Positions 1 through 49,259 of a DNA stretch of 49,259 nucleotides are shown piece after piece; the stretch's first letter is position 1; each line of letters starts with the position of its first letter. The position numbers and the translations under genes are program-made. The DNA is taken from the NCBI GenBank assembly GCA_012730015.1, contig JAAYBT010000089.1:1-49259 (forward strand), in the 5' to 3' direction. This stretch comes from Clostridiaceae bacterium (GTDB lineage Bacteria; Bacillota; Clostridia; Acetivibrionales; DTU013). The notes under the pieces are model-generated. The model was given only the letters and a program-made list of their open reading frames with translations, was not told where the DNA came from and ran no database searches.

Positions 1-378
1 ACCGCCCCGCTTCCCATCGAAGCTGTAGCTTCCATTTGCAAAATCCCATCCACTGAGCTTATCACTGAAAGCCAACGCTGCGCCGGTGGACACATTATCT
101 TTCAAGTCACCCGTAGCATGCATAAGAGCAGTGCGTACAGTTTTGTTCCTATGAAATTCTACAGAACCATCGGTCATCTTATAAAGAACATTATCATGGC
201 GGTCATAAATGATTCCTGACGAAATTGACTTCCCATTCGCGTATAGGTGCTTATTTGCAGGGTAATTAGCCCACTGGGGAGCCTTGGTAAAATACTTGGT
301 CAAAAAGATTGACATTCCGAAGACCAGCGAAACTATTAGAACTAGCAGTACAGCAGCACGTCTTAGAAGTAGCTTCAT
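1..378 (-). CDS. Penicillin-binding protein (class B transpeptidase-like), N-terminal 126 codons; the gene runs off the window start
   Basis: Not in the ORF track because it reaches the edge. My own minus-strand translation from ATG 378-376 reads MKLLLRRAAVLLVLIVSLVFGMSIFLTKYFTKAPQWANYPANKHLYANGKSISSGIIYDRHDNVLYKMTDGSVEFHRNKTVRTALMHATGDLKDNV... and stays open to base 1. It has an N-terminal TM anchor followed by a PBP dimerisation-domain-like pattern. The ATG overlaps the TGA of the upstream SEDS gene (ATGA). Confidence 0.55.
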   Translation of the reverse strand, partial: MKLLLRRAAVLLVLIVSLVFGMSIFLTKYFTKAPQWANYPANKHLYANGKSISSGIIYDRHDNVLYKMTDGSVEFHRNKTVRTALMHATGDLKDNVSTGAALAFSDKLSGWDFANGSYSFDGKRGG

Positions 379-2339
379 TTATGAGCTCCTTTCCTGCCTG
401 TGTCACCTGGCCTATTCTTCGCAATATCGTCTTGCCCGCTAGCCCCCGCAAGCTTATTCTGTCTAATACGGCCGTCGGCAGCCTTGATAAACGCCAGAAG
501 CCCCCAGGATGCAATCATGGAAGAACCCCCATTTGATACAAAGGGGATGGTCACTCCAGTTAGTGGCAAAATATCCATAGAGCCCAGTACATTTAGTCCA
601 GTCTGTATTAGGTAGACAGAGGCCGCGCCGCAGGCTGCGATTGCATAGAAAGAGGATCTGCAGCTTTTCGTAAGAAACACTGCGTAAATCCCAAAGAATA
701 AAATAATCAAAATCGCTATAAGGGCAACAATGAGTCCCCATTCCTCGCATAGCATTCCGAATACCAGATCGGTATCCGCCGCCGCCACATTTACAAGATA
801 TCCATTCCCACCGCCTACACCCAGCAGGCCACCACTTGCGGCATATATCATCGTACGAGTCTGCTGATATCCGGCATCATTGACAAACTCCCACGCATTC
901 CCCCATGTTGCAAAGCGCGTGGCAATATAGGGCAGGAAGACAATCGCGGCTATTGCTCCAAGGACTGCCCCTGAGGATATCAGCGCTATGGTTCGCACGT
1001 CTCCCGAGCGCATAAAAGCAATCACAATGAATGTGCCGAAGAAAACGACCGCCGTGCCCAAATCTCTCATCAATACAAGCGCACAGATACATGCACCCGA
1101 AAATCCAATGAAGGCAGTCATGTTCTGCTTAGTGAGAAGTCTATCCAAGGTGGCAGTACCGGCTAAAACAAATGCAATCTTTACAAATTCAAGCGGCTGA
1201 AAGGTTATAAAGCCAAGGTTAATCCAGTTCTTTGCGCCGTGTCGGGTTTCGCCTATTGTCAGGTTCAATACCAGAAGTAAAATAGCACCGGCCGCAAGAA
1301 CATATTTCAGCTTACGCGCCCTTGCCAGATCATGCATAATAATCCCCAAAGCCGTGTATGCAGCCATACCGAAAACAATGGCCACAAGCTGCTTATACAT
1401 TGAATCGGGAAATGCTGCGGCAACAATTATAAGATTAATGCCGCACAGAAAATAGCTCAACAGCTCAAGCTCGAAGCTTTTCCTGCTGAATCTCCTCGTG
1501 ACGAAATAATAGACAATCTCTATGACAATAAAGGTCGCAAACGCAATCGGAACTGAAGGCTTCTTGTCACTGCCCATTGAAATCCAGATTTGAAGCCCAC
1601 CGAGAAGTTGCGAAAGGACAATTAGCGCCAAAGTGACCCCTGTTTTAAAACTCACGCCTGTAGTGAGATTATTGTTGGCACTATTCTTCTTAGTACCGGT
1701 ATTTGAGGCGCCGCTATTGTCGGCGCTGCTATCTTTGGCGCCATTGCCGGCCAGTGATGTGCCACCGGAGCTTTTGCCGGCTAGTGATGCGCCACCTACA
1801 CTATTACTAGTTTGTGATACCTCACCTGAACTACTATTTGCTGGTGTTGGTGAATTCAGCGTCATCTCAAGGCCTGAAAGTGAAATCACATCGCCAAATA
1901 TCACTGTTGCAGAACCTTCAATCCTCTTGCCATTGATTCTCACACCACCCTTTGAGCTAAGATCGGAAATAGTCCACGCGCCGCTTTGGAATGTGAGTAC
2001 GGCGTGATTTCTCGATGCGAAGGCAAAATCCACCACTATGTCGGACAGCTTGCTTCTTCCCATCGAGTTTTCCCAGTGGTTAAGAGGCTTTCTGGTGCCA
2101 TCGGCCATATCCAGATAGCCCCAAACCGTCTGCGTCTTCTTCACCCGCAAGAGCGGCAGGATGCAGCACAGAAAAATGGCAAGAGACAGTAGCGGAAATA
2201 TCCACCGTAATATCAGAGTATAATATCCGGATACCGCATTGAAATCTAATGATGAGCCGGCGACGCTATCGGCTAAATCATTTAGCAAAGATTGGAGCCA
2301 AGCCCAAAACTGTTTTGCATTTTCTTCAAAAGAATTCAT
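375..2339 (-). CDS. FHA-domain / SEDS (FtsW/RodA/SpoVE-family) fusion protein
   Basis: 654-aa ORF. One N-terminal TM (YTLILRWIFPLLSLAIFLCCILPLL, followed by RVKK). FHA-like core 'SRNHAVLTFQSGAWTISDLSSKGGVRINGKRI...GDVISLSG'. A roughly 70-aa Ser/Gly/Asn/Ala linker. Then about 400 aa of polytopic SEDS region ending in the conserved-type 'PFVSNGGSSMIASWGLL'. Confidence 0.85.
   Translation of the reverse strand: MNSFEENAKQFWAWLQSLLNDLADSVAGSSLDFNAVSGYYTLILRWIFPLLSLAIFLCCILPLLRVKKTQTVWGYLDMADGTRKPLNHWENSMGRSKLSDIVVDFAFASRNHAVLTFQSGAWTISDLSSKGGVRINGKRIEGSATVIFGDVISLSGLEMTLNSPTPANSSSGEVSQTSNSVGGASLAGKSSGGTSLAGNGAKDSSADNSGASNTGTKKNSANNNLTTGVSFKTGVTLALIVLSQLLGGLQIWISMGSDKKPSVPIAFATFIVIEIVYYFVTRRFSRKSFELELLSYFLCGINLIIVAAAFPDSMYKQLVAIVFGMAAYTALGIIMHDLARARKLKYVLAAGAILLLVLNLTIGETRHGAKNWINLGFITFQPLEFVKIAFVLAGTATLDRLLTKQNMTAFIGFSGACICALVLMRDLGTAVVFFGTFIVIAFMRSGDVRTIALISSGAVLGAIAAIVFLPYIATRFATWGNAWEFVNDAGYQQTRTMIYAASGGLLGVGGGNGYLVNVAAADTDLVFGMLCEEWGLIVALIAILIILFFGIYAVFLTKSCRSSFYAIAACGAASVYLIQTGLNVLGSMDILPLTGVTIPFVSNGGSSMIASWGLLAFIKAADGRIRQNKLAGASGQDDIAKNRPGDTGRKGAHK
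1746..1796. repeat. Two 21-nt direct repeats (gccggcYagtgatgYgccacc) at a 30-nt period inside the FHA-SEDS linker
   Basis: Copies at 1746-1766 and 1776-1796 differ at 2 positions. On the minus strand they encode the repeated GG(A/T)SLAG units of the low-complexity linker. Confidence 0.7.
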
Positions 2340-2473
2340 TAAATCGTCCCTTATATAATCTAATAGAATTTAACCAATTTGCCGGTAAATAAACCATTTG
2401 CTGATATACTCATATTTGACTCTAAATTAATAAAAAAGTTTCAGGCTATTATAGTAGCCTCCAAATAGCGCTC

Positions 2474-2502
2474 ATACTACCATTATACTCCCATGGTAGT
2501 AT
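2474..2502. other. Perfect 10-bp inverted repeat (ATACTACCAT n9 ATGGTAGTAT) in a divergent intergenic region
   Basis: Arms at 2474-2483 and 2493-2502. A T-run at 2507-2511 follows, separated by 'agcc'. It lies between the divergent FHA-SEDS and MotA-like genes, so it could be an operator or an orphan hairpin. Confidence 0.4.
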
Positions 2503-2590
2503 AGCCTTTTTCGGCAGGCGGATATATAATCAAATCATCCGGATGCGAGTATTGTAAAACTATATTGTCAAATTATAAGGAGGGTTCATC

Positions 2591-3046
2591 ATGTATCTTT
2601 TAGGAATACTTCTGTATGTCATTTGTCTGGTTTCTTTATCAGCATTAGGTGGTAACCTTTCATATTTTCTAAATTTACCAAGCCTTGTTATAATCCTTGC
2701 GCTGACCCTGCCAATGTTGCTGGCTTCGGGACTTTTATCCGACTTTTTAAAGGGATTCTCACTCATGGTAAAAAAGGTCAACCTCTATTCAGCCATAGAC
2801 CTAAAACGTATTCTTGAGGCAGACAAGCTGGCCATTCAGTCACTTGCAATCGCCGGCTTTGTAGGCACAATAACGGGAATGATTGCAATATTAGCAAATC
2901 TTTCTGAACCCGCAAAGCTGGGGCCATCACTTTCAGTTGCCTTCATCACAGTTCTTTACTCACTAATTTTTATTTCTCTGATTCTACCTGTAAGGGCAAA
3001 GGTTTCATCAATTTTAGTTACCCTTGAGCAGGAGCAGGTTAAATGA
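2591..3046 (+). CDS. Small 4-TM membrane protein, MotA/TolQ/ExbB-like (miniature)
   Basis: 151 aa, SD AAGGAGGG 6 nt upstream. The C-terminal half 'AGFVGTITGMIAILANLSEPAKLGPSLSVAFITVLYSLIFISLILPVRAKV' fits the MotA_ExbB pattern recalled as G-x-x-GT-x-x-G-[ML]-I ... A-x-x-T-x-x-Y-G ... P-x-x-x-K. The cytoplasmic loop between TM2 and TM3 is only about 35 aa. Confidence 0.55.
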   Translation: MYLLGILLYVICLVSLSALGGNLSYFLNLPSLVIILALTLPMLLASGLLSDFLKGFSLMVKKVNLYSAIDLKRILEADKLAIQSLAIAGFVGTITGMIAILANLSEPAKLGPSLSVAFITVLYSLIFISLILPVRAKVSSILVTLEQEQVK

Positions 3047-3705
3047 AAAGACAGTATTATCGGTTGCTGGGATTACTACTCTACATACTTCTACTAAGCG
3101 TGCTGATGGGGTTTGACTGGGCAGAAATGGTTAGGCCGATCCCCCTAATTTCAGTGATACTTGGCATCCTAATACTCACACTGGCTCAACACAAAAGCGG
3201 TATGGGCAGATATGAGGTTTTGACCCATGCCCAGTGGAACTCCTTTATGGCCGGTATAATTGCTTCGCTTTTATCACTCCTTTCAGGCTTCTCACTAGAC
3301 GAAGCGAAGCCCATATCTATCCACATGCTGGCCGATGGGGTGATTCCACTAATCTATGGCAGTATTATTTATATAGTCATCGGGCTGCTGAATCCTGATC
3401 AGGTTCAGCAGTCTAATGAAACAGATAATCCTATGACGGGCAGTGAACAGCTTAATAACACAATTATACCACTATCTGATCCCTTGAAGGCCAATTCCAT
3501 TTTGCTGGCAAAGGGTTTCACTCCCCGAGAATGCCACGTGGCATTTAAGCTAATAGAAAACATTTCTAATAAAGAGATTGCTGAGCAGCTATACATTTCT
3601 GAAGCAACAGTAAAAAAGCATGTCCAAAATATGTTCAAAAAGTGCGGCGCTAACGATCGTCGTGAGTTCATTGCCCTTTATGTCCAATGGATGAAGGAAG
3701 CCTAA
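3043..3705 (+). CDS. Membrane-embedded LuxR/FixJ-type HTH transcription factor; its N-terminal 4-TM domain is paralogous to the preceding MotA-like protein
   Basis: 220 aa. The start overlaps the upstream stop (ATGA). The C-terminus 'FTPRECHVAFKLIENISNKEIAEQLYISEATVKKHVQNMFKKCGANDRREF' is a LuxR-type HTH. The N-terminal 'LLGLLLYILLLSVLMGF...PLISVILGILILTLA' and 'MAGIIASLLSLLSGF...GVIPLIYGSIIYIVIGLL' align by eye with the 2591-3046 product. Confidence 0.7.
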   Translation: MKRQYYRLLGLLLYILLLSVLMGFDWAEMVRPIPLISVILGILILTLAQHKSGMGRYEVLTHAQWNSFMAGIIASLLSLLSGFSLDEAKPISIHMLADGVIPLIYGSIIYIVIGLLNPDQVQQSNETDNPMTGSEQLNNTIIPLSDPLKANSILLAKGFTPRECHVAFKLIENISNKEIAEQLYISEATVKKHVQNMFKKCGANDRREFIALYVQWMKEA

Positions 3706-3739
3706 TTATCAACTCTTATAAAAACCTAATATACTATTT

Positions 3740-3802
3740 TGCAAAGTACGCTTGACATAAAATGCAAAGTGTACTATTCTTACTATGCAAAGTATGCTTT
3801 GC
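3740..3802 (+). promoter_or_regulatory. Three TGCAAAGT boxes at an exact 23-bp period; the last sits in a 16-bp palindrome GCAAAGTATGCTTTGC
   Basis: Boxes at 3740-3747, 3763-3770 and 3786-3793. The palindrome at 3787-3802 pairs at 7 of 8 positions. The boxes flank and overlap a promoter-like TTGACA-17-TATTCT. Confidence 0.5.
3752..3780 (+). promoter_or_regulatory. Candidate sigma-A promoter P1 (TTGACA-17 nt-TATTCT)
   Basis: -35 at 3752-3757 and -10 at 3775-3780. A TGCAAAGT box lies in the spacer and the palindrome lies at the predicted transcription start. Confidence 0.4.
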
Positions 3803-3843
3803 TAATCGGAGGTAAACACCATACAAGCATAGATTGACAACAA

Positions 3844-3872
3844 TTGACTAACCAGACTAGCAACTATATAAT
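3844..3872 (+). promoter_or_regulatory. Consensus sigma-A promoter P2 (TTGACT-17 nt-TATAAT) for kdgK
   Basis: -35 at 3844-3849 and -10 at 3867-3872, about 57 nt upstream of the kdgK ATG. Confidence 0.6.
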
Positions 3873-3928
3873 ATTACGTGTTCCATATTATGGACTAATA
3901 AATAATACTTTCGGTAGGGGGACTTCAC

Positions 3929-4951
3929 ATGGGCAAGATTGTTACGTTCGGAGAAATTATGTTGAGATTGGCTCCTGAAGGTTATTACCGCTTTATTCAG
4001 GCAGACACCTTTGGAGCTACTTATGGCGGGGGCGAGGCAAACGTCGCGGTATCACTGGCCAATTATGGAATGGATGCAAGCTTTGTAACTAAGCTTCCGA
4101 AGCACGAAATCGGCCAGGCAGCGATTAATTCCTTGAGGCAATTCGGTGTAGATACACGAAAAATTGTCAGAGGAGGCTCCAGAGTCGGCATTTATTTCCT
4201 GGAAAAGGGAGCATCCCAACGTGCATCAAAGGTTATTTACGATCGTGCAAATTCCTCAATAGCGACGGCCTCGCAGAGTGATTTTGATTGGGACAGCATT
4301 CTCGACGGCGTACAATGGTTCCATTTCACCGGGATTACTCCGGCGCTCGGAGACAACGTTGCCACTATCTGTCTTGATGCCTGCAAGGCTGCAAAGGCTA
4401 AGGGCATAACCGTAAGCTGCGACCTCAACTACAGGAAAAATCTCTGGAGCCGCGAGAAGGCCGGTCAAGTCATGGCAGAGCTCATGGAATACGTTGACCT
4501 ATGCATTGCCAACGAAGGAGATGCCGGTGATGTGTTCGGAATCTGGGCTGACAACAGCGATGTAACAGGCGGAAGGCTGTCACGGGATGGTTATAAAAGC
4601 GTTGCAAAGAAGCTAGTCGAAAGATTCGGCTTTAAAAAGGTTGCAATAACGCTGCGCTCGTCTATTTCGGCTAACGATAATGATTGGGCAGCAATGCTTT
4701 ACGATGGCAAGGAGTATTATTTCTCCAAGAGCTATTCCATACATATAGTTGACCGTGTCGGAGGCGGTGACAGCTTCGGTGCCGGACTTATCTACTCTTT
4801 GTTAAATGGAAGCGAGCCTCAGGAGGCTGTTGAATTCGCCGTTGCCGCAAGCTGCCTTAAGCATACTATCGAGGGCGACTTCAATCAGGTTTCCCTGGAT
4901 GAAGTGAAAAAGCTAATGGGCGGAGACGGTACAGGCCGGGTGCAAAGATAA
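3929..4951 (+). CDS. kdgK: 2-dehydro-3-deoxygluconokinase (PfkB-family sugar kinase)
   Basis: 340 aa. The N-terminus 'KIVTFGEIMLRLAPEGYYRFIQADTFGATYGGGEANVAVSLANYG' is typical of KdgK. PfkB ATP-site motif 'DRVGGGDSFGAGL'. SD GGGGGA. Confidence 0.85.
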   Translation: MGKIVTFGEIMLRLAPEGYYRFIQADTFGATYGGGEANVAVSLANYGMDASFVTKLPKHEIGQAAINSLRQFGVDTRKIVRGGSRVGIYFLEKGASQRASKVIYDRANSSIATASQSDFDWDSILDGVQWFHFTGITPALGDNVATICLDACKAAKAKGITVSCDLNYRKNLWSREKAGQVMAELMEYVDLCIANEGDAGDVFGIWADNSDVTGGRLSRDGYKSVAKKLVERFGFKKVAITLRSSISANDNDWAAMLYDGKEYYFSKSYSIHIVDRVGGGDSFGAGLIYSLLNGSEPQEAVEFAVAASCLKHTIEGDFNQVSLDEVKKLMGGDGTGRVQR

Positions 4952-5052
4952 TGCTCGCGTTCACAGATAAAATATTACCCTCCGAGTCAGACAAAACAAT
5001 ATTTTCAGCGTATATGGACGTGGTGTTAAAATAAAGAATAAGGAGATATAGC

Positions 5053-8000
5053 ATGAAAAGGTTTCTTTCTTTCACATTAACCATTGTGATGGTTTTAAGT
5101 CTGTGTCTATCGGGCATACCGGTAAGCGCAGCACAAATCGAATTAAAGCCGCTTCCTCAGGTAGGAGAGGTCATTTCCGGCTTTAAGACAACAGAAATAA
5201 AAGATATGGAGCTAATCCAATCAAAGGCCGTCCTGTTCGAGCACGTCAAAACAGGTGCAGAGCTTTTGTACATACAAAGCAAGGATATCGATAGATCCTT
5301 TGAAGTAACCTTCAGAACCCCTGCCGTAGATAACACAGGAGTAAATCACATACTGGAGCACATCACTGTATCAGGCTCGAAAAAATACCCTTTGAAGGAC
5401 CTCCTGTTCACTGTTGCAAATCAGACATATAGTACCTTCATCAATGCATTTACTAGTGCAACCATGACCTCCTACCCTGTATCCTCAATGAGTGAGGAAC
5501 AGCTGCTTAAGCTGACCGACGCATATATGGACTGTGTTTATAATCCTTCAGTTTATGATGATAAGAACATTTTCCTCAGAGAGGGCTGGAGATATGAAAT
5601 GGCTGACGCAGGTGCTCCTCTCACTATTAACGGTATCGTCTATAATGAAATGAAGGGCGCGCTGGGCAATATCTCTTCAGCAGCAAGTAATAATGTTACG
5701 GGCGCTCTGTTCCCTAACAGCGTTCAGTCTAATGTTTCCGGCGGAAAGCCTGAAAACATAAAGGATTTGACCTATGAGCAAATCATAAATACACATAAAA
5801 CATATTACCATCCTTCCAATTCACTTATGGTACTCTATGGCAATCTGGATTACACCAAATTCCTGAAGCTGATTAATGACGAGTATCTTAGCAAGTTCGA
5901 CAAAAAGGCTATCGAAGTGGACGAGGGGATAGTTACGCCATTTACACAGAAGGTTGAGAAAACCTGCGTATTTCCTGTTACTGCGGCTTCCAACACAGAA
6001 AACGCAGCTCAAATCGATTATGCCTTCGCACTTACGAATGTTTCCGATGAGGATTTGATGGGGATTGGTATCCTGGCGTCTGTCCTTAATCAGAACACCT
6101 CTTCATTAAAGCTGGCCTTTGCAGAAAAACAGCTTGGCGGGAGATTGGCTGTTAGCGTTAACGATAGCAAAATTCAGCCAATCATTACATTCTCCGCTCA
6201 AAATACCGACCCAAGCAAGGCAAAGGAATTCAAGGCTTTGGTTGATAATAGCATCGCTGACCTGATTAAGAACGGTTTTGACAAGGAAATGGTAGCTGCT
6301 ACTATTTCATCTACATTGCTTAGTAGCTCAAACATAACTGAGATGAGCAATCTGGGAATCAATCTCGGAATGAGCATAAGCCTTTTGTGGGCAAATTATG
6401 ATAACTTTGATTACTATACTAATGTACTCCAAAACATAGAAGGCATTTCTAAAAAAGTAAGCAAGGGCTACATGGAGGATCTGACATCAAAGTACATCCA
6501 GAAAAACAATCATGCTGCTCTGGTAACTACGGTTCCCGAGGCAGGACTCACTGAGAAACAGGCCGAGCAGGAGCTTCAATACCTGGCAGACCTGAAGGCA
6601 TCCATGACCAGCCAGGAAATCGACAAGATAGTTAGCGATACAAAGGCCTATAATGAATGGAACGCAAGACAGGCTAATGAGACTGACCAGGAAATCGTTA
6701 AAAAGCTTCAGGTAGTTAAGGTTGAAGATTTACCGGTTGAAGTGAAAAAATATGATATCAAGGATGTTTCAAGCAACGACGGCGTAAGGATTATGTCCGC
6801 GCAGGCTGATGTAGGCGCCACAGGCTTGACATCACTGCTCTTGGATACATCCGCAGTGCCAGCTGAAAAGCTCCATTTACTCCAGTTATACACTAGCCTG
6901 CTTGGCAAAGTGAGCACAGAGAATTATACTAGGGAGCAGCTGGCTACACAGGCAATGAGGTATTTGTCCGGAGCCGGCTTCAGTCTTTCAACAATTCCTC
7001 AGGGGGATTGGAATGAATTCGCTCCTATCATTACGACCTCATGGTTGGGAGTAATGGGTGAATATGACGAACAGCTTTCAGTTGTCAAGGAAATACTGCT
7101 CAATACCAAATTTGATGATGCAGCCCCTGTTGTAGACTTAGTAAATCAGCAGATATCAAATATAAAGAATCAAATCACGAACTCACCACTGAACTTGCTG
7201 GTTATGCGTAATCTGGCACTTTCGAACAACTGCAGCAATTATCAAAACTACCTGTCGGGTCTGGACTACTACAATTTCCTTACGGAAGTGGAAAAGGCGC
7301 TCAAGTCCAATCCGGATGCCGTATTGGCTCAATTGGAAGCCATGCATGAGCTGGTAGTCAACCGTACAAACATTATCACCATGTTCTCCGGCAACGAAGA
7401 CAGTATCGCCCAATATGAAAAGGCGATTAAGTCGCTGATTGATGCCCTGCCTGTAAAGGCGATTGTCGCACAGGATTACTCGGCACTACCGACACCTGCA
7501 CAAAGAGAGGCAATTGTAATCGATACACCCGTTCAATACAACATGATTTCAGCCACATATGAGGATATGGGTGCTGAGTTCAACGGTAAATTCTTCCCAA
7601 TCGCATCCGTTATCAGCGAGAACTACATAACGCCGAAGATAAGACTCGGCTATGGGGCTTATGACAACCTTTTAGAATTCAGCACTACCGCCTTTATGAT
7701 GCTGTCCTACAGGGATCCCAACATAAAGGAAACCTTTGATGTATATAAGGGACTGCCGGATTTCGTAAGAAATATCAGCCTCACGCAAGAGGAGCTTGAC
7801 AGATATATATTGAAGGCATTCAGCTCCTCTACTACTACCAGCGGCGAACTGAGCGGAGCAAGCGCTGCAATGAATGATTACCTCATGGGCAAGACCGCAG
7901 ACGATCAGTTAAAGATATTGCGGGAGATTAAGTCTACGACAGTTCAGGACGTAAAGGATTCCGCAGCAATGTTTGAAAAGCTTCTTGAAAAGGGAGTTTA

Positions 8001-8466
8001 CTCAACGGTGGGCAGTGCAGAAAAAATATCCGCTAATAAGGATCTGTACGATTCCATCCTAACCTTTGGGCAGGATCAGGCAGATGAAACCCTCACAAGG
8101 GCACAATTGTTTGAATTACTACTGCAAGGTGTTCCAAATCCGGTTGAGATAGCAAAGCAGCAAGGGCTGTTGCAGGGTGACGGAAAAGGTAACTATTTCA
8201 AAGAAGATAAGCTTACAATGGAGCAGCTTGCAATAATCTTGAACAGATTAGCCCTGATGAACGGCGCACAGCTCGGCGGAGACGAGGTTGTCATAAGCGA
8301 TATGGACTCTGTCAGCTCCTGGGCTAAGGAAAGTGTTCAGGCGCTTGTATACTCAGGCGTCGCCAAGCTTGACGAAAACGGCAATTTCAATCCCAAGGCA
8401 GAGGTGACCGCTTCCACCGCACAAACGCTTGCAATGGACTTGATAAACAAATTGTCAGGCAATTAA
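5053..8466 (+). CDS. Secreted M16-family (insulinase/PreP-like, M16C) zinc peptidase with C-terminal SLH-like repeats
   Basis: 1137 aa. Signal peptide MKRFLSFTLTIVMVLSLCLSGIPVSA|AQ. Inverted zinc motif HxxEH ('NHILEHITVSGSKKYP'). The C-terminal 150 aa carry SLH-like units ('GLLQGDGKGNYFKEDKLTMEQLAIILNRL', 'SDMDSVSSWAKESVQALVYSGVAKLDENGNFNPKAEVTASTAQTLA'). Confidence 0.8.
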   Translation: MKRFLSFTLTIVMVLSLCLSGIPVSAAQIELKPLPQVGEVISGFKTTEIKDMELIQSKAVLFEHVKTGAELLYIQSKDIDRSFEVTFRTPAVDNTGVNHILEHITVSGSKKYPLKDLLFTVANQTYSTFINAFTSATMTSYPVSSMSEEQLLKLTDAYMDCVYNPSVYDDKNIFLREGWRYEMADAGAPLTINGIVYNEMKGALGNISSAASNNVTGALFPNSVQSNVSGGKPENIKDLTYEQIINTHKTYYHPSNSLMVLYGNLDYTKFLKLINDEYLSKFDKKAIEVDEGIVTPFTQKVEKTCVFPVTAASNTENAAQIDYAFALTNVSDEDLMGIGILASVLNQNTSSLKLAFAEKQLGGRLAVSVNDSKIQPIITFSAQNTDPSKAKEFKALVDNSIADLIKNGFDKEMVAATISSTLLSSSNITEMSNLGINLGMSISLLWANYDNFDYYTNVLQNIEGISKKVSKGYMEDLTSKYIQKNNHAALVTTVPEAGLTEKQAEQELQYLADLKASMTSQEIDKIVSDTKAYNEWNARQANETDQEIVKKLQVVKVEDLPVEVKKYDIKDVSSNDGVRIMSAQADVGATGLTSLLLDTSAVPAEKLHLLQLYTSLLGKVSTENYTREQLATQAMRYLSGAGFSLSTIPQGDWNEFAPIITTSWLGVMGEYDEQLSVVKEILLNTKFDDAAPVVDLVNQQISNIKNQITNSPLNLLVMRNLALSNNCSNYQNYLSGLDYYNFLTEVEKALKSNPDAVLAQLEAMHELVVNRTNIITMFSGNEDSIAQYEKAIKSLIDALPVKAIVAQDYSALPTPAQREAIVIDTPVQYNMISATYEDMGAEFNGKFFPIASVISENYITPKIRLGYGAYDNLLEFSTTAFMMLSYRDPNIKETFDVYKGLPDFVRNISLTQEELDRYILKAFSSSTTTSGELSGASAAMNDYLMGKTADDQLKILREIKSTTVQDVKDSAAMFEKLLEKGVYSTVGSAEKISANKDLYDSILTFGQDQADETLTRAQLFELLLQGVPNPVEIAKQQGLLQGDGKGNYFKEDKLTMEQLAIILNRLALMNGAQLGGDEVVISDMDSVSSWAKESVQALVYSGVAKLDENGNFNPKAEVTASTAQTLAMDLINKLSGN

Positions 8467-8550
8467 GCTGCAGGGAGAGAAGAGAAAGGTGGCTCTCCTG
8501 ATTGGTAATGGAAACCAGATGTAAGAAGTGATATTAAGTTATAATAAGAA

Positions 8551-8585
8551 AGCGGGATGGTCATAGCTGACTGTCCCGCTTTTTA
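8551..8585. terminator. Bidirectional intrinsic terminator between the convergent M16 and GH39 genes
   Basis: AGCGGGA (8551-8557) pairs with TCCCGCT (8574-8580), with an inner GTCA/TGAC pairing. TTTTT follows at 8581-8585, and the A-rich 'ataataagaa' upstream supplies a U-tract on the minus strand. Confidence 0.7.
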
Positions 8586-8627
8586 TATAACTCTTAGCTA
8601 TTTTACTGCAAAGCCTCACAATGGCTA

Positions 8628-10136
8628 CTAAACCCCTTCACAGAAATGATCCGGATCAAAACCAAGATATGTCTCCGTCTGGTCCTCCACCGGTGTTATC
8701 TCCAGCATACAAAGATGATTACATGGAATGTCCAGTTCAACTTCATAGTATCCATTCTCCTCATGTAGCCTTGCATCTGTCTGAAGCGGCTGAGCGGAAG
8801 CCTGAAGCAGCTTTATTTGCTCCCTGTTCAGGCTGCGCGGTTTACCCATATTGCTCCAGGTTTTCATGGGGTTCGCATGCGAACCACCCACAAGCTTTTT
8901 GACAATCAGAGCCTCTTTCCCGATAGAAGGCAGTGAAAGAGAGTAGCTCTCATCCGGGGACACTATATGATCGAGCATATCATGCCAGTTCCAGCCAATT
9001 ATGACATATCCATCGCCTTTTTTCGTAACAATAAGATGATCGTCACGGTACAGCAGCTCAGTACCTGCATTTGCAAAGAACTCAAAAGCGTAGAATGTGG
9101 GTTTTTTAATGGAATTAAGAGCCAGCAGCCCGAAACCCCCGTAGAAAACCGACTTGGGAATGTCGAATTCTTCAAAAACATCACTGAAGGTCCAATAAGA
9201 ATAGGAATCGGCATATTCGCCAGCTTCACTGAGAATACGAGCAATATATGCAGCATGAAAATCCGTATCGTGGTAAGGACACACTGGCACATAAGAGCTG
9301 TTGAACTCCGTTATGTGGAGCGGCATATCCGCAATCCGGGGATAGTCTGCCATAATACCGCGTGTCTCTTTCAGTTCCTCTATCATTTTCGTCGGTTCAT
9401 TCAATGTGTGGTAAATGTAATGTCCGCGCATTGTCGGTTGGTTTGCGGTATAGCAATGACGGGTGATAAAATCCAAGGGTAAATTGTTATTTATGCAGTG
9501 CTCAAAGAAGGATCTCAGCCATTTTTCCGTTTCGATTCCACATATGGCAGGGCCTCCGACTTGAATACGCGGGTCGACCTTTTTGACGGCTTTGGCGGAA
9601 TAATCGTAGAGCATAAAATAGTCATCCATTGTTCCCGCCCAGAAGCCTATATTAGGTTCGTTCCACACCTCAACCGGCCAGGTAGTTACTTCTTCCCTGC
9701 CGTATCTGTCAATTAGATGATTTAGTGTAACCTCCACAAGCTCCGCCCATTTTTCGTATGATTTAGGAGGCGTCACATTACCCTTCCAGTAAAAGATAGT
9801 CTGTTCGCCGGACTTTAGCTTCTCCGGCATGAAACCAAGCTCCAGGAAAGGCCTGATGCCATTTTCAAGATAGCTGTCCATGATGCGATCCAGGTATGTG
9901 AAGTTGTAGAAGGAATGAGTTTTCCCATCCATCTCAATTTCACGGTAGATTCCGATATCATCACAAAATAGTCCGTGACCTCGAATGTAGCGAAAATGTA
10001 TCGCTTCCTGGACCACCTTCAAATGGTCTGTGTATTCCTTTTGCAGTGCCAATCCCATCCGTCCTGTGCCTACACAATAGGTTGCATTGTTCTTGAAGAG
10101 CTTACCACTAGACGGTACATTAACCTTTTTCCCCAT
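8628..10136 (-). CDS. xynB: GH39 beta-xylosidase
   Basis: 'YCVGTGRMGLALQKEYTDHLKVVQEAIHFRYIRGHGLFCDDIGIY' closely resembles my recollection of Thermoanaerobacterium XynB. Acid/base motif 'VWNEPN' and nucleophile motif 'ITEFN'. I prefer ATG 10136 because AGGAGA lies 8 nt upstream; the track start at 10154 has no SD. Confidence 0.85.
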   Translation of the reverse strand: MGKKVNVPSSGKLFKNNATYCVGTGRMGLALQKEYTDHLKVVQEAIHFRYIRGHGLFCDDIGIYREIEMDGKTHSFYNFTYLDRIMDSYLENGIRPFLELGFMPEKLKSGEQTIFYWKGNVTPPKSYEKWAELVEVTLNHLIDRYGREEVTTWPVEVWNEPNIGFWAGTMDDYFMLYDYSAKAVKKVDPRIQVGGPAICGIETEKWLRSFFEHCINNNLPLDFITRHCYTANQPTMRGHYIYHTLNEPTKMIEELKETRGIMADYPRIADMPLHITEFNSSYVPVCPYHDTDFHAAYIARILSEAGEYADSYSYWTFSDVFEEFDIPKSVFYGGFGLLALNSIKKPTFYAFEFFANAGTELLYRDDHLIVTKKGDGYVIIGWNWHDMLDHIVSPDESYSLSLPSIGKEALIVKKLVGGSHANPMKTWSNMGKPRSLNREQIKLLQASAQPLQTDARLHEENGYYEVELDIPCNHLCMLEITPVEDQTETYLGFDPDHFCEGV

Positions 10137-10172
10137 AGCAAAATCTCCTGTCATATTTAACTAAATATTGTA

Positions 10173-10207
10173 GGAGAAAACAGGAATTAAAAATAGCCTG
10201 TTCCTCC
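10173..10207 (-). terminator. Weak terminator or attenuator hairpin after the WD40-OmpA gene
   Basis: On the minus strand GGAGGAACAGG ... CCTGTTTTCTCC: the arms are 10197-10207 and 10173-10184 with one bulge, and the 3' arm itself is U-rich. Confidence 0.4.
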
Positions 10208-10214
10208 GGATCTT

Positions 10215-11723
10215 CTATTCTCCAGCCGGTTGATTGTCCGCCAGATTTACCACCTTCGCAGTTGCGCTCTCAACCTCTATCCCGATTCGGCGGTTAATCG
10301 CTGCGGCATCCTTTATGTATGCTCCGTTGGCATCTGTATCTGGAATAATCAATTCGCTTTCACCACGCCCATCAGCAGAAAAAGTCCAGTCGACAGCACC
10401 GTTTTTATTTGCCCAATTCTCAAACCAGCTTCTCACTGCCTCGGCCCTTTCCTTTGACAGCCTCAGGTTCTCTTCGGCTGTTCCGCTGCTGTCCGTATGA
10501 CCGACAAATTTGATTGAACACTTGCTGTAATTAAAGGTTAACTTCTTTGCAAAGGCCTCAAGCCTAAGAGCAGCTTCGCCCTTTAGCTGTGAGCTGCCTA
10601 AGCCGAACATCGCATCGCTGGGCAGTGAATTTGGCATGCGCATTTCCGATACCGCCTCGAAGGGTTCTGCTCCCGGGAGCCTCCACAAATCAAGCCTGCC
10701 ATCCTTTCTCGCAACAGCAAGATGTCTGCTGTCGGGAGTAAAGGCAAGCTCCACGATTGTGTCTGTATCATCGTCACTAAATGTCTGATCCAATGTGTAT
10801 AGCAAAGTATGTGTTGAAACATCCCAAATTGTTACAGCCTTTAACGATGCAACCGCAAGTAGGCTACTGTCAGGAGAAAAGTCCATATCCCTATAACCAT
10901 CAGGAATTGAAAGATCTGCCAGCGGCGAAGCTGCACCAGACATCCACAGACGCACCAGATGCTTGTACTCTTCCTTTATTGCTGCGGCCATTATTTTCCC
11001 ATCAGGTGAGAATTGAAAAGGGTCCTTTATTCCCCCTAAATAATTATTTAGCGTGATTGAGTGAACTACCTCTTTTGATTCAATATCCCAAATGGTAACT
11101 GTACCTTTATCTGTCCACTGGGAAGCAGCGAGTAATTTGCCTGACTGATCGTATGTCAGCGAAGTAATCCAATCAGTACTGGGCATTTTCAGGGCAGCTA
11201 GCTGCTCGCCGCTTTTGATATCCCAAAGTCTCACTTTTCCGTCACTGTTTCCCGTAGCCATTTGTCCGCCGGACGAAAAGGCTACCCGACTACTGCTAAA
11301 GCCATTGTGTAATTCACGCAGCTTGTTTCCATTGGCAGTATCAGTCAACCATATACCATCCATATCGAAACCAACGCCGAGAAGCGCCCCGTCGGGTGAG
11401 AAAGCAAGATCATCAGTCATGTTTTGATAAACATATACTTCGTCGAGTAGTCCATCTGCAATCCTGTGACAATAAACAGTGCGGTTTTCACCTATGGCCA
11501 CATTTCCATCCGCAGATATGGCCAGACTGATAAGTTCATTCTCGTGCTTCACAGTCCATAGCTGCTCCGGGTTCTCTACAACGGCCTGCTCCGTCACGTC
11601 ATCAGATGGCTTGTCCGGTATATTGTCCTCCTTGTCGGCACAGGCAGAGGCTAAAATCAACATGATAACCAATAGTGACAAAATGAGATAATGCTTAAAA
11701 GTTCTTCTTTGGAAATGTTTCAT
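10215..11723 (-). CDS. Lipoprotein with a WD40 beta-propeller and a C-terminal OmpA/MotB-like peptidoglycan-binding domain
   Basis: 502 aa. Signal and lipobox-like 'LVIMLILASAC'. WD repeats end in 'VRLWDIKSGE', 'VTIWDIESKE', 'VRLWMSG', 'VTIWDVSTHT' and 'LDLWRLPG'. C-terminal OmpA_C motif 'FVGHTDSSGTAEENLRLSKERAEAVRSWF'. Confidence 0.8.
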   Translation of the reverse strand: MKHFQRRTFKHYLILSLLVIMLILASACADKEDNIPDKPSDDVTEQAVVENPEQLWTVKHENELISLAISADGNVAIGENRTVYCHRIADGLLDEVYVYQNMTDDLAFSPDGALLGVGFDMDGIWLTDTANGNKLRELHNGFSSSRVAFSSGGQMATGNSDGKVRLWDIKSGEQLAALKMPSTDWITSLTYDQSGKLLAASQWTDKGTVTIWDIESKEVVHSITLNNYLGGIKDPFQFSPDGKIMAAAIKEEYKHLVRLWMSGAASPLADLSIPDGYRDMDFSPDSSLLAVASLKAVTIWDVSTHTLLYTLDQTFSDDDTDTIVELAFTPDSRHLAVARKDGRLDLWRLPGAEPFEAVSEMRMPNSLPSDAMFGLGSSQLKGEAALRLEAFAKKLTFNYSKCSIKFVGHTDSSGTAEENLRLSKERAEAVRSWFENWANKNGAVDWTFSADGRGESELIIPDTDANGAYIKDAAAINRRIGIEVESATAKVVNLADNQPAGE

Positions 11724-11803
11724 ATGTTCCTCACAAATAATCTAGATATTATCTCATAATATTATCATTCATAATCCTTTCGGTCAATTCCACAAAACAA
11801 TCA

Positions 11804-13807
11804 TTAACCTTTCATTTCCTCAATCCATTCGGTATGCTTCCCATCTCTTAAGAAGACCGGGATTATGTCGATTGGCGCTTCAGCCCAAACCCTTTGTCCG
11901 CCTTTATAGACTTGGCCGCTCCAAAGGCTGGTCCATTCGGAGCCTCCCGGCAGGTACACCTCCCTTGAAGTCATGTTTTCATATGCCACCGGCGCAATCA
12001 ACAGGTCGCCTCCAAACATGTATTGATCCTTCAAAGTCCAGCATACTTCATCGTCCGGGAACTCATAGAACATGGTCCTCATTACCGGAGTCCCTTTATC
12101 ATGTGCCTGCCGCATCAATTCACGGGTATAGGGGCGCATCATCTCCCTTAGCTTCATGTGCTTGGAGAGAATATCATAAGCTTTTTCGCCGAAGCTCCAA
12201 ACCTCATTGTCACTGCCGGTAAACAATGCGGGGCTCCCGTCCTCTCTTTGCAGATGGACGGCTGGCTGTCTGTCACCGTGCAGGCGCATGACAGGGCTGA
12301 AGGTCCCGTACTGGAACCATCTAATCAGCAGCTGCCTGAAGCTTTTATCCTGCGGATTTCCTCCATGGAAGCCACCAATATCAGTTGTCCACCAGGGTAT
12401 CCCGCAAAGACCCATGTGAAGCCCTGCACAAATCTGCTTCCTGAAGTCCTCATAAGAGCTGTGGATGTCACCGGACCAGACAAGTGCGCCATAGCGCTGA
12501 CTTCCAAGCCATGCACAGCGTACGAGATTTACGATATCCTGCTGACCCTGCTCAGTCATTCCTTCATAAAAAGCTCTGGAAAACATTTGAGGGTAAATAT
12601 TTCCTATCTGGGCGTTAGGGCCAGCAAAATATCGATAATTATCAAAGTCGTAAACATTATATTCCGGCTCTGCTTCATCAAGCCAAAAGATCTTTATGCC
12701 ATAGTCATAGTAATTCTTTTTGCATTTCTCCCACACATATTTTCGAGCTGCCGGATTTGTTGCATCAAAGAAGTTGCTGTAGCCTCCGAACAGCATGCTT
12801 ATATTGACGCCCATTTCAGGCTTGACCAGCAGGTTCTTCTGCCTCATTTCCTGGTAATTTTCGCTTTGCAGGTCAATCTGAGGCCATACGGATACCATCA
12901 GCTCTATTCCCATTTCCTTTAATTCATCTACCATAGCTTTGGGATCCGGAAAGAATTCTTCATCGAACTTGAAATCGCCCATTTTGGGCCAGTGGAAAAA
13001 GTCACAGACGATAACATCGATGGGCAGCTTCCTTCGCTTATACTCTCTTGCGACCTCCAGCAGCTGTTCCTGGTTGTAATACCTCAGCTTGCACTGCCAG
13101 AAGCCAAGCCCGTATTCAGGCATCATCGGAACCTTGCCTGTCACATCGGCAAAGGCCTCCACTATTTCTGCCGGCGTATCCCCCGCCGTTATCCAGTAAT
13201 CCAATTGCTTGGTGCTTTGCGCATACCATTCTGTTCTGTTCTTGTTGAAGCTTGCCCTCCCGATTGCGGGATTGTGCCACAAAAATCCATATCCCAGGCT
13301 GGATAGCAGGAAAGGAATGCTTGCCTGCGAATTCCTGTGGGCCAGCTCGAAAGTACAGTTCTTAATGTCCAATATTTCCTGCTGATATTGACCCATTCCA
13401 AAAAGCTTTTCCCTTTCATCGGATTCGAAGGAAGCCGTTAGGGAGAAATCTCCACCGATAATCGGTTTGAAATTACGAGCCGACAGGTTGAGTGCCCCCT
13501 GGTTGCCAAGCTCACGCAGGAGGAGGCTTCCATTCTGATTGTAGTAGCTGATCCGACAGTTCTGTGTCCACTCTATTTTCTCCAGTACAGCCTTTATCTT
13601 TCCATTTGTGATTGAGGCGGTGTGCTCTTGGATTTCAATAATTGCACCACATTTTTCAGCCGGCAAAAGAGCATAATCCGTGTCAAGTATTTCCCCCATC
13701 ATGACCGATCGGACTCGGAAGCTGTTTTTGTTCCATGGCTCAATCACAAGCTTTTCTCCATTGAAATTCCAAATGAGTTTATTTGCTTCCTTAATAAATA
13801 TACCCAT
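11804..13807 (-). CDS. GH31 alpha-xylosidase / alpha-glucosidase (cytoplasmic)
   Basis: 667 aa. GH31-type nucleophile region 'GIKIFWLDEAEPE' and 'WSGDIHSSYEDF'. No signal peptide. SD AAGGGGGG. Confidence 0.8.
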   Translation of the reverse strand: MGIFIKEANKLIWNFNGEKLVIEPWNKNSFRVRSVMMGEILDTDYALLPAEKCGAIIEIQEHTASITNGKIKAVLEKIEWTQNCRISYYNQNGSLLLRELGNQGALNLSARNFKPIIGGDFSLTASFESDEREKLFGMGQYQQEILDIKNCTFELAHRNSQASIPFLLSSLGYGFLWHNPAIGRASFNKNRTEWYAQSTKQLDYWITAGDTPAEIVEAFADVTGKVPMMPEYGLGFWQCKLRYYNQEQLLEVAREYKRRKLPIDVIVCDFFHWPKMGDFKFDEEFFPDPKAMVDELKEMGIELMVSVWPQIDLQSENYQEMRQKNLLVKPEMGVNISMLFGGYSNFFDATNPAARKYVWEKCKKNYYDYGIKIFWLDEAEPEYNVYDFDNYRYFAGPNAQIGNIYPQMFSRAFYEGMTEQGQQDIVNLVRCAWLGSQRYGALVWSGDIHSSYEDFRKQICAGLHMGLCGIPWWTTDIGGFHGGNPQDKSFRQLLIRWFQYGTFSPVMRLHGDRQPAVHLQREDGSPALFTGSDNEVWSFGEKAYDILSKHMKLREMMRPYTRELMRQAHDKGTPVMRTMFYEFPDDEVCWTLKDQYMFGGDLLIAPVAYENMTSREVYLPGGSEWTSLWSGQVYKGGQRVWAEAPIDIIPVFLRDGKHTEWIEEMKG

Positions 13808-13842
13808 GCTTCAACCCCCCTTAATGTATTTAATAAACTGTT

Positions 13843-15642
13843 TCAAGGTTTCTTTTCAGACCGGTTCATCAAAGGGAAATATACCGTGTACTTCTCGTCG
13901 ACCACTTCGTTGAGCGGAATGAAGCGTATTTTAGGATTCTGCCCGAAGGTCCTGTACTCGGTAATCCAATTGTTCCATTCTCTTTCGCGGAATGCTGCCA
14001 GGCAAGACTCAGGCTTCCCGCTGTCTATTTCAAGGGCGTGCTCTTCATCGGTAAGGCCTGCCAAGACGACGGGTCCGTCCGTGAATGCCGCATAATCCTC
14101 TTTGCCCGGAATAGGGCAGCATGTCAGCTTCTTTGGAAATTCCAGCACTATTTCATCATCGTGCCAGGTCCGGTCTATAGTGGAATAGCTTGATGGCTTG
14201 CTTTCTGATTCAAGTCTTTTGCCATTTATGGCAATAGCTACCTTTCCTTTAACCCACCAAGGGATTCTAAGATTAAGGATAAAGCGCGAAGGAGTATCGC
14301 ACTTCACGTCTATTTTAACCTTTACGGCGTCCGGCTTACGAACCGCCTCCGATTGATTGTCATATTGGGTCCTAACCTTTACCTCCGAGGAACCGCATTT
14401 CCAATCAAGCTCCGAAGGAATATACTGCTGCACATACAAGCTGTCATTACCCTCGTAATAAATGCCTGTCTGGAGGTATGGATGGGCCTGTACGAGAGTA
14501 CCATGGCAGCACCAGAAATCTTCCGTTTCCGATCCCCATTTTTTTACCGAGCCCGGAGCCAGAGGCAGGAAATAAGTAATCAATCCGGTATTTTTATTCT
14601 GCTGTGCCAGGATTCCATTCACCATATTCCTTTCCCAGTAATCACCGAATGCCGGATCGCCAGTCCAGCTGTAGAGGTAGTCCGAAAGCCTCATCATATT
14701 GTAAACAGTGCAGTGCTCCTGATTTTTCTCACCGAGTCTTGCAAAGAAATCAAATGGGGGCGTCCATATCTCACCGTGCGTCTGGCCTCCGGTACAGTAA
14801 TATCCTCTGTCCTCAACAGCCATCTTCCAGTATGCCTCGACTATTCTTTTCCATCTGTCATCCCCGGTTACCTCCCAGGCTCTGGCCGCTCCGTGGATTT
14901 CAGGAATTGTGGTGTTGGCATGCATATTAGTTAGGGCATCCTCCCCCTTGAGAAGACGGTCAAAAAGACGCGGCCTGTCATATTTGTACAACAGGTCAAG
15001 ATGCTCCTGCCTTCCGGTTTCACCGTAAAGATTAGCCCAAACCTCGAGCATACCCCCTGTTTCAAAATCCAGTATATCGTCCATCTGAACCCTGTCGAAG
15101 CCGGATGTCCATTTATCAAACCACTTGGCGAAATTGCAGAGAATCTCGAATGCCTGGATGTTACCAGTATTCTTATACATATCCCACAAGCCCATAAGGG
15201 TTTTATGTAACGTGTACTGCGGTGCCCAGACCTCCTTGCCCCTTGCGACAAAGTCCAAATACTTCTCCGGTATGGAGCCGACCCACTCTCCTCCATTTTC
15301 CTTCTGGCATTTTTCGAGCTCTGAGACAATATAGTCTGCTTTGCCTTTTATTTCGGCGTCATTGTTAAGTGCCGCCATCAAAGACGCTGCTGAAAGCCAA
15401 TGCCCAAGAAAATGCCCACGCAGCTGACATGCAGGATGTTCCCAGCCTTTGTGGCAGTCATCCAGCTGTGGAGAATAGGTTACATTGACACCGGCTTCCC
15501 AGTAATGATTCTGAAGAAGCTTGGCCGAATCAAGGCTCATCATATATTTTCTGTTCAAATCGTACCTTCTGTTTATCTCTCCCGGCAGCAGCCTCACACT
15601 GCCCGGACTTACAGGCTTCACCGCATAAATGCTCCTATCCAT
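13843..15642 (-). CDS. GH127-family (DUF1680) beta-L-arabinofuranosidase-like protein
   Basis: 'GHFLGHWLSAAS' is present. An E-x-C ('QEHC') and, 69 residues later, 'WCCHG' match my recollection of the Glu/Cys/Cys-Cys zinc and catalytic centre of Bifidobacterium HypBA1. I prefer ATG 15642 (GGAGGG 7 nt upstream); the track start at 15657 is a GTG inside that SD. Confidence 0.75.
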   Translation of the reverse strand: MDRSIYAVKPVSPGSVRLLPGEINRRYDLNRKYMMSLDSAKLLQNHYWEAGVNVTYSPQLDDCHKGWEHPACQLRGHFLGHWLSAASLMAALNNDAEIKGKADYIVSELEKCQKENGGEWVGSIPEKYLDFVARGKEVWAPQYTLHKTLMGLWDMYKNTGNIQAFEILCNFAKWFDKWTSGFDRVQMDDILDFETGGMLEVWANLYGETGRQEHLDLLYKYDRPRLFDRLLKGEDALTNMHANTTIPEIHGAARAWEVTGDDRWKRIVEAYWKMAVEDRGYYCTGGQTHGEIWTPPFDFFARLGEKNQEHCTVYNMMRLSDYLYSWTGDPAFGDYWERNMVNGILAQQNKNTGLITYFLPLAPGSVKKWGSETEDFWCCHGTLVQAHPYLQTGIYYEGNDSLYVQQYIPSELDWKCGSSEVKVRTQYDNQSEAVRKPDAVKVKIDVKCDTPSRFILNLRIPWWVKGKVAIAINGKRLESESKPSSYSTIDRTWHDDEIVLEFPKKLTCCPIPGKEDYAAFTDGPVVLAGLTDEEHALEIDSGKPESCLAAFREREWNNWITEYRTFGQNPKIRFIPLNEVVDEKYTVYFPLMNRSEKKP

Positions 15643-15792
15643 GTTGTTTCCCTCCACAATTTATATTGCTTTTATTTTATATTATTTATCCCCAAAACAT
15701 ATTTCGTTACGGGCCATACTTTCTCCTCCTTGCTTATATCAAATGAATATTCTCCGATGTATTACTGCAGTGGTCTCCTTCCTTGAATCTTT

Positions 15793-17703
15793 TCATTTCC
15801 CGATTCTGGGATCAATGTTCAATCGCACCCTCCCACCTGCCAGCTCTGCAAAAGGACCGGCAATTCTACGTCCGTCTGTCGGCATGCCATAATAATCTGT
15901 GCAGCATTTTTCATCCGCCTTTACTTCTGGCAGTGCTTTACTAAATTGGATTTCCATAGTCAGGTCATCGCTGTTAATGTCAATCTCCAAATCGCAGGTG
16001 CAGCCTGCCAGGTCAAAGCCGCAGAATTCCTGCCAGGTCGCCAGATCAAGGCACATTTCGGGTTCGGGATACATGACACGCAGGTAGCCTCCGGGCATCT
16101 TCGCATATGCGTTTCCTTCTACTGTATTATGCTCGTTCGGCAGGATAATTGCAGCCTCTTCGCATTGGTAGAACAGGTTGTTTAAGAAAGTGTTCTCCCT
16201 CGAAGTTCCACCACGCTTTATCTGAAGCCGAAATGCCACTACCTTGGCGAAAAAACCCGCCTTGTTACATTTTCCAATCAAATTGTTAACCATTCGCAGT
16301 CTGTCGGTGCCCTCAAGATATATGCCATAGCCATTCTTGACATCGGATTCGGTCGTTTTGTACCAGCCGGAAGACCCGGGCTCGATGGGTACTGCGCTCC
16401 TATCGTACCGGCCTTCAACATTCCAGATGATATTGTTGTCAATAAGGTTTTCGGCATCTCTGGTACATTCAATAAAAATATGTTCTCTGGAGTCGATTCC
16501 ATCAAGAAACAGATTCGACGTTACACGGTTATTCTCATTGCCTACATCCATCCAAAGTGCATCGCAGCCATAGCATTCCTTTATAACATTACGGCGAATA
16601 AGAGAATTTACTGAATTGTGTACCTTGATAGCGCCGGCTTCCCAGGAAAGCTCCATCCTCTGCCATCCCGTCCCTGTAATCAGGTTATCCTCTATGAGTA
16701 TATTCCTTACAAACATTCCCGCAATACCGCATACACCAACATCCTTAATCGTGTTGCGGCGGATGATGGAATTCCCAATTACCTGCCCTTCAATACGTGG
16801 ATGGTGCCAGCATTCGTTTCCACAGTCGATTCCTGTTGCATTGGACCAATCGATTGTACAATCTTCGATAATCCAGTGATGCCCCCGGTAACAGGAAAGA
16901 GAGCCACGCTGAGGTACCGGAGCGCCAGTCGCTGCATGTGCCAGTGTCAGTCCCTTCACCCGAATGTATGACAGGAAGGGAACCTTCGGTGCAAAGCATT
17001 GTTCCCGGTTGCTCAGCTCTATTATGTGATTTTTAGGATCGTCGTCACCGGTCAGGCGGATATGCAACTTCTGTCCGTTTGCTTCAACCCAAAATGCATT
17101 TTCATTTTCACTCAGAAGGCAGTATAGGGAAACCTGCTTCATCGGCCTGCCGTCTACAAATACCATCCCTCTTCTGTTTAAATAGGTTGTCATGTCAGTC
17201 TTGTCATATTCGATAAACAAGCGGTCATGAAGAATGTTTACGGCACAAAACGGATTATAGCCTTTAAAATCCTCAGGATTCAATTCGATCTCCCACACTT
17301 TAATCCCTTCGGTTTTGGATATGTCTTCGTTGAAGTCTCTGCTCAGCCTCCAACCAACACTTGGCCTGAAGGTCTTCACCTCCACAGATGCCTTAATGAT
17401 AACTTCCTCACCCTCACAGGCTTCATAACTTATCATTCTTTCCTGATTTTGTCCGCCTATAGCCGGTTGTACCGTTTCGCGGTATGTCCCGGCGTGAATC
17501 AACACTTTTGTGCCGGGAGTTGCTATCTGAGCCGCAGCATTAATCGTTCTCAACGGTTCTGCTTTAGTACCATCATTTTCATCGGACGCTCGCGGATTTT
17601 GGTTGTCCACATGGATCTCGCGATCGTACTTCTGTGGGACTTCCCAGAACTCAAAAATTTGACCGTTAGGAAGCTGTGCAGTAAGATCAACTTTTTTTAT
17701 CAT
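15793..17703 (-). CDS. Right-handed parallel beta-helix protein, candidate GH120-like beta-xylosidase
   Basis: 636 aa with no signal peptide. N-terminal 'RASDENDGTKAEPLRTINAAAQIATPGTKVLIHAGTYRE' is typical of beta-helix (pectate-lyase-fold) proteins. Repeated 'N-x-I/V' rungs. Its size and the Asp381/386 ... Glu407/412 spacing resemble what I recall for GH120 XylC (638 aa, D382/E405). Confidence 0.5.
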   Translation of the reverse strand: MIKKVDLTAQLPNGQIFEFWEVPQKYDREIHVDNQNPRASDENDGTKAEPLRTINAAAQIATPGTKVLIHAGTYRETVQPAIGGQNQERMISYEACEGEEVIIKASVEVKTFRPSVGWRLSRDFNEDISKTEGIKVWEIELNPEDFKGYNPFCAVNILHDRLFIEYDKTDMTTYLNRRGMVFVDGRPMKQVSLYCLLSENENAFWVEANGQKLHIRLTGDDDPKNHIIELSNREQCFAPKVPFLSYIRVKGLTLAHAATGAPVPQRGSLSCYRGHHWIIEDCTIDWSNATGIDCGNECWHHPRIEGQVIGNSIIRRNTIKDVGVCGIAGMFVRNILIEDNLITGTGWQRMELSWEAGAIKVHNSVNSLIRRNVIKECYGCDALWMDVGNENNRVTSNLFLDGIDSREHIFIECTRDAENLIDNNIIWNVEGRYDRSAVPIEPGSSGWYKTTESDVKNGYGIYLEGTDRLRMVNNLIGKCNKAGFFAKVVAFRLQIKRGGTSRENTFLNNLFYQCEEAAIILPNEHNTVEGNAYAKMPGGYLRVMYPEPEMCLDLATWQEFCGFDLAGCTCDLEIDINSDDLTMEIQFSKALPEVKADEKCCTDYYGMPTDGRRIAGPFAELAGGRVRLNIDPRIGK

Positions 17704-17719
17704 TGTATTTACCCCTTCA

Positions 17720-19792
17720 TCAATTAATTTTGAATCTGCTTATATTTTGCTGCAGATCCTCGGCAACATTTTTTAATTCATCTGCTTTGGCTGCAAGGTC
17801 CTCAATACCGGCCATCTGCTCCTGTGCAGAAGCTGTGACTTCCTCGGAGGAAGCAGCAGTTTCCTGCGATACAGCGGAAATATTGTGTATCGAGGAAATA
17901 GCCTTTGCCTTGCTCTCTTCCATTTCTAATACCAGTTGGATAATCTGGTCCACTTTTAATGATAGATTTTCCATTGAATTCATGATTTTTCTAAATATAT
18001 CGCTTGTCTTTTCAACGGCTTCGTTTTGCAAATTTAGGATGGATTCAGTTGCAGCAGCCTTTTCTACTGTCTTTTCAGTCATATCCTGAGTGTTGCTTAT
18101 AATTGCAGAAATTTCACGAGTTGCTTCCATAGATTGCTCTGCCAGCTTCCTGACCTCATCGGCTACTACCGCAAAGCCTTTGCCTGATTCTCCGGCTCTG
18201 GCTGCCTCAATTGCTGCGTTGAGCGACAGCAGGTTTGTCTGATCCGCAATATTACCGATCACCTTAACTATCTTTCCAATTGACTTAGAGTTAACATCCA
18301 GCTCTTGTATATCCTTTATAATCTCCCTTGATATAGAAGTTGTTTCGTTGGTTCTGGAATCCAAGTCATTAATTGATGACAGGCCGGTATGAGCCATATC
18401 CATTGTTTCCTTTGTAAGATTATTTATCACTTTTGTGTTTTCAGTAACCTCATTAATTTTCTCAGCCAATTCGCTGATTTTTTGGACCCCCTGTTCAGCA
18501 TCAACAGCCTGTTCTGAAGTTCCCTTGGATATCTCCTGGATCGCCCTCGATATCTCTGAAGAAGAGGCTGAAACCTGTTCGGAAGTAGAGGATACAAGCA
18601 AAGCAGAGGATGATACCTTATCAGCAGCATTGATTGTCTGTTTGATCAAAGCACGCATATTGGAAATCATGGAATTAATGCTGCCTGTCAGCTTCCCAAG
18701 TTCATCCTTCCTATTGGAACTGGGAGCAGATGAAAGGTCGCCTGAAGCAGCCTTTTCTGATGCAGCTATAATCGTGTTGATCGTGCCGCTCATACTGTTC
18801 GCCATCAAATAACCAGTAGCAAGAGCGATCAATACTGCCGCCAATACTATAATAACCGTTACCAGAACAACTCTTGTGGCTGCTGAACTTAAATCACTTT
18901 CCGGTATCATCCCCAAGAGGATCAATCCTGTATCTTCAACCTTGTGGTAGGAAGCTAAGTACCTTATTCCTTGATAAGTAATACTGTCTGTTCCGCTTTC
19001 CTCATTGCCGCTTTGCATTCTTTGATAAAACGTCTGCTCCAGCAGATCCGAATTCTCTTCCGACACACCATTGCGAATGACTTTCCCGTCAGGAGTAGTA
19101 ACAAAAATCTGCTTATTCTCACCCAAATCAATGCCGGACACGAGATTAGCGATTGTATCCGGTTTTACATCGACGATCATTATGCCGATAATTTCCTTCG
19201 TCTTGAGGCTGCGGACAAGCTTCATGTATGCAAGCGAATAGTAATCCGAAGCCTTGTTTTCCAGCCCGTCCAAATCCTGATGCTGTCCGAGCCATACACC
19301 GACAGTCGGATCCTGTTCCAATACATTTACATAGGATGTATCTTTGATATCATCATATGTCAAATCCGTATTAAAAGATGCACCTAAATCGGCTTTGGAT
19401 ATAATCATCACACTCTGGATATTGTCGTTGAACATAGATACATTTAGCAGCTTAATATTAACATTGGATTTAGTCTTCGATTTTGACATTGAATTATCTA
19501 TATCATCCTTCGACCACTTATTTGTATAATACTCCTGTACTTCAGTATCAATACACAATTGATCAGCATGATCCTTTACAGTTTTGAGTATCAATTCCAA
19601 ATATTTACTGCTGTTATGCATTGCTGTCTCAGAAGAACGTGCCGTAAGACTGACCGCTGTGTTGGAAGTATTGATGTAGGAAACAATGCCAAGTATGACG
19701 ATAAGAATCACGGGAACCAAAAATGCGAGAATAAGCTGAGTTCTGATGCTTCTTGAAACTATTGACAGAGACGGCATTTTAAATATTTTCAT
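17720..19792 (-). CDS. Methyl-accepting chemotaxis protein (double-Cache-like sensor, HAMP, MA domain)
   Basis: Signalling hairpin '[34 protein letters not shown]'. TM1 '[18 protein letters not shown]', an extracytoplasmic domain of about 270 aa, then TM2 and HAMP. I prefer start MKIFKM at 19792 (GGGAGGA upstream); the 40-codon track extension to 19912 runs into a terminator-like hairpin. Confidence 0.85.
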
Positions 19793-19879
19793 ATTCTTTA
19801 CACTATCCTCCCTACCGATATAACCGGCTTCTAAGAAAATACACAGCAGCAGCCGGAATAAGGTTTCTTCAAATAGTTG

Positions 19880-19955
19880 AAAAATGGGACTTGCCTGACT
19901 AACATTATCCATTGCCAGTATTTGACACTGGGTCGATGTTTCTCAGACAAGTCCC
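19880..19955 (-). terminator. Long interrupted rod hairpin followed by a U-tract between the SBP and MCP genes
   Basis: Pairings GGGACTTG/CAAGTCCC (8 bp), CTGA/TCAG, AACAT/ATGTT and CCAGT/ACTGG nest over 19886-19955. On the minus strand the structure is followed by ATTTTTC (19885-19879). Confidence 0.55.
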
Positions 19956-19978
19956 TTGTTTAACTACTTCCTAGGCTT

Positions 19979-19998
19979 GCTTTCAGTCTGCTGAAAGC
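19979..19998 (-). other. 8-bp stem-loop (GCTTTCAG n4 CTGAAAGC) 13 nt after the SBP stop
   Basis: Perfect inverted repeat at 19979-19986 and 19991-19998 with no U-tract. Probably an mRNA-stabilising or processing hairpin. Confidence 0.4.
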
Positions 19999-20010
19999 CA
20001 TCGGACAATT

Positions 20011-21810
20011 TTACTTACCCGCTGCAGCATTCTTGACATCCAGTTCGATCTGCCACTTAGCAAGGTCGAACTCAACCAGTTCTTCGTAGCCATTACCAAT
20101 CATCTGCTCTACCATCTCATCCCACAAAGCATCGAATTTAGCTTCGCTGCCGCAGAAGATCATCTTCCAGGAGTATTCCTCGAGAACCTCTCCGCAGGAG
20201 TTACGATAGACAGCAACATCGTTCGTGTCGCTTGGCAGCGATACGCTGACATTCGGGCTAACCAGCAGTACGTTGTTCTTCTTCATCCACTCTGCAGGTT
20301 CAGCTGCGCCGAACTTAGCAGCCCAGTCTTTCTTCATCTGGGTCTGTATAGATGCCTTGTATGAGCTCCAATAATCCTTGCTGTAGGGCTCACCGGTATT
20401 CGGATTAGTGCTTATAGCATCAACGAGCCACTGATTGATTGCATTGTTACCATCGTTGAATCCGCCACCGCCGAACTCTTCAGGGACAGGAAGATTATCC
20501 ATCAATGCGTTTTCGTTCATAATGGTGAATTTTCCGTCAGGGCCAACTGTATAGTTGAAGCCTTCAATACCATTATGAGCAAATTGCAACCCTTCAGGGC
20601 TTGCATACCAATCAAGGAATTCCATAATTCTTGCATACTTCTCATCGTCAACACCCGAGCCTACACCAAAGACACGACCGCTGCCATAGTATGTATCGGA
20701 ATCCTGATAATACTTCTGATCCTTTACAGGAATAAAGATATACGCTGAGCCATCTGCAAGCTTGTCAGCCGTATTCCAGAAACCAACCTGCCAGCTGTAC
20801 CAGAGTAAATGAACCTGGCCGGCTGTAATCTTCGGATATACTGCGTTCCAATCCTGATCCTTGGAGTCAGGATCTACAAGACCTCTCTGCTGTGCATCAA
20901 ACAGGAAGTGCAGCATCTTGTAGTATGTTCCGGATTTGTCGGTTAACTTATAGAAAGTTCCGTCCGGCTTTAATACAACAGAGCCTTTAATTTTCTCTCC
21001 ATACCAGGTTGTCAGCTGAACAACATTTGCAATACCCAACATATTGTCGCCGCCATCCCAGTCAGGCCACAGGGTCATTGCATAGCACGGATCACCGGCT
21101 TCATTCTTCGGATGAATTTTCTGCATTTCTGCAAGAGCGTCCAGAAGTCCGTCCAAATCAGCGATATCAGGAGCTCCGATTTGGTTATACAAATCCCAGC
21201 GAAGCAAAGGACTTGAATAAATAACATCCTGTGAATATGATGTCGGAGAAGTGTTTGTCATCTGACAGGGTAACCCAAAGATTTTGCCTGCGTCATTTCC
21301 CGGTAAGCCTTTATTGAATACTTCGATCTGATCCATATAATCCATCAGGTTAGGCCATTGTGTAATTTCAGCACTGATATCCTTTATTAATCCATTCTGA
21401 TAACAGTCTGCAAAATCTGTAGCCTCAAGGATAACGATATCACCCAGATTACCAGAGCTGATACGTGTCTGGTATAATGCGTCTCCGGCTACCTGTGGCG
21501 CAAGGATATTGAGTGCCAGATTAAATCTGTCCTTTATAACCTTGTCAAACCATCCGCTTTGCAGTCCCTGATAATTTGCTGCCACATCATAAATGTCAAT
21601 TGTCAGCTGTTTATCATGAGATATAGCTGCGGCATCCCCGTTTTCGGTCTTACTTCCGCTGTCCGTCTCAGTCTTGCTTCCGCTGTCTGCCGGTGTCTGA
21701 GCCGTTGTAGCGTCCTTGTTATCGCCCGCAGTATTCCCGCAGCCGGTTAAAAGAGCTACCACAACAAGAGACATTACCAGCAGCAATGATATTACCTTTT
21801 TGAACCCCAT
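20011..21810 (-). CDS. Extracellular solute-binding lipoprotein of a carbohydrate ABC importer (large LplA-like type)
   Basis: 599 aa. Lipobox 'ALLTGC'. A Thr/Ser/Asp-rich linker with duplicated 'DSGSKTE'. SD GGGAGG. Confidence 0.8.
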   Translation of the reverse strand: MGFKKVISLLLVMSLVVVALLTGCGNTAGDNKDATTAQTPADSGSKTETDSGSKTENGDAAAISHDKQLTIDIYDVAANYQGLQSGWFDKVIKDRFNLALNILAPQVAGDALYQTRISSGNLGDIVILEATDFADCYQNGLIKDISAEITQWPNLMDYMDQIEVFNKGLPGNDAGKIFGLPCQMTNTSPTSYSQDVIYSSPLLRWDLYNQIGAPDIADLDGLLDALAEMQKIHPKNEAGDPCYAMTLWPDWDGGDNMLGIANVVQLTTWYGEKIKGSVVLKPDGTFYKLTDKSGTYYKMLHFLFDAQQRGLVDPDSKDQDWNAVYPKITAGQVHLLWYSWQVGFWNTADKLADGSAYIFIPVKDQKYYQDSDTYYGSGRVFGVGSGVDDEKYARIMEFLDWYASPEGLQFAHNGIEGFNYTVGPDGKFTIMNENALMDNLPVPEEFGGGGFNDGNNAINQWLVDAISTNPNTGEPYSKDYWSSYKASIQTQMKKDWAAKFGAAEPAEWMKKNNVLLVSPNVSVSLPSDTNDVAVYRNSCGEVLEEYSWKMIFCGSEAKFDALWDEMVEQMIGNGYEELVEFDLAKWQIELDVKNAAAGK

Positions 21811-21848
21811 AATTAAACCTCCCTTTAATGATAGTATGTTCTATAATA

Positions 21849-21874
21849 AACAATGAATTCCTGTCTTCATTGTT
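21849..21874 (-). other. 9-bp perfect hairpin (AACAATGAA n8 TTCATTGTT) 9 nt after the permease stop
   Basis: Arms at 21849-21857 and 21866-21874. On the minus strand it is followed by U/A-rich 'TATTATAG'. It could be an intra-operon attenuator ahead of the SBP gene. Confidence 0.4.
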
Positions 21875-21882
21875 CATTAACC

Positions 21883-22815
21883 TTACCCCTTTACGGCACC
21901 GATCATAATACCTTTTACAAAAAATCTCTGGAAGATCGGATATACCATGATGATCGGAGTTACGACAAGGACGGTAACCGTCATACGGATCGATGTAGCC
22001 GTCTGAGCTTTTGCGAGGCTGGCGGCCAGATTTGCCGTACTCGATGAGTTGTTTATCAGACCCTTTAAGGAGTTTGCCTGATTTATGTACTGATACAGGA
22101 CAAACTGCAATGTATATAGCTTATTATCAGTTACCAGCAGCAGAGTATCCTGAAAAGAATTCCACTGTGCTACGGCAGCGAAGATAGCAATCGTTGCAAG
22201 AATCGGTTTTATTACCGGAAGCATTACTCTGACAAAGACAGTAAATGTACCTGCCCCATCAATCTCGGCAGCTTCCTGCAATTCCTTTGGAGTTGACTCC
22301 ACGAAGGTTTTGCACAAAACAATATAGAAAGGCTGTACTACAACCGGCCAGATGTATCCCCAGAAATTATTGGTAAGACCAAGGTTCAGCATGGTTATAA
22401 ACCACGGAATAATACCGGCGTTAAAATACATGGTAACCACTACAAAACGATACCAGAATTTCCTGCCCCACATAGTTTCTCTTGTAAACATAAATCCCAG
22501 GAAGGCTGCGAACAAAACTGTAAGAACCGTACCTACCGTTGTTCTCGCAACCGAAACCTGCAGAGCGTTAAACAGATCCGGAATCTTAAGAACATTTACA
22601 TAGTTGGAGAAATGTATTCCCAACGGCCAGAATAACACCTTTCCTTTATCACTCAAGTCATTTGCACTGATTGAGTTTATAAATATATAGTAAAACGGAT
22701 AAACACATACGAATGCAAATATCGAATAAACAAAATAGGTAATGACACTTATAAGCCTGTCGCCTACACTGACATGTAATTTATGTTTTGGTGCTTTTAG
22801 TTTTCTTTTATTCAT
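21883..22815 (-). CDS. Carbohydrate ABC transporter permease (LplC-like)
   Basis: 310 aa, 6 TM, EAA-loop 'EAAEIDGAGTFTVFVRVMLPV', SD AGGAGG. Confidence 0.85.
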   Translation of the reverse strand: MNKRKLKAPKHKLHVSVGDRLISVITYFVYSIFAFVCVYPFYYIFINSISANDLSDKGKVLFWPLGIHFSNYVNVLKIPDLFNALQVSVARTTVGTVLTVLFAAFLGFMFTRETMWGRKFWYRFVVVTMYFNAGIIPWFITMLNLGLTNNFWGYIWPVVVQPFYIVLCKTFVESTPKELQEAAEIDGAGTFTVFVRVMLPVIKPILATIAIFAAVAQWNSFQDTLLLVTDNKLYTLQFVLYQYINQANSLKGLINNSSSTANLAASLAKAQTATSIRMTVTVLVVTPIIMVYPIFQRFFVKGIMIGAVKG

Positions 22816-22840
22816 ACCGTTACCTCCTGACTTAATGGGC

Positions 22841-23761
22841 TTAAATGAATCCCTGTCCTCTTACCATCTTTGACACTCCATTTGCCGTACACAAGAGTAT
22901 AATACTGACGACACTCTTGAACATGCTTATTGCAACGGAAAGAGAATAGCCGCCGCTGCCCATTGCCAGATTGTATACATAAAGGTCCAGAACTTGAATA
23001 TAATCCTTGTTGAATGCATTTTGAAAGACATAGAATTGCTCAAATCCGTTAGAGAGGAAATTCGCCAGATTCAACATGATGATTACAAAATAAGTAGGTA
23101 AGAGGCTCGGAATCGTAATATGCCATATAATTCTCATCCTCGAGGCGCCGTCAACCTTCGCTGCCGTAATCATCTCCTCATCAATACCGGCAATAGCCGC
23201 AATATACATGATAGCCGCCCAGCCGGCATTCTTCCATGTCAGCCACAGCCACATCTTAAACCAGATATGATCAGAGGATGCAAGAAATATCTCCGGCTCT
23301 TGAAGCAAACCCAGATTCATTGCCACAGAATTAACAGCGCCTGTGCTGCTGAATACGGAATATGCAAGGGAATATACCAAAACCCAGCTGATAAAGTTCG
23401 GCAATGTCGTTACCGTCTGTACGAATTTCTTGAATTTTGTAAACTTAATCTCGTTAAGAAATATTGCAAAAACCATTGGAAACCAGGAGAAGAATAAACT
23501 TAAGCCACTTATTGCAAATGTATTCCTCAAAACCTCGATAAGCTGATTGATCCTGACCTTGTTTGATACCATTGTTGTAAACCATTTAAGTCCGACAAAC
23601 TTATCCCATGTTATTGGGAATGGCGGCTTATAATCAAAAAACGCATAGAACCATCCATAAAGCGGATAGTAGGAAAAAATTGCTACTATAGCCAGAAAGG
23701 GTACTATATACAAAAATTCCCGAAATGCTCTGGCTTTTCTCCTATCCTCTAATAACCTCAT
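22841..23761 (-). CDS. Carbohydrate ABC transporter permease (LplB-like)
   Basis: 306 aa, EAA-loop 'TAAKVDGASRMRIIWHITIPS', with the N-terminus typical of the LplB type. Confidence 0.85.
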   Translation of the reverse strand: MRLLEDRRKARAFREFLYIVPFLAIVAIFSYYPLYGWFYAFFDYKPPFPITWDKFVGLKWFTTMVSNKVRINQLIEVLRNTFAISGLSLFFSWFPMVFAIFLNEIKFTKFKKFVQTVTTLPNFISWVLVYSLAYSVFSSTGAVNSVAMNLGLLQEPEIFLASSDHIWFKMWLWLTWKNAGWAAIMYIAAIAGIDEEMITAAKVDGASRMRIIWHITIPSLLPTYFVIIMLNLANFLSNGFEQFYVFQNAFNKDYIQVLDLYVYNLAMGSGGYSLSVAISMFKSVVSIILLCTANGVSKMVRGQGFI

Positions 23762-23836
23762 CCCATACTGTCCCCCTGTTTTTATTAAGTTACTCAGGCA
23801 TCGTTAAGAAATAATTTCCGCTAATCATTTACAGGG

Positions 23837-23961
23837 AACTACACTATCCAGGCTGCATGGGCGAGCAGCAAACGTAGTTTTCGACCAGTCCGCTCCATTC
23901 CCCAATAGATTTCGCTAAAGCAAAATGTTTCATTAGTGTAGCATTTCTGCGAAGCAGAAAT
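23837..23961 (-). other. Structured, relatively GC-rich spacer between GH51 and the permease genes
   Basis: Nested stems AACTAC(23837-42)/GTAGTT(23874-79) and GCTGC(23852-56)/GCAGC(23865-69). A separate 8-bp hairpin ATTTCTGC gaa GCAGAAAT lies at 23943-23961. No U-tract follows either structure. Confidence 0.35.
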
Positions 23962-23998
23962 CCATTAAAAGAAGCGGAAGTAATTTTTTAGCCGAGCC

Positions 23999-26464
23999 TT
24001 AAGTGCGCTTTTTTAGCCGGATCACATTGGCAGAAAGCGCAGGCGCCTTATAGGCAAATTTTCTAGCCGAACCGGTTAGTCTATGGATAACATCACATAC
24101 ATTCTGTGGGCGTTCAAAGCTGTTTTCTGCAGTTTTTTCACCACTGACCACATATGCTTCATAATCATCCTCAACATCACAATCCAGCAAAATTTCAATC
24201 TCATCATCTTCTTCTGACATATTGACTACTTTAATAATGATTTCCGAATCTGTATCACTTACTATAGAAGTTAAAGCTTTAAAAGCCGGCACGGACGCCT
24301 CATGCAGAAGCTTGCCGTTCAGGTATAAGAGCATCCTTTTTCCATCTGCTTCATAACGGAATTGATTAAACTCTCCTATTTTCAATTCTGCTTTTGCACA
24401 AGCTGATAATTGAATGTAATGGGGAAATGCCTTTTCTTCGAAAGTACTTATTCCATCCTTAATCCTCCACAGAAAAGGATTCACATTTTCCCCATTCCAA
24501 TCCCTTGGAGGGTTTGTCTCATCGGATACATAAACCTGTTTGGGAAGTCTTGAACTATATACACCGATTGTTATTTCTCTTCCGGGGTCCGCAAAAACGT
24601 CTATCTCAAATATTCCCTCGGTCACCTCCTCTTCTCCGAAAACTACAAAGACTTTTTCCGGGTCAACACCTGATATTTTTCTGCTCTCCTCTATCTGCTC
24701 TTCATCCGGCTCTGTTATATAGAAGTCACCTGCTCTTGACTCAACACGCCCCATCAACTCATGGGTGGCCTTAACTTCTTCACCATTCCACATTGGATTC
24801 CGGTAGCGTAGCCCAGGCGCTCCCATTAAAGATCCCATTCCCTTCACAGGTCGGCAAATATCCTTTGTTTCCACTACAGAATTTACAACGTACTCGCCCC
24901 TGTTGTTACCAAACAGCTTCCAGACATAATAAGATGGGATGCCAAAGCTTTCCGAATTGTTGAAACGAATCATATTCGGAAACCATGCATTGTAATTCAC
25001 GTTCTCCAAAAGAGGCGCATAAGAAATAAAAGAGACCACATCCTGATTCCTTTCTGCACCAATAAGGAAGGCGGCTTCACCAAGAGCACCATATAACTGG
25101 CCGACATAACCCCTTACAACAGAAACCTCGCCAAGGAATATTTCAGGCCCATTTCTGTCGTAGTTGTCATAATAATGTGTGTTTTCTGCAAAATACTCAG
25201 CCGTGCTGTAAAAATGCTCATCCACAATATCCGCCGGTAAACCATGCTTTTCGACATGAGTGTTAGCGACGAATTTAATCCAGGGATAACGCTGATGGAT
25301 GGCTTCAAAGCACTTTAAATATCGCTCTTCATAATCGGGTCCGGAGTTTTCATTCCCGATTTCCATGAAATTCATCTTAAATGGCTCAGGGTGACCCATC
25401 TGTGCACGAAGCTTTCCCCATTTGCTATCCTTCGCGCCAACTGCATATTCGATGGCATCAAGCGTATCCTGGATCATGTCCTCTAACGCCTGTCCTTCCA
25501 TCATAACGGGGTTTCTGCCCTGGCAGGTCATGCCGCAGTTAAAGACATACAGGGGCTCCATATCCAAGTCTTCGCAAAGCTGCAGGTACTCATGAAATCC
25601 AAGCCCGTTATAGGTACGATAATGCCACATTAAAAGATGCCCCGGCCGTTCCCATACAGGGCCAACAGTATTTCTGAAATACATTGCCGTCGAAGGGCTG
25701 AATCCTTCTACAATACAGCCGCCGGGAAACCTAAGAAATCTCGGGTTCAAAGCTTTTAGCTTCTCAACAATGTCCTTTCTTAATCCATGTCCCATATATG
25801 TGTCGGCAGGCATCAGTGAGATAAAGCCAAATTTGATTTCCCCACCATCATGACAGCAAATTTCAAGCTTAGCATCTGTTGAGTCTTCTATAGCTGTCAG
25901 TACCGCATCATAACGAGAATAGCTGCCGCCACTTACCGTAAATTCCGTGCTGCAGAAGGTTTGATCTCCCCTCTTTACAGATACCGTCAGCCTTTTGTCT
26001 GCATCCGACTTGGCAAACATGTAAAAAGCATATGATTGGCCGGCTCTTTGAGGGATTCCGCAGTATCCAATGTTGTAGATGCATCCTCCCTTCTGGAAAA
26101 CAACCGACAGAGCTACCTGCCTTTTCATGTTCAGTGTGTCCAGGGAGTCCAGCTCCATTCTGGCTCTCTGGGAATACCAGGCCGGAATAGGGGTATAGGC
26201 TATGTCATTATCACGAACCCATCTGGATAATCCCTCTCCATGGTTAAATTCATCCCGCCAGCCGGTATCTGACACTATTGCATAGCCATTATCCTCAGTC
26301 CTGCAGTCCTTCGGTGGGATTGAATCCTCAAAGGTCCTGTTCCTAATTAGCTCAGGATAAAGTCCGCCATCTCCTGCTCTATTAATGTCCTCAATGAAGA
26401 TTCCATACAAGTTCCCCGCTATGGGAATTCTTTTCTCTGCTGTTTTAACAACAATTCTGCCCAT
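23999..26464 (-). CDS. GH51 alpha-L-arabinofuranosidase, long form with an N-terminal beta-sandwich (CBM-like) region
   Basis: 821 aa. 'YGIFIEDINRAGDGGLYPELIRNRTFE', 'FLRFPGGCIVEG' and the acid/base 'MEIGNEN'. No signal peptide. Confidence 0.8.
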   Translation of the reverse strand: MGRIVVKTAEKRIPIAGNLYGIFIEDINRAGDGGLYPELIRNRTFEDSIPPKDCRTEDNGYAIVSDTGWRDEFNHGEGLSRWVRDNDIAYTPIPAWYSQRARMELDSLDTLNMKRQVALSVVFQKGGCIYNIGYCGIPQRAGQSYAFYMFAKSDADKRLTVSVKRGDQTFCSTEFTVSGGSYSRYDAVLTAIEDSTDAKLEICCHDGGEIKFGFISLMPADTYMGHGLRKDIVEKLKALNPRFLRFPGGCIVEGFSPSTAMYFRNTVGPVWERPGHLLMWHYRTYNGLGFHEYLQLCEDLDMEPLYVFNCGMTCQGRNPVMMEGQALEDMIQDTLDAIEYAVGAKDSKWGKLRAQMGHPEPFKMNFMEIGNENSGPDYEERYLKCFEAIHQRYPWIKFVANTHVEKHGLPADIVDEHFYSTAEYFAENTHYYDNYDRNGPEIFLGEVSVVRGYVGQLYGALGEAAFLIGAERNQDVVSFISYAPLLENVNYNAWFPNMIRFNNSESFGIPSYYVWKLFGNNRGEYVVNSVVETKDICRPVKGMGSLMGAPGLRYRNPMWNGEEVKATHELMGRVESRAGDFYITEPDEEQIEESRKISGVDPEKVFVVFGEEEVTEGIFEIDVFADPGREITIGVYSSRLPKQVYVSDETNPPRDWNGENVNPFLWRIKDGISTFEEKAFPHYIQLSACAKAELKIGEFNQFRYEADGKRMLLYLNGKLLHEASVPAFKALTSIVSDTDSEIIIKVVNMSEEDDEIEILLDCDVEDDYEAYVVSGEKTAENSFERPQNVCDVIHRLTGSARKFAYKAPALSANVIRLKKRT

Positions 26465-26497
26465 AAATATCCTCTGATTACTAATCCTAATAATATA

Positions 26498-26552
26498 GTT
26501 AATCGGTTTACCTTATAAGAGAATTATATTCCACCGTATATATAAATGTCAA
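26498..26552 (-). promoter_or_regulatory. Promoter (TTGACA-18-TATAAT) plus a LacI-type operator-like 14-mer GTTAATCGGTTTAC for the GH51 operon
   Basis: On the minus strand: -35 at 26552-26547, -10 at 26528-26523, and palindrome-like GTAAACCGATTAAC at 26511-26498 (+5 to +18). The cassette is near-identical to the one at 44019-44074. Confidence 0.6.
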
Positions 26553-26659
26553 TGAAAACCTAGAAATGCTTGCACGATTTGAACACGTTGTAGTATTTTG
26601 CCGCCTTCTATTTGTGCATTATTAACAAATTTACGTCATATTTGTTACTATAACTATTT

Positions 26660-26673
26660 GTGAAACGTTTTAC
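26660..26673. promoter_or_regulatory. Second LacI-type palindrome GTGAAACGTTTTAC
   Basis: 6 of 7 Watson-Crick pairs plus one G-T around a central CG, 162 bp centre-to-centre from the proximal operator. Confidence 0.4.
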
Positions 26674-26951
26674 TGTATTTCAATAAATAGATAGCTATTC
26701 ATATAGACACAAAAAGAAGGTTCTATAATAAATGTTGGGTTGACTAAAATAGACATTTAGCTCTCCAACATTTTTTAGCATAAAAAAGGAGCATAGAATT
26801 GCAATCTCAAGTAAAATGAAGTTACGACACACCATTTGAAAGGAGATACAATGTCTGATCGAAAGCTAATTGATATATAGATTAAACCTGAAGTACACAA
26901 GGAATACACATCAGTGTTATATAATCATCTCCTAGAAAGTAACAAAGGGAG

Positions 26952-27854
26952 ATGGGGCAAATAATTACGATGTTGCCAAAAATACGTGTACATATCAAAA
27001 ATCAGCTAAAACAGTTACCAATAATACTTTTTCTATTGCCAAGCTTATGTGGTTTTCTTCTGTTTTACCTTGTACCATTCGTTGCAGGAATTGGCTATGC
27101 ATTGACAGATAACCCTATTAACGGCAAGTTTGTCGGGCTCGAAAATATCGTTGGGCTTTTCAAAAACAAGGCTTTTTTACTGGCATTGAAAAACACTATG
27201 GCCTTTATGATACCCTCTGTATTCCTTAGTAGTGTTCTGCCTCTTCTGTTAGCACTGCCCCTCCTGCGCACCGTACTATGTCCAAAGGCTGTCAAAACGA
27301 TGTTTGTATCCCCAATTGCAGTACCGGCAGCGACTATCGTTTTATTCTGGCAGATTTTTTTCGATGATAACGGAGTCATGAACCATATGCTCACAGACCT
27401 ACATATAAAACCATTGGATTGGATCAATGGACAATGGGGTATTGCGGTAGCAGTAATCGTTTTTCTATGGAAAAACCTTGGATACAACATGATTATCTAC
27501 ACTGTCGGATTAACCAATATTCCAGCTGAGTACTATGAAGCTGCAGAGATTGATGGTGCGGGGTTATTTAGAAAATTTACACATATCACACTTCCGGGAC
27601 TTGTTCCAACAATATTTTTTATCATTACCATTTCAATTGTAAACTGCTTCAAGATATTCCGTGAAATATACCTTCTCTTTGGAAGAAACCCTAATGAAAA
27701 TGTTTACATGCTGCAGAATTTTATGAACAACATGTTTCTTGAACTAAATTATCCAAAGCTTACATCAGCTGCATATGTCATAACAGCATTTATTACTTTA
27801 GTACTTCTAGCCACGTATGTAATTGAAAAGAAAGCGTCGGAGAACTATTTTTGA
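26952..27854 (+). CDS. ABC transporter permease, binding-protein-dependent MalF/UgpA-like
   Basis: 300 aa, EAA-loop 'EAAEIDGAGLFRKFTHITLPG'. Confidence 0.85.
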   Translation: MGQIITMLPKIRVHIKNQLKQLPIILFLLPSLCGFLLFYLVPFVAGIGYALTDNPINGKFVGLENIVGLFKNKAFLLALKNTMAFMIPSVFLSSVLPLLLALPLLRTVLCPKAVKTMFVSPIAVPAATIVLFWQIFFDDNGVMNHMLTDLHIKPLDWINGQWGIAVAVIVFLWKNLGYNMIIYTVGLTNIPAEYYEAAEIDGAGLFRKFTHITLPGLVPTIFFIITISIVNCFKIFREIYLLFGRNPNENVYMLQNFMNNMFLELNYPKLTSAAYVITAFITLVLLATYVIEKKASENYF

Positions 27855-27895
27855 TGTTGATATCATTTAAATTTATCTGTAAGGAAGGGGCAGAA

Positions 27896-28759
27896 ATGCA
27901 TAAGGTATTTTTTACAATTTTATTAATATTGATTGGATTAGCAATGGTTTTTCCCATGATATTCACGCTTGCTGATTCCTTTATGGCTAACTGGGAAATT
28001 TCAGAGTACTATAATGCTGATGAAAAAGCGGAAAAAGCACCGGCTTCATCTGAGTCATACATGGATTTCAGGCTTATCCCTTATGAGGCTACACTCCAGC
28101 AATATAAAACGGTTCTTATTGCACGGCCACAATACCTATTCATGTTCTGGAATTCATTAAAGCTTGCGCTGCCCATAGCAATCGGTCAGCTTATTATTTC
28201 AGCAATGGCTGCATATGCCTTTTCATTACTAAAATCAAAATTCGCAGGAACACTCTACTTTACCTATATTGTCGTAATGCTTCTGCCATTTCAGGTGACA
28301 CTTGTCCCGAATTATATGATAGCTCAAAAGCTTGGCATGATGGGCAGCAGTCTTTCTATTATATTGCCGGGCATTTTTGGAACCTTCGGAGTATTTCTTT
28401 TAAGGCAATTTGCCGTTTCCATACCAATTAGCTATATAGAAGCTGCAAAAATTGATGGAGCAGGGCATTTTAGTATATTTATCAAAATTGTACTTCCGCT
28501 GTTGAAGCCGGGGATGGCAGCTCTTTTTATACTGTTGTTCATGGATAACTGGAATATGGTGGAGCAGCCTTTGATCTTTCTGAGTGATCCACTCAAAGAG
28601 CCTCTGTCTGTTTTTCTTTCAACCATCAACGATGAGGAGCCAGGCATTGCCTTTGCGGCCGCTTTTATCTACATGCTCCCAATGATACTGGTCTTTTTGT
28701 ATGGTGAGGAGGATATGGTCAATGGCATTGGAATTCAACTTGCAGGAATTAAAGGGTAG
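27896..28759 (+). CDS. ABC transporter permease, MalG/UgpE-like
   Basis: EAA-loop 'EAAKIDGAGHFSIFIKIVLP'. I prefer ATG 27896 (AAGGAAGGGG 5 nt upstream); the track start at 27851 is a TTG. Confidence 0.85.
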   Translation: MHKVFFTILLILIGLAMVFPMIFTLADSFMANWEISEYYNADEKAEKAPASSESYMDFRLIPYEATLQQYKTVLIARPQYLFMFWNSLKLALPIAIGQLIISAMAAYAFSLLKSKFAGTLYFTYIVVMLLPFQVTLVPNYMIAQKLGMMGSSLSIILPGIFGTFGVFLLRQFAVSIPISYIEAAKIDGAGHFSIFIKIVLPLLKPGMAALFILLFMDNWNMVEQPLIFLSDPLKEPLSVFLSTINDEEPGIAFAAAFIYMLPMILVFLYGEEDMVNGIGIQLAGIKG

Positions 28760-28763
28760 TAAT

Positions 28764-30017
28764 ATGGAGGATAAAATGAATGTAGTAATTAATGGCATGA
28801 TACAACCAACAAGAAAGAAGATTTTAAGGCGTACAATATATATATTTGTTGCCGTATTGCTGCTACTTACTTTTTTGTCGAGCACGATCAATAACCTGGG
28901 ACTTATACGTGTTGTAGCCGCTGACGTCGGATCCGGCAGACTCTCATATGATTTTGAAAACGATGTGATTGTGACTCCGCAACAGATAGAGGAAATATAT
29001 CTGAATCGTGCGCTCAAGGTAGATAGTATAAAGGTTGAAAAGGGAGATATTGTATCGAAGGGGCAATTACTTGCTGAATTTGATGTAGATGAGCTATCAA
29101 AGGACTTGAGCCTAAAAGTTTCGGAGTTGGAAAGTAAAAAGGTAGAGACAAATCTGGCCGTCAACGTAAGCAGTCTGGCTATTAAGAATGCCGTAGAAAA
29201 GACTGCAGCAGCACAAAAAGCCCATGATGACGCTATTGAGCTTTATGAAGCAGGGGCTGAAACTGCTGCAAACATAGAAAAGATGAAAATCGCTCTCGAA
29301 GATGCAAAAAGTGAGTATGAAAAGCTTCAGGCTGAAAAGGCAGCAACGGCAGCCAAGGCGCACATCGAGCTGAAACAGCTTGAAGAAAGCATCCTTTCAC
29401 TTCAAACAGATATTAATAGGTTGAAAGCCCTTTATTCTCCTGTTGACGGCTATATATGGGAGATTGGTATAAATAGGGGTGCTACAACCGATACTGCAAA
29501 ACCAGTTTTTAAGATTGCCGATAATAGCAGAGGATTTCATGCTGAATTTACTGTAAAAACACAAGAAGGTAAGCACCTAGTTGTGGGAGATAGTGTGACG
29601 GTTCGTATTCCATCACTGGAAAATGTAAAAATGGATGCGAAGATCAGCTCAATCGATCTTGTAAGGGCTGATACAGGTAATGCCCTGAAAATAAATCTTA
29701 TATTTGACAGAGCTGATTTAAAGGGAGGTGAGCTAGCGGAAACATCTATAAAAAAGTCATCCGGTATATATAACTTGATCATTCCTAATGCAGCAATCCG
29801 TGTTGATACGAATGGCAGGAAGTATGCGTATGTGATAAAGGAGAGGAAAAGCTCAATTGGTAAAGAGTATTACCTTCAAAAGGCCTTCATCTATGTCAGT
29901 GCTTCAGATAATGTAAATACGGCAATATCAGATGGATTGAAGCCGTTCGAAAAAGTGGTGATCGAGAGTTCCAGCACTGTGATGGCCGGTGACAGAGTTA
30001 AGATTCAGAGGGATTAG
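28764..30017 (+). CDS. HlyD-family membrane-fusion (periplasmic adaptor-like) protein
   Basis: 417 aa from ATG 28764 (alternative ATG at 28776). One N-terminal TM 'IYIFVAVLLLLTFLSS'. Lipoyl-like 'VEKGDIVSKGQLLAEFD'. An Ala/Glu/Lys-rich predicted coiled coil. 'YSPVDGYIWEIG' and a C-terminal beta-barrel-like region. Confidence 0.75.
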   Translation: MEDKMNVVINGMIQPTRKKILRRTIYIFVAVLLLLTFLSSTINNLGLIRVVAADVGSGRLSYDFENDVIVTPQQIEEIYLNRALKVDSIKVEKGDIVSKGQLLAEFDVDELSKDLSLKVSELESKKVETNLAVNVSSLAIKNAVEKTAAAQKAHDDAIELYEAGAETAANIEKMKIALEDAKSEYEKLQAEKAATAAKAHIELKQLEESILSLQTDINRLKALYSPVDGYIWEIGINRGATTDTAKPVFKIADNSRGFHAEFTVKTQEGKHLVVGDSVTVRIPSLENVKMDAKISSIDLVRADTGNALKINLIFDRADLKGGELAETSIKKSSGIYNLIIPNAAIRVDTNGRKYAYVIKERKSSIGKEYYLQKAFIYVSASDNVNTAISDGLKPFEKVVIESSSTVMAGDRVKIQRD

Positions 30018-30073
30018 TATAAGGGTACAAATTAAACGCAAAAATATGATATTATGTTAAGAGAGGACTCATT

Positions 30074-31462
30074 ATGAAAAGGATATGTTCAATAGTACTT
30101 GTTCTATTATTAATATTAACTTCTGCAGCATGCAGCAGTAAAGAAGAAGCTGACATTTCTACAATTGGGAATGCTGATAAAACACCCGTACAAACTCCGG
30201 AAGCTGCGGATACAAAAGCTCCTGTATTAGATATGGGCAAGGAAGACAATACAAGAATCACCATTGCAACGAGTATGCAGTATAACAGATTCCTGGAGAT
30301 CGCTGTTGAGAAATTTCAAAATGATAATCCCGGAATTATTGTTGAAATAAATAGCTATACCAGCATGGGTGAAACCCTGACACAGCAAACCGAAGATGGC
30401 GGCATGTTAGTTGTTAGTGAGAATACCGATCCGGGAGGAGAAAAGTATATAAAAACAATAAATACAGAACTGATGTCTGGTGCTGGCCCGGATATCATTG
30501 ATACATATTATGTTCCTTGCGGAAAATTTGCCGACAATGGCTTCTTAACAGATATGCGCCTGATTATGCAGCAGGACACCAGCTTTGATATCAGTGGATA
30601 TTATGAGAACATTATGCTTGGAAATCAATATAAGGGTGGGCTATACTCCATACCGCTCGGATTTATAGTAAATATGCTCTCAGGTAAATATGTTCTCCCT
30701 CAAGAAACCATATCGAAGGGCTTCACCTGGGACGCGTTTTTTAAGACAGCAACCGATCTGCTGGCAGCCAAGGGAGTGAAGGAACCATATGTTTTATATG
30801 AGGGTGAAGAAGATCTATTCAGAGCATTATGGAATAGTAATTACAGCAATTTCATAAAGGAAGATACGAAAGAATGCAACTTTACCTCCGGAGAATTTGT
30901 TGATCTAATAAAAATGATTAAAGACGCTGCGGATAAAAGGTTTCTGTATCATTCCGTAGAGCAGGCGGCTTCGGATAAGAGCTGGGAGAATATATACTTT
31001 TATCAAAGCTTTTTTGATGCATACTTGCTGGAAGCTTATAATAACCCAAAGGAGGGCAATTTTGCCTGCGGGATTCCATCCTCTACCGGCGACTCCATTA
31101 TAAGTGCCGATATATTTCAGGAATATGGGATAAACAACAATTCCAAAAGCAAGGGTGCAGCGTGGAAGTTTCTAAAATATCTCATTTCGGAAGAAATGCA
31201 GTCATCACCTGAATTATTTTTATTTCCTATAAATAAAAATGCCATGGCTGCGAAAATCAAAAGAGAGAATAGTGATGCTGTACAAATAGATAGGACAGCT
31301 TATGATCCGGTATTTTTAAAAATTATTGTGAATCCGGATAGGGATTGGCAAATTTCGGAAATCGTAGCGGAAGAAACAATGAAATACTTTGAGGGACAAA
31401 GGACTGCTGAGGATACAGCCCGTATTATACAGAGCAGAGTTGATATAATGATCAAGGAATAA
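30074..31462 (+). CDS. Extracellular solute-binding lipoprotein (family 1)
   Basis: 462 aa, lipobox 'LTSAAC', SD GAGAGGA. Confidence 0.8.
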   Translation: MKRICSIVLVLLLILTSAACSSKEEADISTIGNADKTPVQTPEAADTKAPVLDMGKEDNTRITIATSMQYNRFLEIAVEKFQNDNPGIIVEINSYTSMGETLTQQTEDGGMLVVSENTDPGGEKYIKTINTELMSGAGPDIIDTYYVPCGKFADNGFLTDMRLIMQQDTSFDISGYYENIMLGNQYKGGLYSIPLGFIVNMLSGKYVLPQETISKGFTWDAFFKTATDLLAAKGVKEPYVLYEGEEDLFRALWNSNYSNFIKEDTKECNFTSGEFVDLIKMIKDAADKRFLYHSVEQAASDKSWENIYFYQSFFDAYLLEAYNNPKEGNFACGIPSSTGDSIISADIFQEYGINNNSKSKGAAWKFLKYLISEEMQSSPELFLFPINKNAMAAKIKRENSDAVQIDRTAYDPVFLKIIVNPDRDWQISEIVAEETMKYFEGQRTAEDTARIIQSRVDIMIKE

Positions 31463-31483
31463 TAAATAGTGGAGATGCTGTAA

Positions 31484-32167
31484 ATGGATAATAAGGTTTT
31501 GCTTGTGGAAGATGATGATAGTTTGAGGGAAATCATAACCGATTATTTTGAACAGGGTGGCTTCATTGTGGAAGGAGCTTCTAGTGGATTGATGGCGCTC
31601 GAATTGTGGGAAAACAGCAAATATGATTTGGCGCTTTTGGACATCATGCTGCCTGAAATTGATGGATTCTCGCTATGCAGGCGCCTTCGAAAAACTTCTG
31701 ATATACCAATCATCATCATTACAGCCAGAGATGACGAGGATGATAAAATAATCGGCTATGAGCTTGGTGCGGATGATTATGTAACCAAACCCTTCAGCGT
31801 AAAATTTCTCCTGGCAAAATCACAAAACCTCATCAAAAGGTCGAATGGAACAATCGGCAGCCAAACGGCGAATGTTCTCGAAGGGGCCGGCATCAGGGTT
31901 GAACTGCTTTCCAGAAATGTAACCATAGACGGTCAAAGGATAGAGCTTTCCCCAAAGGAACACGACCTGCTGGTTACATTGATGGAAAACAAGGATCGGA
32001 TTATGACAAGAGAAATGCTCCTTGAAAAGGTCTGGGGATATGATTATTTTGGCGATTCAAGAGCCGTTGACACCCATATACGCAGACTTCGGGCAAAATT
32101 GGGCAGCAAAGCTATACACATAAGTACACGGATGAAAGCCGGATATAAATTTGAGGATAGCTTATGA
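31484..32167 (+). CDS. OmpR-family response regulator
   Basis: 'VLLVEDDDSLRE', 'LDIMLPEIDG', and winged-helix 'VWGYDYFGDSRAVDTHIRRLRAKL'. Confidence 0.9.
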   Translation: MDNKVLLVEDDDSLREIITDYFEQGGFIVEGASSGLMALELWENSKYDLALLDIMLPEIDGFSLCRRLRKTSDIPIIIITARDDEDDKIIGYELGADDYVTKPFSVKFLLAKSQNLIKRSNGTIGSQTANVLEGAGIRVELLSRNVTIDGQRIELSPKEHDLLVTLMENKDRIMTREMLLEKVWGYDYFGDSRAVDTHIRRLRAKLGSKAIHISTRMKAGYKFEDSL

Positions 32168-33918
32168 TGAGGTTGTTAAGACAGATATGGGATAAGGTCC
32201 GGTCCCGGCAAATAAGTATAACCTGGAAGATCTTTCTCGTCACGGCAATCATTTTCATTGTATTCATATTAGCATGGATTGCGTTTCAATCGCTGTTTCT
32301 TGAGAAAATCTATTCTGCTGTGAAAGAAACGCAATCCATCAAAGAAATTCAGAGCTTTTGTGACAGATATTCTTCGAACAACTGGGATCGGGCAGCTATG
32401 GACACTGAAATATCAAGGATGTCGGATTTGCATGATCTCCAGATAGTCATTTTAAATGAATATGGGAACGATAAACACGGCGGAATGATAATGCTAATAA
32501 AAGATGCGGACGGAAGAGAGATCAGTACCGATCTACATGATGTTCGTTTTATTGACATCCTGAAAGATGCAGGCTTGAAGACAGGTGCGAAAGTCAAGAT
32601 TTTTGGGGTGTTTGATCAGAGTGGCTCAATGCTGTACCCATATAAAATAAATGTTGGAGATACCGAATGGAAACGTGACGGAAGAAGTGAAACAGATAAA
32701 GAACATCGGTGGCCTGGTACTGCTTCTCCTTATAAAAATGATGATATGGTGCAGTTAGAGGGCACAGTTGAATATTTGAGGGTGATGAGTGAGACCGAAT
32801 ATGTAGATTCCAGTTCGCCTTTTCTGGTATTGAAGGCAGCCTTAAAGCAATGGCAGGATGACAATGTGAAGCTGCCTTCTCAGTATTTGATTCGTGAGTA
32901 TAATGATACGGTAACAGGAACCCGTTACAAAATGCTGATCATCCCGTTCTCTGCACAGGATGGAAGCAAAGAGGCTGTATTTGCAATTGTTCCGCTTCAG
33001 CCATTGGATGAAGCCATTGAGCTCATAAAGAATTATATGTGGGTCGTTTTTCTAGCTGCACTTGTGCTCGTTTCAGTGCTTTCTTTTATTTTTTATAGAA
33101 TGGTTACAAAACCTCTCATTCAAATGAATAAAGCCGCCATAAAAATGTCTCATATGGATTTCAATACCCAATGTGAAATCCATACGCACGATGAATTGGG
33201 CAGTCTTTCAAGCAGTCTCAATATAATGTCTACCCGACTGGATTCTACAATAACGGAGCTTAAGGAATTTGTTTCAAATGCTTCCCATGAGCTAAAGACA
33301 CCTATTGCAGTAATAGGCGGGTATGCAGAGGCACTTAAGGATGATATCCGAAAGGATAAAAGAGACAGGTATATAGATAGGCTGCAGCAAGAAGCAGGCA
33401 GAATGAATTTGCTGGTACAGGATATGCTAGACCTCTCCCGGATGGAGTCAGACTCCATAAAATTAAAAAAAGAGATCATTGATTTGTATTGTTTGGCAAA
33501 GGAAGTCCTGGAAGAGTTTAGTGACCTATTTCAGGAGAAGCATATTAAACCGATATTGCAGATTGAACAAGACTCTGCCATAGTTATTGGCGACCATATC
33601 AAGCTGAGGCAGGTAATTCAGAATTTTATCTCAAATGCTCTCATACATACGCCTCTCAATGGCATGATATGGATCACAGCAGAGAAACATGATGATAAAG
33701 TAACTTTCATGATAGAAAATGAAGGGATTCACATTTCTGAAGAAAAAATCAATAAGATATGGGACAGGTTTTACAGGGTAGAAGCTTCCAGGAGCGGAAA
33801 CAGCACAGGGACAGGCCTTGGTCTGGCGATTTCTGCAAAAATATTGCAGCTCCATCATGCAAATTATGGGGCCACGAACACAGAAAGAGGTGTAATGTTC
33901 TTCTTTAGCATGCACTAG
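32164..33918 (+). CDS. Sensor histidine kinase (two TM segments flanking an extracytoplasmic domain of about 250 aa, then HAMP, HisKA, HATPase_c)
   Basis: H-box 'SNASHELKTPIAVI' and G2-box 'GTGLGLAI'. The start overlaps the RR stop (ATGA). Confidence 0.9.
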   Translation: MMRLLRQIWDKVRSRQISITWKIFLVTAIIFIVFILAWIAFQSLFLEKIYSAVKETQSIKEIQSFCDRYSSNNWDRAAMDTEISRMSDLHDLQIVILNEYGNDKHGGMIMLIKDADGREISTDLHDVRFIDILKDAGLKTGAKVKIFGVFDQSGSMLYPYKINVGDTEWKRDGRSETDKEHRWPGTASPYKNDDMVQLEGTVEYLRVMSETEYVDSSSPFLVLKAALKQWQDDNVKLPSQYLIREYNDTVTGTRYKMLIIPFSAQDGSKEAVFAIVPLQPLDEAIELIKNYMWVVFLAALVLVSVLSFIFYRMVTKPLIQMNKAAIKMSHMDFNTQCEIHTHDELGSLSSSLNIMSTRLDSTITELKEFVSNASHELKTPIAVIGGYAEALKDDIRKDKRDRYIDRLQQEAGRMNLLVQDMLDLSRMESDSIKLKKEIIDLYCLAKEVLEEFSDLFQEKHIKPILQIEQDSAIVIGDHIKLRQVIQNFISNALIHTPLNGMIWITAEKHDDKVTFMIENEGIHISEEKINKIWDRFYRVEASRSGNSTGTGLGLAISAKILQLHHANYGATNTERGVMFFFSMH

Positions 33919-34025
33919 TACGCGACCAGCCGCCCGCATTTCAGCGAGCCAAATCCAATACAGCCTGTCGGTGACGAACCGGCTGCATACATCTGCAACC
34001 CCACGCCTGTCAGCATAAAACAAAA

Positions 34026-34057
34026 CCAGTGAATAACTTTTTACGGTTATCCACTGG
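34026..34057. terminator. Hairpin in the convergent spacer (CCAGTGaATAAC ... GTTATcCACTGG)
   Basis: 11 of 12 bp pair, and no strong U-tract follows on either strand. It lies between the HK (+) and esterase (-) stops. Confidence 0.35.
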
Positions 34058-34147
34058 TAACAAATTAACACTTCATTTACTTGAGCCCTACCCCAACAAT
34101 TGACATAGAGCCTTTAGTTATACTAAACTATCACTAGTGTGACTTAC

Positions 34148-35671
34148 TTATTTGAAGTATTGTCTGACAAGAAATTTCATTAGATCGCTGGGCTGCTCCC
34201 GTAGAAATGTTGCTTCGTCTCCGAATAGCATCCCATATGGAGCATCGGAAGTATATGGCTCCCAATTCGGCATATCCTCTCCGGTCGAATCCTTGCCATT
34301 TGGATTTCCGGAGCGTATGAAGTTACACCAGTAGTTGCACATCTGACGAGCCAGGTCATAATGCTTACCGACAAAGGGTCTCCAGCATTTGGCAAGCGTC
34401 TCGAAGAAAAACCACAAATCAACAGAATGGAATGTCCCGGGGTTATCCCAGCCCGGTATTTCCGCATCGAAATTATAGTAATAAAGCGGCATATTGGCAC
34501 CGGTGTCGCTATTAGCCTGTGCGGCAACACGAATGGCAAATTCTATACTGTTTACCGAAGCTCTGCTTATTACCTCATCAATATTACCTGACTCAAACCC
34601 ACATAGATCGAGATACTCCTGAGCATCATCATCAAACATTTCAATCGCAAGATTTCTAAATTCGTCAAGAGTCTTGACGTTGGGAACAGCAAAAAACTCG
34701 GATGAAGTGTGTCCAAATACTACCGGCACCATCCACCGTTTGTTTTTGATGAACTGGTCAAATGCATTGCCGTTACAGAATTTCCCGTCTGCAACAGTAA
34801 CCCATTTAATCCAAGGCCCAGGGAATTCAAATGATTTATTAAGGATATATTCAGCATCAAGCTTACGAGCTTCTGCCAGAGACGAAACCCCTAAAAATTC
34901 AAAAAATCTCACACCATCTTGCTCAGCCGCTGCAAAGGTGTGGTTGACCCCAGGCAAAGGGTTACTAGGATAAAGCTTTGTAATCATTGCGCTTTGGATA
35001 ATTGCCTTGTGAAACAGACCTTCGTTCTGAGGAGAGGTGAGCTGACTTAATACGCTCCCTCCACCAGCAGATTGTCCGCCAATGGTAATGTTATCGGGGT
35101 CGCCTCCAAAGGCTGCGATATTACGTTTCACCCACCGAGTCCCTGCTTGCTGATCGAGGTTTCCAAAGTTCGCAGGTGCCTCGGGTGCTTCCGCAGTTAT
35201 TTCAGGATGGCATAAGAATCCGAAAACATTTAAACGGTAATTTACCGTTACTACAACAATACCCCTGCGGGCTATGCGCTCGCCGTCAAATTCCATTTCC
35301 GCGGTATGCCCGACCTGAAGCCCTCCTCCAAAATACCACACATATACCGGAAGTTTTTCGTCGGGGCTCATAGCAGGTGTCCATACATTTAGGTAGAGAC
35401 AATCCTCGTCCATGGGAATATCAGGGTCTACAGCCCATTCTCTGGCATAAATATTACTCTTGTCTAAGGCTGTTTGCGCTTGCATTGAAATAGGAGCGAA
35501 GTCATGTGCCAGAAAAATACCGTCCCAGTCCTCGGCAGGCTGGGGTGCACGCCAGCGGTTCTGTCCAATGGGCGCAGCAGCAAAGGGTATCCCCTTAAAG
35601 CTTGTAATACGCGGATCTGCTGCAGGTAATCCCTGAACTATTCCGTTTTCAACCTTTACAGTTCTGAGCAT
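34148..35671 (-). CDS. Type-B carboxylesterase (PnbA-like)
   Basis: 507 aa. 'FKGIPFAAAPIGQNRW', 'EDCLYLNVW' and the nucleophile elbow 'GGQSAGG'. No signal peptide. Confidence 0.85.
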   Translation of the reverse strand: MLRTVKVENGIVQGLPAADPRITSFKGIPFAAAPIGQNRWRAPQPAEDWDGIFLAHDFAPISMQAQTALDKSNIYAREWAVDPDIPMDEDCLYLNVWTPAMSPDEKLPVYVWYFGGGLQVGHTAEMEFDGERIARRGIVVVTVNYRLNVFGFLCHPEITAEAPEAPANFGNLDQQAGTRWVKRNIAAFGGDPDNITIGGQSAGGGSVLSQLTSPQNEGLFHKAIIQSAMITKLYPSNPLPGVNHTFAAAEQDGVRFFEFLGVSSLAEARKLDAEYILNKSFEFPGPWIKWVTVADGKFCNGNAFDQFIKNKRWMVPVVFGHTSSEFFAVPNVKTLDEFRNLAIEMFDDDAQEYLDLCGFESGNIDEVISRASVNSIEFAIRVAAQANSDTGANMPLYYYNFDAEIPGWDNPGTFHSVDLWFFFETLAKCWRPFVGKHYDLARQMCNYWCNFIRSGNPNGKDSTGEDMPNWEPYTSDAPYGMLFGDEATFLREQPSDLMKFLVRQYFK

Positions 35672-35780
35672 ATGAATACCTCCTAATACTTATTGAGGTG
35701 CTGCGATGCATCACACCAAAGCATATTGTACCACACCAGATTATATTCTGCCACACTAGATTGTATGATACTACCTTCTT

Positions 35781-36665
35781 CTACTCTTTTACACTGCCAA
35801 TGTTAACAGTCACAAAATACTTTTGAAGGAAGGGATATACCACCAGGATAGGTACCGTCGCAACAATAGTCATGGCCGCACGCAATGAATTAGGAGTAAC
35901 CATGCTTCGCGATGTTTGCGATTCGGCCAGATAATCCGGTTGATTGACCCCCGACTGCATGGATGAGGATAATATCTTCATCATCTCGTATTGAAGGGTA
36001 CTCAGGTCCTGCTTTGGAGCAAATATAAAAGAGTCGAACCATGAGTTCCACGAGCCAACTGCGACCCAGAGGGCAACGGTAGCTAAAACCGGTAAACATA
36101 GTGGAAAAACAATCTTAAAATATATTGTCATTTCGGTGGCGCCGTCAATTCTAGCAGATTCCATAAGAGATGCCGGCAATGAATTTATGTATGTGCGTAT
36201 GACAATGACATTGAACGCTCCCACCATTGATGGGAGTATGTAGACCCAAAAGCTGTCAATCAGACCCAAGTTGCGGTAGAGGAAATACTGCGGTATTAAT
36301 CCTGCGTTTATGTACATTGTCATTACCATAAATACTGTCAGAAATCTTCTAAAAACAAACTCCTTGTTACTCAATACATATGCTAACAAGCCTGACAGAA
36401 ATACGTTCAGTATCATCGAAATCACTGTACGTGCGACCGACACTATAAAAGCGTTATATATTTTGTCTGTCTTAAATACGCTTTGATAGTTAAAAAGTGT
36501 CCATTCTCTCGGCCACAAGTAGAGTGAGCCCTTTATGGAATCCCTTGCATCATTGAATGATGTGACCAGGGTGTTCCAAAGCGGGTACAGCATGACAATA
36601 ACGACTATGCACATAAATAATACAATAAGCGCATCAATAATCCTATCACCAATTGTTTTTTTCAT
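35781..36665 (-). CDS. Carbohydrate ABC transporter permease (LplC-like)
   Basis: EAA-loop 'ESARIDGATEMTIYFKIVFPL'. I prefer ATG 36665 (GGAGGT 8 nt upstream). Confidence 0.85.
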   Translation of the reverse strand: MKKTIGDRIIDALIVLFMCIVVIVMLYPLWNTLVTSFNDARDSIKGSLYLWPREWTLFNYQSVFKTDKIYNAFIVSVARTVISMILNVFLSGLLAYVLSNKEFVFRRFLTVFMVMTMYINAGLIPQYFLYRNLGLIDSFWVYILPSMVGAFNVIVIRTYINSLPASLMESARIDGATEMTIYFKIVFPLCLPVLATVALWVAVGSWNSWFDSFIFAPKQDLSTLQYEMMKILSSSMQSGVNQPDYLAESQTSRSMVTPNSLRAAMTIVATVPILVVYPFLQKYFVTVNIGSVKE

Positions 36666-36708
36666 TTCTTTATACCTCCAAGTCGAATAGCGCAACGAAA
36701 GTTTTTTA

Positions 36709-37650
36709 CTAAATCAGTTTCTCTTCGCCTACCCAACCGGCGATTTTGTTGCACAGTACTAATATGATAGAGCTGACCACTGTTTTAAACATACCGGCAG
36801 CGGTTCCGAAGGCAAAACCACCTGCTCTCCCAAAACCTCTCTTAAGCACAAAAATATCGATGGTTTCCGAAACATCAAGCACGAGACCATTTGACCCAAG
36901 AATATACTGGATTTCAAAACCTGCGTTGAGGATCCAGCCTGCGTTCATGATAAGAAGGACAATAATGGTTGATTTAATGCCCGGAAGGGTGATATGCCAC
37001 ATTCTGCCGAAACGACCGTAGCCATCTATCGATGCAGCCTCATATAGGGCAGGGTCGATAGAAGTGATTGCCGCCAGATAGATAATACTGTTCCAGCCCA
37101 TTGACTTCCATACATTTGTAAATCCGACAATCCACCAGAAATAATTCGGTTCCCCCATAAAGTGTACTTTCTCACTAACAAGTCCCGTTGCCACCAAAAT
37201 ATCATTAATGATTCCTCCGTCCATGGCAAGGATATTTGAAACCAGACCACAGACAATAATCCAAGAAAGGAAATGTGGCATATAGGATACAGTTTGCACG
37301 ACTCGCTTAAAGATTCTCCCCTTAAGTTCGTTTAAAAGCAGCGCAAACGCGATAGCCGTAACAAAACTTAACACCAGGTTAATTATGCTCATCCCCAGTG
37401 TGTTTCTCATTACACGGTAAAAATCAGGGTCTGTGAAAAGGTTTTCAAAATGCTTGAATCCAATCCATTCCTGCTCGAAAAAGGTTTTTCCAGGTTTATA
37501 ATTCTGAAATGCCATGGTAAGACCCCATAGCGGTAAATATGAAAAAATAAAAAAGTAAATAAAAAAAGGTATAGAAATTAGTACTAGCTCTTTTTGCTTA
37601 ACTAAATTTTTATAGAATTCTTTTCGTGGACTTAACTCTTTAATCGCCAT
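36709..37650 (-). CDS. Carbohydrate ABC transporter permease (LplB-like)
   Basis: 313 aa, 'EAASIDGYGRFGRMWHITLPG'. Confidence 0.85.
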   Translation of the reverse strand: MAIKELSPRKEFYKNLVKQKELVLISIPFFIYFFIFSYLPLWGLTMAFQNYKPGKTFFEQEWIGFKHFENLFTDPDFYRVMRNTLGMSIINLVLSFVTAIAFALLLNELKGRIFKRVVQTVSYMPHFLSWIIVCGLVSNILAMDGGIINDILVATGLVSEKVHFMGEPNYFWWIVGFTNVWKSMGWNSIIYLAAITSIDPALYEAASIDGYGRFGRMWHITLPGIKSTIIVLLIMNAGWILNAGFEIQYILGSNGLVLDVSETIDIFVLKRGFGRAGGFAFGTAAGMFKTVVSSIILVLCNKIAGWVGEEKLI

Positions 37651-37693
37651 ATCGCCATCCCCTTAGCACTGATTCTTAACCGGCTTATAATGT

Positions 37694-37727
37694 AGAGGAG
37701 GCGGCCGGCTTTCCGGCCGCCTCCTCT
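37694..37727 (-). other. Very stable 15-bp GC-rich hairpin (AGAGGAGGCGGCCGG cttt CCGGCCGCCTCCTCT) between the SBP and permease genes
   Basis: Perfect arms at 37694-37708 and 37713-37727, 24 nt after the SBP stop. No U-tract follows on the transcribed (minus) strand. Confidence 0.6.
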
Positions 37728-37751
37728 TTATCGGTTTAAAAGAAGAGCAGG

Positions 37752-39470
37752 TTATTTAGTCTTGCGCTCTTGTATTTGCCTTTCAACTTCAGCCTCCAGC
37801 GCCGGATAATCGATACTCTCGTATCTGTTCGCATATTCGGTCCAGGCAGCATCAAAGTCATTTGACATAATCACGCCTGGTAAGTAGCGGTTCTGAAGAT
37901 CAGTTATCTGGTCAAATACTGGTTTTGCGACATTATCCTCTTCCATAGTGGAGAAGATTGACCATACCTCAGGATATCCGGGATGCTCCATCACAGGAAG
38001 GAAGTCAGACTTGGTGTAGAAGCCATATTTCCCATAGAACTCCTTGTCATAGGGGAACTGGTTTTCAAGCCTTTCCTCAGGCTGTGTTGCTGCACCGGTT
38101 GAGTTACCATTGCTATAACGACCTTCCAGTTTGGGGAATTGGTCACCAATGACAAGTCCGGCATTAGCAAGACGCCAGTCTGGGTTGTCAAAGTTGGCTT
38201 TCTGTTCTGGAGTACGTCTGTAGCGGCCATTATCTACATAGTAGTCTTCGCCTTCAATACCCCAGTACAACAGTCTATGTACATCTTCTTCAAGAAGTGT
38301 ATCCATGAACTTCAAGGCACGCTCAACATCTTTGCACTTTGTGCTGATTCCCATACCATTGCCGCCTATGATACCTTCGTTCTTAACTCTGTTGTAGGAA
38401 ACGAGCTCACCGCTATAGCTGATGCCAAGGGGGACATAGGTTCTATTAATCTTACCTTCGTTAATCAACACAAATTCACCATCCTGGAAGTTCCACTGCT
38501 GGTCGAACATAGCTAAAACACGGCCAGTGGAAATAACGGACAGATATTGGTCATAATTTCTGGTAAATGTCTCAGGGTTTATCAAGCCCTTCTTGAATGC
38601 TTCGTTAAGCTTTCCGTAATAGTCCTTTGCATAATCTTTATTCTGATAAATTTCTACTTCAAGAGTGTCAGGATCAACAACTACATCACCCTCGTTACGT
38701 CCGCCAATCAAATGCTGCGGAGCATTCTTCAGGCAGAAGGAACGCCAGTCTTGTGAATGTACTTCGAAGGGCAGAGTCGGCTGGCCGTCGATGGTGGGAT
38801 GAGCTGCGTAGTAACGCTCCAACAGATCAAAGAACTGATCTGGTGTCTTGGGGTAAGAATATCCGTCCCAAGCAAGCACGTCCTTCTGAATCCAGAAAGC
38901 CGGGCCGTTATAATCTGCCTCGTAAAAATCGTCCTCTCCGTCATTGAGCCAATACTGGCGGCTCCAGATATCAAGAATGTATGTCTTGCCATCCTCTGAT
39001 ACCGAGCGAAGTCTGTCCATGAAAGGTTCATAATGCTTCCAGAGATTAGGATAGTTTGGAAGACTGTCGTCAAGAGCTACAAAAGAGCCCGCATTCAAAA
39101 ATCTTCCGCGTGCTTGACCTGCTCCGATTAAATCGGGATAGTCGCCACTTGCGATCATGATTCCAACTTTTTGCTCCATGTCGCCTACAAGGAACTCAAA
39201 ATCAATAGTAACCCCTGTAATTTCCTGAATCTTTTTAATGATCTTGTTGTCTTCGGGAGGAACTTCTCCTGGACCAGCGACAAACATGCTGAAGGTTATC
39301 GGTTCGAGCTTCTCCTCAGCTGGCTCTTCAGCGGGCTTTGGATCCTCCTTTGGAGCTGCGGCTGTAGTGCTTGGTTGATTTTCTTTGCCTGCCGGAGCAC
39401 CACATCCCGCCAAAGCGGTAAGGGCCATGACAGCAACCATCAGCAATACAAGAATTTTTGCGTTTTTCAT
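37752..39470 (-). CDS. Extracellular solute-binding lipoprotein (LplA-like), paralog A
   Basis: 572 aa, lipobox 'ALAGC', Pro/Glu/Ala-rich linker. Confidence 0.8.
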   Translation of the reverse strand: MKNAKILVLLMVAVMALTALAGCGAPAGKENQPSTTAAAPKEDPKPAEEPAEEKLEPITFSMFVAGPGEVPPEDNKIIKKIQEITGVTIDFEFLVGDMEQKVGIMIASGDYPDLIGAGQARGRFLNAGSFVALDDSLPNYPNLWKHYEPFMDRLRSVSEDGKTYILDIWSRQYWLNDGEDDFYEADYNGPAFWIQKDVLAWDGYSYPKTPDQFFDLLERYYAAHPTIDGQPTLPFEVHSQDWRSFCLKNAPQHLIGGRNEGDVVVDPDTLEVEIYQNKDYAKDYYGKLNEAFKKGLINPETFTRNYDQYLSVISTGRVLAMFDQQWNFQDGEFVLINEGKINRTYVPLGISYSGELVSYNRVKNEGIIGGNGMGISTKCKDVERALKFMDTLLEEDVHRLLYWGIEGEDYYVDNGRYRRTPEQKANFDNPDWRLANAGLVIGDQFPKLEGRYSNGNSTGAATQPEERLENQFPYDKEFYGKYGFYTKSDFLPVMEHPGYPEVWSIFSTMEEDNVAKPVFDQITDLQNRYLPGVIMSNDFDAAWTEYANRYESIDYPALEAEVERQIQERKTK

Positions 39471-39630
39471 TGTTTGATCCCCTTTCTAATATTTTCGGGT
39501 TTCATAAAATACTCACCCTTTTTTTTAGCTTAGCATGAAGAATAAACCGAATCATTTAAAAAAACATACCTGCTATTAAGATTTTTATACACCTTGTTAG
39601 TGTATTTTACTCAAGAGCAGACTTAATAAA

Positions 39631-41352
39631 TCATTCGAGTTCCATTGCTTCAGCTATTTGCCTATTCACCTCATCAAGGTAAGGCTGGGGATCGTTTTTC
39701 CATATTTCTGCAACGAAGCTATCCCATAGCAGATCATAGTCGTTGGGATTTGCTAAAATAAGGCGTGGATAGTATTTACGGCAGGTGTGAACCATCTTGC
39801 TGTTTGCCAGGGCAGCCGCACTCCCCTCTACGATAGGCATTGACCAAACCGGGTAGTATGCAGGCCGTTTGACTGGTTCAGATAAAAGCTGTGTAGGATA
39901 CTTGATGCCGTACATCTCCAGAAGCCTCCTGTCATAATCCGATAATGATGCCACATACTCATCTTCAGAATCGGTGGGACCACAGGGCATTCCATCTTCA
40001 TAGAGGCCTTGCATCTTGGGCGAATAATTCCACAGAGTAATTCCGGTCAGATCGCGTTTCTTTCCATCATCATTATTTAACTCGCGGCGAGCACTCGTTA
40101 ATACTCGTCCTGTTTGACCAACTCTTACCCAATCCTTCCCCTCTTCACCCCATTGGATGAAGTCCTGCACCTCCCGCTGGAGCAGCCAGTCATAGAATGC
40201 CAGCAATCGGTCGGGATTCTTGCAGTTCTTTGTTATTCCTATTCCATTGTTTCCCGTTATCGTCCCAGCTCGAAAATCTAGATAACTATCCTTAACTCCG
40301 GGATTTGCTATAGGAACAGCGACGTACATCCTTTCGTATTTCTTGTCCGATTTCAATATGTTTTCAGCCTGTAAAATATTCCATCCCTGGTCAAAGAAGC
40401 CCAGAACTGCCCCCGATGCAAGCTTTGAAATGTACTGGTCGTAGCTTTGCGTAAATGTATCCGCCCTAATGACGCCCTTATTGTACTCCTCATTCAGCTT
40501 CCTGTAGTAATTCTTTGCCGTATCTGAAACCTGATATAAAGACGCGGTATAAGTATTAAGATCAACAAACACGTCCCCGTCATTACCTGCACCCATAAGA
40601 TGTTGAGGCGGGTTGCGCAGGCAAAAATCTCTCCAGCCATCAGATAATATTTCAAATCCGATCGTTCTGACACCATCAATCGTCGGATGCTTGGCCATGT
40701 ATTGTTCAATAAGGTCAAAGTATTCATCCAGTGTTCTGGGCACAACGAGCCCTGCTTCCTCCAAAACCGCCTTCTGGATATAAAATCCCGGTCCGTCATT
40801 AACAAACATCGGTGAGGGATTATTAGACAAGTATAATTCCATAATATACTGATGCCCATCGTATGTTGTCATTTTTTCATAATGGGGAGAATAAAGATCG
40901 TGTAGGTTCTTATATTTGGGCAGCTTATCCTCCAATGGAATAAAGGCACCGGCATCAATGAACCTTTGCTCACATGCAAAAATAGCATCGGGGTAATCCT
41001 CACCGGCAATAATAACTCCCACTTTTTGATCCAAGTCACCCACCAAAAACTCAAACTCAATGGTCACTCCTGTTAATTCGGCAATCCTTCTGATTACCGG
41101 ATTGTCCTTCGAAGGAACTGCACCCGGATCGCGAATGAAGACATTAAATGTTACCGGTTCACCTGCATCCGGCAATGGCTCTACTCCTGCAAAAAGCTTT
41201 AAATTAGAATTGTATTCACTTTCAGCATCTAAAATATCTAAACCCGTCTCTATTGCTTTGTCCATTTTACCATCTATACCACATGATGTCGCACTAAGAA
41301 GCAGTAAAGACAGTAGTATGATCCAGGCAATGGTCTTAATGAAAAATTTCAT
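39631..41352 (-). CDS. Extracellular solute-binding lipoprotein (LplA-like), paralog B
   Basis: 573 aa, 'LLSATSC'. It aligns along its length with paralog A, for example 'EPVTFNVFIRDPGAVPSKDNPVIRRIAELTGVTIEFEFLVGDLDQKVG' against 'EPITFSMFVAGPGEVPPEDNKIIKKIQEITGVTIDFEFLVGDMEQKVG'. Confidence 0.8.
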   Translation of the reverse strand: MKFFIKTIAWIILLSLLLLSATSCGIDGKMDKAIETGLDILDAESEYNSNLKLFAGVEPLPDAGEPVTFNVFIRDPGAVPSKDNPVIRRIAELTGVTIEFEFLVGDLDQKVGVIIAGEDYPDAIFACEQRFIDAGAFIPLEDKLPKYKNLHDLYSPHYEKMTTYDGHQYIMELYLSNNPSPMFVNDGPGFYIQKAVLEEAGLVVPRTLDEYFDLIEQYMAKHPTIDGVRTIGFEILSDGWRDFCLRNPPQHLMGAGNDGDVFVDLNTYTASLYQVSDTAKNYYRKLNEEYNKGVIRADTFTQSYDQYISKLASGAVLGFFDQGWNILQAENILKSDKKYERMYVAVPIANPGVKDSYLDFRAGTITGNNGIGITKNCKNPDRLLAFYDWLLQREVQDFIQWGEEGKDWVRVGQTGRVLTSARRELNNDDGKKRDLTGITLWNYSPKMQGLYEDGMPCGPTDSEDEYVASLSDYDRRLLEMYGIKYPTQLLSEPVKRPAYYPVWSMPIVEGSAAALANSKMVHTCRKYYPRLILANPNDYDLLWDSFVAEIWKNDPQPYLDEVNRQIAEAMELE

Positions 41353-41388
41353 CCTGTAACTACCTCCTCAATACTCAAAATGATATAT

Positions 41389-42153
41389 TCAAGCCGTATT
41401 TTCGTTTCTGTATTCTGTTGGGCTTTTCCCAACCTCCTGCGTAAATTTCACAACAAAATAACTGCTTTCTAGAAAACCTACCTGGCTTGCTATCTCATAG
41501 ATCAGCTTGTCAGTCTGGAGCAGAAGCCTTTTTGCTTCATCAATTCGGAGTTGATTTACATATTCATTAAAAGAAACTCCTACTGTCTTCTGAAAAGTTC
41601 TACCCAAGTATGATGCATTGACGAAAAACTTCTTAGCTACCTTTTTCAAATTGATCTGCTCAGAGTAATGTAAACGAATATATTCAATAGCCTCCGCGCA
41701 AACGCCCGAGGCTGATATGTTGTCGGTCTGTTCAATCATTTCGCGCGGATCGCGCCTGTCCCTTTCATTCTGAGAATTATCCAATTCCTTGCATAGTTTA
41801 TCTAGAAAAGGCACTATTTCCTCTTCGTCAACCGGTTTGCTTATGTATGCCCTTACTCCGTATTTCATTGCTTCTTTTGCATACTCAAACTCATTGTAGC
41901 CTGAAAGCATTGCCACATTTATATTTGAATACTCACTATCCCTCAGCAGCTTCAGGAACTCCAGTCCATTCATAACGGGCATGCGCACATCTAGCAGTAT
42001 CAGATCAGGACAAATAGATGGAAGCTTTTCCATGGCCTGCTTTCCATTGGTTGCGGTGCCTTTAACAGTAAAGCCATGCTCTTCAAATGGTATTGCCTTT
42101 GGTAAATTCTCTCTGATGCTTTTCTCGTCATCCACCAACAGAATTGAGTACAT
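41389..42153 (-). CDS. Response regulator with an AraC-type HTH output (YesN-like)
   Basis: 'ILLVDDEKSIRE', 'LLDVRMPVMNG', and C-terminal AraC HTH 'LIYEIASQVGFLESSYFVVKFTQEVGKSPTEYR'. Confidence 0.9.
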   Translation of the reverse strand: MYSILLVDDEKSIRENLPKAIPFEEHGFTVKGTATNGKQAMEKLPSICPDLILLDVRMPVMNGLEFLKLLRDSEYSNINVAMLSGYNEFEYAKEAMKYGVRAYISKPVDEEEIVPFLDKLCKELDNSQNERDRRDPREMIEQTDNISASGVCAEAIEYIRLHYSEQINLKKVAKKFFVNASYLGRTFQKTVGVSFNEYVNQLRIDEAKRLLLQTDKLIYEIASQVGFLESSYFVVKFTQEVGKSPTEYRNENTA

Positions 42154-43945
42154 AGAACTCCTCCCTTGAATTTCGTACAGGAATTGTTATGCTAAATTCC
42201 GCTCCCTTCCCCAGTTCGCTTTTTATATCAAATGTGAACTCCTTACCATAATATAAAAGCAGTCGCTGATATACGTTGTATAACCCTACGCTTTCAATTG
42301 GCTTGCCAAGATTGTTTGGTATATCTTTAAGGCTGTAGAGTATATCCTCGCTTATACCTAATCCGTTATCACGGACACTGATTGCAATTTTGTCACCCTG
42401 AAGTACTGCATTAATTTCGACAAGCCTGCTTCCGGAAATCGATTCAACACCATGGACACAGGCGTTTTCTACCAAGGGCTGGATTGCAAATTTAGGTAAC
42501 ATGCAATTAAGAGCTCTTTTGTCAACATGAACGGCATACTCAAACTCATCATCAAACCTGTATTTTTGAATGGATAAATACTCTTCCAGAAATTCTATTT
42601 CCCTTTTTAATGTTATTATGTCATCATTCCAGTTAATGACTCTCCTAAACATGCGTGACATGAACAGTATCATTTTTGCAGTCTCTGTTTCATTCTTAAC
42701 AATAGCCTTCAGCCTGATACTCTCCAATGCATTATACAAAAAGTGCGGATTTACCTGACTCTGAAGCGCTAATAACCTTGCCTCCGCCGTCTCCTGCTCC
42801 AGCCGCGCTTTCAGGATTTGAGAGTTGTACTTCTCATCAATCAGGGCTTTAAGCTTGATACTCATTTGGTTAATACTGTCAGCCAGTACTTCTATTTCAT
42901 CATTACCGCCCATGTTTTTATATGTCTGTACGAAATTTCCCATTGCAATCTGTTTGGATTGGTTAACAACCTGCTTCGTCCTCTTAGTTATGTTGCTTGC
43001 TATAAGGAGAATAGAGAAAAGCGAAATCATTATACTGGTTATAATAATATACACCGTCCTCCATCTCATTTTTGCAAACTCATCTGAAATAATTTTAGAA
43101 TCATAGTAGCCATAAAGCGATAATGGCACATCTGCAAGAGTTTGTTTAAGGACGACTATTCCCTCTTTGAGATCCTCTTCAGAGAATATATCGTATTCGC
43201 CAAATTCACTATAAGTGTTTGCTGAGGCTATGATACGGTTATCGGAGTCTACCAGTACAATATTATCAAACATTCCCAGTTCTTCAAGCATGGAGGAAAT
43301 ATTCGATATATCGACATCTATCCTCAGTATCTTACTGTATGCAGCATACTGCGCATACTTATCTAATGGCCTAACAACGCTAAGGCTTCTGTCGTATGAT
43401 GATTTAATTACAGGCGGAGCCAAAGATATACGAAGCTTAAGACCATTCTCTGTTCTGGAAAGATCATATAAGTCGAAGTCAAGAAGCTCTTCTCCAAGAG
43501 AAACAGATTCATCCGGATCGATTTTACTAACTATGGCTCCATCCAATACCGTAGGATTTTCGGTATAAAGACTAATCTTTCTCACGTTCCTGTTATAGGC
43601 AAGGTCCGAATCCATCATTGCTTTGATTCGTTCCTGATACTCAACTATATAACTATACTCCTCAGAATAGTAGTTATCCAAAAATCTATATACTTCCTCA
43701 TCTGCATTATACCTATGTGACAGCGTAACCACACTGGATATCACTCCATTGATTTTATTAGTCTTTTCATCAAGTGAACTAGCCAAGCGTTGCATCATCT
43801 GTGTCTGTATATTCTTCACAGTATCACTGTAGTAGAAAGCAATTTGAATGGTCAAAGGTACAATAACAGAACCTATGAAAATCAGGACCATTTTCTGCGA
43901 AATTGTTAGATAATTTAGCAAGTTACCTTTCCTTACCTTGCTCAC
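42128..43945 (-). CDS. Sensor histidine kinase, YesM/LytS-type (His_kinase + HATPase)
   Basis: 605 aa with a GTG start and AAAGGAGA 8 nt upstream. Two TM segments around a sensor domain of about 270 aa, then HAMP. The 'LQSQVNPHFLYNALESI' H-box is typical of the YesM family. Confidence 0.85.
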   Translation of the reverse strand: MSKVRKGNLLNYLTISQKMVLIFIGSVIVPLTIQIAFYYSDTVKNIQTQMMQRLASSLDEKTNKINGVISSVVTLSHRYNADEEVYRFLDNYYSEEYSYIVEYQERIKAMMDSDLAYNRNVRKISLYTENPTVLDGAIVSKIDPDESVSLGEELLDFDLYDLSRTENGLKLRISLAPPVIKSSYDRSLSVVRPLDKYAQYAAYSKILRIDVDISNISSMLEELGMFDNIVLVDSDNRIIASANTYSEFGEYDIFSEEDLKEGIVVLKQTLADVPLSLYGYYDSKIISDEFAKMRWRTVYIIITSIMISLFSILLIASNITKRTKQVVNQSKQIAMGNFVQTYKNMGGNDEIEVLADSINQMSIKLKALIDEKYNSQILKARLEQETAEARLLALQSQVNPHFLYNALESIRLKAIVKNETETAKMILFMSRMFRRVINWNDDIITLKREIEFLEEYLSIQKYRFDDEFEYAVHVDKRALNCMLPKFAIQPLVENACVHGVESISGSRLVEINAVLQGDKIAISVRDNGLGISEDILYSLKDIPNNLGKPIESVGLYNVYQRLLLYYGKEFTFDIKSELGKGAEFSITIPVRNSREEFYVLNSVGG

Positions 43946-44018
43946 AAAACCGGTCTCCTTTCTCGAATCTTGTCATTTCGCCATTCTGCCCAAAATTCCC
44001 CTCTGCTTCCTAGTTTTA

Positions 44019-44074
44019 GTAAATCGTTTTACCTATATATAAGAATTATATGTCTATATCTATACAAATGTCAA
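44019..44074 (-). promoter_or_regulatory. Promoter (TTGACA-18-TATAAT) plus LacI-type palindrome GTAAAACGATTTAC for the TCS/SBP/permease/esterase operon
   Basis: On the minus strand: -35 at 44074-44069, -10 at 44050-44045, and the operator at 44032-44019 (6 of 7 pairs around a central CG). Confidence 0.6.
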
Positions 44075-44240
44075 TGAAGCACAAAAATCGACTGTTCAAT
44101 TTTGTATCATTTCTTGGGTTTTTGCTCTATATTCGGCGACTATTTACTATTTATCATCCTCATCCTTTTGGGCATAATGAAGCAAGAAAGTTTTTTCGTA
44201 TATTTTGCTGCATCAGTATAACTTAACATTAATGCGCAGC

Positions 44241-44282
44241 TAGAAAACAGATGCTTAGTTATATGATTACATCTGTTTTCTA
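44241..44282. terminator. Intrinsic terminator after the LacI gene (13-bp perfect stem TAGAAAACAGATG n16 CATCTGTTTTCTA)
   Basis: Arms at 44241-44253 and 44270-44282. The outer part of the stem is an A-run paired with a T-run, so on either strand the CAGATG/CATCTG core is followed by TTTTCT. Confidence 0.65.
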
Positions 44283-44302
44283 ATTAATGATACCTCTGCG
44301 GG

Positions 44303-45352
44303 TCATCTGTTTTGCCCGATTTTCTTGACGGAATTGCGCTCGATCAACCTGCACGGCGCCTTGACAATCTTCTGTTTTGCATTATCACTGTCTTGTGTCA
44401 GAGAATCAATCATGATTTCTGCCGATTTTCTGCCGATTCCAACAAGGGGTATTCCATTTGTAGTAAGGCCAGGCTTTAGATACTGAGAAATCTCTTTATT
44501 GTCATATCCGACAACAGAAATATCCTCTCCTGCCTTCATATTATGTTCTTCCAGATAATCATAAACACCTGCTGCCATATTGTCATTCATGCAAAAGATA
44601 GCAGTAACTCCCTCATTGACCAGCTTATCTGCTTGCTGGTAGCCAGATTCTCTTTCCCAGTCGCCATATCTGATCCAGTCAGGATTATATAGAATTTGAT
44701 CTTCAAACAATGCTCTCTGATATCCCTCGCATCTTTTCTGTGTGTGCAAATTACCAGCAATTCCTGCTATTACACCAATTTTCCTGTGGCCCATTGAGAT
44801 AAGATACCGTGTGACATCATATCCGCCCTTCTCGTCATCTATCACGATGGAAGTGAATTTTGGTGATTTTGAGTATGCATATACTACCATAGCCGGCACG
44901 TCAAAATCGTCAGGAAAACAATTTATCACCCTGCCATGTCCTGCAACATACATCATCCCATCGACTTTTATAGAACGAAGCTCCTTAATGGCGGGATTCA
45001 GGACTGACTTTAACTTCTTGTCATCGTCATACCATGTATTCCTCCACCTGTCATATAAGCGCATGTTTATCAGGATTGTCCTGTAATTCATATCCTCACA
45101 GCAAGCCATAATTCCTTCAATAATAGGTGGTGAACTGAATTGGTTCAGATCTTCAGCCAGTATACCGATGACGTTTGTCTTTCGTTTTCTTATACCCTGC
45201 GCAAAATAGTTAGGTTGGTAGCCGGTCTGATTCACAACCTCCAGCACTCTAAGCTTAGTGGACTCACTAACATTCCGCTTGCCATTTAGTATGTTTGATA
45301 CAGTCGCTGATGAAACACCACACATTCGAGCAATCTGTTTTATCGTAATCAA
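44303..45352 (-). CDS. LacI-family transcriptional regulator
   Basis: 'ITIKQIARMCGVSSATVSNILNGKRNVSESTKLRVLEVVNQTGYQPN' followed by a periplasmic-binding-fold core. I prefer the TTG at 45352 (AAAGGAA 9 nt upstream), which gives the canonical M-x-TIK N-terminus. The track start at 45406 would add 18 residues. Confidence 0.85.
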   Translation of the reverse strand: MITIKQIARMCGVSSATVSNILNGKRNVSESTKLRVLEVVNQTGYQPNYFAQGIRKRKTNVIGILAEDLNQFSSPPIIEGIMACCEDMNYRTILINMRLYDRWRNTWYDDDKKLKSVLNPAIKELRSIKVDGMMYVAGHGRVINCFPDDFDVPAMVVYAYSKSPKFTSIVIDDEKGGYDVTRYLISMGHRKIGVIAGIAGNLHTQKRCEGYQRALFEDQILYNPDWIRYGDWERESGYQQADKLVNEGVTAIFCMNDNMAAGVYDYLEEHNMKAGEDISVVGYDNKEISQYLKPGLTTNGIPLVGIGRKSAEIMIDSLTQDSDNAKQKIVKAPCRLIERNSVKKIGQNR

Positions 45353-45398
45353 AATATGTAGTTCCTTTCTCAATTTTTTAACATATCCAAAAATGCTT

Positions 45399-45776
45399 CT
45401 ACTCATCCATAATAACTTTAATTGGGCCCATATTGCAAGAGGTGAAATACTGGCTTACTCTCATGGAACAAGCCACCCTTTCGCTAATTTCCGCATCTGT
45501 AAAATATGCCTTCGTAATACACCTTTTTCCCATGGTCTTTGCAGCAATGTGATCGAATTTCCGCCTTGTAAATCCGCCAAAACCAATAAATGCAATCTTA
45601 TATATATGTTCTTGAAATCGAGAAATGCTTTCAGATATTAGTCTCATAGTATGCTTATCCAAAACATTTTCGTCCACATTATACCATACTCTGAACCTGG
45701 CGTGCGAGGGCTTAGACAAAAATATTTCTTCAATTTTTGAAAGGGCTGTCTTGAAAGGGGAGATTTCCAGTGTCAA
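45399..45776 (-). CDS. Hypothetical cytoplasmic protein (125 aa, TTG start)
   Basis: This is the only long ORF in the interval and I recognise no motif in it. The start codon is TTG at 45776-45774. Confidence 0.4.
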   Translation of the reverse strand: MTLEISPFKTALSKIEEIFLSKPSHARFRVWYNVDENVLDKHTMRLISESISRFQEHIYKIAFIGFGGFTRRKFDHIAAKTMGKRCITKAYFTDAEISERVACSMRVSQYFTSCNMGPIKVIMDE

Positions 45777-45832
45777 TCACACCAGAGATCTCCCCCTTCA
45801 GCACAACTCTACTTGTTACAATCCATTGCTAT

Positions 45833-46333
45833 TTATTGTTGGATGTTATACAATCCCTTTGCCTGCATATACTGCGAAATTGCTTCGCCATGCTTTTGCT
45901 CTTCCTTTTGGATATGGTTCAATACGTCACGGACATTTGTATTGTTAAACTCAAAAATAGCTGCGTCGTAAGAGCCTGAGACATATTTTTCGGTTGTAAG
46001 CATATCTATGCACATGTCCCTGTCAGATGCCCCGGTCATACCTGCCTTTGCGCTGCTCATTCCTGAAGCATACGCATGATTCGAGCTCTGCCCCATACTC
46101 TGACTTTGCTGTTGACTCTGATCTTGGTTTAACTGCGGTATATGACCGCTTATCAATTGGTTAATAGTGCTTAAATGTTCACGTTCCACTTGCCCATTTG
46201 CATCGAATATTTGCTTCAATTGGCTGTCCTGAGCCTGAGCAGCATAGTTCGTATACTTGTTTATGCACACTTGCTCATGCGTTTTTTGGTCCTCCAGTAA
46301 TAACATTTCTTTTTGTGTAAAAGTTATCGCCAT
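45833..46333 (-). CDS. Spore coat protein F (CotF)-like
   Basis: Start MAITFTQKE at 46333 with GGAGGTG 7 nt upstream. Coat_F-like helices 'LLEDQKTHEQVCINKYTNYAAQAQDSQLKQIF' and 'LTTEKYVSGSYDAAIFEFNNTNVRDVLNHIQKEEQKHGEAISQYMQAKGLY', joined by a Gln/Ser-rich linker. The track extension to 46471 has no SD. Confidence 0.7.
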   Translation of the reverse strand: MAITFTQKEMLLLEDQKTHEQVCINKYTNYAAQAQDSQLKQIFDANGQVEREHLSTINQLISGHIPQLNQDQSQQQSQSMGQSSNHAYASGMSSAKAGMTGASDRDMCIDMLTTEKYVSGSYDAAIFEFNNTNVRDVLNHIQKEEQKHGEAISQYMQAKGLYNIQQ

Positions 46334-46581
46334 AATATACACCTCCAAGCATATTATGCGTTTGCTACCGCATGCTATGCACGTTTTTGCGGACTGCCTA
46401 TTTATCCCATAACATAGTATAGGCAATTGCAAGTAAGGGAATTGAGTAGGCGTTTGCACATAATTACACATAGACCCATCAATTTCATTAGGTTTGGAGC
46501 GTGTGGCATGTTATAATGTACGTTCCGTCAGTGTAGACCCCTGACATATAAACACAGCTTATTGGAATGGAGGGAAATGTG

Positions 46582-47412
46582 ATGACAAGAGTATTACTGT
46601 CTAAAATTAAAATAAAGAAAGTCCTTTTGTTCGGTTTAGCGCTAATAATGCTGATTATTGCATCCATTGCAGCCGACATTATGTCATTAGGTACGGCAAA
46701 GGTATACGCTGCAAGCGGCACGCAGCCATATATACGGTACCTTGTTCAGCGCGGCGACTCACTTTACAAAATATCCAGGATATACGGCACATCCATTAGT
46801 ACCATTAAGTCAAGAAATAACCTGCATTCGGATTTGATTCTAACAGGTCAGACATTGACCATACCGGTAGCCGCTAACAGATCACTATCTCAGATCATTA
46901 ATGCCAATGGATTAACAGAAGGCCAGCTGAGGTTGAATCTGGTGATTGATAAATCCGATAAGCTTTTGACTATTTACCAGAAAACAACTCCGTTGAAAGC
47001 ATACCATGTAGAGCTTGGTGACGGCGGAACGGGCGACAAGCAGATTGCAGGCGACCATAAAACACCGGAAGGTACATTTTATATCACACAAAAGCTGGTC
47101 TTAAGCCCGGCGGATGAGTACCTTGGATCACGTTGGATGAGGTTGAGCTATCCAAATATTGAGGACGCATCACGCGGCCTTTCCAATGGGCTGATCAATA
47201 AATCGACATATAACTCGATTTACGACGCTATCATCAATGGTAAAACACCTCCGCAGAACACAACGCTGGGCGGCGGCGTAGGTATTCATGGAGGCAGCAT
47301 TGATTCATTCGGATCCGACTGGACATGGGGCTGTACCGGACTTACCAATAGAGATGTAGAGGATTTCTATAAGTACATGTTCGTAGGAACCAAAGTCGTA
47401 ATACAAAAATAA
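46582..47412 (+). CDS. LysM-domain L,D-transpeptidase (YkuD family)
   Basis: TM/signal anchor. LysM 'YLVQRGDSLYKISRIYGTSISTIKSRNNLHSDLILTGQTLTIP'. YkuD catalytic region 'GIHGGSIDSFGSDWTWGCTGL'. I prefer ATG 46582 (GGAGGG 7 nt upstream). Confidence 0.8.
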   Translation: MTRVLLSKIKIKKVLLFGLALIMLIIASIAADIMSLGTAKVYAASGTQPYIRYLVQRGDSLYKISRIYGTSISTIKSRNNLHSDLILTGQTLTIPVAANRSLSQIINANGLTEGQLRLNLVIDKSDKLLTIYQKTTPLKAYHVELGDGGTGDKQIAGDHKTPEGTFYITQKLVLSPADEYLGSRWMRLSYPNIEDASRGLSNGLINKSTYNSIYDAIINGKTPPQNTTLGGGVGIHGGSIDSFGSDWTWGCTGLTNRDVEDFYKYMFVGTKVVIQK

Positions 47413-47423
47413 GGATCATTTTC

Positions 47424-47452
47424 AAAGGCTGCCTCACATCGGGGCAGCCTTT
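47424..47452. terminator. Bidirectional terminator between the convergent YkuD and CDF genes
   Basis: AAAGGCTGCC (47424-33) pairs with GGCAGCCTTT (47443-52). The A and T runs form part of the stem ends. Confidence 0.6.
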
Positions 47453-47511
47453 AGCAATTCACTGTCTTGCTTCTTCTATGGTCTTCATAGACAAATGGCG
47501 ATACTACTGCA

Positions 47512-48390
47512 CTAAACCCTTTCGTCATGAAATGGCTCAAGATGTGCAATCAACTGTACGTCCTTGCTCACTTCCTCTTGTATGCGTTCTTCGATACGGT
47601 GGATTAAGCTATGCGATTCCTCTATGCTTAGGCCTGGTTCTGTCATGATATGCATGTCAATGTATAAATCGCCCTCACTTCCTCGGCTTCTTATATTATG
47701 AATATCCTTTACCTGGTCGAAGCCAAGTGTGATCTTCCTGATCTCCCCAGTATCAACCACCGCCTTATCAACAAGCACACCACTGTTATCTCTAAAGATT
47801 TCATATGCTGCATAAATAATAAAGAAAGATATGATCAGAGAGGTAATGGAATCAATAACAGGCGGTAAACCCAGCCTCACACAAATCAAGCTTACCAGAA
47901 CACCTATTGATACAAAGATATCACTCCTCGTATGCATGGAATCAGACACAAGGATGAGGCTATTGAGCTTTTTCCCTTTTTTCAACTCAAAAGCACAAAC
48001 GAAAATATTGATAAATAGTGTTGCCAGTAATACAATAAGACTTTGCATGGTTATATCAGGTTTAACAGGATGAATAAACCTCTCGATTGCCTCTACGATA
48101 ATTTTACCGGCGATGAAAAAAAGCATTGCCGCGATGAAGAGCGCCGCAAGTGTCTCAAATTTGCGGTGGCCATAGGGATGCTCATCATCCACCGGTTTTG
48201 AAGCAAACCAGATTCCAATCAAGCCAACAATATTCGAGGTTCCGTCCGTAAGCGAATGAAATCCGTCAGCAGACATACCGGCACTTTTAATCATGGTCCC
48301 GATTACAATCTTCAAAGCCGCTACCGCCATGTTTGCAAATAAAATAATCCATAGAACCCGCCTGACCTTTACATAGTTTTCTGTTGCCAT
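47512..48390 (-). CDS. czcD: Cation diffusion facilitator (CDF) family divalent-metal efflux transporter
   Basis: 'HSLTDGTSNIVGL' (TM2 HxxxD), 'SDSMHTRSDIFVSIGVL' (TM5 HxxxD) and a C-terminal cytoplasmic domain. ATG 48390 is preferred over TTG 48399. The symbol is used in the generic family sense only. Confidence 0.8.
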   Translation of the reverse strand: MATENYVKVRRVLWIILFANMAVAALKIVIGTMIKSAGMSADGFHSLTDGTSNIVGLIGIWFASKPVDDEHPYGHRKFETLAALFIAAMLFFIAGKIIVEAIERFIHPVKPDITMQSLIVLLATLFINIFVCAFELKKGKKLNSLILVSDSMHTRSDIFVSIGVLVSLICVRLGLPPVIDSITSLIISFFIIYAAYEIFRDNSGVLVDKAVVDTGEIRKITLGFDQVKDIHNIRSRGSEGDLYIDMHIMTEPGLSIEESHSLIHRIEERIQEEVSKDVQLIAHLEPFHDERV

Positions 48391-48465
48391 AGAATCCAAT
48401 CCTTTCCATCAATTCCTTCTCCATTTATCGCCAGCCCGTAAAGGTCAGCGTCTTCCGAAGACACA

Positions 48466-48510
48466 GACAAAAATCCATGGGACAATCAATGTTAAAATTG
48501 TCCCATGGAT
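48466..48510 (-). terminator. Strong intrinsic terminator inside the 5' leader of the CDF gene
   Basis: On the minus strand ATCCATGGGACAA (48510-48498) n12 TTGTCCCATGGAT (48485-48473) is followed by TTTTT (48472-48468), about 75 nt upstream of the CDF start. Confidence 0.7.
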
Positions 48511-48575
48511 TCTGATCCACTGCCCCTGCTCGAGGCCCAGCCCCACATACACGGAGTGTATATCGCCTGCTCAAT
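48511..48575 (-). ncRNA. Candidate metal-sensing riboswitch aptamer (czcD/NiCo-like) upstream of the leader terminator
   Basis: A GC-rich island in an AT-rich spacer. The RNA reads ...GCAGGCGAUAUACACUCCGUGUAUGUGGGGCUGGGCCUCGAGCAGGGGCAGUGGAUCAGAAUCCAUGGGACAA. It has hairpin AUACAC/GUGUAU (48561-48547). An alternative hairpin UGGAU-caga-AUCCA (48519-48506) competes with the terminator 5' arm. G-rich blocks CUGGGC / GGGGCAG / GGGACA resemble my recollection of the czcD-motif consensus. Confidence 0.4.
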
Positions 48576-48652
48576 TTTATATACATTACATCATATGCCT
48601 ATATTCTCGAAGTTGATTATTAAATACGTAAAATCGAAGTCTCCCAAAAATC

Positions 48653-49259
48653 TTATTTAATCCTCATGCCTTCCTTTATGCTGTTATCCGGTTTTGAAAG
48701 AATCATTTCTCCTTCTTTCAGGCCACTGATAATCTCAATATAATCGTCACTTTCGATGCCTTTTTCCACGATCCTCAGACGTGTCTTACCATTCTCCACA
48801 ACAAATATGGTGCTTTTACCTTCATAGTCAAACACCGAGCTGTCAGGGACCATGAGTATATTCTTCCTGTTTGCCGTAATAATCTTCGCGTCCACGCTGA
48901 AGCCCGGCTTCAGCAGACTTGTATCACCATTGATCTCGATGGTAACAGGGACCCTGTTCTGACTCACGCCTAAAGTTGACATCTCTGCTTTTGCAGCTGG
49001 TGCTATTTTTGTGACTTTTCCCATCAAGATCTCGTCATCCAGCGGTTTCCCGCTAATTTCCACTTCGTCGCCTATCTGCACCTTGTTTATATCATCTGAC
49101 AGTACATTTGCTTCAATTTCCAGCCTGTCGGTATCTTCTATAATAAATGCAGCCATTTGCGGTACTGCCGGTATGTTTTCATCCACAAGCCTTTCTATAA
49201 TAGTACCGTCAGCTGGGGACCTGACCTCCTGTTTCTTGATACTGTTTACAATCGTATCC
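48653..49259 (-). CDS. HlyD-family membrane-fusion protein, C-terminal part; the gene start lies beyond the window end
   Basis: The frame stays open upstream of the track Met to the window edge (...DTIVNSIKKQEVRSPADGTIIERLVDENIPAV...). 'RSPADGTII' plus beta-barrel and C-terminal 'VEKGIESDDYIEIISGLKEGEMIL' are typical of HlyD_3/MFP. Confidence 0.75.
   Translation of the reverse strand, partial: DTIVNSIKKQEVRSPADGTIIERLVDENIPAVPQMAAFIIEDTDRLEIEANVLSDDINKVQIGDEVEISGKPLDDEILMGKVTKIAPAAKAEMSTLGVSQNRVPVTIEINGDTSLLKPGFSVDAKIITANRKNILMVPDSSVFDYEGKSTIFVVENGKTRLRIVEKGIESDDYIEIISGLKEGEMILSKPDNSIKEGMRIK

Follow-up and report, generated by a model that had tools for sequence, protein, structure and literature searches.

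The window, by which we mean the whole stretch of DNA analysed here, comprises 49,259 nucleotides of a contig from a Clostridiaceae bacterium. Near its start lie two genes, A and B, together with a set of upstream elements:

2475–2481, forward strand: upstream direct half-site TACTACC, a repeat conserved in related loci
2486–2501, forward strand: 7-2-7 inverted repeat TACTCCC-AT-GGTAGTA, the operator core predicted from conservation
2525–2530, forward strand: −10 hexamer TATAAT of the predicted A–B promoter, its spacing conserved across loci
2578–2585, forward strand: Shine-Dalgarno sequence AAGGAGGG of gene A, strong, read from the sequence
2591–3046, forward strand: gene A, 151 aa, a miniature MotA with four membrane helices
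3043–3705, forward strand: gene B, 220 aa, a membrane-anchored LuxR-type regulator
3043–3396, forward strand: four-helix membrane module of B (residues 1–118), from its profile–profile match to the A family
3397–3480, forward strand: flexible linker of B (residues 119–146), with low pLDDT and poor conservation
3481–3702, forward strand: NarL/GerE-type HTH of B (residues 147–220), from Pfam GerE and Foldseek

An earlier note on this DNA had read two overlapping frames at this locus, and both are indeed there, the stop of A and the start of B sharing the letters ATGA (3043–3046). They are not chance ORFs, but members of conserved families, in which homologues that match over the full length are found at identities as low as about 30%. 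The frames overlap or nearly abut at every locus compared, and translation of the two is probably coupled. The strong Shine-Dalgarno sequence of gene A has a counterpart, AGGAGG, at the equivalent position in related loci.

A check on whether the genes are conserved as neighbours gave a clear answer: A and B homologues are adjacent in 22 of 22 other distinct loci. The A homologue lies immediately 5′ of the B homologue in L001–L018, in the distant L084 and L087 and in L210, as it does in the cultured Acetoanaerobium noterae DSL2, where the pair occupies about 2,565,600–2,566,700 of NZ_CP154629.1; at a further locus (L086) a tandem A–A fusion is followed by a B-type gene. The genes that flank the pair vary between loci, and across 21 loci no recurrent third gene was found within 3.5 kb of it. 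Named relatives are all Clostridia, save for one metagenome bin labelled Pseudomonadota. A mobile origin was considered and rejected: the sole ‘plasmid’ match is a 2.63-Mb replicon, and no full-length relative of A or B was found on viral contigs. Membership of a defence system was likewise rejected. The Zorya system includes a MotA-like protein, ZorA; PADLOC models, however, gave no match to A, and only an HTH-level match to B.

The likeness of A to MotA, and the reduction of its cytoplasmic loop, had both been noticed from the letters alone and are upheld by profile searches. The protein matches the Pfam family MotA_ExbB (PF01618) at 32.6 bits against a cut-off of 22.9, and the MotA_ExbB-like pattern proves real (G92-T93..G96, Y123, P133, K136), with Y123 and P133 as the two columns that do not vary within the A family. 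When searched against the PDB the family profile finds solved MotA and PomA structures at E-values from 8e-20 (MotA 8gqy) to 1e-7. The alignment falls into two separate blocks (A 3–83 with MotA 12–91, and A 88–140 with MotA 163–216), from which it follows that some 70 residues are missing from A. The TM2–TM3 loop is about 36 residues long. The rotor-contacting part of MotA lies within its cytoplasmic insert of about 70 residues; A is without this TM2–TM3 cytoplasmic domain, and the C-terminal tail is also absent. Best conserved is the block formed by TM3 and TM4, helices that in MotA surround MotB, with a conditional E of about 5e-15 to solved MotA/PomA. An AlphaFold2 model (pLDDT 87.7, pTM 0.79) has the MotA fold, with four membrane helices of which TM3 and TM4 are long. 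The top 25 Foldseek matches of A are all MotA, PomA or TolQ, and the best superpositions reach query-normalised TM-scores of 0.62–0.75. Judged by its sequence, A is a genuine MotA/PomA homologue cut down to four membrane helices.

Protein B does end in a LuxR-type HTH, as had been proposed. Residues 159–210 match GerE (PF00196) with an E-value of 3e-14 and a score of 52.8 bits (cut-off 23.5), the NCBIfam models matched are those of the CsgD, NarL and NarP output domains, and Foldseek aligns the domain with the DNA-binding domains of NarL, GerE, LiaR and VraR (target-normalised TM-score 0.8–0.9, rmsd 0.8–1.7 Å). Within the recognition helix the motif TVKKH(I/V)QN is invariant. The N terminus is the membrane module, and no Response_reg match was found in B; nor was a histidine kinase found linked to the pair at 21 loci. 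Being without receiver domain and kinase partner, B is not a response regulator; rather, with four predicted helices and an HTH in one polypeptide, it has the composition of a membrane-bound one-component regulator. A word-indexed search recovered about 66 full-length homologues of B, and the membrane module alone forms 181 clusters at 50% identity. GerE is the sole output domain in 116 of 117 representatives of the module. Residues G41, L45, T46, Q49, N66, P102, Y105 and G106 are conserved within it, and the distribution of lysine and arginine predicts that both termini of the module face inward. The outer loops of A and B are only 9–10 residues each. Between module and HTH, pLDDT falls below 50 over residues 125–140; the corresponding linkers of relatives, acidic and of low complexity, vary in length between about 25 and over 150 residues.

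A less obvious matter is the relationship between the two membrane modules, which had been aligned with each other by eye. BLASTP detects no similarity between A and B, the membrane module of B has no Pfam match, and PF01618 in particular matches neither B nor any of the 117 B-family representatives. Comparison of profiles is nevertheless positive: hhalign, supplied with 117 aligned B-module sequences, relates A to B with a probability of 93–94% (P 2.5e-7 and 8e-8) over 115–122 co-linear columns that take in all four helices. The observed score of 43.5 compares with 12 for reversed profiles and 23.5 for the best of 30 block shuffles. With shallow alignments the match is weak (P 0.014–0.03, probability 3%), and the relation is thus significant only where the deep B-module alignment is used. 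An HMM of the B module matches A-type proteins directly (E 1.4e-11 per comparison), and in a comparison with full-length MotA (probability 56%, P 1e-4) the gap falls at the MotA insert; searches of the PDB with the B-module profile yield co-linear but sub-threshold matches to PomA (E 0.7). Foldseek with the whole of B is uninformative on the membrane module because HTH matches swamp the list. Neither profile nor structure searches placed the membrane modules in an unrelated family. On profile–profile scores the membrane module of B is homologous to A, but much diverged from it.

In the accepted view MotA-family proteins perform mechanical work as rings rotating about a MotB-type axle; the MotA and PomA stators have been solved as MotA5MotB2 and PomA5PomB2. 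The earlier note had remarked that no such partner is encoded here, and the absence extends further than the operon: no MotB/ExbD/TolR gene was found in the operon, in the 49-kb window, or near the pair at 21 loci. The OmpA-domain protein at 10215–11723, considered as a stand-in for MotB, was discarded: far from being MotB-like, it proves to be a WD40 lipoprotein equipped with a signal peptide, and at other loci it does not accompany the pair. A conserved acidic residue in the membrane helices is absent from the A and B families alike, which disfavours ion translocation of the MotB-aspartate type. All described 5:2 motors co-encode the ring with an axle that has an aspartate in mid-membrane (PMC9389320); near the A–B pair there is no co-encoded single-helix partner of this sort. 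That axle, membrane acidic residue and cytoplasmic domain of A are all wanting argues against A–B being a classical ion-driven 5:2 motor.

Evidence as to what B might control comes from the region 5′ of gene A. The half-site TACTACC precedes the next one by 11 bp, or one helical turn; the direct-repeat consensus drawn from 11 sites is aTACTcC-caAAT-TACTCCt, while the core consensus, TACTCCY-NN-GGGAGTA, is a 7-2-7 inverted repeat. Allowing at most one mismatch, TACTCC-N3-6-GGAGTA occurs 12 times in the 237 kb made up of the window and related loci, in every case just 5′ of A; shuffles give a mean of about 1.4. No second operator was found in the flanks (237 kb). The −35 position of the A–B promoter (2502–2507, TAGCCT) is poor and abuts the operator, and the best −10-like hexamer stands exactly 23 nt past the right operator arm at 13 of 21 loci, with TAATAT at that distance in two further loci. 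Two direct half-sites plus a 7-2-7 repeat (2475–2501 here) thus make up a conserved predicted operator that travels with the cassette, and from this co-inheritance we infer that B binds it. That the operator ends 23 nt before the −10 box suggests autoregulation, probably by activation; a site abutting the −35 box could equally serve repression. The half-site fits what we take to be the NarL heptamer consensus, TACYYMT. NarL itself activates from 7-2-7 sites that abut the −35 box and are centred at −44.5 (PMC7419079). A reading of the hairpin at 2474–2502 as a terminator was rejected: on the same strand no gene upstream terminates at this point, and what related loci preserve is the half-sites, set apart by spacers that vary, and not a stem. 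The leader of A gave no Rfam or tRNA match.

The earlier note had looked instead downstream, favouring 3740–3802 as the target and treating the upstream region, where the cassette-borne operator lies, as a mere second EMSA probe. This preference is not sustained. The three TGCAAAGTRYRC repeats (23-bp period, 3740–3797), which occur nowhere else in the window, are a motif different from the cassette operator; they sit 5′ of a PfkB sugar kinase gene, and the kinase is not linked to the pair elsewhere. A metagenome scan with TTACTCCNNNNGGAGTATGG returned at least 120 stretches; among the matches listed, one is upstream of an A–B pair and the rest appear unrelated. Of the A. noterae replicon, 634 kb (24%) was scanned and contains eight loose operator matches, against about five in shuffles. 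Five of the eight are inside ORFs, and promoter geometry was found in that 634 kb only at the cassette's own site.

Miniature MotAs are also found beside, or joined to, transcription factors of other kinds. In one protein (P0105) an XRE-type HTH is fused to an A-type module. At one locus (L211) genes for an ECF sigma factor, a single-TM protein and a mini-MotA stand in a row. At another (L212) the mini-MotA has a LuxR partner with two TM helices, neither of them MotA-like, and it follows that MotA-likeness of the LuxR partner may not be essential.

Taken as a whole, these data are in our view best explained if A and B are a self-contained two-gene membrane signalling cassette, an interpretation to which we incline without great confidence. 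The MotA-type helices of A and B would bring the two proteins together in the membrane, perhaps, by analogy with MotA pentamers, as a mixed ring. The almost complete lack of extracytoplasmic surface of such a complex points to a cue sensed in or at the membrane, which might be the state of the membrane, a gradient of ions, a ligand embedded in lipid or a protein partner. In response, the tethered HTH domains of B would pair and reach DNA differently, whereupon B would bind the operator next to the −35 region of the promoter from which it is itself transcribed and most likely activate, in the manner of NarL at 7-2-7 sites centred near −44.

A rival account makes B a stand-alone transmembrane regulator and A its regulated effector – a channel, for example, or a membrane stabiliser – with no complex between them and a shared ancestry that is functionally irrelevant. 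The only conserved operator precedes A, which makes A the one certain regulated product; moreover, the LuxR partner at L212 is not MotA-like, and regulators that act alone are known, BcrR and others (PMC10269533) as well as LuxRs with 12 TM helices (PMC9734109). What makes us think this account unlikely is that the two genes everywhere share one promoter and have overlapping or near-abutting frames, an arrangement characteristic of subunits synthesised in constant proportion, and that both proteins keep their MotA-type helices. In MotA such helices mediate ring assembly. The tandem A–A fusion that precedes a B gene, together with the HTH–A fusion, also points to physical coupling.

There are two further accounts. 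In one, the membrane keeps B inactive and A serves as gatekeeper, until regulated proteolysis in the linker or the membrane module frees a soluble HTH, much as in membrane-tethered anti-sigma and sigma systems. The disordered, poorly conserved and length-variable linker would suit this, as would the one mini-MotA found in an operon with an ECF sigma factor and a single-TM protein. Regulated proteolysis is common in such contexts. Yet no protease gene is linked to the pair at any of 21 loci, the linker has no conserved cleavage motif, and long acidic linkers suit a tether on which the HTH can get to DNA; for ToxR, CadC, BcrR and the 12-TM LuxRs, furthermore, the descriptions are of action from the membrane (PMC10269533, PMC9734109). 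We regard release by proteolysis as improbable. Less probable still is a real ion-driven 5:2-type motor with a ring made of A, either alone or together with B, an axle encoded elsewhere in the genome, for example by a MotB/ExbD/TolR paralogue, and ion flow that drives the HTH. It is true that the MotB-surrounding TM3–TM4 block is the best conserved part of A, with its TM4 proline and tyrosine invariant, and that the window encodes an MCP; the organism is for this reason probably motile, and MotB genes are to be expected elsewhere in its genome. But an axle gene is linked to the pair at none of 21 loci despite their unrelated neighbourhoods, A has no cytoplasmic domain with which to couple rotation to a target, and in all described members of the class the axle is encoded alongside the ring (PMC9389320).

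The nearest structural relatives of A and B lie among the ion-driven stators. With MotA and PomA A has in common the four-helix topology, the TM1–2 and TM3–4 blocks, the tyrosine and proline of TM4 and a predicted fold that superposes, while the B module appears as a more distant relative; the differences are that the A–B pair has no MotB/PomB and no linkage to flagellar genes, and that one module is fused to a DNA-binding domain. ExbB–ExbD, TolQ–TolR and AglR–AglQS belong to the same superfamily, with A nearer to the MotA/PomA branch than to ExbB/TolQ (TolQ and ExbB are weaker fold matches). Each of these systems has a single-helix partner with a mid-membrane aspartate (PMC9389320), and A–B has none. 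On the DNA-binding side, the HTH of B matches models and structures of NarL, NarP, CsgD and GerE, and the operator core to which it is predicted to bind is, like NarL sites, a 7-2-7 repeat abutting the −35 box (PMC7419079). B differs from NarL-type regulators in that it is membrane-anchored and has neither receiver nor kinase, and its operator has an extra direct half-site one helical turn upstream.

The suggestion that a membrane-embedded one-component regulator of this kind had not been described requires qualification. The general kind is not new, since such regulators, LuxR types included, are already on record (PMC9734109, PMC10269533); what is new is the module derived from MotA and, with it, the obligate mini-MotA partner. 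The LuxRs DadR, CadR and HcdR of Coriobacteriia such as Eggerthella have 10–12 TM helices and are encoded beside the metabolic enzymes that they control (PMC9734109). Like B they join an N-terminal multi-helix domain to a C-terminal LuxR HTH, and they are activators (PMC9734109); for them no MotA similarity has been reported and no small partner described, whereas the helices of B number four and are MotA-like, a mini-MotA is its obligate neighbour, and the flanks differ between loci. BcrR, listed among the transmembrane transcription regulators, resembles B, as do ToxR and CadC, in combining DNA-binding domain and anchor in one protein without phosphotransfer (PMC10269533). In these three the DNA-binding domain is of XRE or winged-helix fold and is placed N-terminally. 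BcrR has four membrane helices; we know of no MotA homology or MotA-like partner for BcrR, ToxR or CadC. The single XRE–mini-MotA fusion, P0105, looks BcrR-like in layout. The literature searched, which included few subscription journals, held no relevant report of MotA-like modules coupled to transcription factors, and A–B looks like an undescribed wiring of a membrane signal straight to transcription. Should this prove correct, the MotA fold would here be used for signalling instead of force generation, and the cassette would represent a new family of membrane one-component regulators that, with virtually no extracellular surface, are candidate intramembrane sensors. Its small size, the operator it brings along and its occurrence in the cultured A. 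noterae DSL2 make these hypotheses directly testable; the promoter–regulator pair could, in addition, serve as a compact reporter module.

A broader and decidedly more tentative proposal, one we think doubtful as it stands, is that axle-less mini-MotAs are a general and hitherto unrecognised membrane-sensing partner of transcription regulators in Bacillota. In the A–B cassette a mixed ring would form. As regards its composition, the A–A fusion with its single B gene would fit a ring of four A to one B; an alternative of two A to three B would match the three half-sites. Such a mixed ring would activate the promoter in direct response to a cue intrinsic to the membrane, for instance its potential, a leak of ions or the state of its lipids. 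The mini-MotA may have been recruited independently by XRE-HTH fusions, by 2-TM LuxRs and by ECF sigma/single-TM pairs, and in the latter two a 2-TM or single-TM partner might occupy the centre of the ring, the usual place of MotB.

The entity under study is a pair of genes, A and B, in which the stop of A and the start of B share an ATGA overlap; a strong Shine-Dalgarno sequence precedes A. The features that bear on the pair are these:

375-2339, minus strand: FHA-FtsW/RodA gene, left of A-B and divergent from the A-B promoter region
2475-2481: half-site TACTACC of the predicted operator
2486-2492: half-site TACTCCC
2495-2501: inverted half-site GGTAGTA
2525-2530: predicted -10 hexamer TATAAT
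2591-3046, same strand as B: A, an ORF of 151 aa
3043-3705, same strand as A: B, an ORF of 220 aa
3929-4951: PfkB-family sugar kinase gene, right of A-B

A belongs to the MotA/ExbB/TolQ family by sequence and by fold. It scores 32.6 bits against the Pfam MotA_ExbB model (cut-off 22.9), and the NCBIfam PomA, MotA and MotP models match its TM3-TM4 block. A profile of the A family (28 members) aligns with solved MotA/PomA chains at E values of 8e-20 to 1e-7 and in two blocks – A 3-83 with Aquifex MotA 12-91, A 88-140 with Aquifex MotA 163-216 – which means that both membrane hairpins are kept, while a cytoplasmic insert of ~70 residues and the C-terminal tail are missing; the lost insert corresponds to the reduced loop that the earlier note had read from the sequence. 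The AlphaFold2 model is confident (pLDDT 87.7, pTM 0.79), and a Foldseek search of the PDB with it gives MotA, PomA or TolQ in all of the first 25 places, with query-normalised TM-scores of 0.62-0.75 for the best superpositions. Two columns are invariant in the family, Y123 and P133, both in TM4. Two features that define stators and 5:2 motors are missing from A: an axle partner and a cytoplasmic domain.

B is a LuxR/GerE-family regulator and not a response regulator. The HTH with which it was earlier said to end occupies residues 159-210 (Pfam GerE, E 3e-14); its nearest relatives in NCBIfam are the output domains of CsgD, NarL and NarP, and the modelled domain superposes to ~1 A on the DNA-binding domains of NarL, GerE and LiaR. 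In the model of B (pLDDT 83.6) long helices at 2-22, 32-48, 56-84 and 93-116 are followed by a disordered stretch (125-140) and then by the HTH. From the way Lys and Arg are distributed in 49 homologues, the N terminus, the TM2-TM3 loop and the C terminus are assigned to the cytoplasmic side; each of the two outer loops has only ~9 residues, and A has the same topology with similarly short outer loops.

The membrane module of B was compared with A by sequence and by profile. The module is unrecognised by Pfam and NCBIfam, BLASTP found no similarity between A and B, and hhalign with the first, shallow alignments gave a weak result (P 0.014). A profile of the module alone, searched against 1.84 billion representatives, returned 181 proteins, nearly all of 190-250 aa with the module N-terminal, the longer ones differing only by longer acidic linkers; of 117 checked, 116 have GerE as their sole output domain, and none matches PF01618. 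With the deeper B alignment, comparison to the A family gave a probability of 93.4% (P 2.5e-7) in hhalign and 94.5% (P 8e-8) in a second profile comparison, the alignments covering 115-122 columns and running co-linearly over all four helices; the score of 43.5 stands against 12 for reversed profiles and 23.5 for the best of 30 block shuffles. Against a full-length MotA alignment the module reached a probability of 56% (P 1e-4), and the sole large gap coincides exactly with the MotA cytoplasmic insert. Some A-type proteins are matched directly by the B-module HMM (E 1.4e-11 per comparison), and in a PDB search the best sub-threshold matches, after one unrelated protein, are to PomA, at the co-linear TM3-TM4 position. 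On this profile evidence the two modules, which the earlier note had aligned by eye, are real but distant homologues. The B module counts as a remote homologue, beyond the reach of the family model.

The pair is a conserved, autonomous cassette. In every one of the related loci L001-L018 – from Defluviitalea, Desnuesiella, Fusibacter and metagenome bins labelled Ruminiclostridium, Christensenellaceae, Lutisporaceae, Acidaminobacteraceae and Lachnospiraceae – an A homologue lies directly upstream of a B homologue on the same strand, with gaps of -4 to +15 nt where starts are clear. Adjacency extends to distant B relatives (L084, L087), to a locus reached from A-type proteins (L210) and to the cultured Acetoanaerobium noterae DSL2. 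When all ORFs up to 3.5 kb from the pair were clustered for 21 loci, no family was present in more than four, so that a conserved third gene is absent, a MotB/ExbD/TolR in particular. The neighbourhood of the two genes and the lack of a partner, both raised in the earlier note, hold beyond this window. The cassette was not found on viral contigs and matches none of the PADLOC defence families.

As a stand-in for MotB we considered and rejected the product of 10215-11723 (minus strand), the window's sole OmpA-domain protein: it is a predicted lipoprotein of 502 aa in which a WD40 beta-propeller is joined to a C-terminal OmpA-type peptidoglycan-binding domain, a combination unusual for a Gram-positive-type genome. 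In one Eubacteriales bin (L017:6001-6401) two overlapping frames together make up the B homologue, beside an intact A; the cause is either a frameshift (a possible pseudogene) or an assembly error. The A. noterae record (NZ_CP154629.1; L213-L226) is labelled plasmid pTPELB2, yet at 2.63 Mb, and with only 4 annotated features in the collection, has the appearance of a chromosome-sized replicon.

Downstream of the pair, three TGCAAAGTRYRC repeats of the form TGCAAAGT(ACGC/GTAC/ATGC) lie at 3740, 3763 and 3786 (span 3740-3797), exactly 23 bp apart, and overlap a good sigma-70-like promoter of the PfkB kinase gene (TTGACA-N17-TATTCT); the earlier note took this region to be an obvious candidate target. 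The motif, which has no copy elsewhere in the window, differs however from that of the predicted operator, and the gene downstream of the pair differs in every other locus. A regulator of sugar metabolism is the likelier user of these repeats, and the likely target of B is instead the operator that travels with the cassette. The last repeat copy contains a small palindrome, GCAAAGTATGCTTTGC.

All close loci share an element upstream of A in which an inverted copy follows two direct half-sites; its consensus (11 sites) is aTACTcC-caAAT-TACTCCt-NN-GGGAGTAT. Allowing one mismatch at most, the motif TACTCC-N3-6-GGAGTA has 12 occurrences in the 237 kb of window and loci, always at the A promoter, against a shuffled-sequence average of ~1.4. 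From the right arm to the best -10-like hexamer is exactly 23 nt in 13 of 21 loci, and TAATAT stands at this spacing in two more; the 7-2-7 core accordingly sits just upstream of, or overlaps, a poor -35 box and is centred near -44. NarL uses 7-2-7 sites in exactly this position for activation (PMC7419079). Distant loci keep the layout with variant half-sites, TTACACC in L086 and TATCCC-type in L007, L012 and L015. Since B alone among DNA-binding proteins accompanies the site, we infer that it binds the predicted operator and autoregulates the operon; with so constant a spacing and so weak a -35 box, activation seems likelier than repression.

No further operator copy with promoter geometry was present in the flanks across the 237 kb, and in 634 kb (24%) of the A. 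noterae replicon the cassette's own site alone qualified. Unrelated sequences predominate among the matches listed from a metagenome scan. One identical stretch, cagaactacgaaacctcagcctggtTTACTCCGAACGGAGTATGGcaaatgacag, found on many metagenome contigs (L092, L098, L105, L128 and about 17 more loci), has no relation to the A-B operator and evidently represents some gene or element conserved in a common organism.

The pair encodes two four-helix membrane proteins of MotA type, B alone carrying a tethered NarL-type HTH, and we infer that both are made from one autoregulated transcript. They most likely co-assemble via their MotA-type helices. Neither has much extracytoplasmic surface – almost none, in fact – and the complex would probably respond to a cue within or at the membrane and control how HTH domains pair on the operator with its three half-sites. 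Three features make a classical ion-driven 5:2 mechanism unlikely: an axle protein is missing, acidic residues are not conserved in the membrane helices of either the A or the B family, and A has lost the torque-transmitting domain.

Other arrangements of mini-MotA proteins, each seen in one example, link them to transcription factors. P0102 (L086:4001-5329; 303 aa) is a tandem A-A fusion (modules 3-137 and 163-302), a hint that A modules enter each complex in even number; TTACACC repeats replace TACTCC upstream, and a B-type gene, cut by the contig end, follows directly. P0105 (L085:4001-4759; 252 aa) joins an N-terminal XRE HTH to an A-type module at 107-247, has no B-type gene next to it, and recalls BcrR-like membrane regulators in layout. 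At L212:1205-2295 the mini-MotA P0101 (161 aa) shares a 4-nt overlap with the start of a LuxR-type protein of 202 aa, which carries only two membrane helices, both N-terminal, and which the B-module profile does not recognise. At L211:844-2207 genes for an ECF sigma factor, a 110-aa single-helix protein and a mini-MotA (P0104) stand in a row, possibly a sigma / anti-sigma / mini-MotA module; NHL-repeat/DUF5128 proteins follow.

The observation in the earlier note is confirmed and its interpretation largely sound, with target and novelty corrected. It had proposed a membrane-embedded one-component system of a kind that its author had not seen described. Membrane-bound one-component regulators are established in ToxR, CadC and BcrR (PMC10269533), and Eggerthella has membrane-spanning LuxR-type activators with 10-12 helices (PMC9734109), so the general kind of regulator is known; what stands is that the literature searched, of incomplete coverage, contained no MotA-derived sensor module, no mini-MotA partner and no MotB-less MotA tied to transcription. 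Whether A and B touch, what they respond to, whether regulation is positive or negative and which genes form the regulon are questions accessible to experiment, also in the cultured strain.

Elsewhere the window has the gene content typical of Clostridia that form spores and degrade polysaccharides, with sugar ABC transporters, GH39/GH31/GH127 and arabinofuranosidase enzymes, two-component systems, an MCP, a LacI regulator, CotF and an SLH-domain peptidase; no RNA families or tRNA lie in 2200-4100. Beside sugar ABC permease genes is a 599-aa ORF (20011-21810, minus strand) without a Pfam match at E 1e-5 or 1e-6. In the 654-aa product of 375-2339, an FHA domain at the N terminus and an FtsW/RodA/SpoVE domain at the C terminus flank a long low-complexity stretch rich in Ser, Gly and Asn.

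Follow-up and report, generated by a model that had tools for sequence, protein, structure and literature searches.

The question raised by this locus is what kind of machine could be encoded by six genes in which importer-type permeases and a solute-binding protein (SBP) are found together with an efflux-type adaptor, a combination that is explained by no current model of either machine. The DNA analysed comprised positions 1 to 49,259 of the forward strand of contig JAAYBT010000089.1 (assembly GCA_012730015.1), and this whole 49-kb stretch is referred to here as the window. All six ORFs of the original prediction were recovered at the same positions as co-directional genes on the + strand, in the order permease, permease, membrane fusion protein (MFP, or periplasmic adaptor), SBP, response regulator (RR) and histidine kinase (HK), and every domain call was upheld by profile, structure-prediction and fold searches. 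Our analysis demonstrated that the operon is one member of a widespread and so far undescribed family of ABC transporters in Gram-positive bacteria, whose importer-type permeases and SBP are invariably inherited together with an efflux-pump-type adaptor.

The MFP gene (28764–30017, + strand) begins at an ATG 4 nt past the permease 2 stop, as originally read, with a longer ORF beginning at 28701, and lies 4–56 nt from its neighbouring genes. Its proposed HlyD/MFP identity passed all profile and fold tests, as Pfam HlyD_D23 (E 3e-10) and HlyD_3 (E 5e-9) both scored above their gathering cut-offs and a PDB profile search matched EmrA and MacA; the NCBIfam TIGR01730 (RND_mfp) score of 89.3 fell slightly below the cut-off of 94.9. 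The AF2 model (pLDDT 85) contained an N-terminal transmembrane (TM) helix (residues 15–45), a lipoyl domain, an α-hairpin of two 54-residue helices, a β-barrel and a C-terminal membrane-proximal domain, and Foldseek matched it to AcrA, MacA, MexA and ZneB over about 370–390 columns (E about 1e-19). In known pumps, the inner-membrane partner is contacted by the TM helix and the membrane-proximal domain of the MFP, and these were also the best-conserved regions here (0.61 and 0.67, respectively). Mean MFP identity within the window's clade was 50% with near-invariant TM and membrane-proximal segments, and the sequences point to an MFP that is intact and under constraint.

Linkage of the MFP to the permeases was strict and ancient. 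Among the 77 closest species-level relatives, picked by permease alone and with sufficient downstream DNA required, the next same-strand gene encoded an MFP in 76 (median gap 24 nt), and the core association of two permeases, MFP and SBP was found in more than 100 species-level genomes. The complete six-gene order occurred in four unrelated genomic contexts at 48–61% MFP identity and also in seven GTDB species representatives, with synteny holding down to 47% MFP identity amid unrelated flanking genes. Chance juxtaposition in a single genome, which the original prediction had allowed for, is refuted by this conservation. Distances of permease 2 and the MFP were correlated across 114 loci (r=0.89, a value reached by 0 of 999 permutations) in comparison to 0.96 for the two permeases, indicating from sequence divergence that MFP and permeases have diversified together. 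A small divergent permease subclade lacked the MFP.

It is important to note that a conserved FtsX/MacB-type neighbour had been named in the original prediction as a finding that would count against it, and in most relatives the MFP is indeed followed by a MacB-like protein composed of a TM segment, a MacB periplasmic core domain and further TM segments. However, this protein lacks an ATPase of its own and the FtsX Pfam signature, has a divergent C-terminal half and never takes the place of the MalFG-type pair. Its gene has undergone at least two independent losses in which the MFP was retained; three lineages without it still possess the MFP, and it was lost from the window's clade, where the MFP was kept. 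As the MacB-like protein has no ATPase, never replaces the pair and has been lost repeatedly, it is not enough to see the MFP as a stray component of an ordinary MacB exporter. A membrane-anchored MFP of the same four-domain fold is also found in the MacAB-like pumps of Gram-positive bacteria (B. subtilis YknXYZ with YknW; S. pneumoniae Spr0693-0694-0695), an orthologue of the window's MFP matches Pfam BSH_YknX, and the MacB-like partner encoded by relatives has a match to the periplasmic domain of YknZ (E 7e-17). In contrast, the MacB/FtsX permease of these pumps is served by a dedicated ATPase, and neither an SBP nor MalFG-type permeases are present in them, while MacB-like genes are absent altogether from the window.

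Permease 1 (26952–27854, + strand; start at 26952 or 26970) is a MalF/UgpA-like BPD_transp_1 protein (Pfam E 2.4e-13; best NCBIfam matches UgpA and GlcT), and permease 2 (27851–28759, + strand; start at TTG 27851 or ATG 27896) is its MalG/UgpE-like counterpart (Pfam E 5.9e-14; UgpE, GlcU and MalG). The predicted EAA loops are present in both and invariant across the subfamily, including the EAAxxDGAG motif of permease 2 in 13 diverse members, which argues for real ATP-coupled transport. A search of 1.84 billion representatives returned 365 clusters of permease 2 homologues at E≤1e-30. Against the two permeases of the operon, MFP-linked permeases reached 155–490 bits, whereas the ordinary sugar (CUT1) permeases of the window gave 51–67, and permease 1 alone gave 155–481 bits for members of the MFP-linked subfamily versus the same 51–67 for the other CUT1 permeases. 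The pair thus forms a subfamily of its own that is distinct from ordinary CUT1 members.

Known CUT1 importers (TC 3.A.1.1; MalFGK2-MalE, UgpAEC-UgpB, MsmEFGK) resemble the present family in having a pair of BPD_transp_1 permeases that carry EAA loops, an SBP that is a family-1 lipoprotein, and a MalK-type ATPase that is either encoded in the cassette or, as is common in Firmicutes, unlinked. They differ not only in permease subfamily, as the present family invariably adds the MFP gene and often the MacB-like protein, the present operon carries an OmpR-type two-component system (TCS) rather than LacI or YesMN types, and the sole studied relative of its SBP binds no tested sugar. No Walker A motif was found in any ORF of at least 150 aa across the window, in agreement with the original prediction that no ATPase gene is present. 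The absence is normal for such transporters, however, as all three CUT1 permease pairs in the window lack one and sharing of orphan ATPases is documented for Clostridia (PMC9601137). A few cassettes do encode their own (loci L064, L072 and L079), and these ATPases are of the MalK type with ABC_tran, OB_MalK and TOBE_2 domains.

The SBP (30074–31462, + strand) was confirmed as a family-1 lipoprotein by Pfam (SBP_bac_1, SBP_bac_8), a signal peptide with invariant Cys20 followed by a tether of about 45 aa, and a confident AF2 model (pLDDT 84). An SBP is encoded in every cassette of the relatives, often in multiple copies and in up to 4–7 genes per locus. Its sole significant PDB sequence relative (E 3e-12) and top Foldseek match (TM 0.65/0.70) was CbpC (7x0o) of C. 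thermocellum transporter C (Cthe_2125-2128 / Clo1313_2783-2786), although identity is only about 19–25%. Four genes have been described for the transporter C operon, namely msdC1 and msdC2, one without a name and cbpC (PMC8303734, PMC11212667), and the operon apparently includes an unremarked 'acrA' gene; we infer from this literature that Cthe_2127 is the MFP, giving the order permease, permease, MFP, SBP as in the window. Its papers treat transporter C as a putative cellodextrin importer, never discuss the MFP and report no adjoining TCS. No literature description of an MFP in a transporter of importer type was found, in support of the original prediction that the architecture may be undescribed, but it is not confined to one genome and appears to have been drawn already, with its 'acrA' undiscussed, for transporter C.

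The RR (31484–32167, + strand; Pfam Response_reg and Trans_reg_C) is of the predicted OmpR/PhoB family and shows the highest conservation of all cassette proteins (77% mean identity within the window's clade). The HK (32164–33918, + strand), the first 4 nt of whose gene coincide with the end of the RR gene, consists of TM1, an outside domain, TM2, HAMP, HisKA and HATPase_c; hydrophobic segments at 23–41 and 292–310 delimit the expected outside domain of about 250 aa, which had no Pfam or PDB sequence match and shows 49% conservation among clade members. Upstream of permease 1, a direct repeat GTACACA-AGGAA-TACACA with an 11-bp period (26893–26910, + strand) overlaps the −35 position, and a TATAAT sequence read as the −10 box (26920–26925, + strand) is kept 9 nt past it in orthologous loci. 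The repeat recurred with at most two mismatches in all eight other loci of the window's clade (9/9 members with the window) at identical spacing to the TATAAT box, and the window contains one perfect copy against a chance expectation of 0.08 matches at up to three mismatches. Such a conserved operator overlapping the −35 indicates that the six genes form one operon. The repeat is probably the binding site of the cassette's own RR, through which the operon is probably autoregulated. OmpR-type systems beside Firmicute ABC transporters are usually detoxification modules, and the BceAB-BceRS modules similarly couple an ABC transporter to its controlling TCS. Bce permeases are, however, 10-TM FtsX-type proteins, and the Bce kinases sense within the membrane and have no outside domain, unlike the permeases of type I importer fold and the HK described here.

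These results can be interpreted as an operon-encoded importer in which the MFP is a fixed subunit rather than a stray efflux gene, a reading as a whole to which we give about half of our confidence. The TCS would induce the operon through the direct repeat, and uptake would proceed when the outside domain of the HK senses its signal. The machine would have four parts at and outside the membrane, namely the MalF/MalG-type pair, the lipid-anchored CbpC-type SBP and the membrane-anchored MFP, whose TM helix and membrane-proximal domain probably contact the pair while its lipoyl, barrel and hairpin domains probably sit over the SBP docking face. A MalK/MsmK-type ATPase that is encoded elsewhere and also serves other CUT1 systems of the genome would most likely supply the power, and the substrate would be a non-cellodextrin ligand, probably bulky or envelope-associated, drawn from the wall zone. 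In favour are the synteny, the 76/77 linkage, the distinct and co-diversified permease subfamily, MFP retention after MacB-like losses, TM and membrane-proximal conservation, invariant EAA loops, in-cassette MalK-type ATPases, the ever-present SBP, the conserved operator and the documented sharing of orphan ATPases (PMC9601137). Import itself has an approximately even chance of being the transport direction. Against it, characterised MFPs and MacB-type periplasmic domains all serve efflux, expulsion or mechanotransmission and never import (PMC5985334). CbpC, moreover, bound no glucose, cellodextrin or xylose, with an extra loop blocking its cleft, and growth on glucose, cellobiose or cellulose was not impaired by inactivation of transporter C (PMC9601137). 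The OmpR-type TCS linkage, inconsistent glycoside hydrolase flanks and the permease subclade without MFP were also counted against this reading. The conduit through the wall and the export mode that the original prediction put forward are regarded as speculative.

Alternatively, and this we consider possible but rather doubtful, the MalFG-type pair with ATPase and SBP could be the motor of a MacAB-like expulsion or mechanotransmission device, in which ATP-driven opening and closing of the docked SBP would stand in for the MacB periplasmic domain, and an antimicrobial peptide, lipid-linked molecule, surfactant or other membrane-surface or wall-zone compound would be pushed out through the MFP sleeve upon threat sensing by the TCS. 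The occurrence of known MFPs and MacB_PCD proteins solely in efflux or expulsion systems (PMC5985334) and the ATPase-less MacB-like protein in most family members are consistent with this, as are the occluded cleft of CbpC and the dispensability of transporter C on sugars together with its very low expression on cellulose (PMC9601137, PMC5327387). Cassette flanks in other genomes point the same way, being often unrelated to carbohydrate use, and linkage to an OmpR-type TCS is typical of detoxification modules in Firmicutes and differs from the window's ordinary sugar systems, which have YesM/AraC-type and LacI regulators. Against expulsion, in-cassette ATPases bear MalK regulatory domains, as is typical for sugar importers, and SBP multiplication resembles ligand-capture diversification; further, we know of no type I importer-fold ABC transporter that exports or acts as a mechanotransducer and of no resistance phenotype for any member of the family.

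A chiefly sensory complex, in which transporter, SBP and MFP serve as co-sensor for the adjacent kinase with transport secondary, is improbable. It could operate through flux sensing, of which BceAB-BceS is an example, or through SBP sensing as in LuxP-LuxQ and TorT-TorS, SBP-kinase signalling being an established mechanism, and the conserved outside domain of the HK could dock an SBP, of which loci L004 and L013 encode two each. The TCS adjoins most Group III and many Lachnospiraceae cassettes; however, the rumen and Oscillospiraceae group retains permeases, MFP, MacB-like protein and SBP with a TCS only rarely adjoining, which indicates that a linked kinase is not needed for the machine to work. 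Invariance of the EAA loops favours genuine transport, and the operator reflects control of the cassette by the TCS rather than signalling from cassette to TCS. Least probable, and disfavoured, are separate co-regulated systems, with an ordinary sugar importer beside an MFP that has an exporter partner elsewhere or is the decaying remnant of a MacAB-like pump. The MacB-like genes of most relatives suggest how the window's MFP could be such a remnant, and its RND_mfp score is slightly low, yet the MFP is intact, constrained, tightly spaced and co-diversified with permeases that are not ordinary CUT1 members, and it persists in three lineages without the MacB-like gene, whose product elsewhere has neither ATPase nor FtsX signature.

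ORF calling in the window placed six closely packed genes on the plus strand at 26952-33918, in the order permease 1, permease 2, membrane fusion protein (MFP), solute-binding protein (SBP), OmpR-type response regulator (RR) and histidine kinase (HK). The two permease genes overlap by 4 nt, as do the RR and HK genes, and the remaining gaps are 4 nt (permease 2 to MFP), 56 nt (MFP to SBP) and 21 nt (SBP to RR). Both permeases are 6-TM proteins with a Pfam BPD_transp_1 domain and, as is typical of CUT1 membrane subunits, each has an EAA coupling loop; the EAAxxDGAG motif was unchanged in 13 of 13 diverse family members. SBP_bac_1 and SBP_bac_8 domains were identified by Pfam in the lipoprotein, and its AF2 model is a two-lobe SBP whose top Foldseek matches are all CUT1 binding proteins, placing it with the family-1 SBPs of CUT1 importers. 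Pfam also assigned Response_reg and Trans_reg_C domains to the RR and HAMP, HisKA and HATPase_c domains to the HK, the latter having hydrophobic segments at residues 23-41 and 292-310 that leave approximately 250 residues outside the membrane. This outside domain gave no Pfam match and no PDB sequence match even at E≤10. No ORF of at least 150 aa with a Walker A motif was present anywhere in the window. These results are in agreement with the original prediction of six co-directional, tightly spaced genes encoding MalF/MalG-type permeases with EAA loops, a family-1 SBP lipoprotein and an OmpR-type two-component system (TCS) whose kinase has an extracytoplasmic domain of about 250 aa, with no ATPase gene among them. 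Sequence inspection 3' of the kinase found no plus-strand intrinsic terminator, and the sole hairpin there lies on the minus strand at 34058-34025.

The predicted HlyD-type MFP, the 417-aa product of 28764-30017, was likewise recovered by profile searches, in which HlyD_D23 and HlyD_3 both scored over their Pfam cut-offs; the NCBIfam model TIGR01730 (RND_mfp) scored 89.3 against a cut-off of 94.9. Its AF2 model (pLDDT 85.4) contains a TM helix (residues 15-45) and a lipoyl domain, along with a helical hairpin (two helices of 54 residues each), a beta-barrel and a beta domain at the C-terminus; together these provide the membrane anchor and the lipoyl, alpha-hairpin, beta-barrel and membrane-proximal domains that define MFPs. 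Foldseek aligned approximately 370-390 columns of this model with AcrA, MacA, MexA, ZneB and CusB (E ~1e-19), and EmrA was also among the full-length matches. The cassette encodes no RND, MFS, ABC_membrane or NBD-bearing MacB protein as an exporter partner, and the MFP has as its conserved neighbours an SBP and permeases of the type I importer fold, not an exporter. The best-conserved parts of the MFP are the TM helix and the membrane-proximal domain, the regions that contact the inner-membrane partner in known pumps, and the MFP would be a fixed subunit in contact with the permeases.

MFP orthologues formed approximately 23 clusters at 46–100% identity; an exact-peptide search with a single MFP gave no match, and relatives were recovered by alignment-based searching. 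The synteny survey proposed with the original prediction showed the permease, permease, MFP, SBP, RR and HK order in all four orthologues on long contigs (48–61% identity), one of which has a second SBP gene, while the genes flanking the four loci were wholly different. More distant MFPs from Paenibacillus, many Lachnospiraceae and others (20–29% identity) were also located directly 3' of a permease pair. A search with the permeases only, which is blind to the MFP, returned at least 577 stretches in species-representative genomes that encode a relative. Among the best 80 of these, 77 unique loci had at least 1.3 kb of downstream DNA, and in 76 of the 77 the next same-strand gene encoded an MFP, with a median gap of 24 nt. 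The constant core of the family is permease, permease, MFP and SBP.

The MFP-linked permeases also form a subfamily of their own. Those of all clades scored 155–490 bits against the window pair, compared with 51–67 bits for the four ordinary CUT1 permeases of the window, and the nearest NCBIfam models (UgpA/UgpE, GlcT/GlcU and MalF/MalG) were all far under their equivalog cut-offs. Of the 24,770 MalG-like clusters detectable in 1.84 billion representative proteins, 365 matched at E≤1e-30. Over 114 loci, pairwise distances in permease 2 were correlated with those in the MFP (r=0.89; reached by none of 999 permutations), as were those of the two permeases with each other (r=0.96), with shared species history contributing to these correlations. 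The permease-MFP linkage is strict and ancient, and the co-diversification speaks against the MFP having been recruited repeatedly and independently. Taken together, gene order conservation, the separate subfamily and co-diversification exclude a chance juxtaposition of MFP and permeases, and the reading of the cassette as an ordinary sugar importer was rejected on the same three results.

Several departures from the common plan were observed. In a small long-branch subclade of the permease subfamily (loci L128, L134, L136 and L141), the MFP has been lost and permease 2 is shortened to approximately 257 aa, making the subclade a possible natural control for the contribution of the MFP. Some family MFPs reach 600–700 aa (L009 4445-6499; L089 7900-9732; L167) through a long acidic low-complexity insertion or an extended hairpin coiled coil, and this added length implies that MFP reach from the membrane differs strongly between lineages. 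Two database proteins (L171 2513-4561; P0215) join permease 2 and the MFP in a single polypeptide, an arrangement that is topologically possible as both the C-terminus of the permease and the N-terminus of the MFP lie in the cytoplasm. A genuine fusion would imply 1:1 stoichiometry, but both look like read-through artefacts, and we rejected them as Rosetta-stone evidence because their junctions resemble stop-codon read-through or a frameshift and permease 1 is fragmented on one of the contigs.

The original prediction had named an FtsX/MacB-type conserved neighbour of the MFP in relatives as a finding that would count against it, and this was observed in part. In most relatives a protein of approximately 460 aa is encoded 3' of the MFP, comprising a TM helix, a MacB periplasmic core domain and 3–4 further TM segments. 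PDB profile searching aligned it with the periplasmic domain of YknZ (E 7e-17) and with MacB over TM1-PCD-TM2 (E 2e-16), while its C-terminal half gave no match. This MacB-like protein, however, has no ATPase of its own, and Pfam recognised MacB_PCD alone in it, with no FtsX match. No member of the window clade (the window and eight other loci) has the gene, so that the FtsX domain, core domain and cognate ATPase of a MacB-type system are not found here. Rooted on ordinary CUT1 permeases, the permease tree resolved three large groups: Group I from Lachnospiraceae, with SBPs of approximately 800 aa and without the MacB-like gene; Group II from rumen and Oscillospiraceae lineages, in which the MacB-like gene is present and a TCS is rare; and Group III, comprising Paenibacillus, Ruminiclostridium, Geosporobacter, Desulfotomaculum and the window clade, mostly with both. 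The window clade branches within Group III and lacks the MacB-like gene, as does a separate Paenibacillus subclade including P. spongiae, indicating that the gene was lost at least two times while the MFP was retained.

In relatives L064, L072 and L079 an ATPase is encoded within the cassette, and in each case its domains (ABC_tran, OB_MalK and TOBE_2) are of the importer type; the cassette of the window would be powered by an orphan MsmK-type ATPase encoded elsewhere.

Regulation by the cassette's own TCS is suggested by the DNA upstream of permease 1, where two TACACA repeats lie one helical turn apart (11-bp period) in the candidate operator GTACACAAGGAATACACA (26893-26910, plus strand), followed after 9 nt by TATAAT. 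The same element at equal spacing was found in all eight other loci of the window clade (9/9 in total), among which the surrounding intergenic DNA does not align, and no other perfect copy occurs in the window. A direct repeat in place of the -35 box is the classic site layout of OmpR/PhoB-type activators. The combination of a winged-helix RR, a HisKA kinase and a putative direct-repeat operator at the promoter is that of OmpR/PhoB autoregulated operons, and the RR would be expected to drive the whole operon from this site. The ordinary CUT1 systems of the window are arranged differently, being located on the minus strand among glycoside hydrolases, in a block that also encodes a LacI repressor together with a YesM-type kinase and an AraC-type RR.

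The only significant PDB sequence relative of the SBP is 7X0O (E 3e-12; next match 1e-3), which is CbpC, the binding protein of the C. thermocellum transporter C operon, and CbpC was also the top structural match of the confident SBP model (TM 0.65/0.70). The literature treats transporter C as a cellodextrin importer and leaves its putative adaptor gene undiscussed. The operon comprises Clo1313_2783-2786 (Cthe_2125-2128), namely msdC1, msdC2, a fourth gene and cbpC (PMC11212667, PMC8303734), and one operon figure legend names an 'acra' gene (PMC9601137); going by the text of these three papers, the fourth gene (Cthe_2127) is probably an MFP, which would give the gene order of the window. In ITC and NMR experiments CbpC showed no binding of glucose, xylose or the cellodextrins G2-G5, an extra loop obstructs its cleft, and a mutant in transporter C had normal growth on glucose, cellobiose and Avicel (Yan et al. 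2022, PMC9601137). An earlier study did report binding (Nataf 2009, as cited in PMC11212667), and the operon is hardly transcribed on cellulose (PMC5327387). Homologue searching with a CbpC fragment returned two short proteins; only Acetivibrio relatives (84–88% identity) were found with the fragment, and an exact-peptide scan gave no C. thermocellum genome. The closest CbpC relatives among those retrieved (L122 9785-11164; L123 2153-3444), from other Acetivibrio genomes, are orphan SBP genes without a nearby permease or MFP. Elsewhere in the family (L008 368-7131, L131, L146 and L153) SBPs are often tandem-fused, with two SBP domains in proteins of 839 and 843 aa, or multiplied to 4–7 adjacent paralogues, and L008 has a subtilase without a signal peptide between its SBP genes and permeases.

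As to the direction of transport, the cassette may well import a ligand other than cellodextrins, a reading in which we place middling confidence and which is favoured by structural precedent, namely a type I permease fold, a binding protein, a MalK-type ATPase in relatives and the multiplication of SBP genes. The main alternative, held more tentatively, is an expulsion or mechanotransmission device. Here an importer-fold engine made up of the MalFG-type pair, a MalK-type ATPase and the SBP, coupled to an efflux-type adaptor and ancestrally to a MacB-derived periplasmic module, would possibly use the SBP, opening and closing like a bellows, for expelling or extracting a compound associated with the envelope, with no nutrient import. 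MFP and MacB-type parts are on record solely from efflux, and the OmpR-type regulation of the cassette and the negative sugar data for CbpC point the same way, against the importer features of the engine itself.

A purely sensory role is less likely, as the machine is retained in one large group with no TCS linked to it. The cassette also differs from Bce-type sensing modules, which combine a BceB-type 10-TM permease with an intramembrane-sensing kinase that has no outside domain, whereas here the permeases are 6-TM BPD_transp_1 proteins and the kinase has approximately 250 residues outside the membrane. The flanks of other genomes offered no consistent substrate clue, their neighbours being heterogeneous (Ig-like, lectin and SLH proteins, Lon, HypF and GltB).

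The direction of an ABC transporter is commonly read from its fold, where type I permeases with an SBP indicate import and MFPs with MacB-type domains indicate efflux. The inheritance of both kinds of part as one unit breaks this division, and either importers can employ an adaptor or an importer fold can drive an expulsion device. An adaptor-using importer would bear on the role of MFPs in bacteria without an outer membrane, and the bellows reading, if true, would make this the first importer-fold ABC exporter or mechanotransducer, one widespread in gut, rumen and soil genera of Bacillota. The family spans at least 365 sequence clusters and well over 100 species, including Paenibacillus, Ruminiclostridium, Lachnospiraceae, Oscillospiraceae, Desulfotomaculum and others. 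We found no paper on an MFP in an importer-type ABC system, in line with the original prediction, which knew of no characterised importer using one, albeit as weak evidence of absence given thin coverage of subscription journals. The subunit set is conserved and appears unprecedented for an ABC transporter, and there is a realistic chance that its mechanism is also new. Annotation and metabolic models now count such loci as sugar importers, a label that the C. thermocellum data suggest is wrong. The question is directly testable, since genetically tractable cultured hosts (C. thermocellum and several Paenibacillus species) and one SBP crystal structure are at hand.

The cassette is the sole plus-strand block within a minus-strand plant-glycan utilisation region of approximately 37 kb (8628-45406), and its GC content (0.37–0.41) is below that of its surroundings (0.44–0.47). 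In locus L003 it adjoins integrase and HicAB genes, and its flanks vary in other genomes; these four observations suggest a mobile, horizontally acquired unit. A 599-aa ORF at 20011-21810 (minus strand) immediately precedes a CUT1 permease pair, where an SBP gene would be placed, but gave no Pfam match at E≤1e-5; it may encode a very divergent LplA-like binding protein. Between the GH39 and GH31 genes, 10215-11723 (minus strand) encodes a 502-aa protein that joins a WD40-type beta-propeller to a peptidoglycan-binding domain of the OmpA family at its C-terminus, which is an unusual combination in a spore-forming Firmicute. The 654-aa product of 375-2339 (minus strand) is an FHA domain fused to an FtsW/RodA/SpoVE-family protein, which suggests phospho-threonine-dependent control of a SEDS glycosyltransferase. 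Lastly, 5053-8466 (plus strand) encodes a 1137-aa M16/PreP-like peptidase, a cell-surface-anchored insulinase-type protease on the basis of its C-terminal S-layer homology domain.
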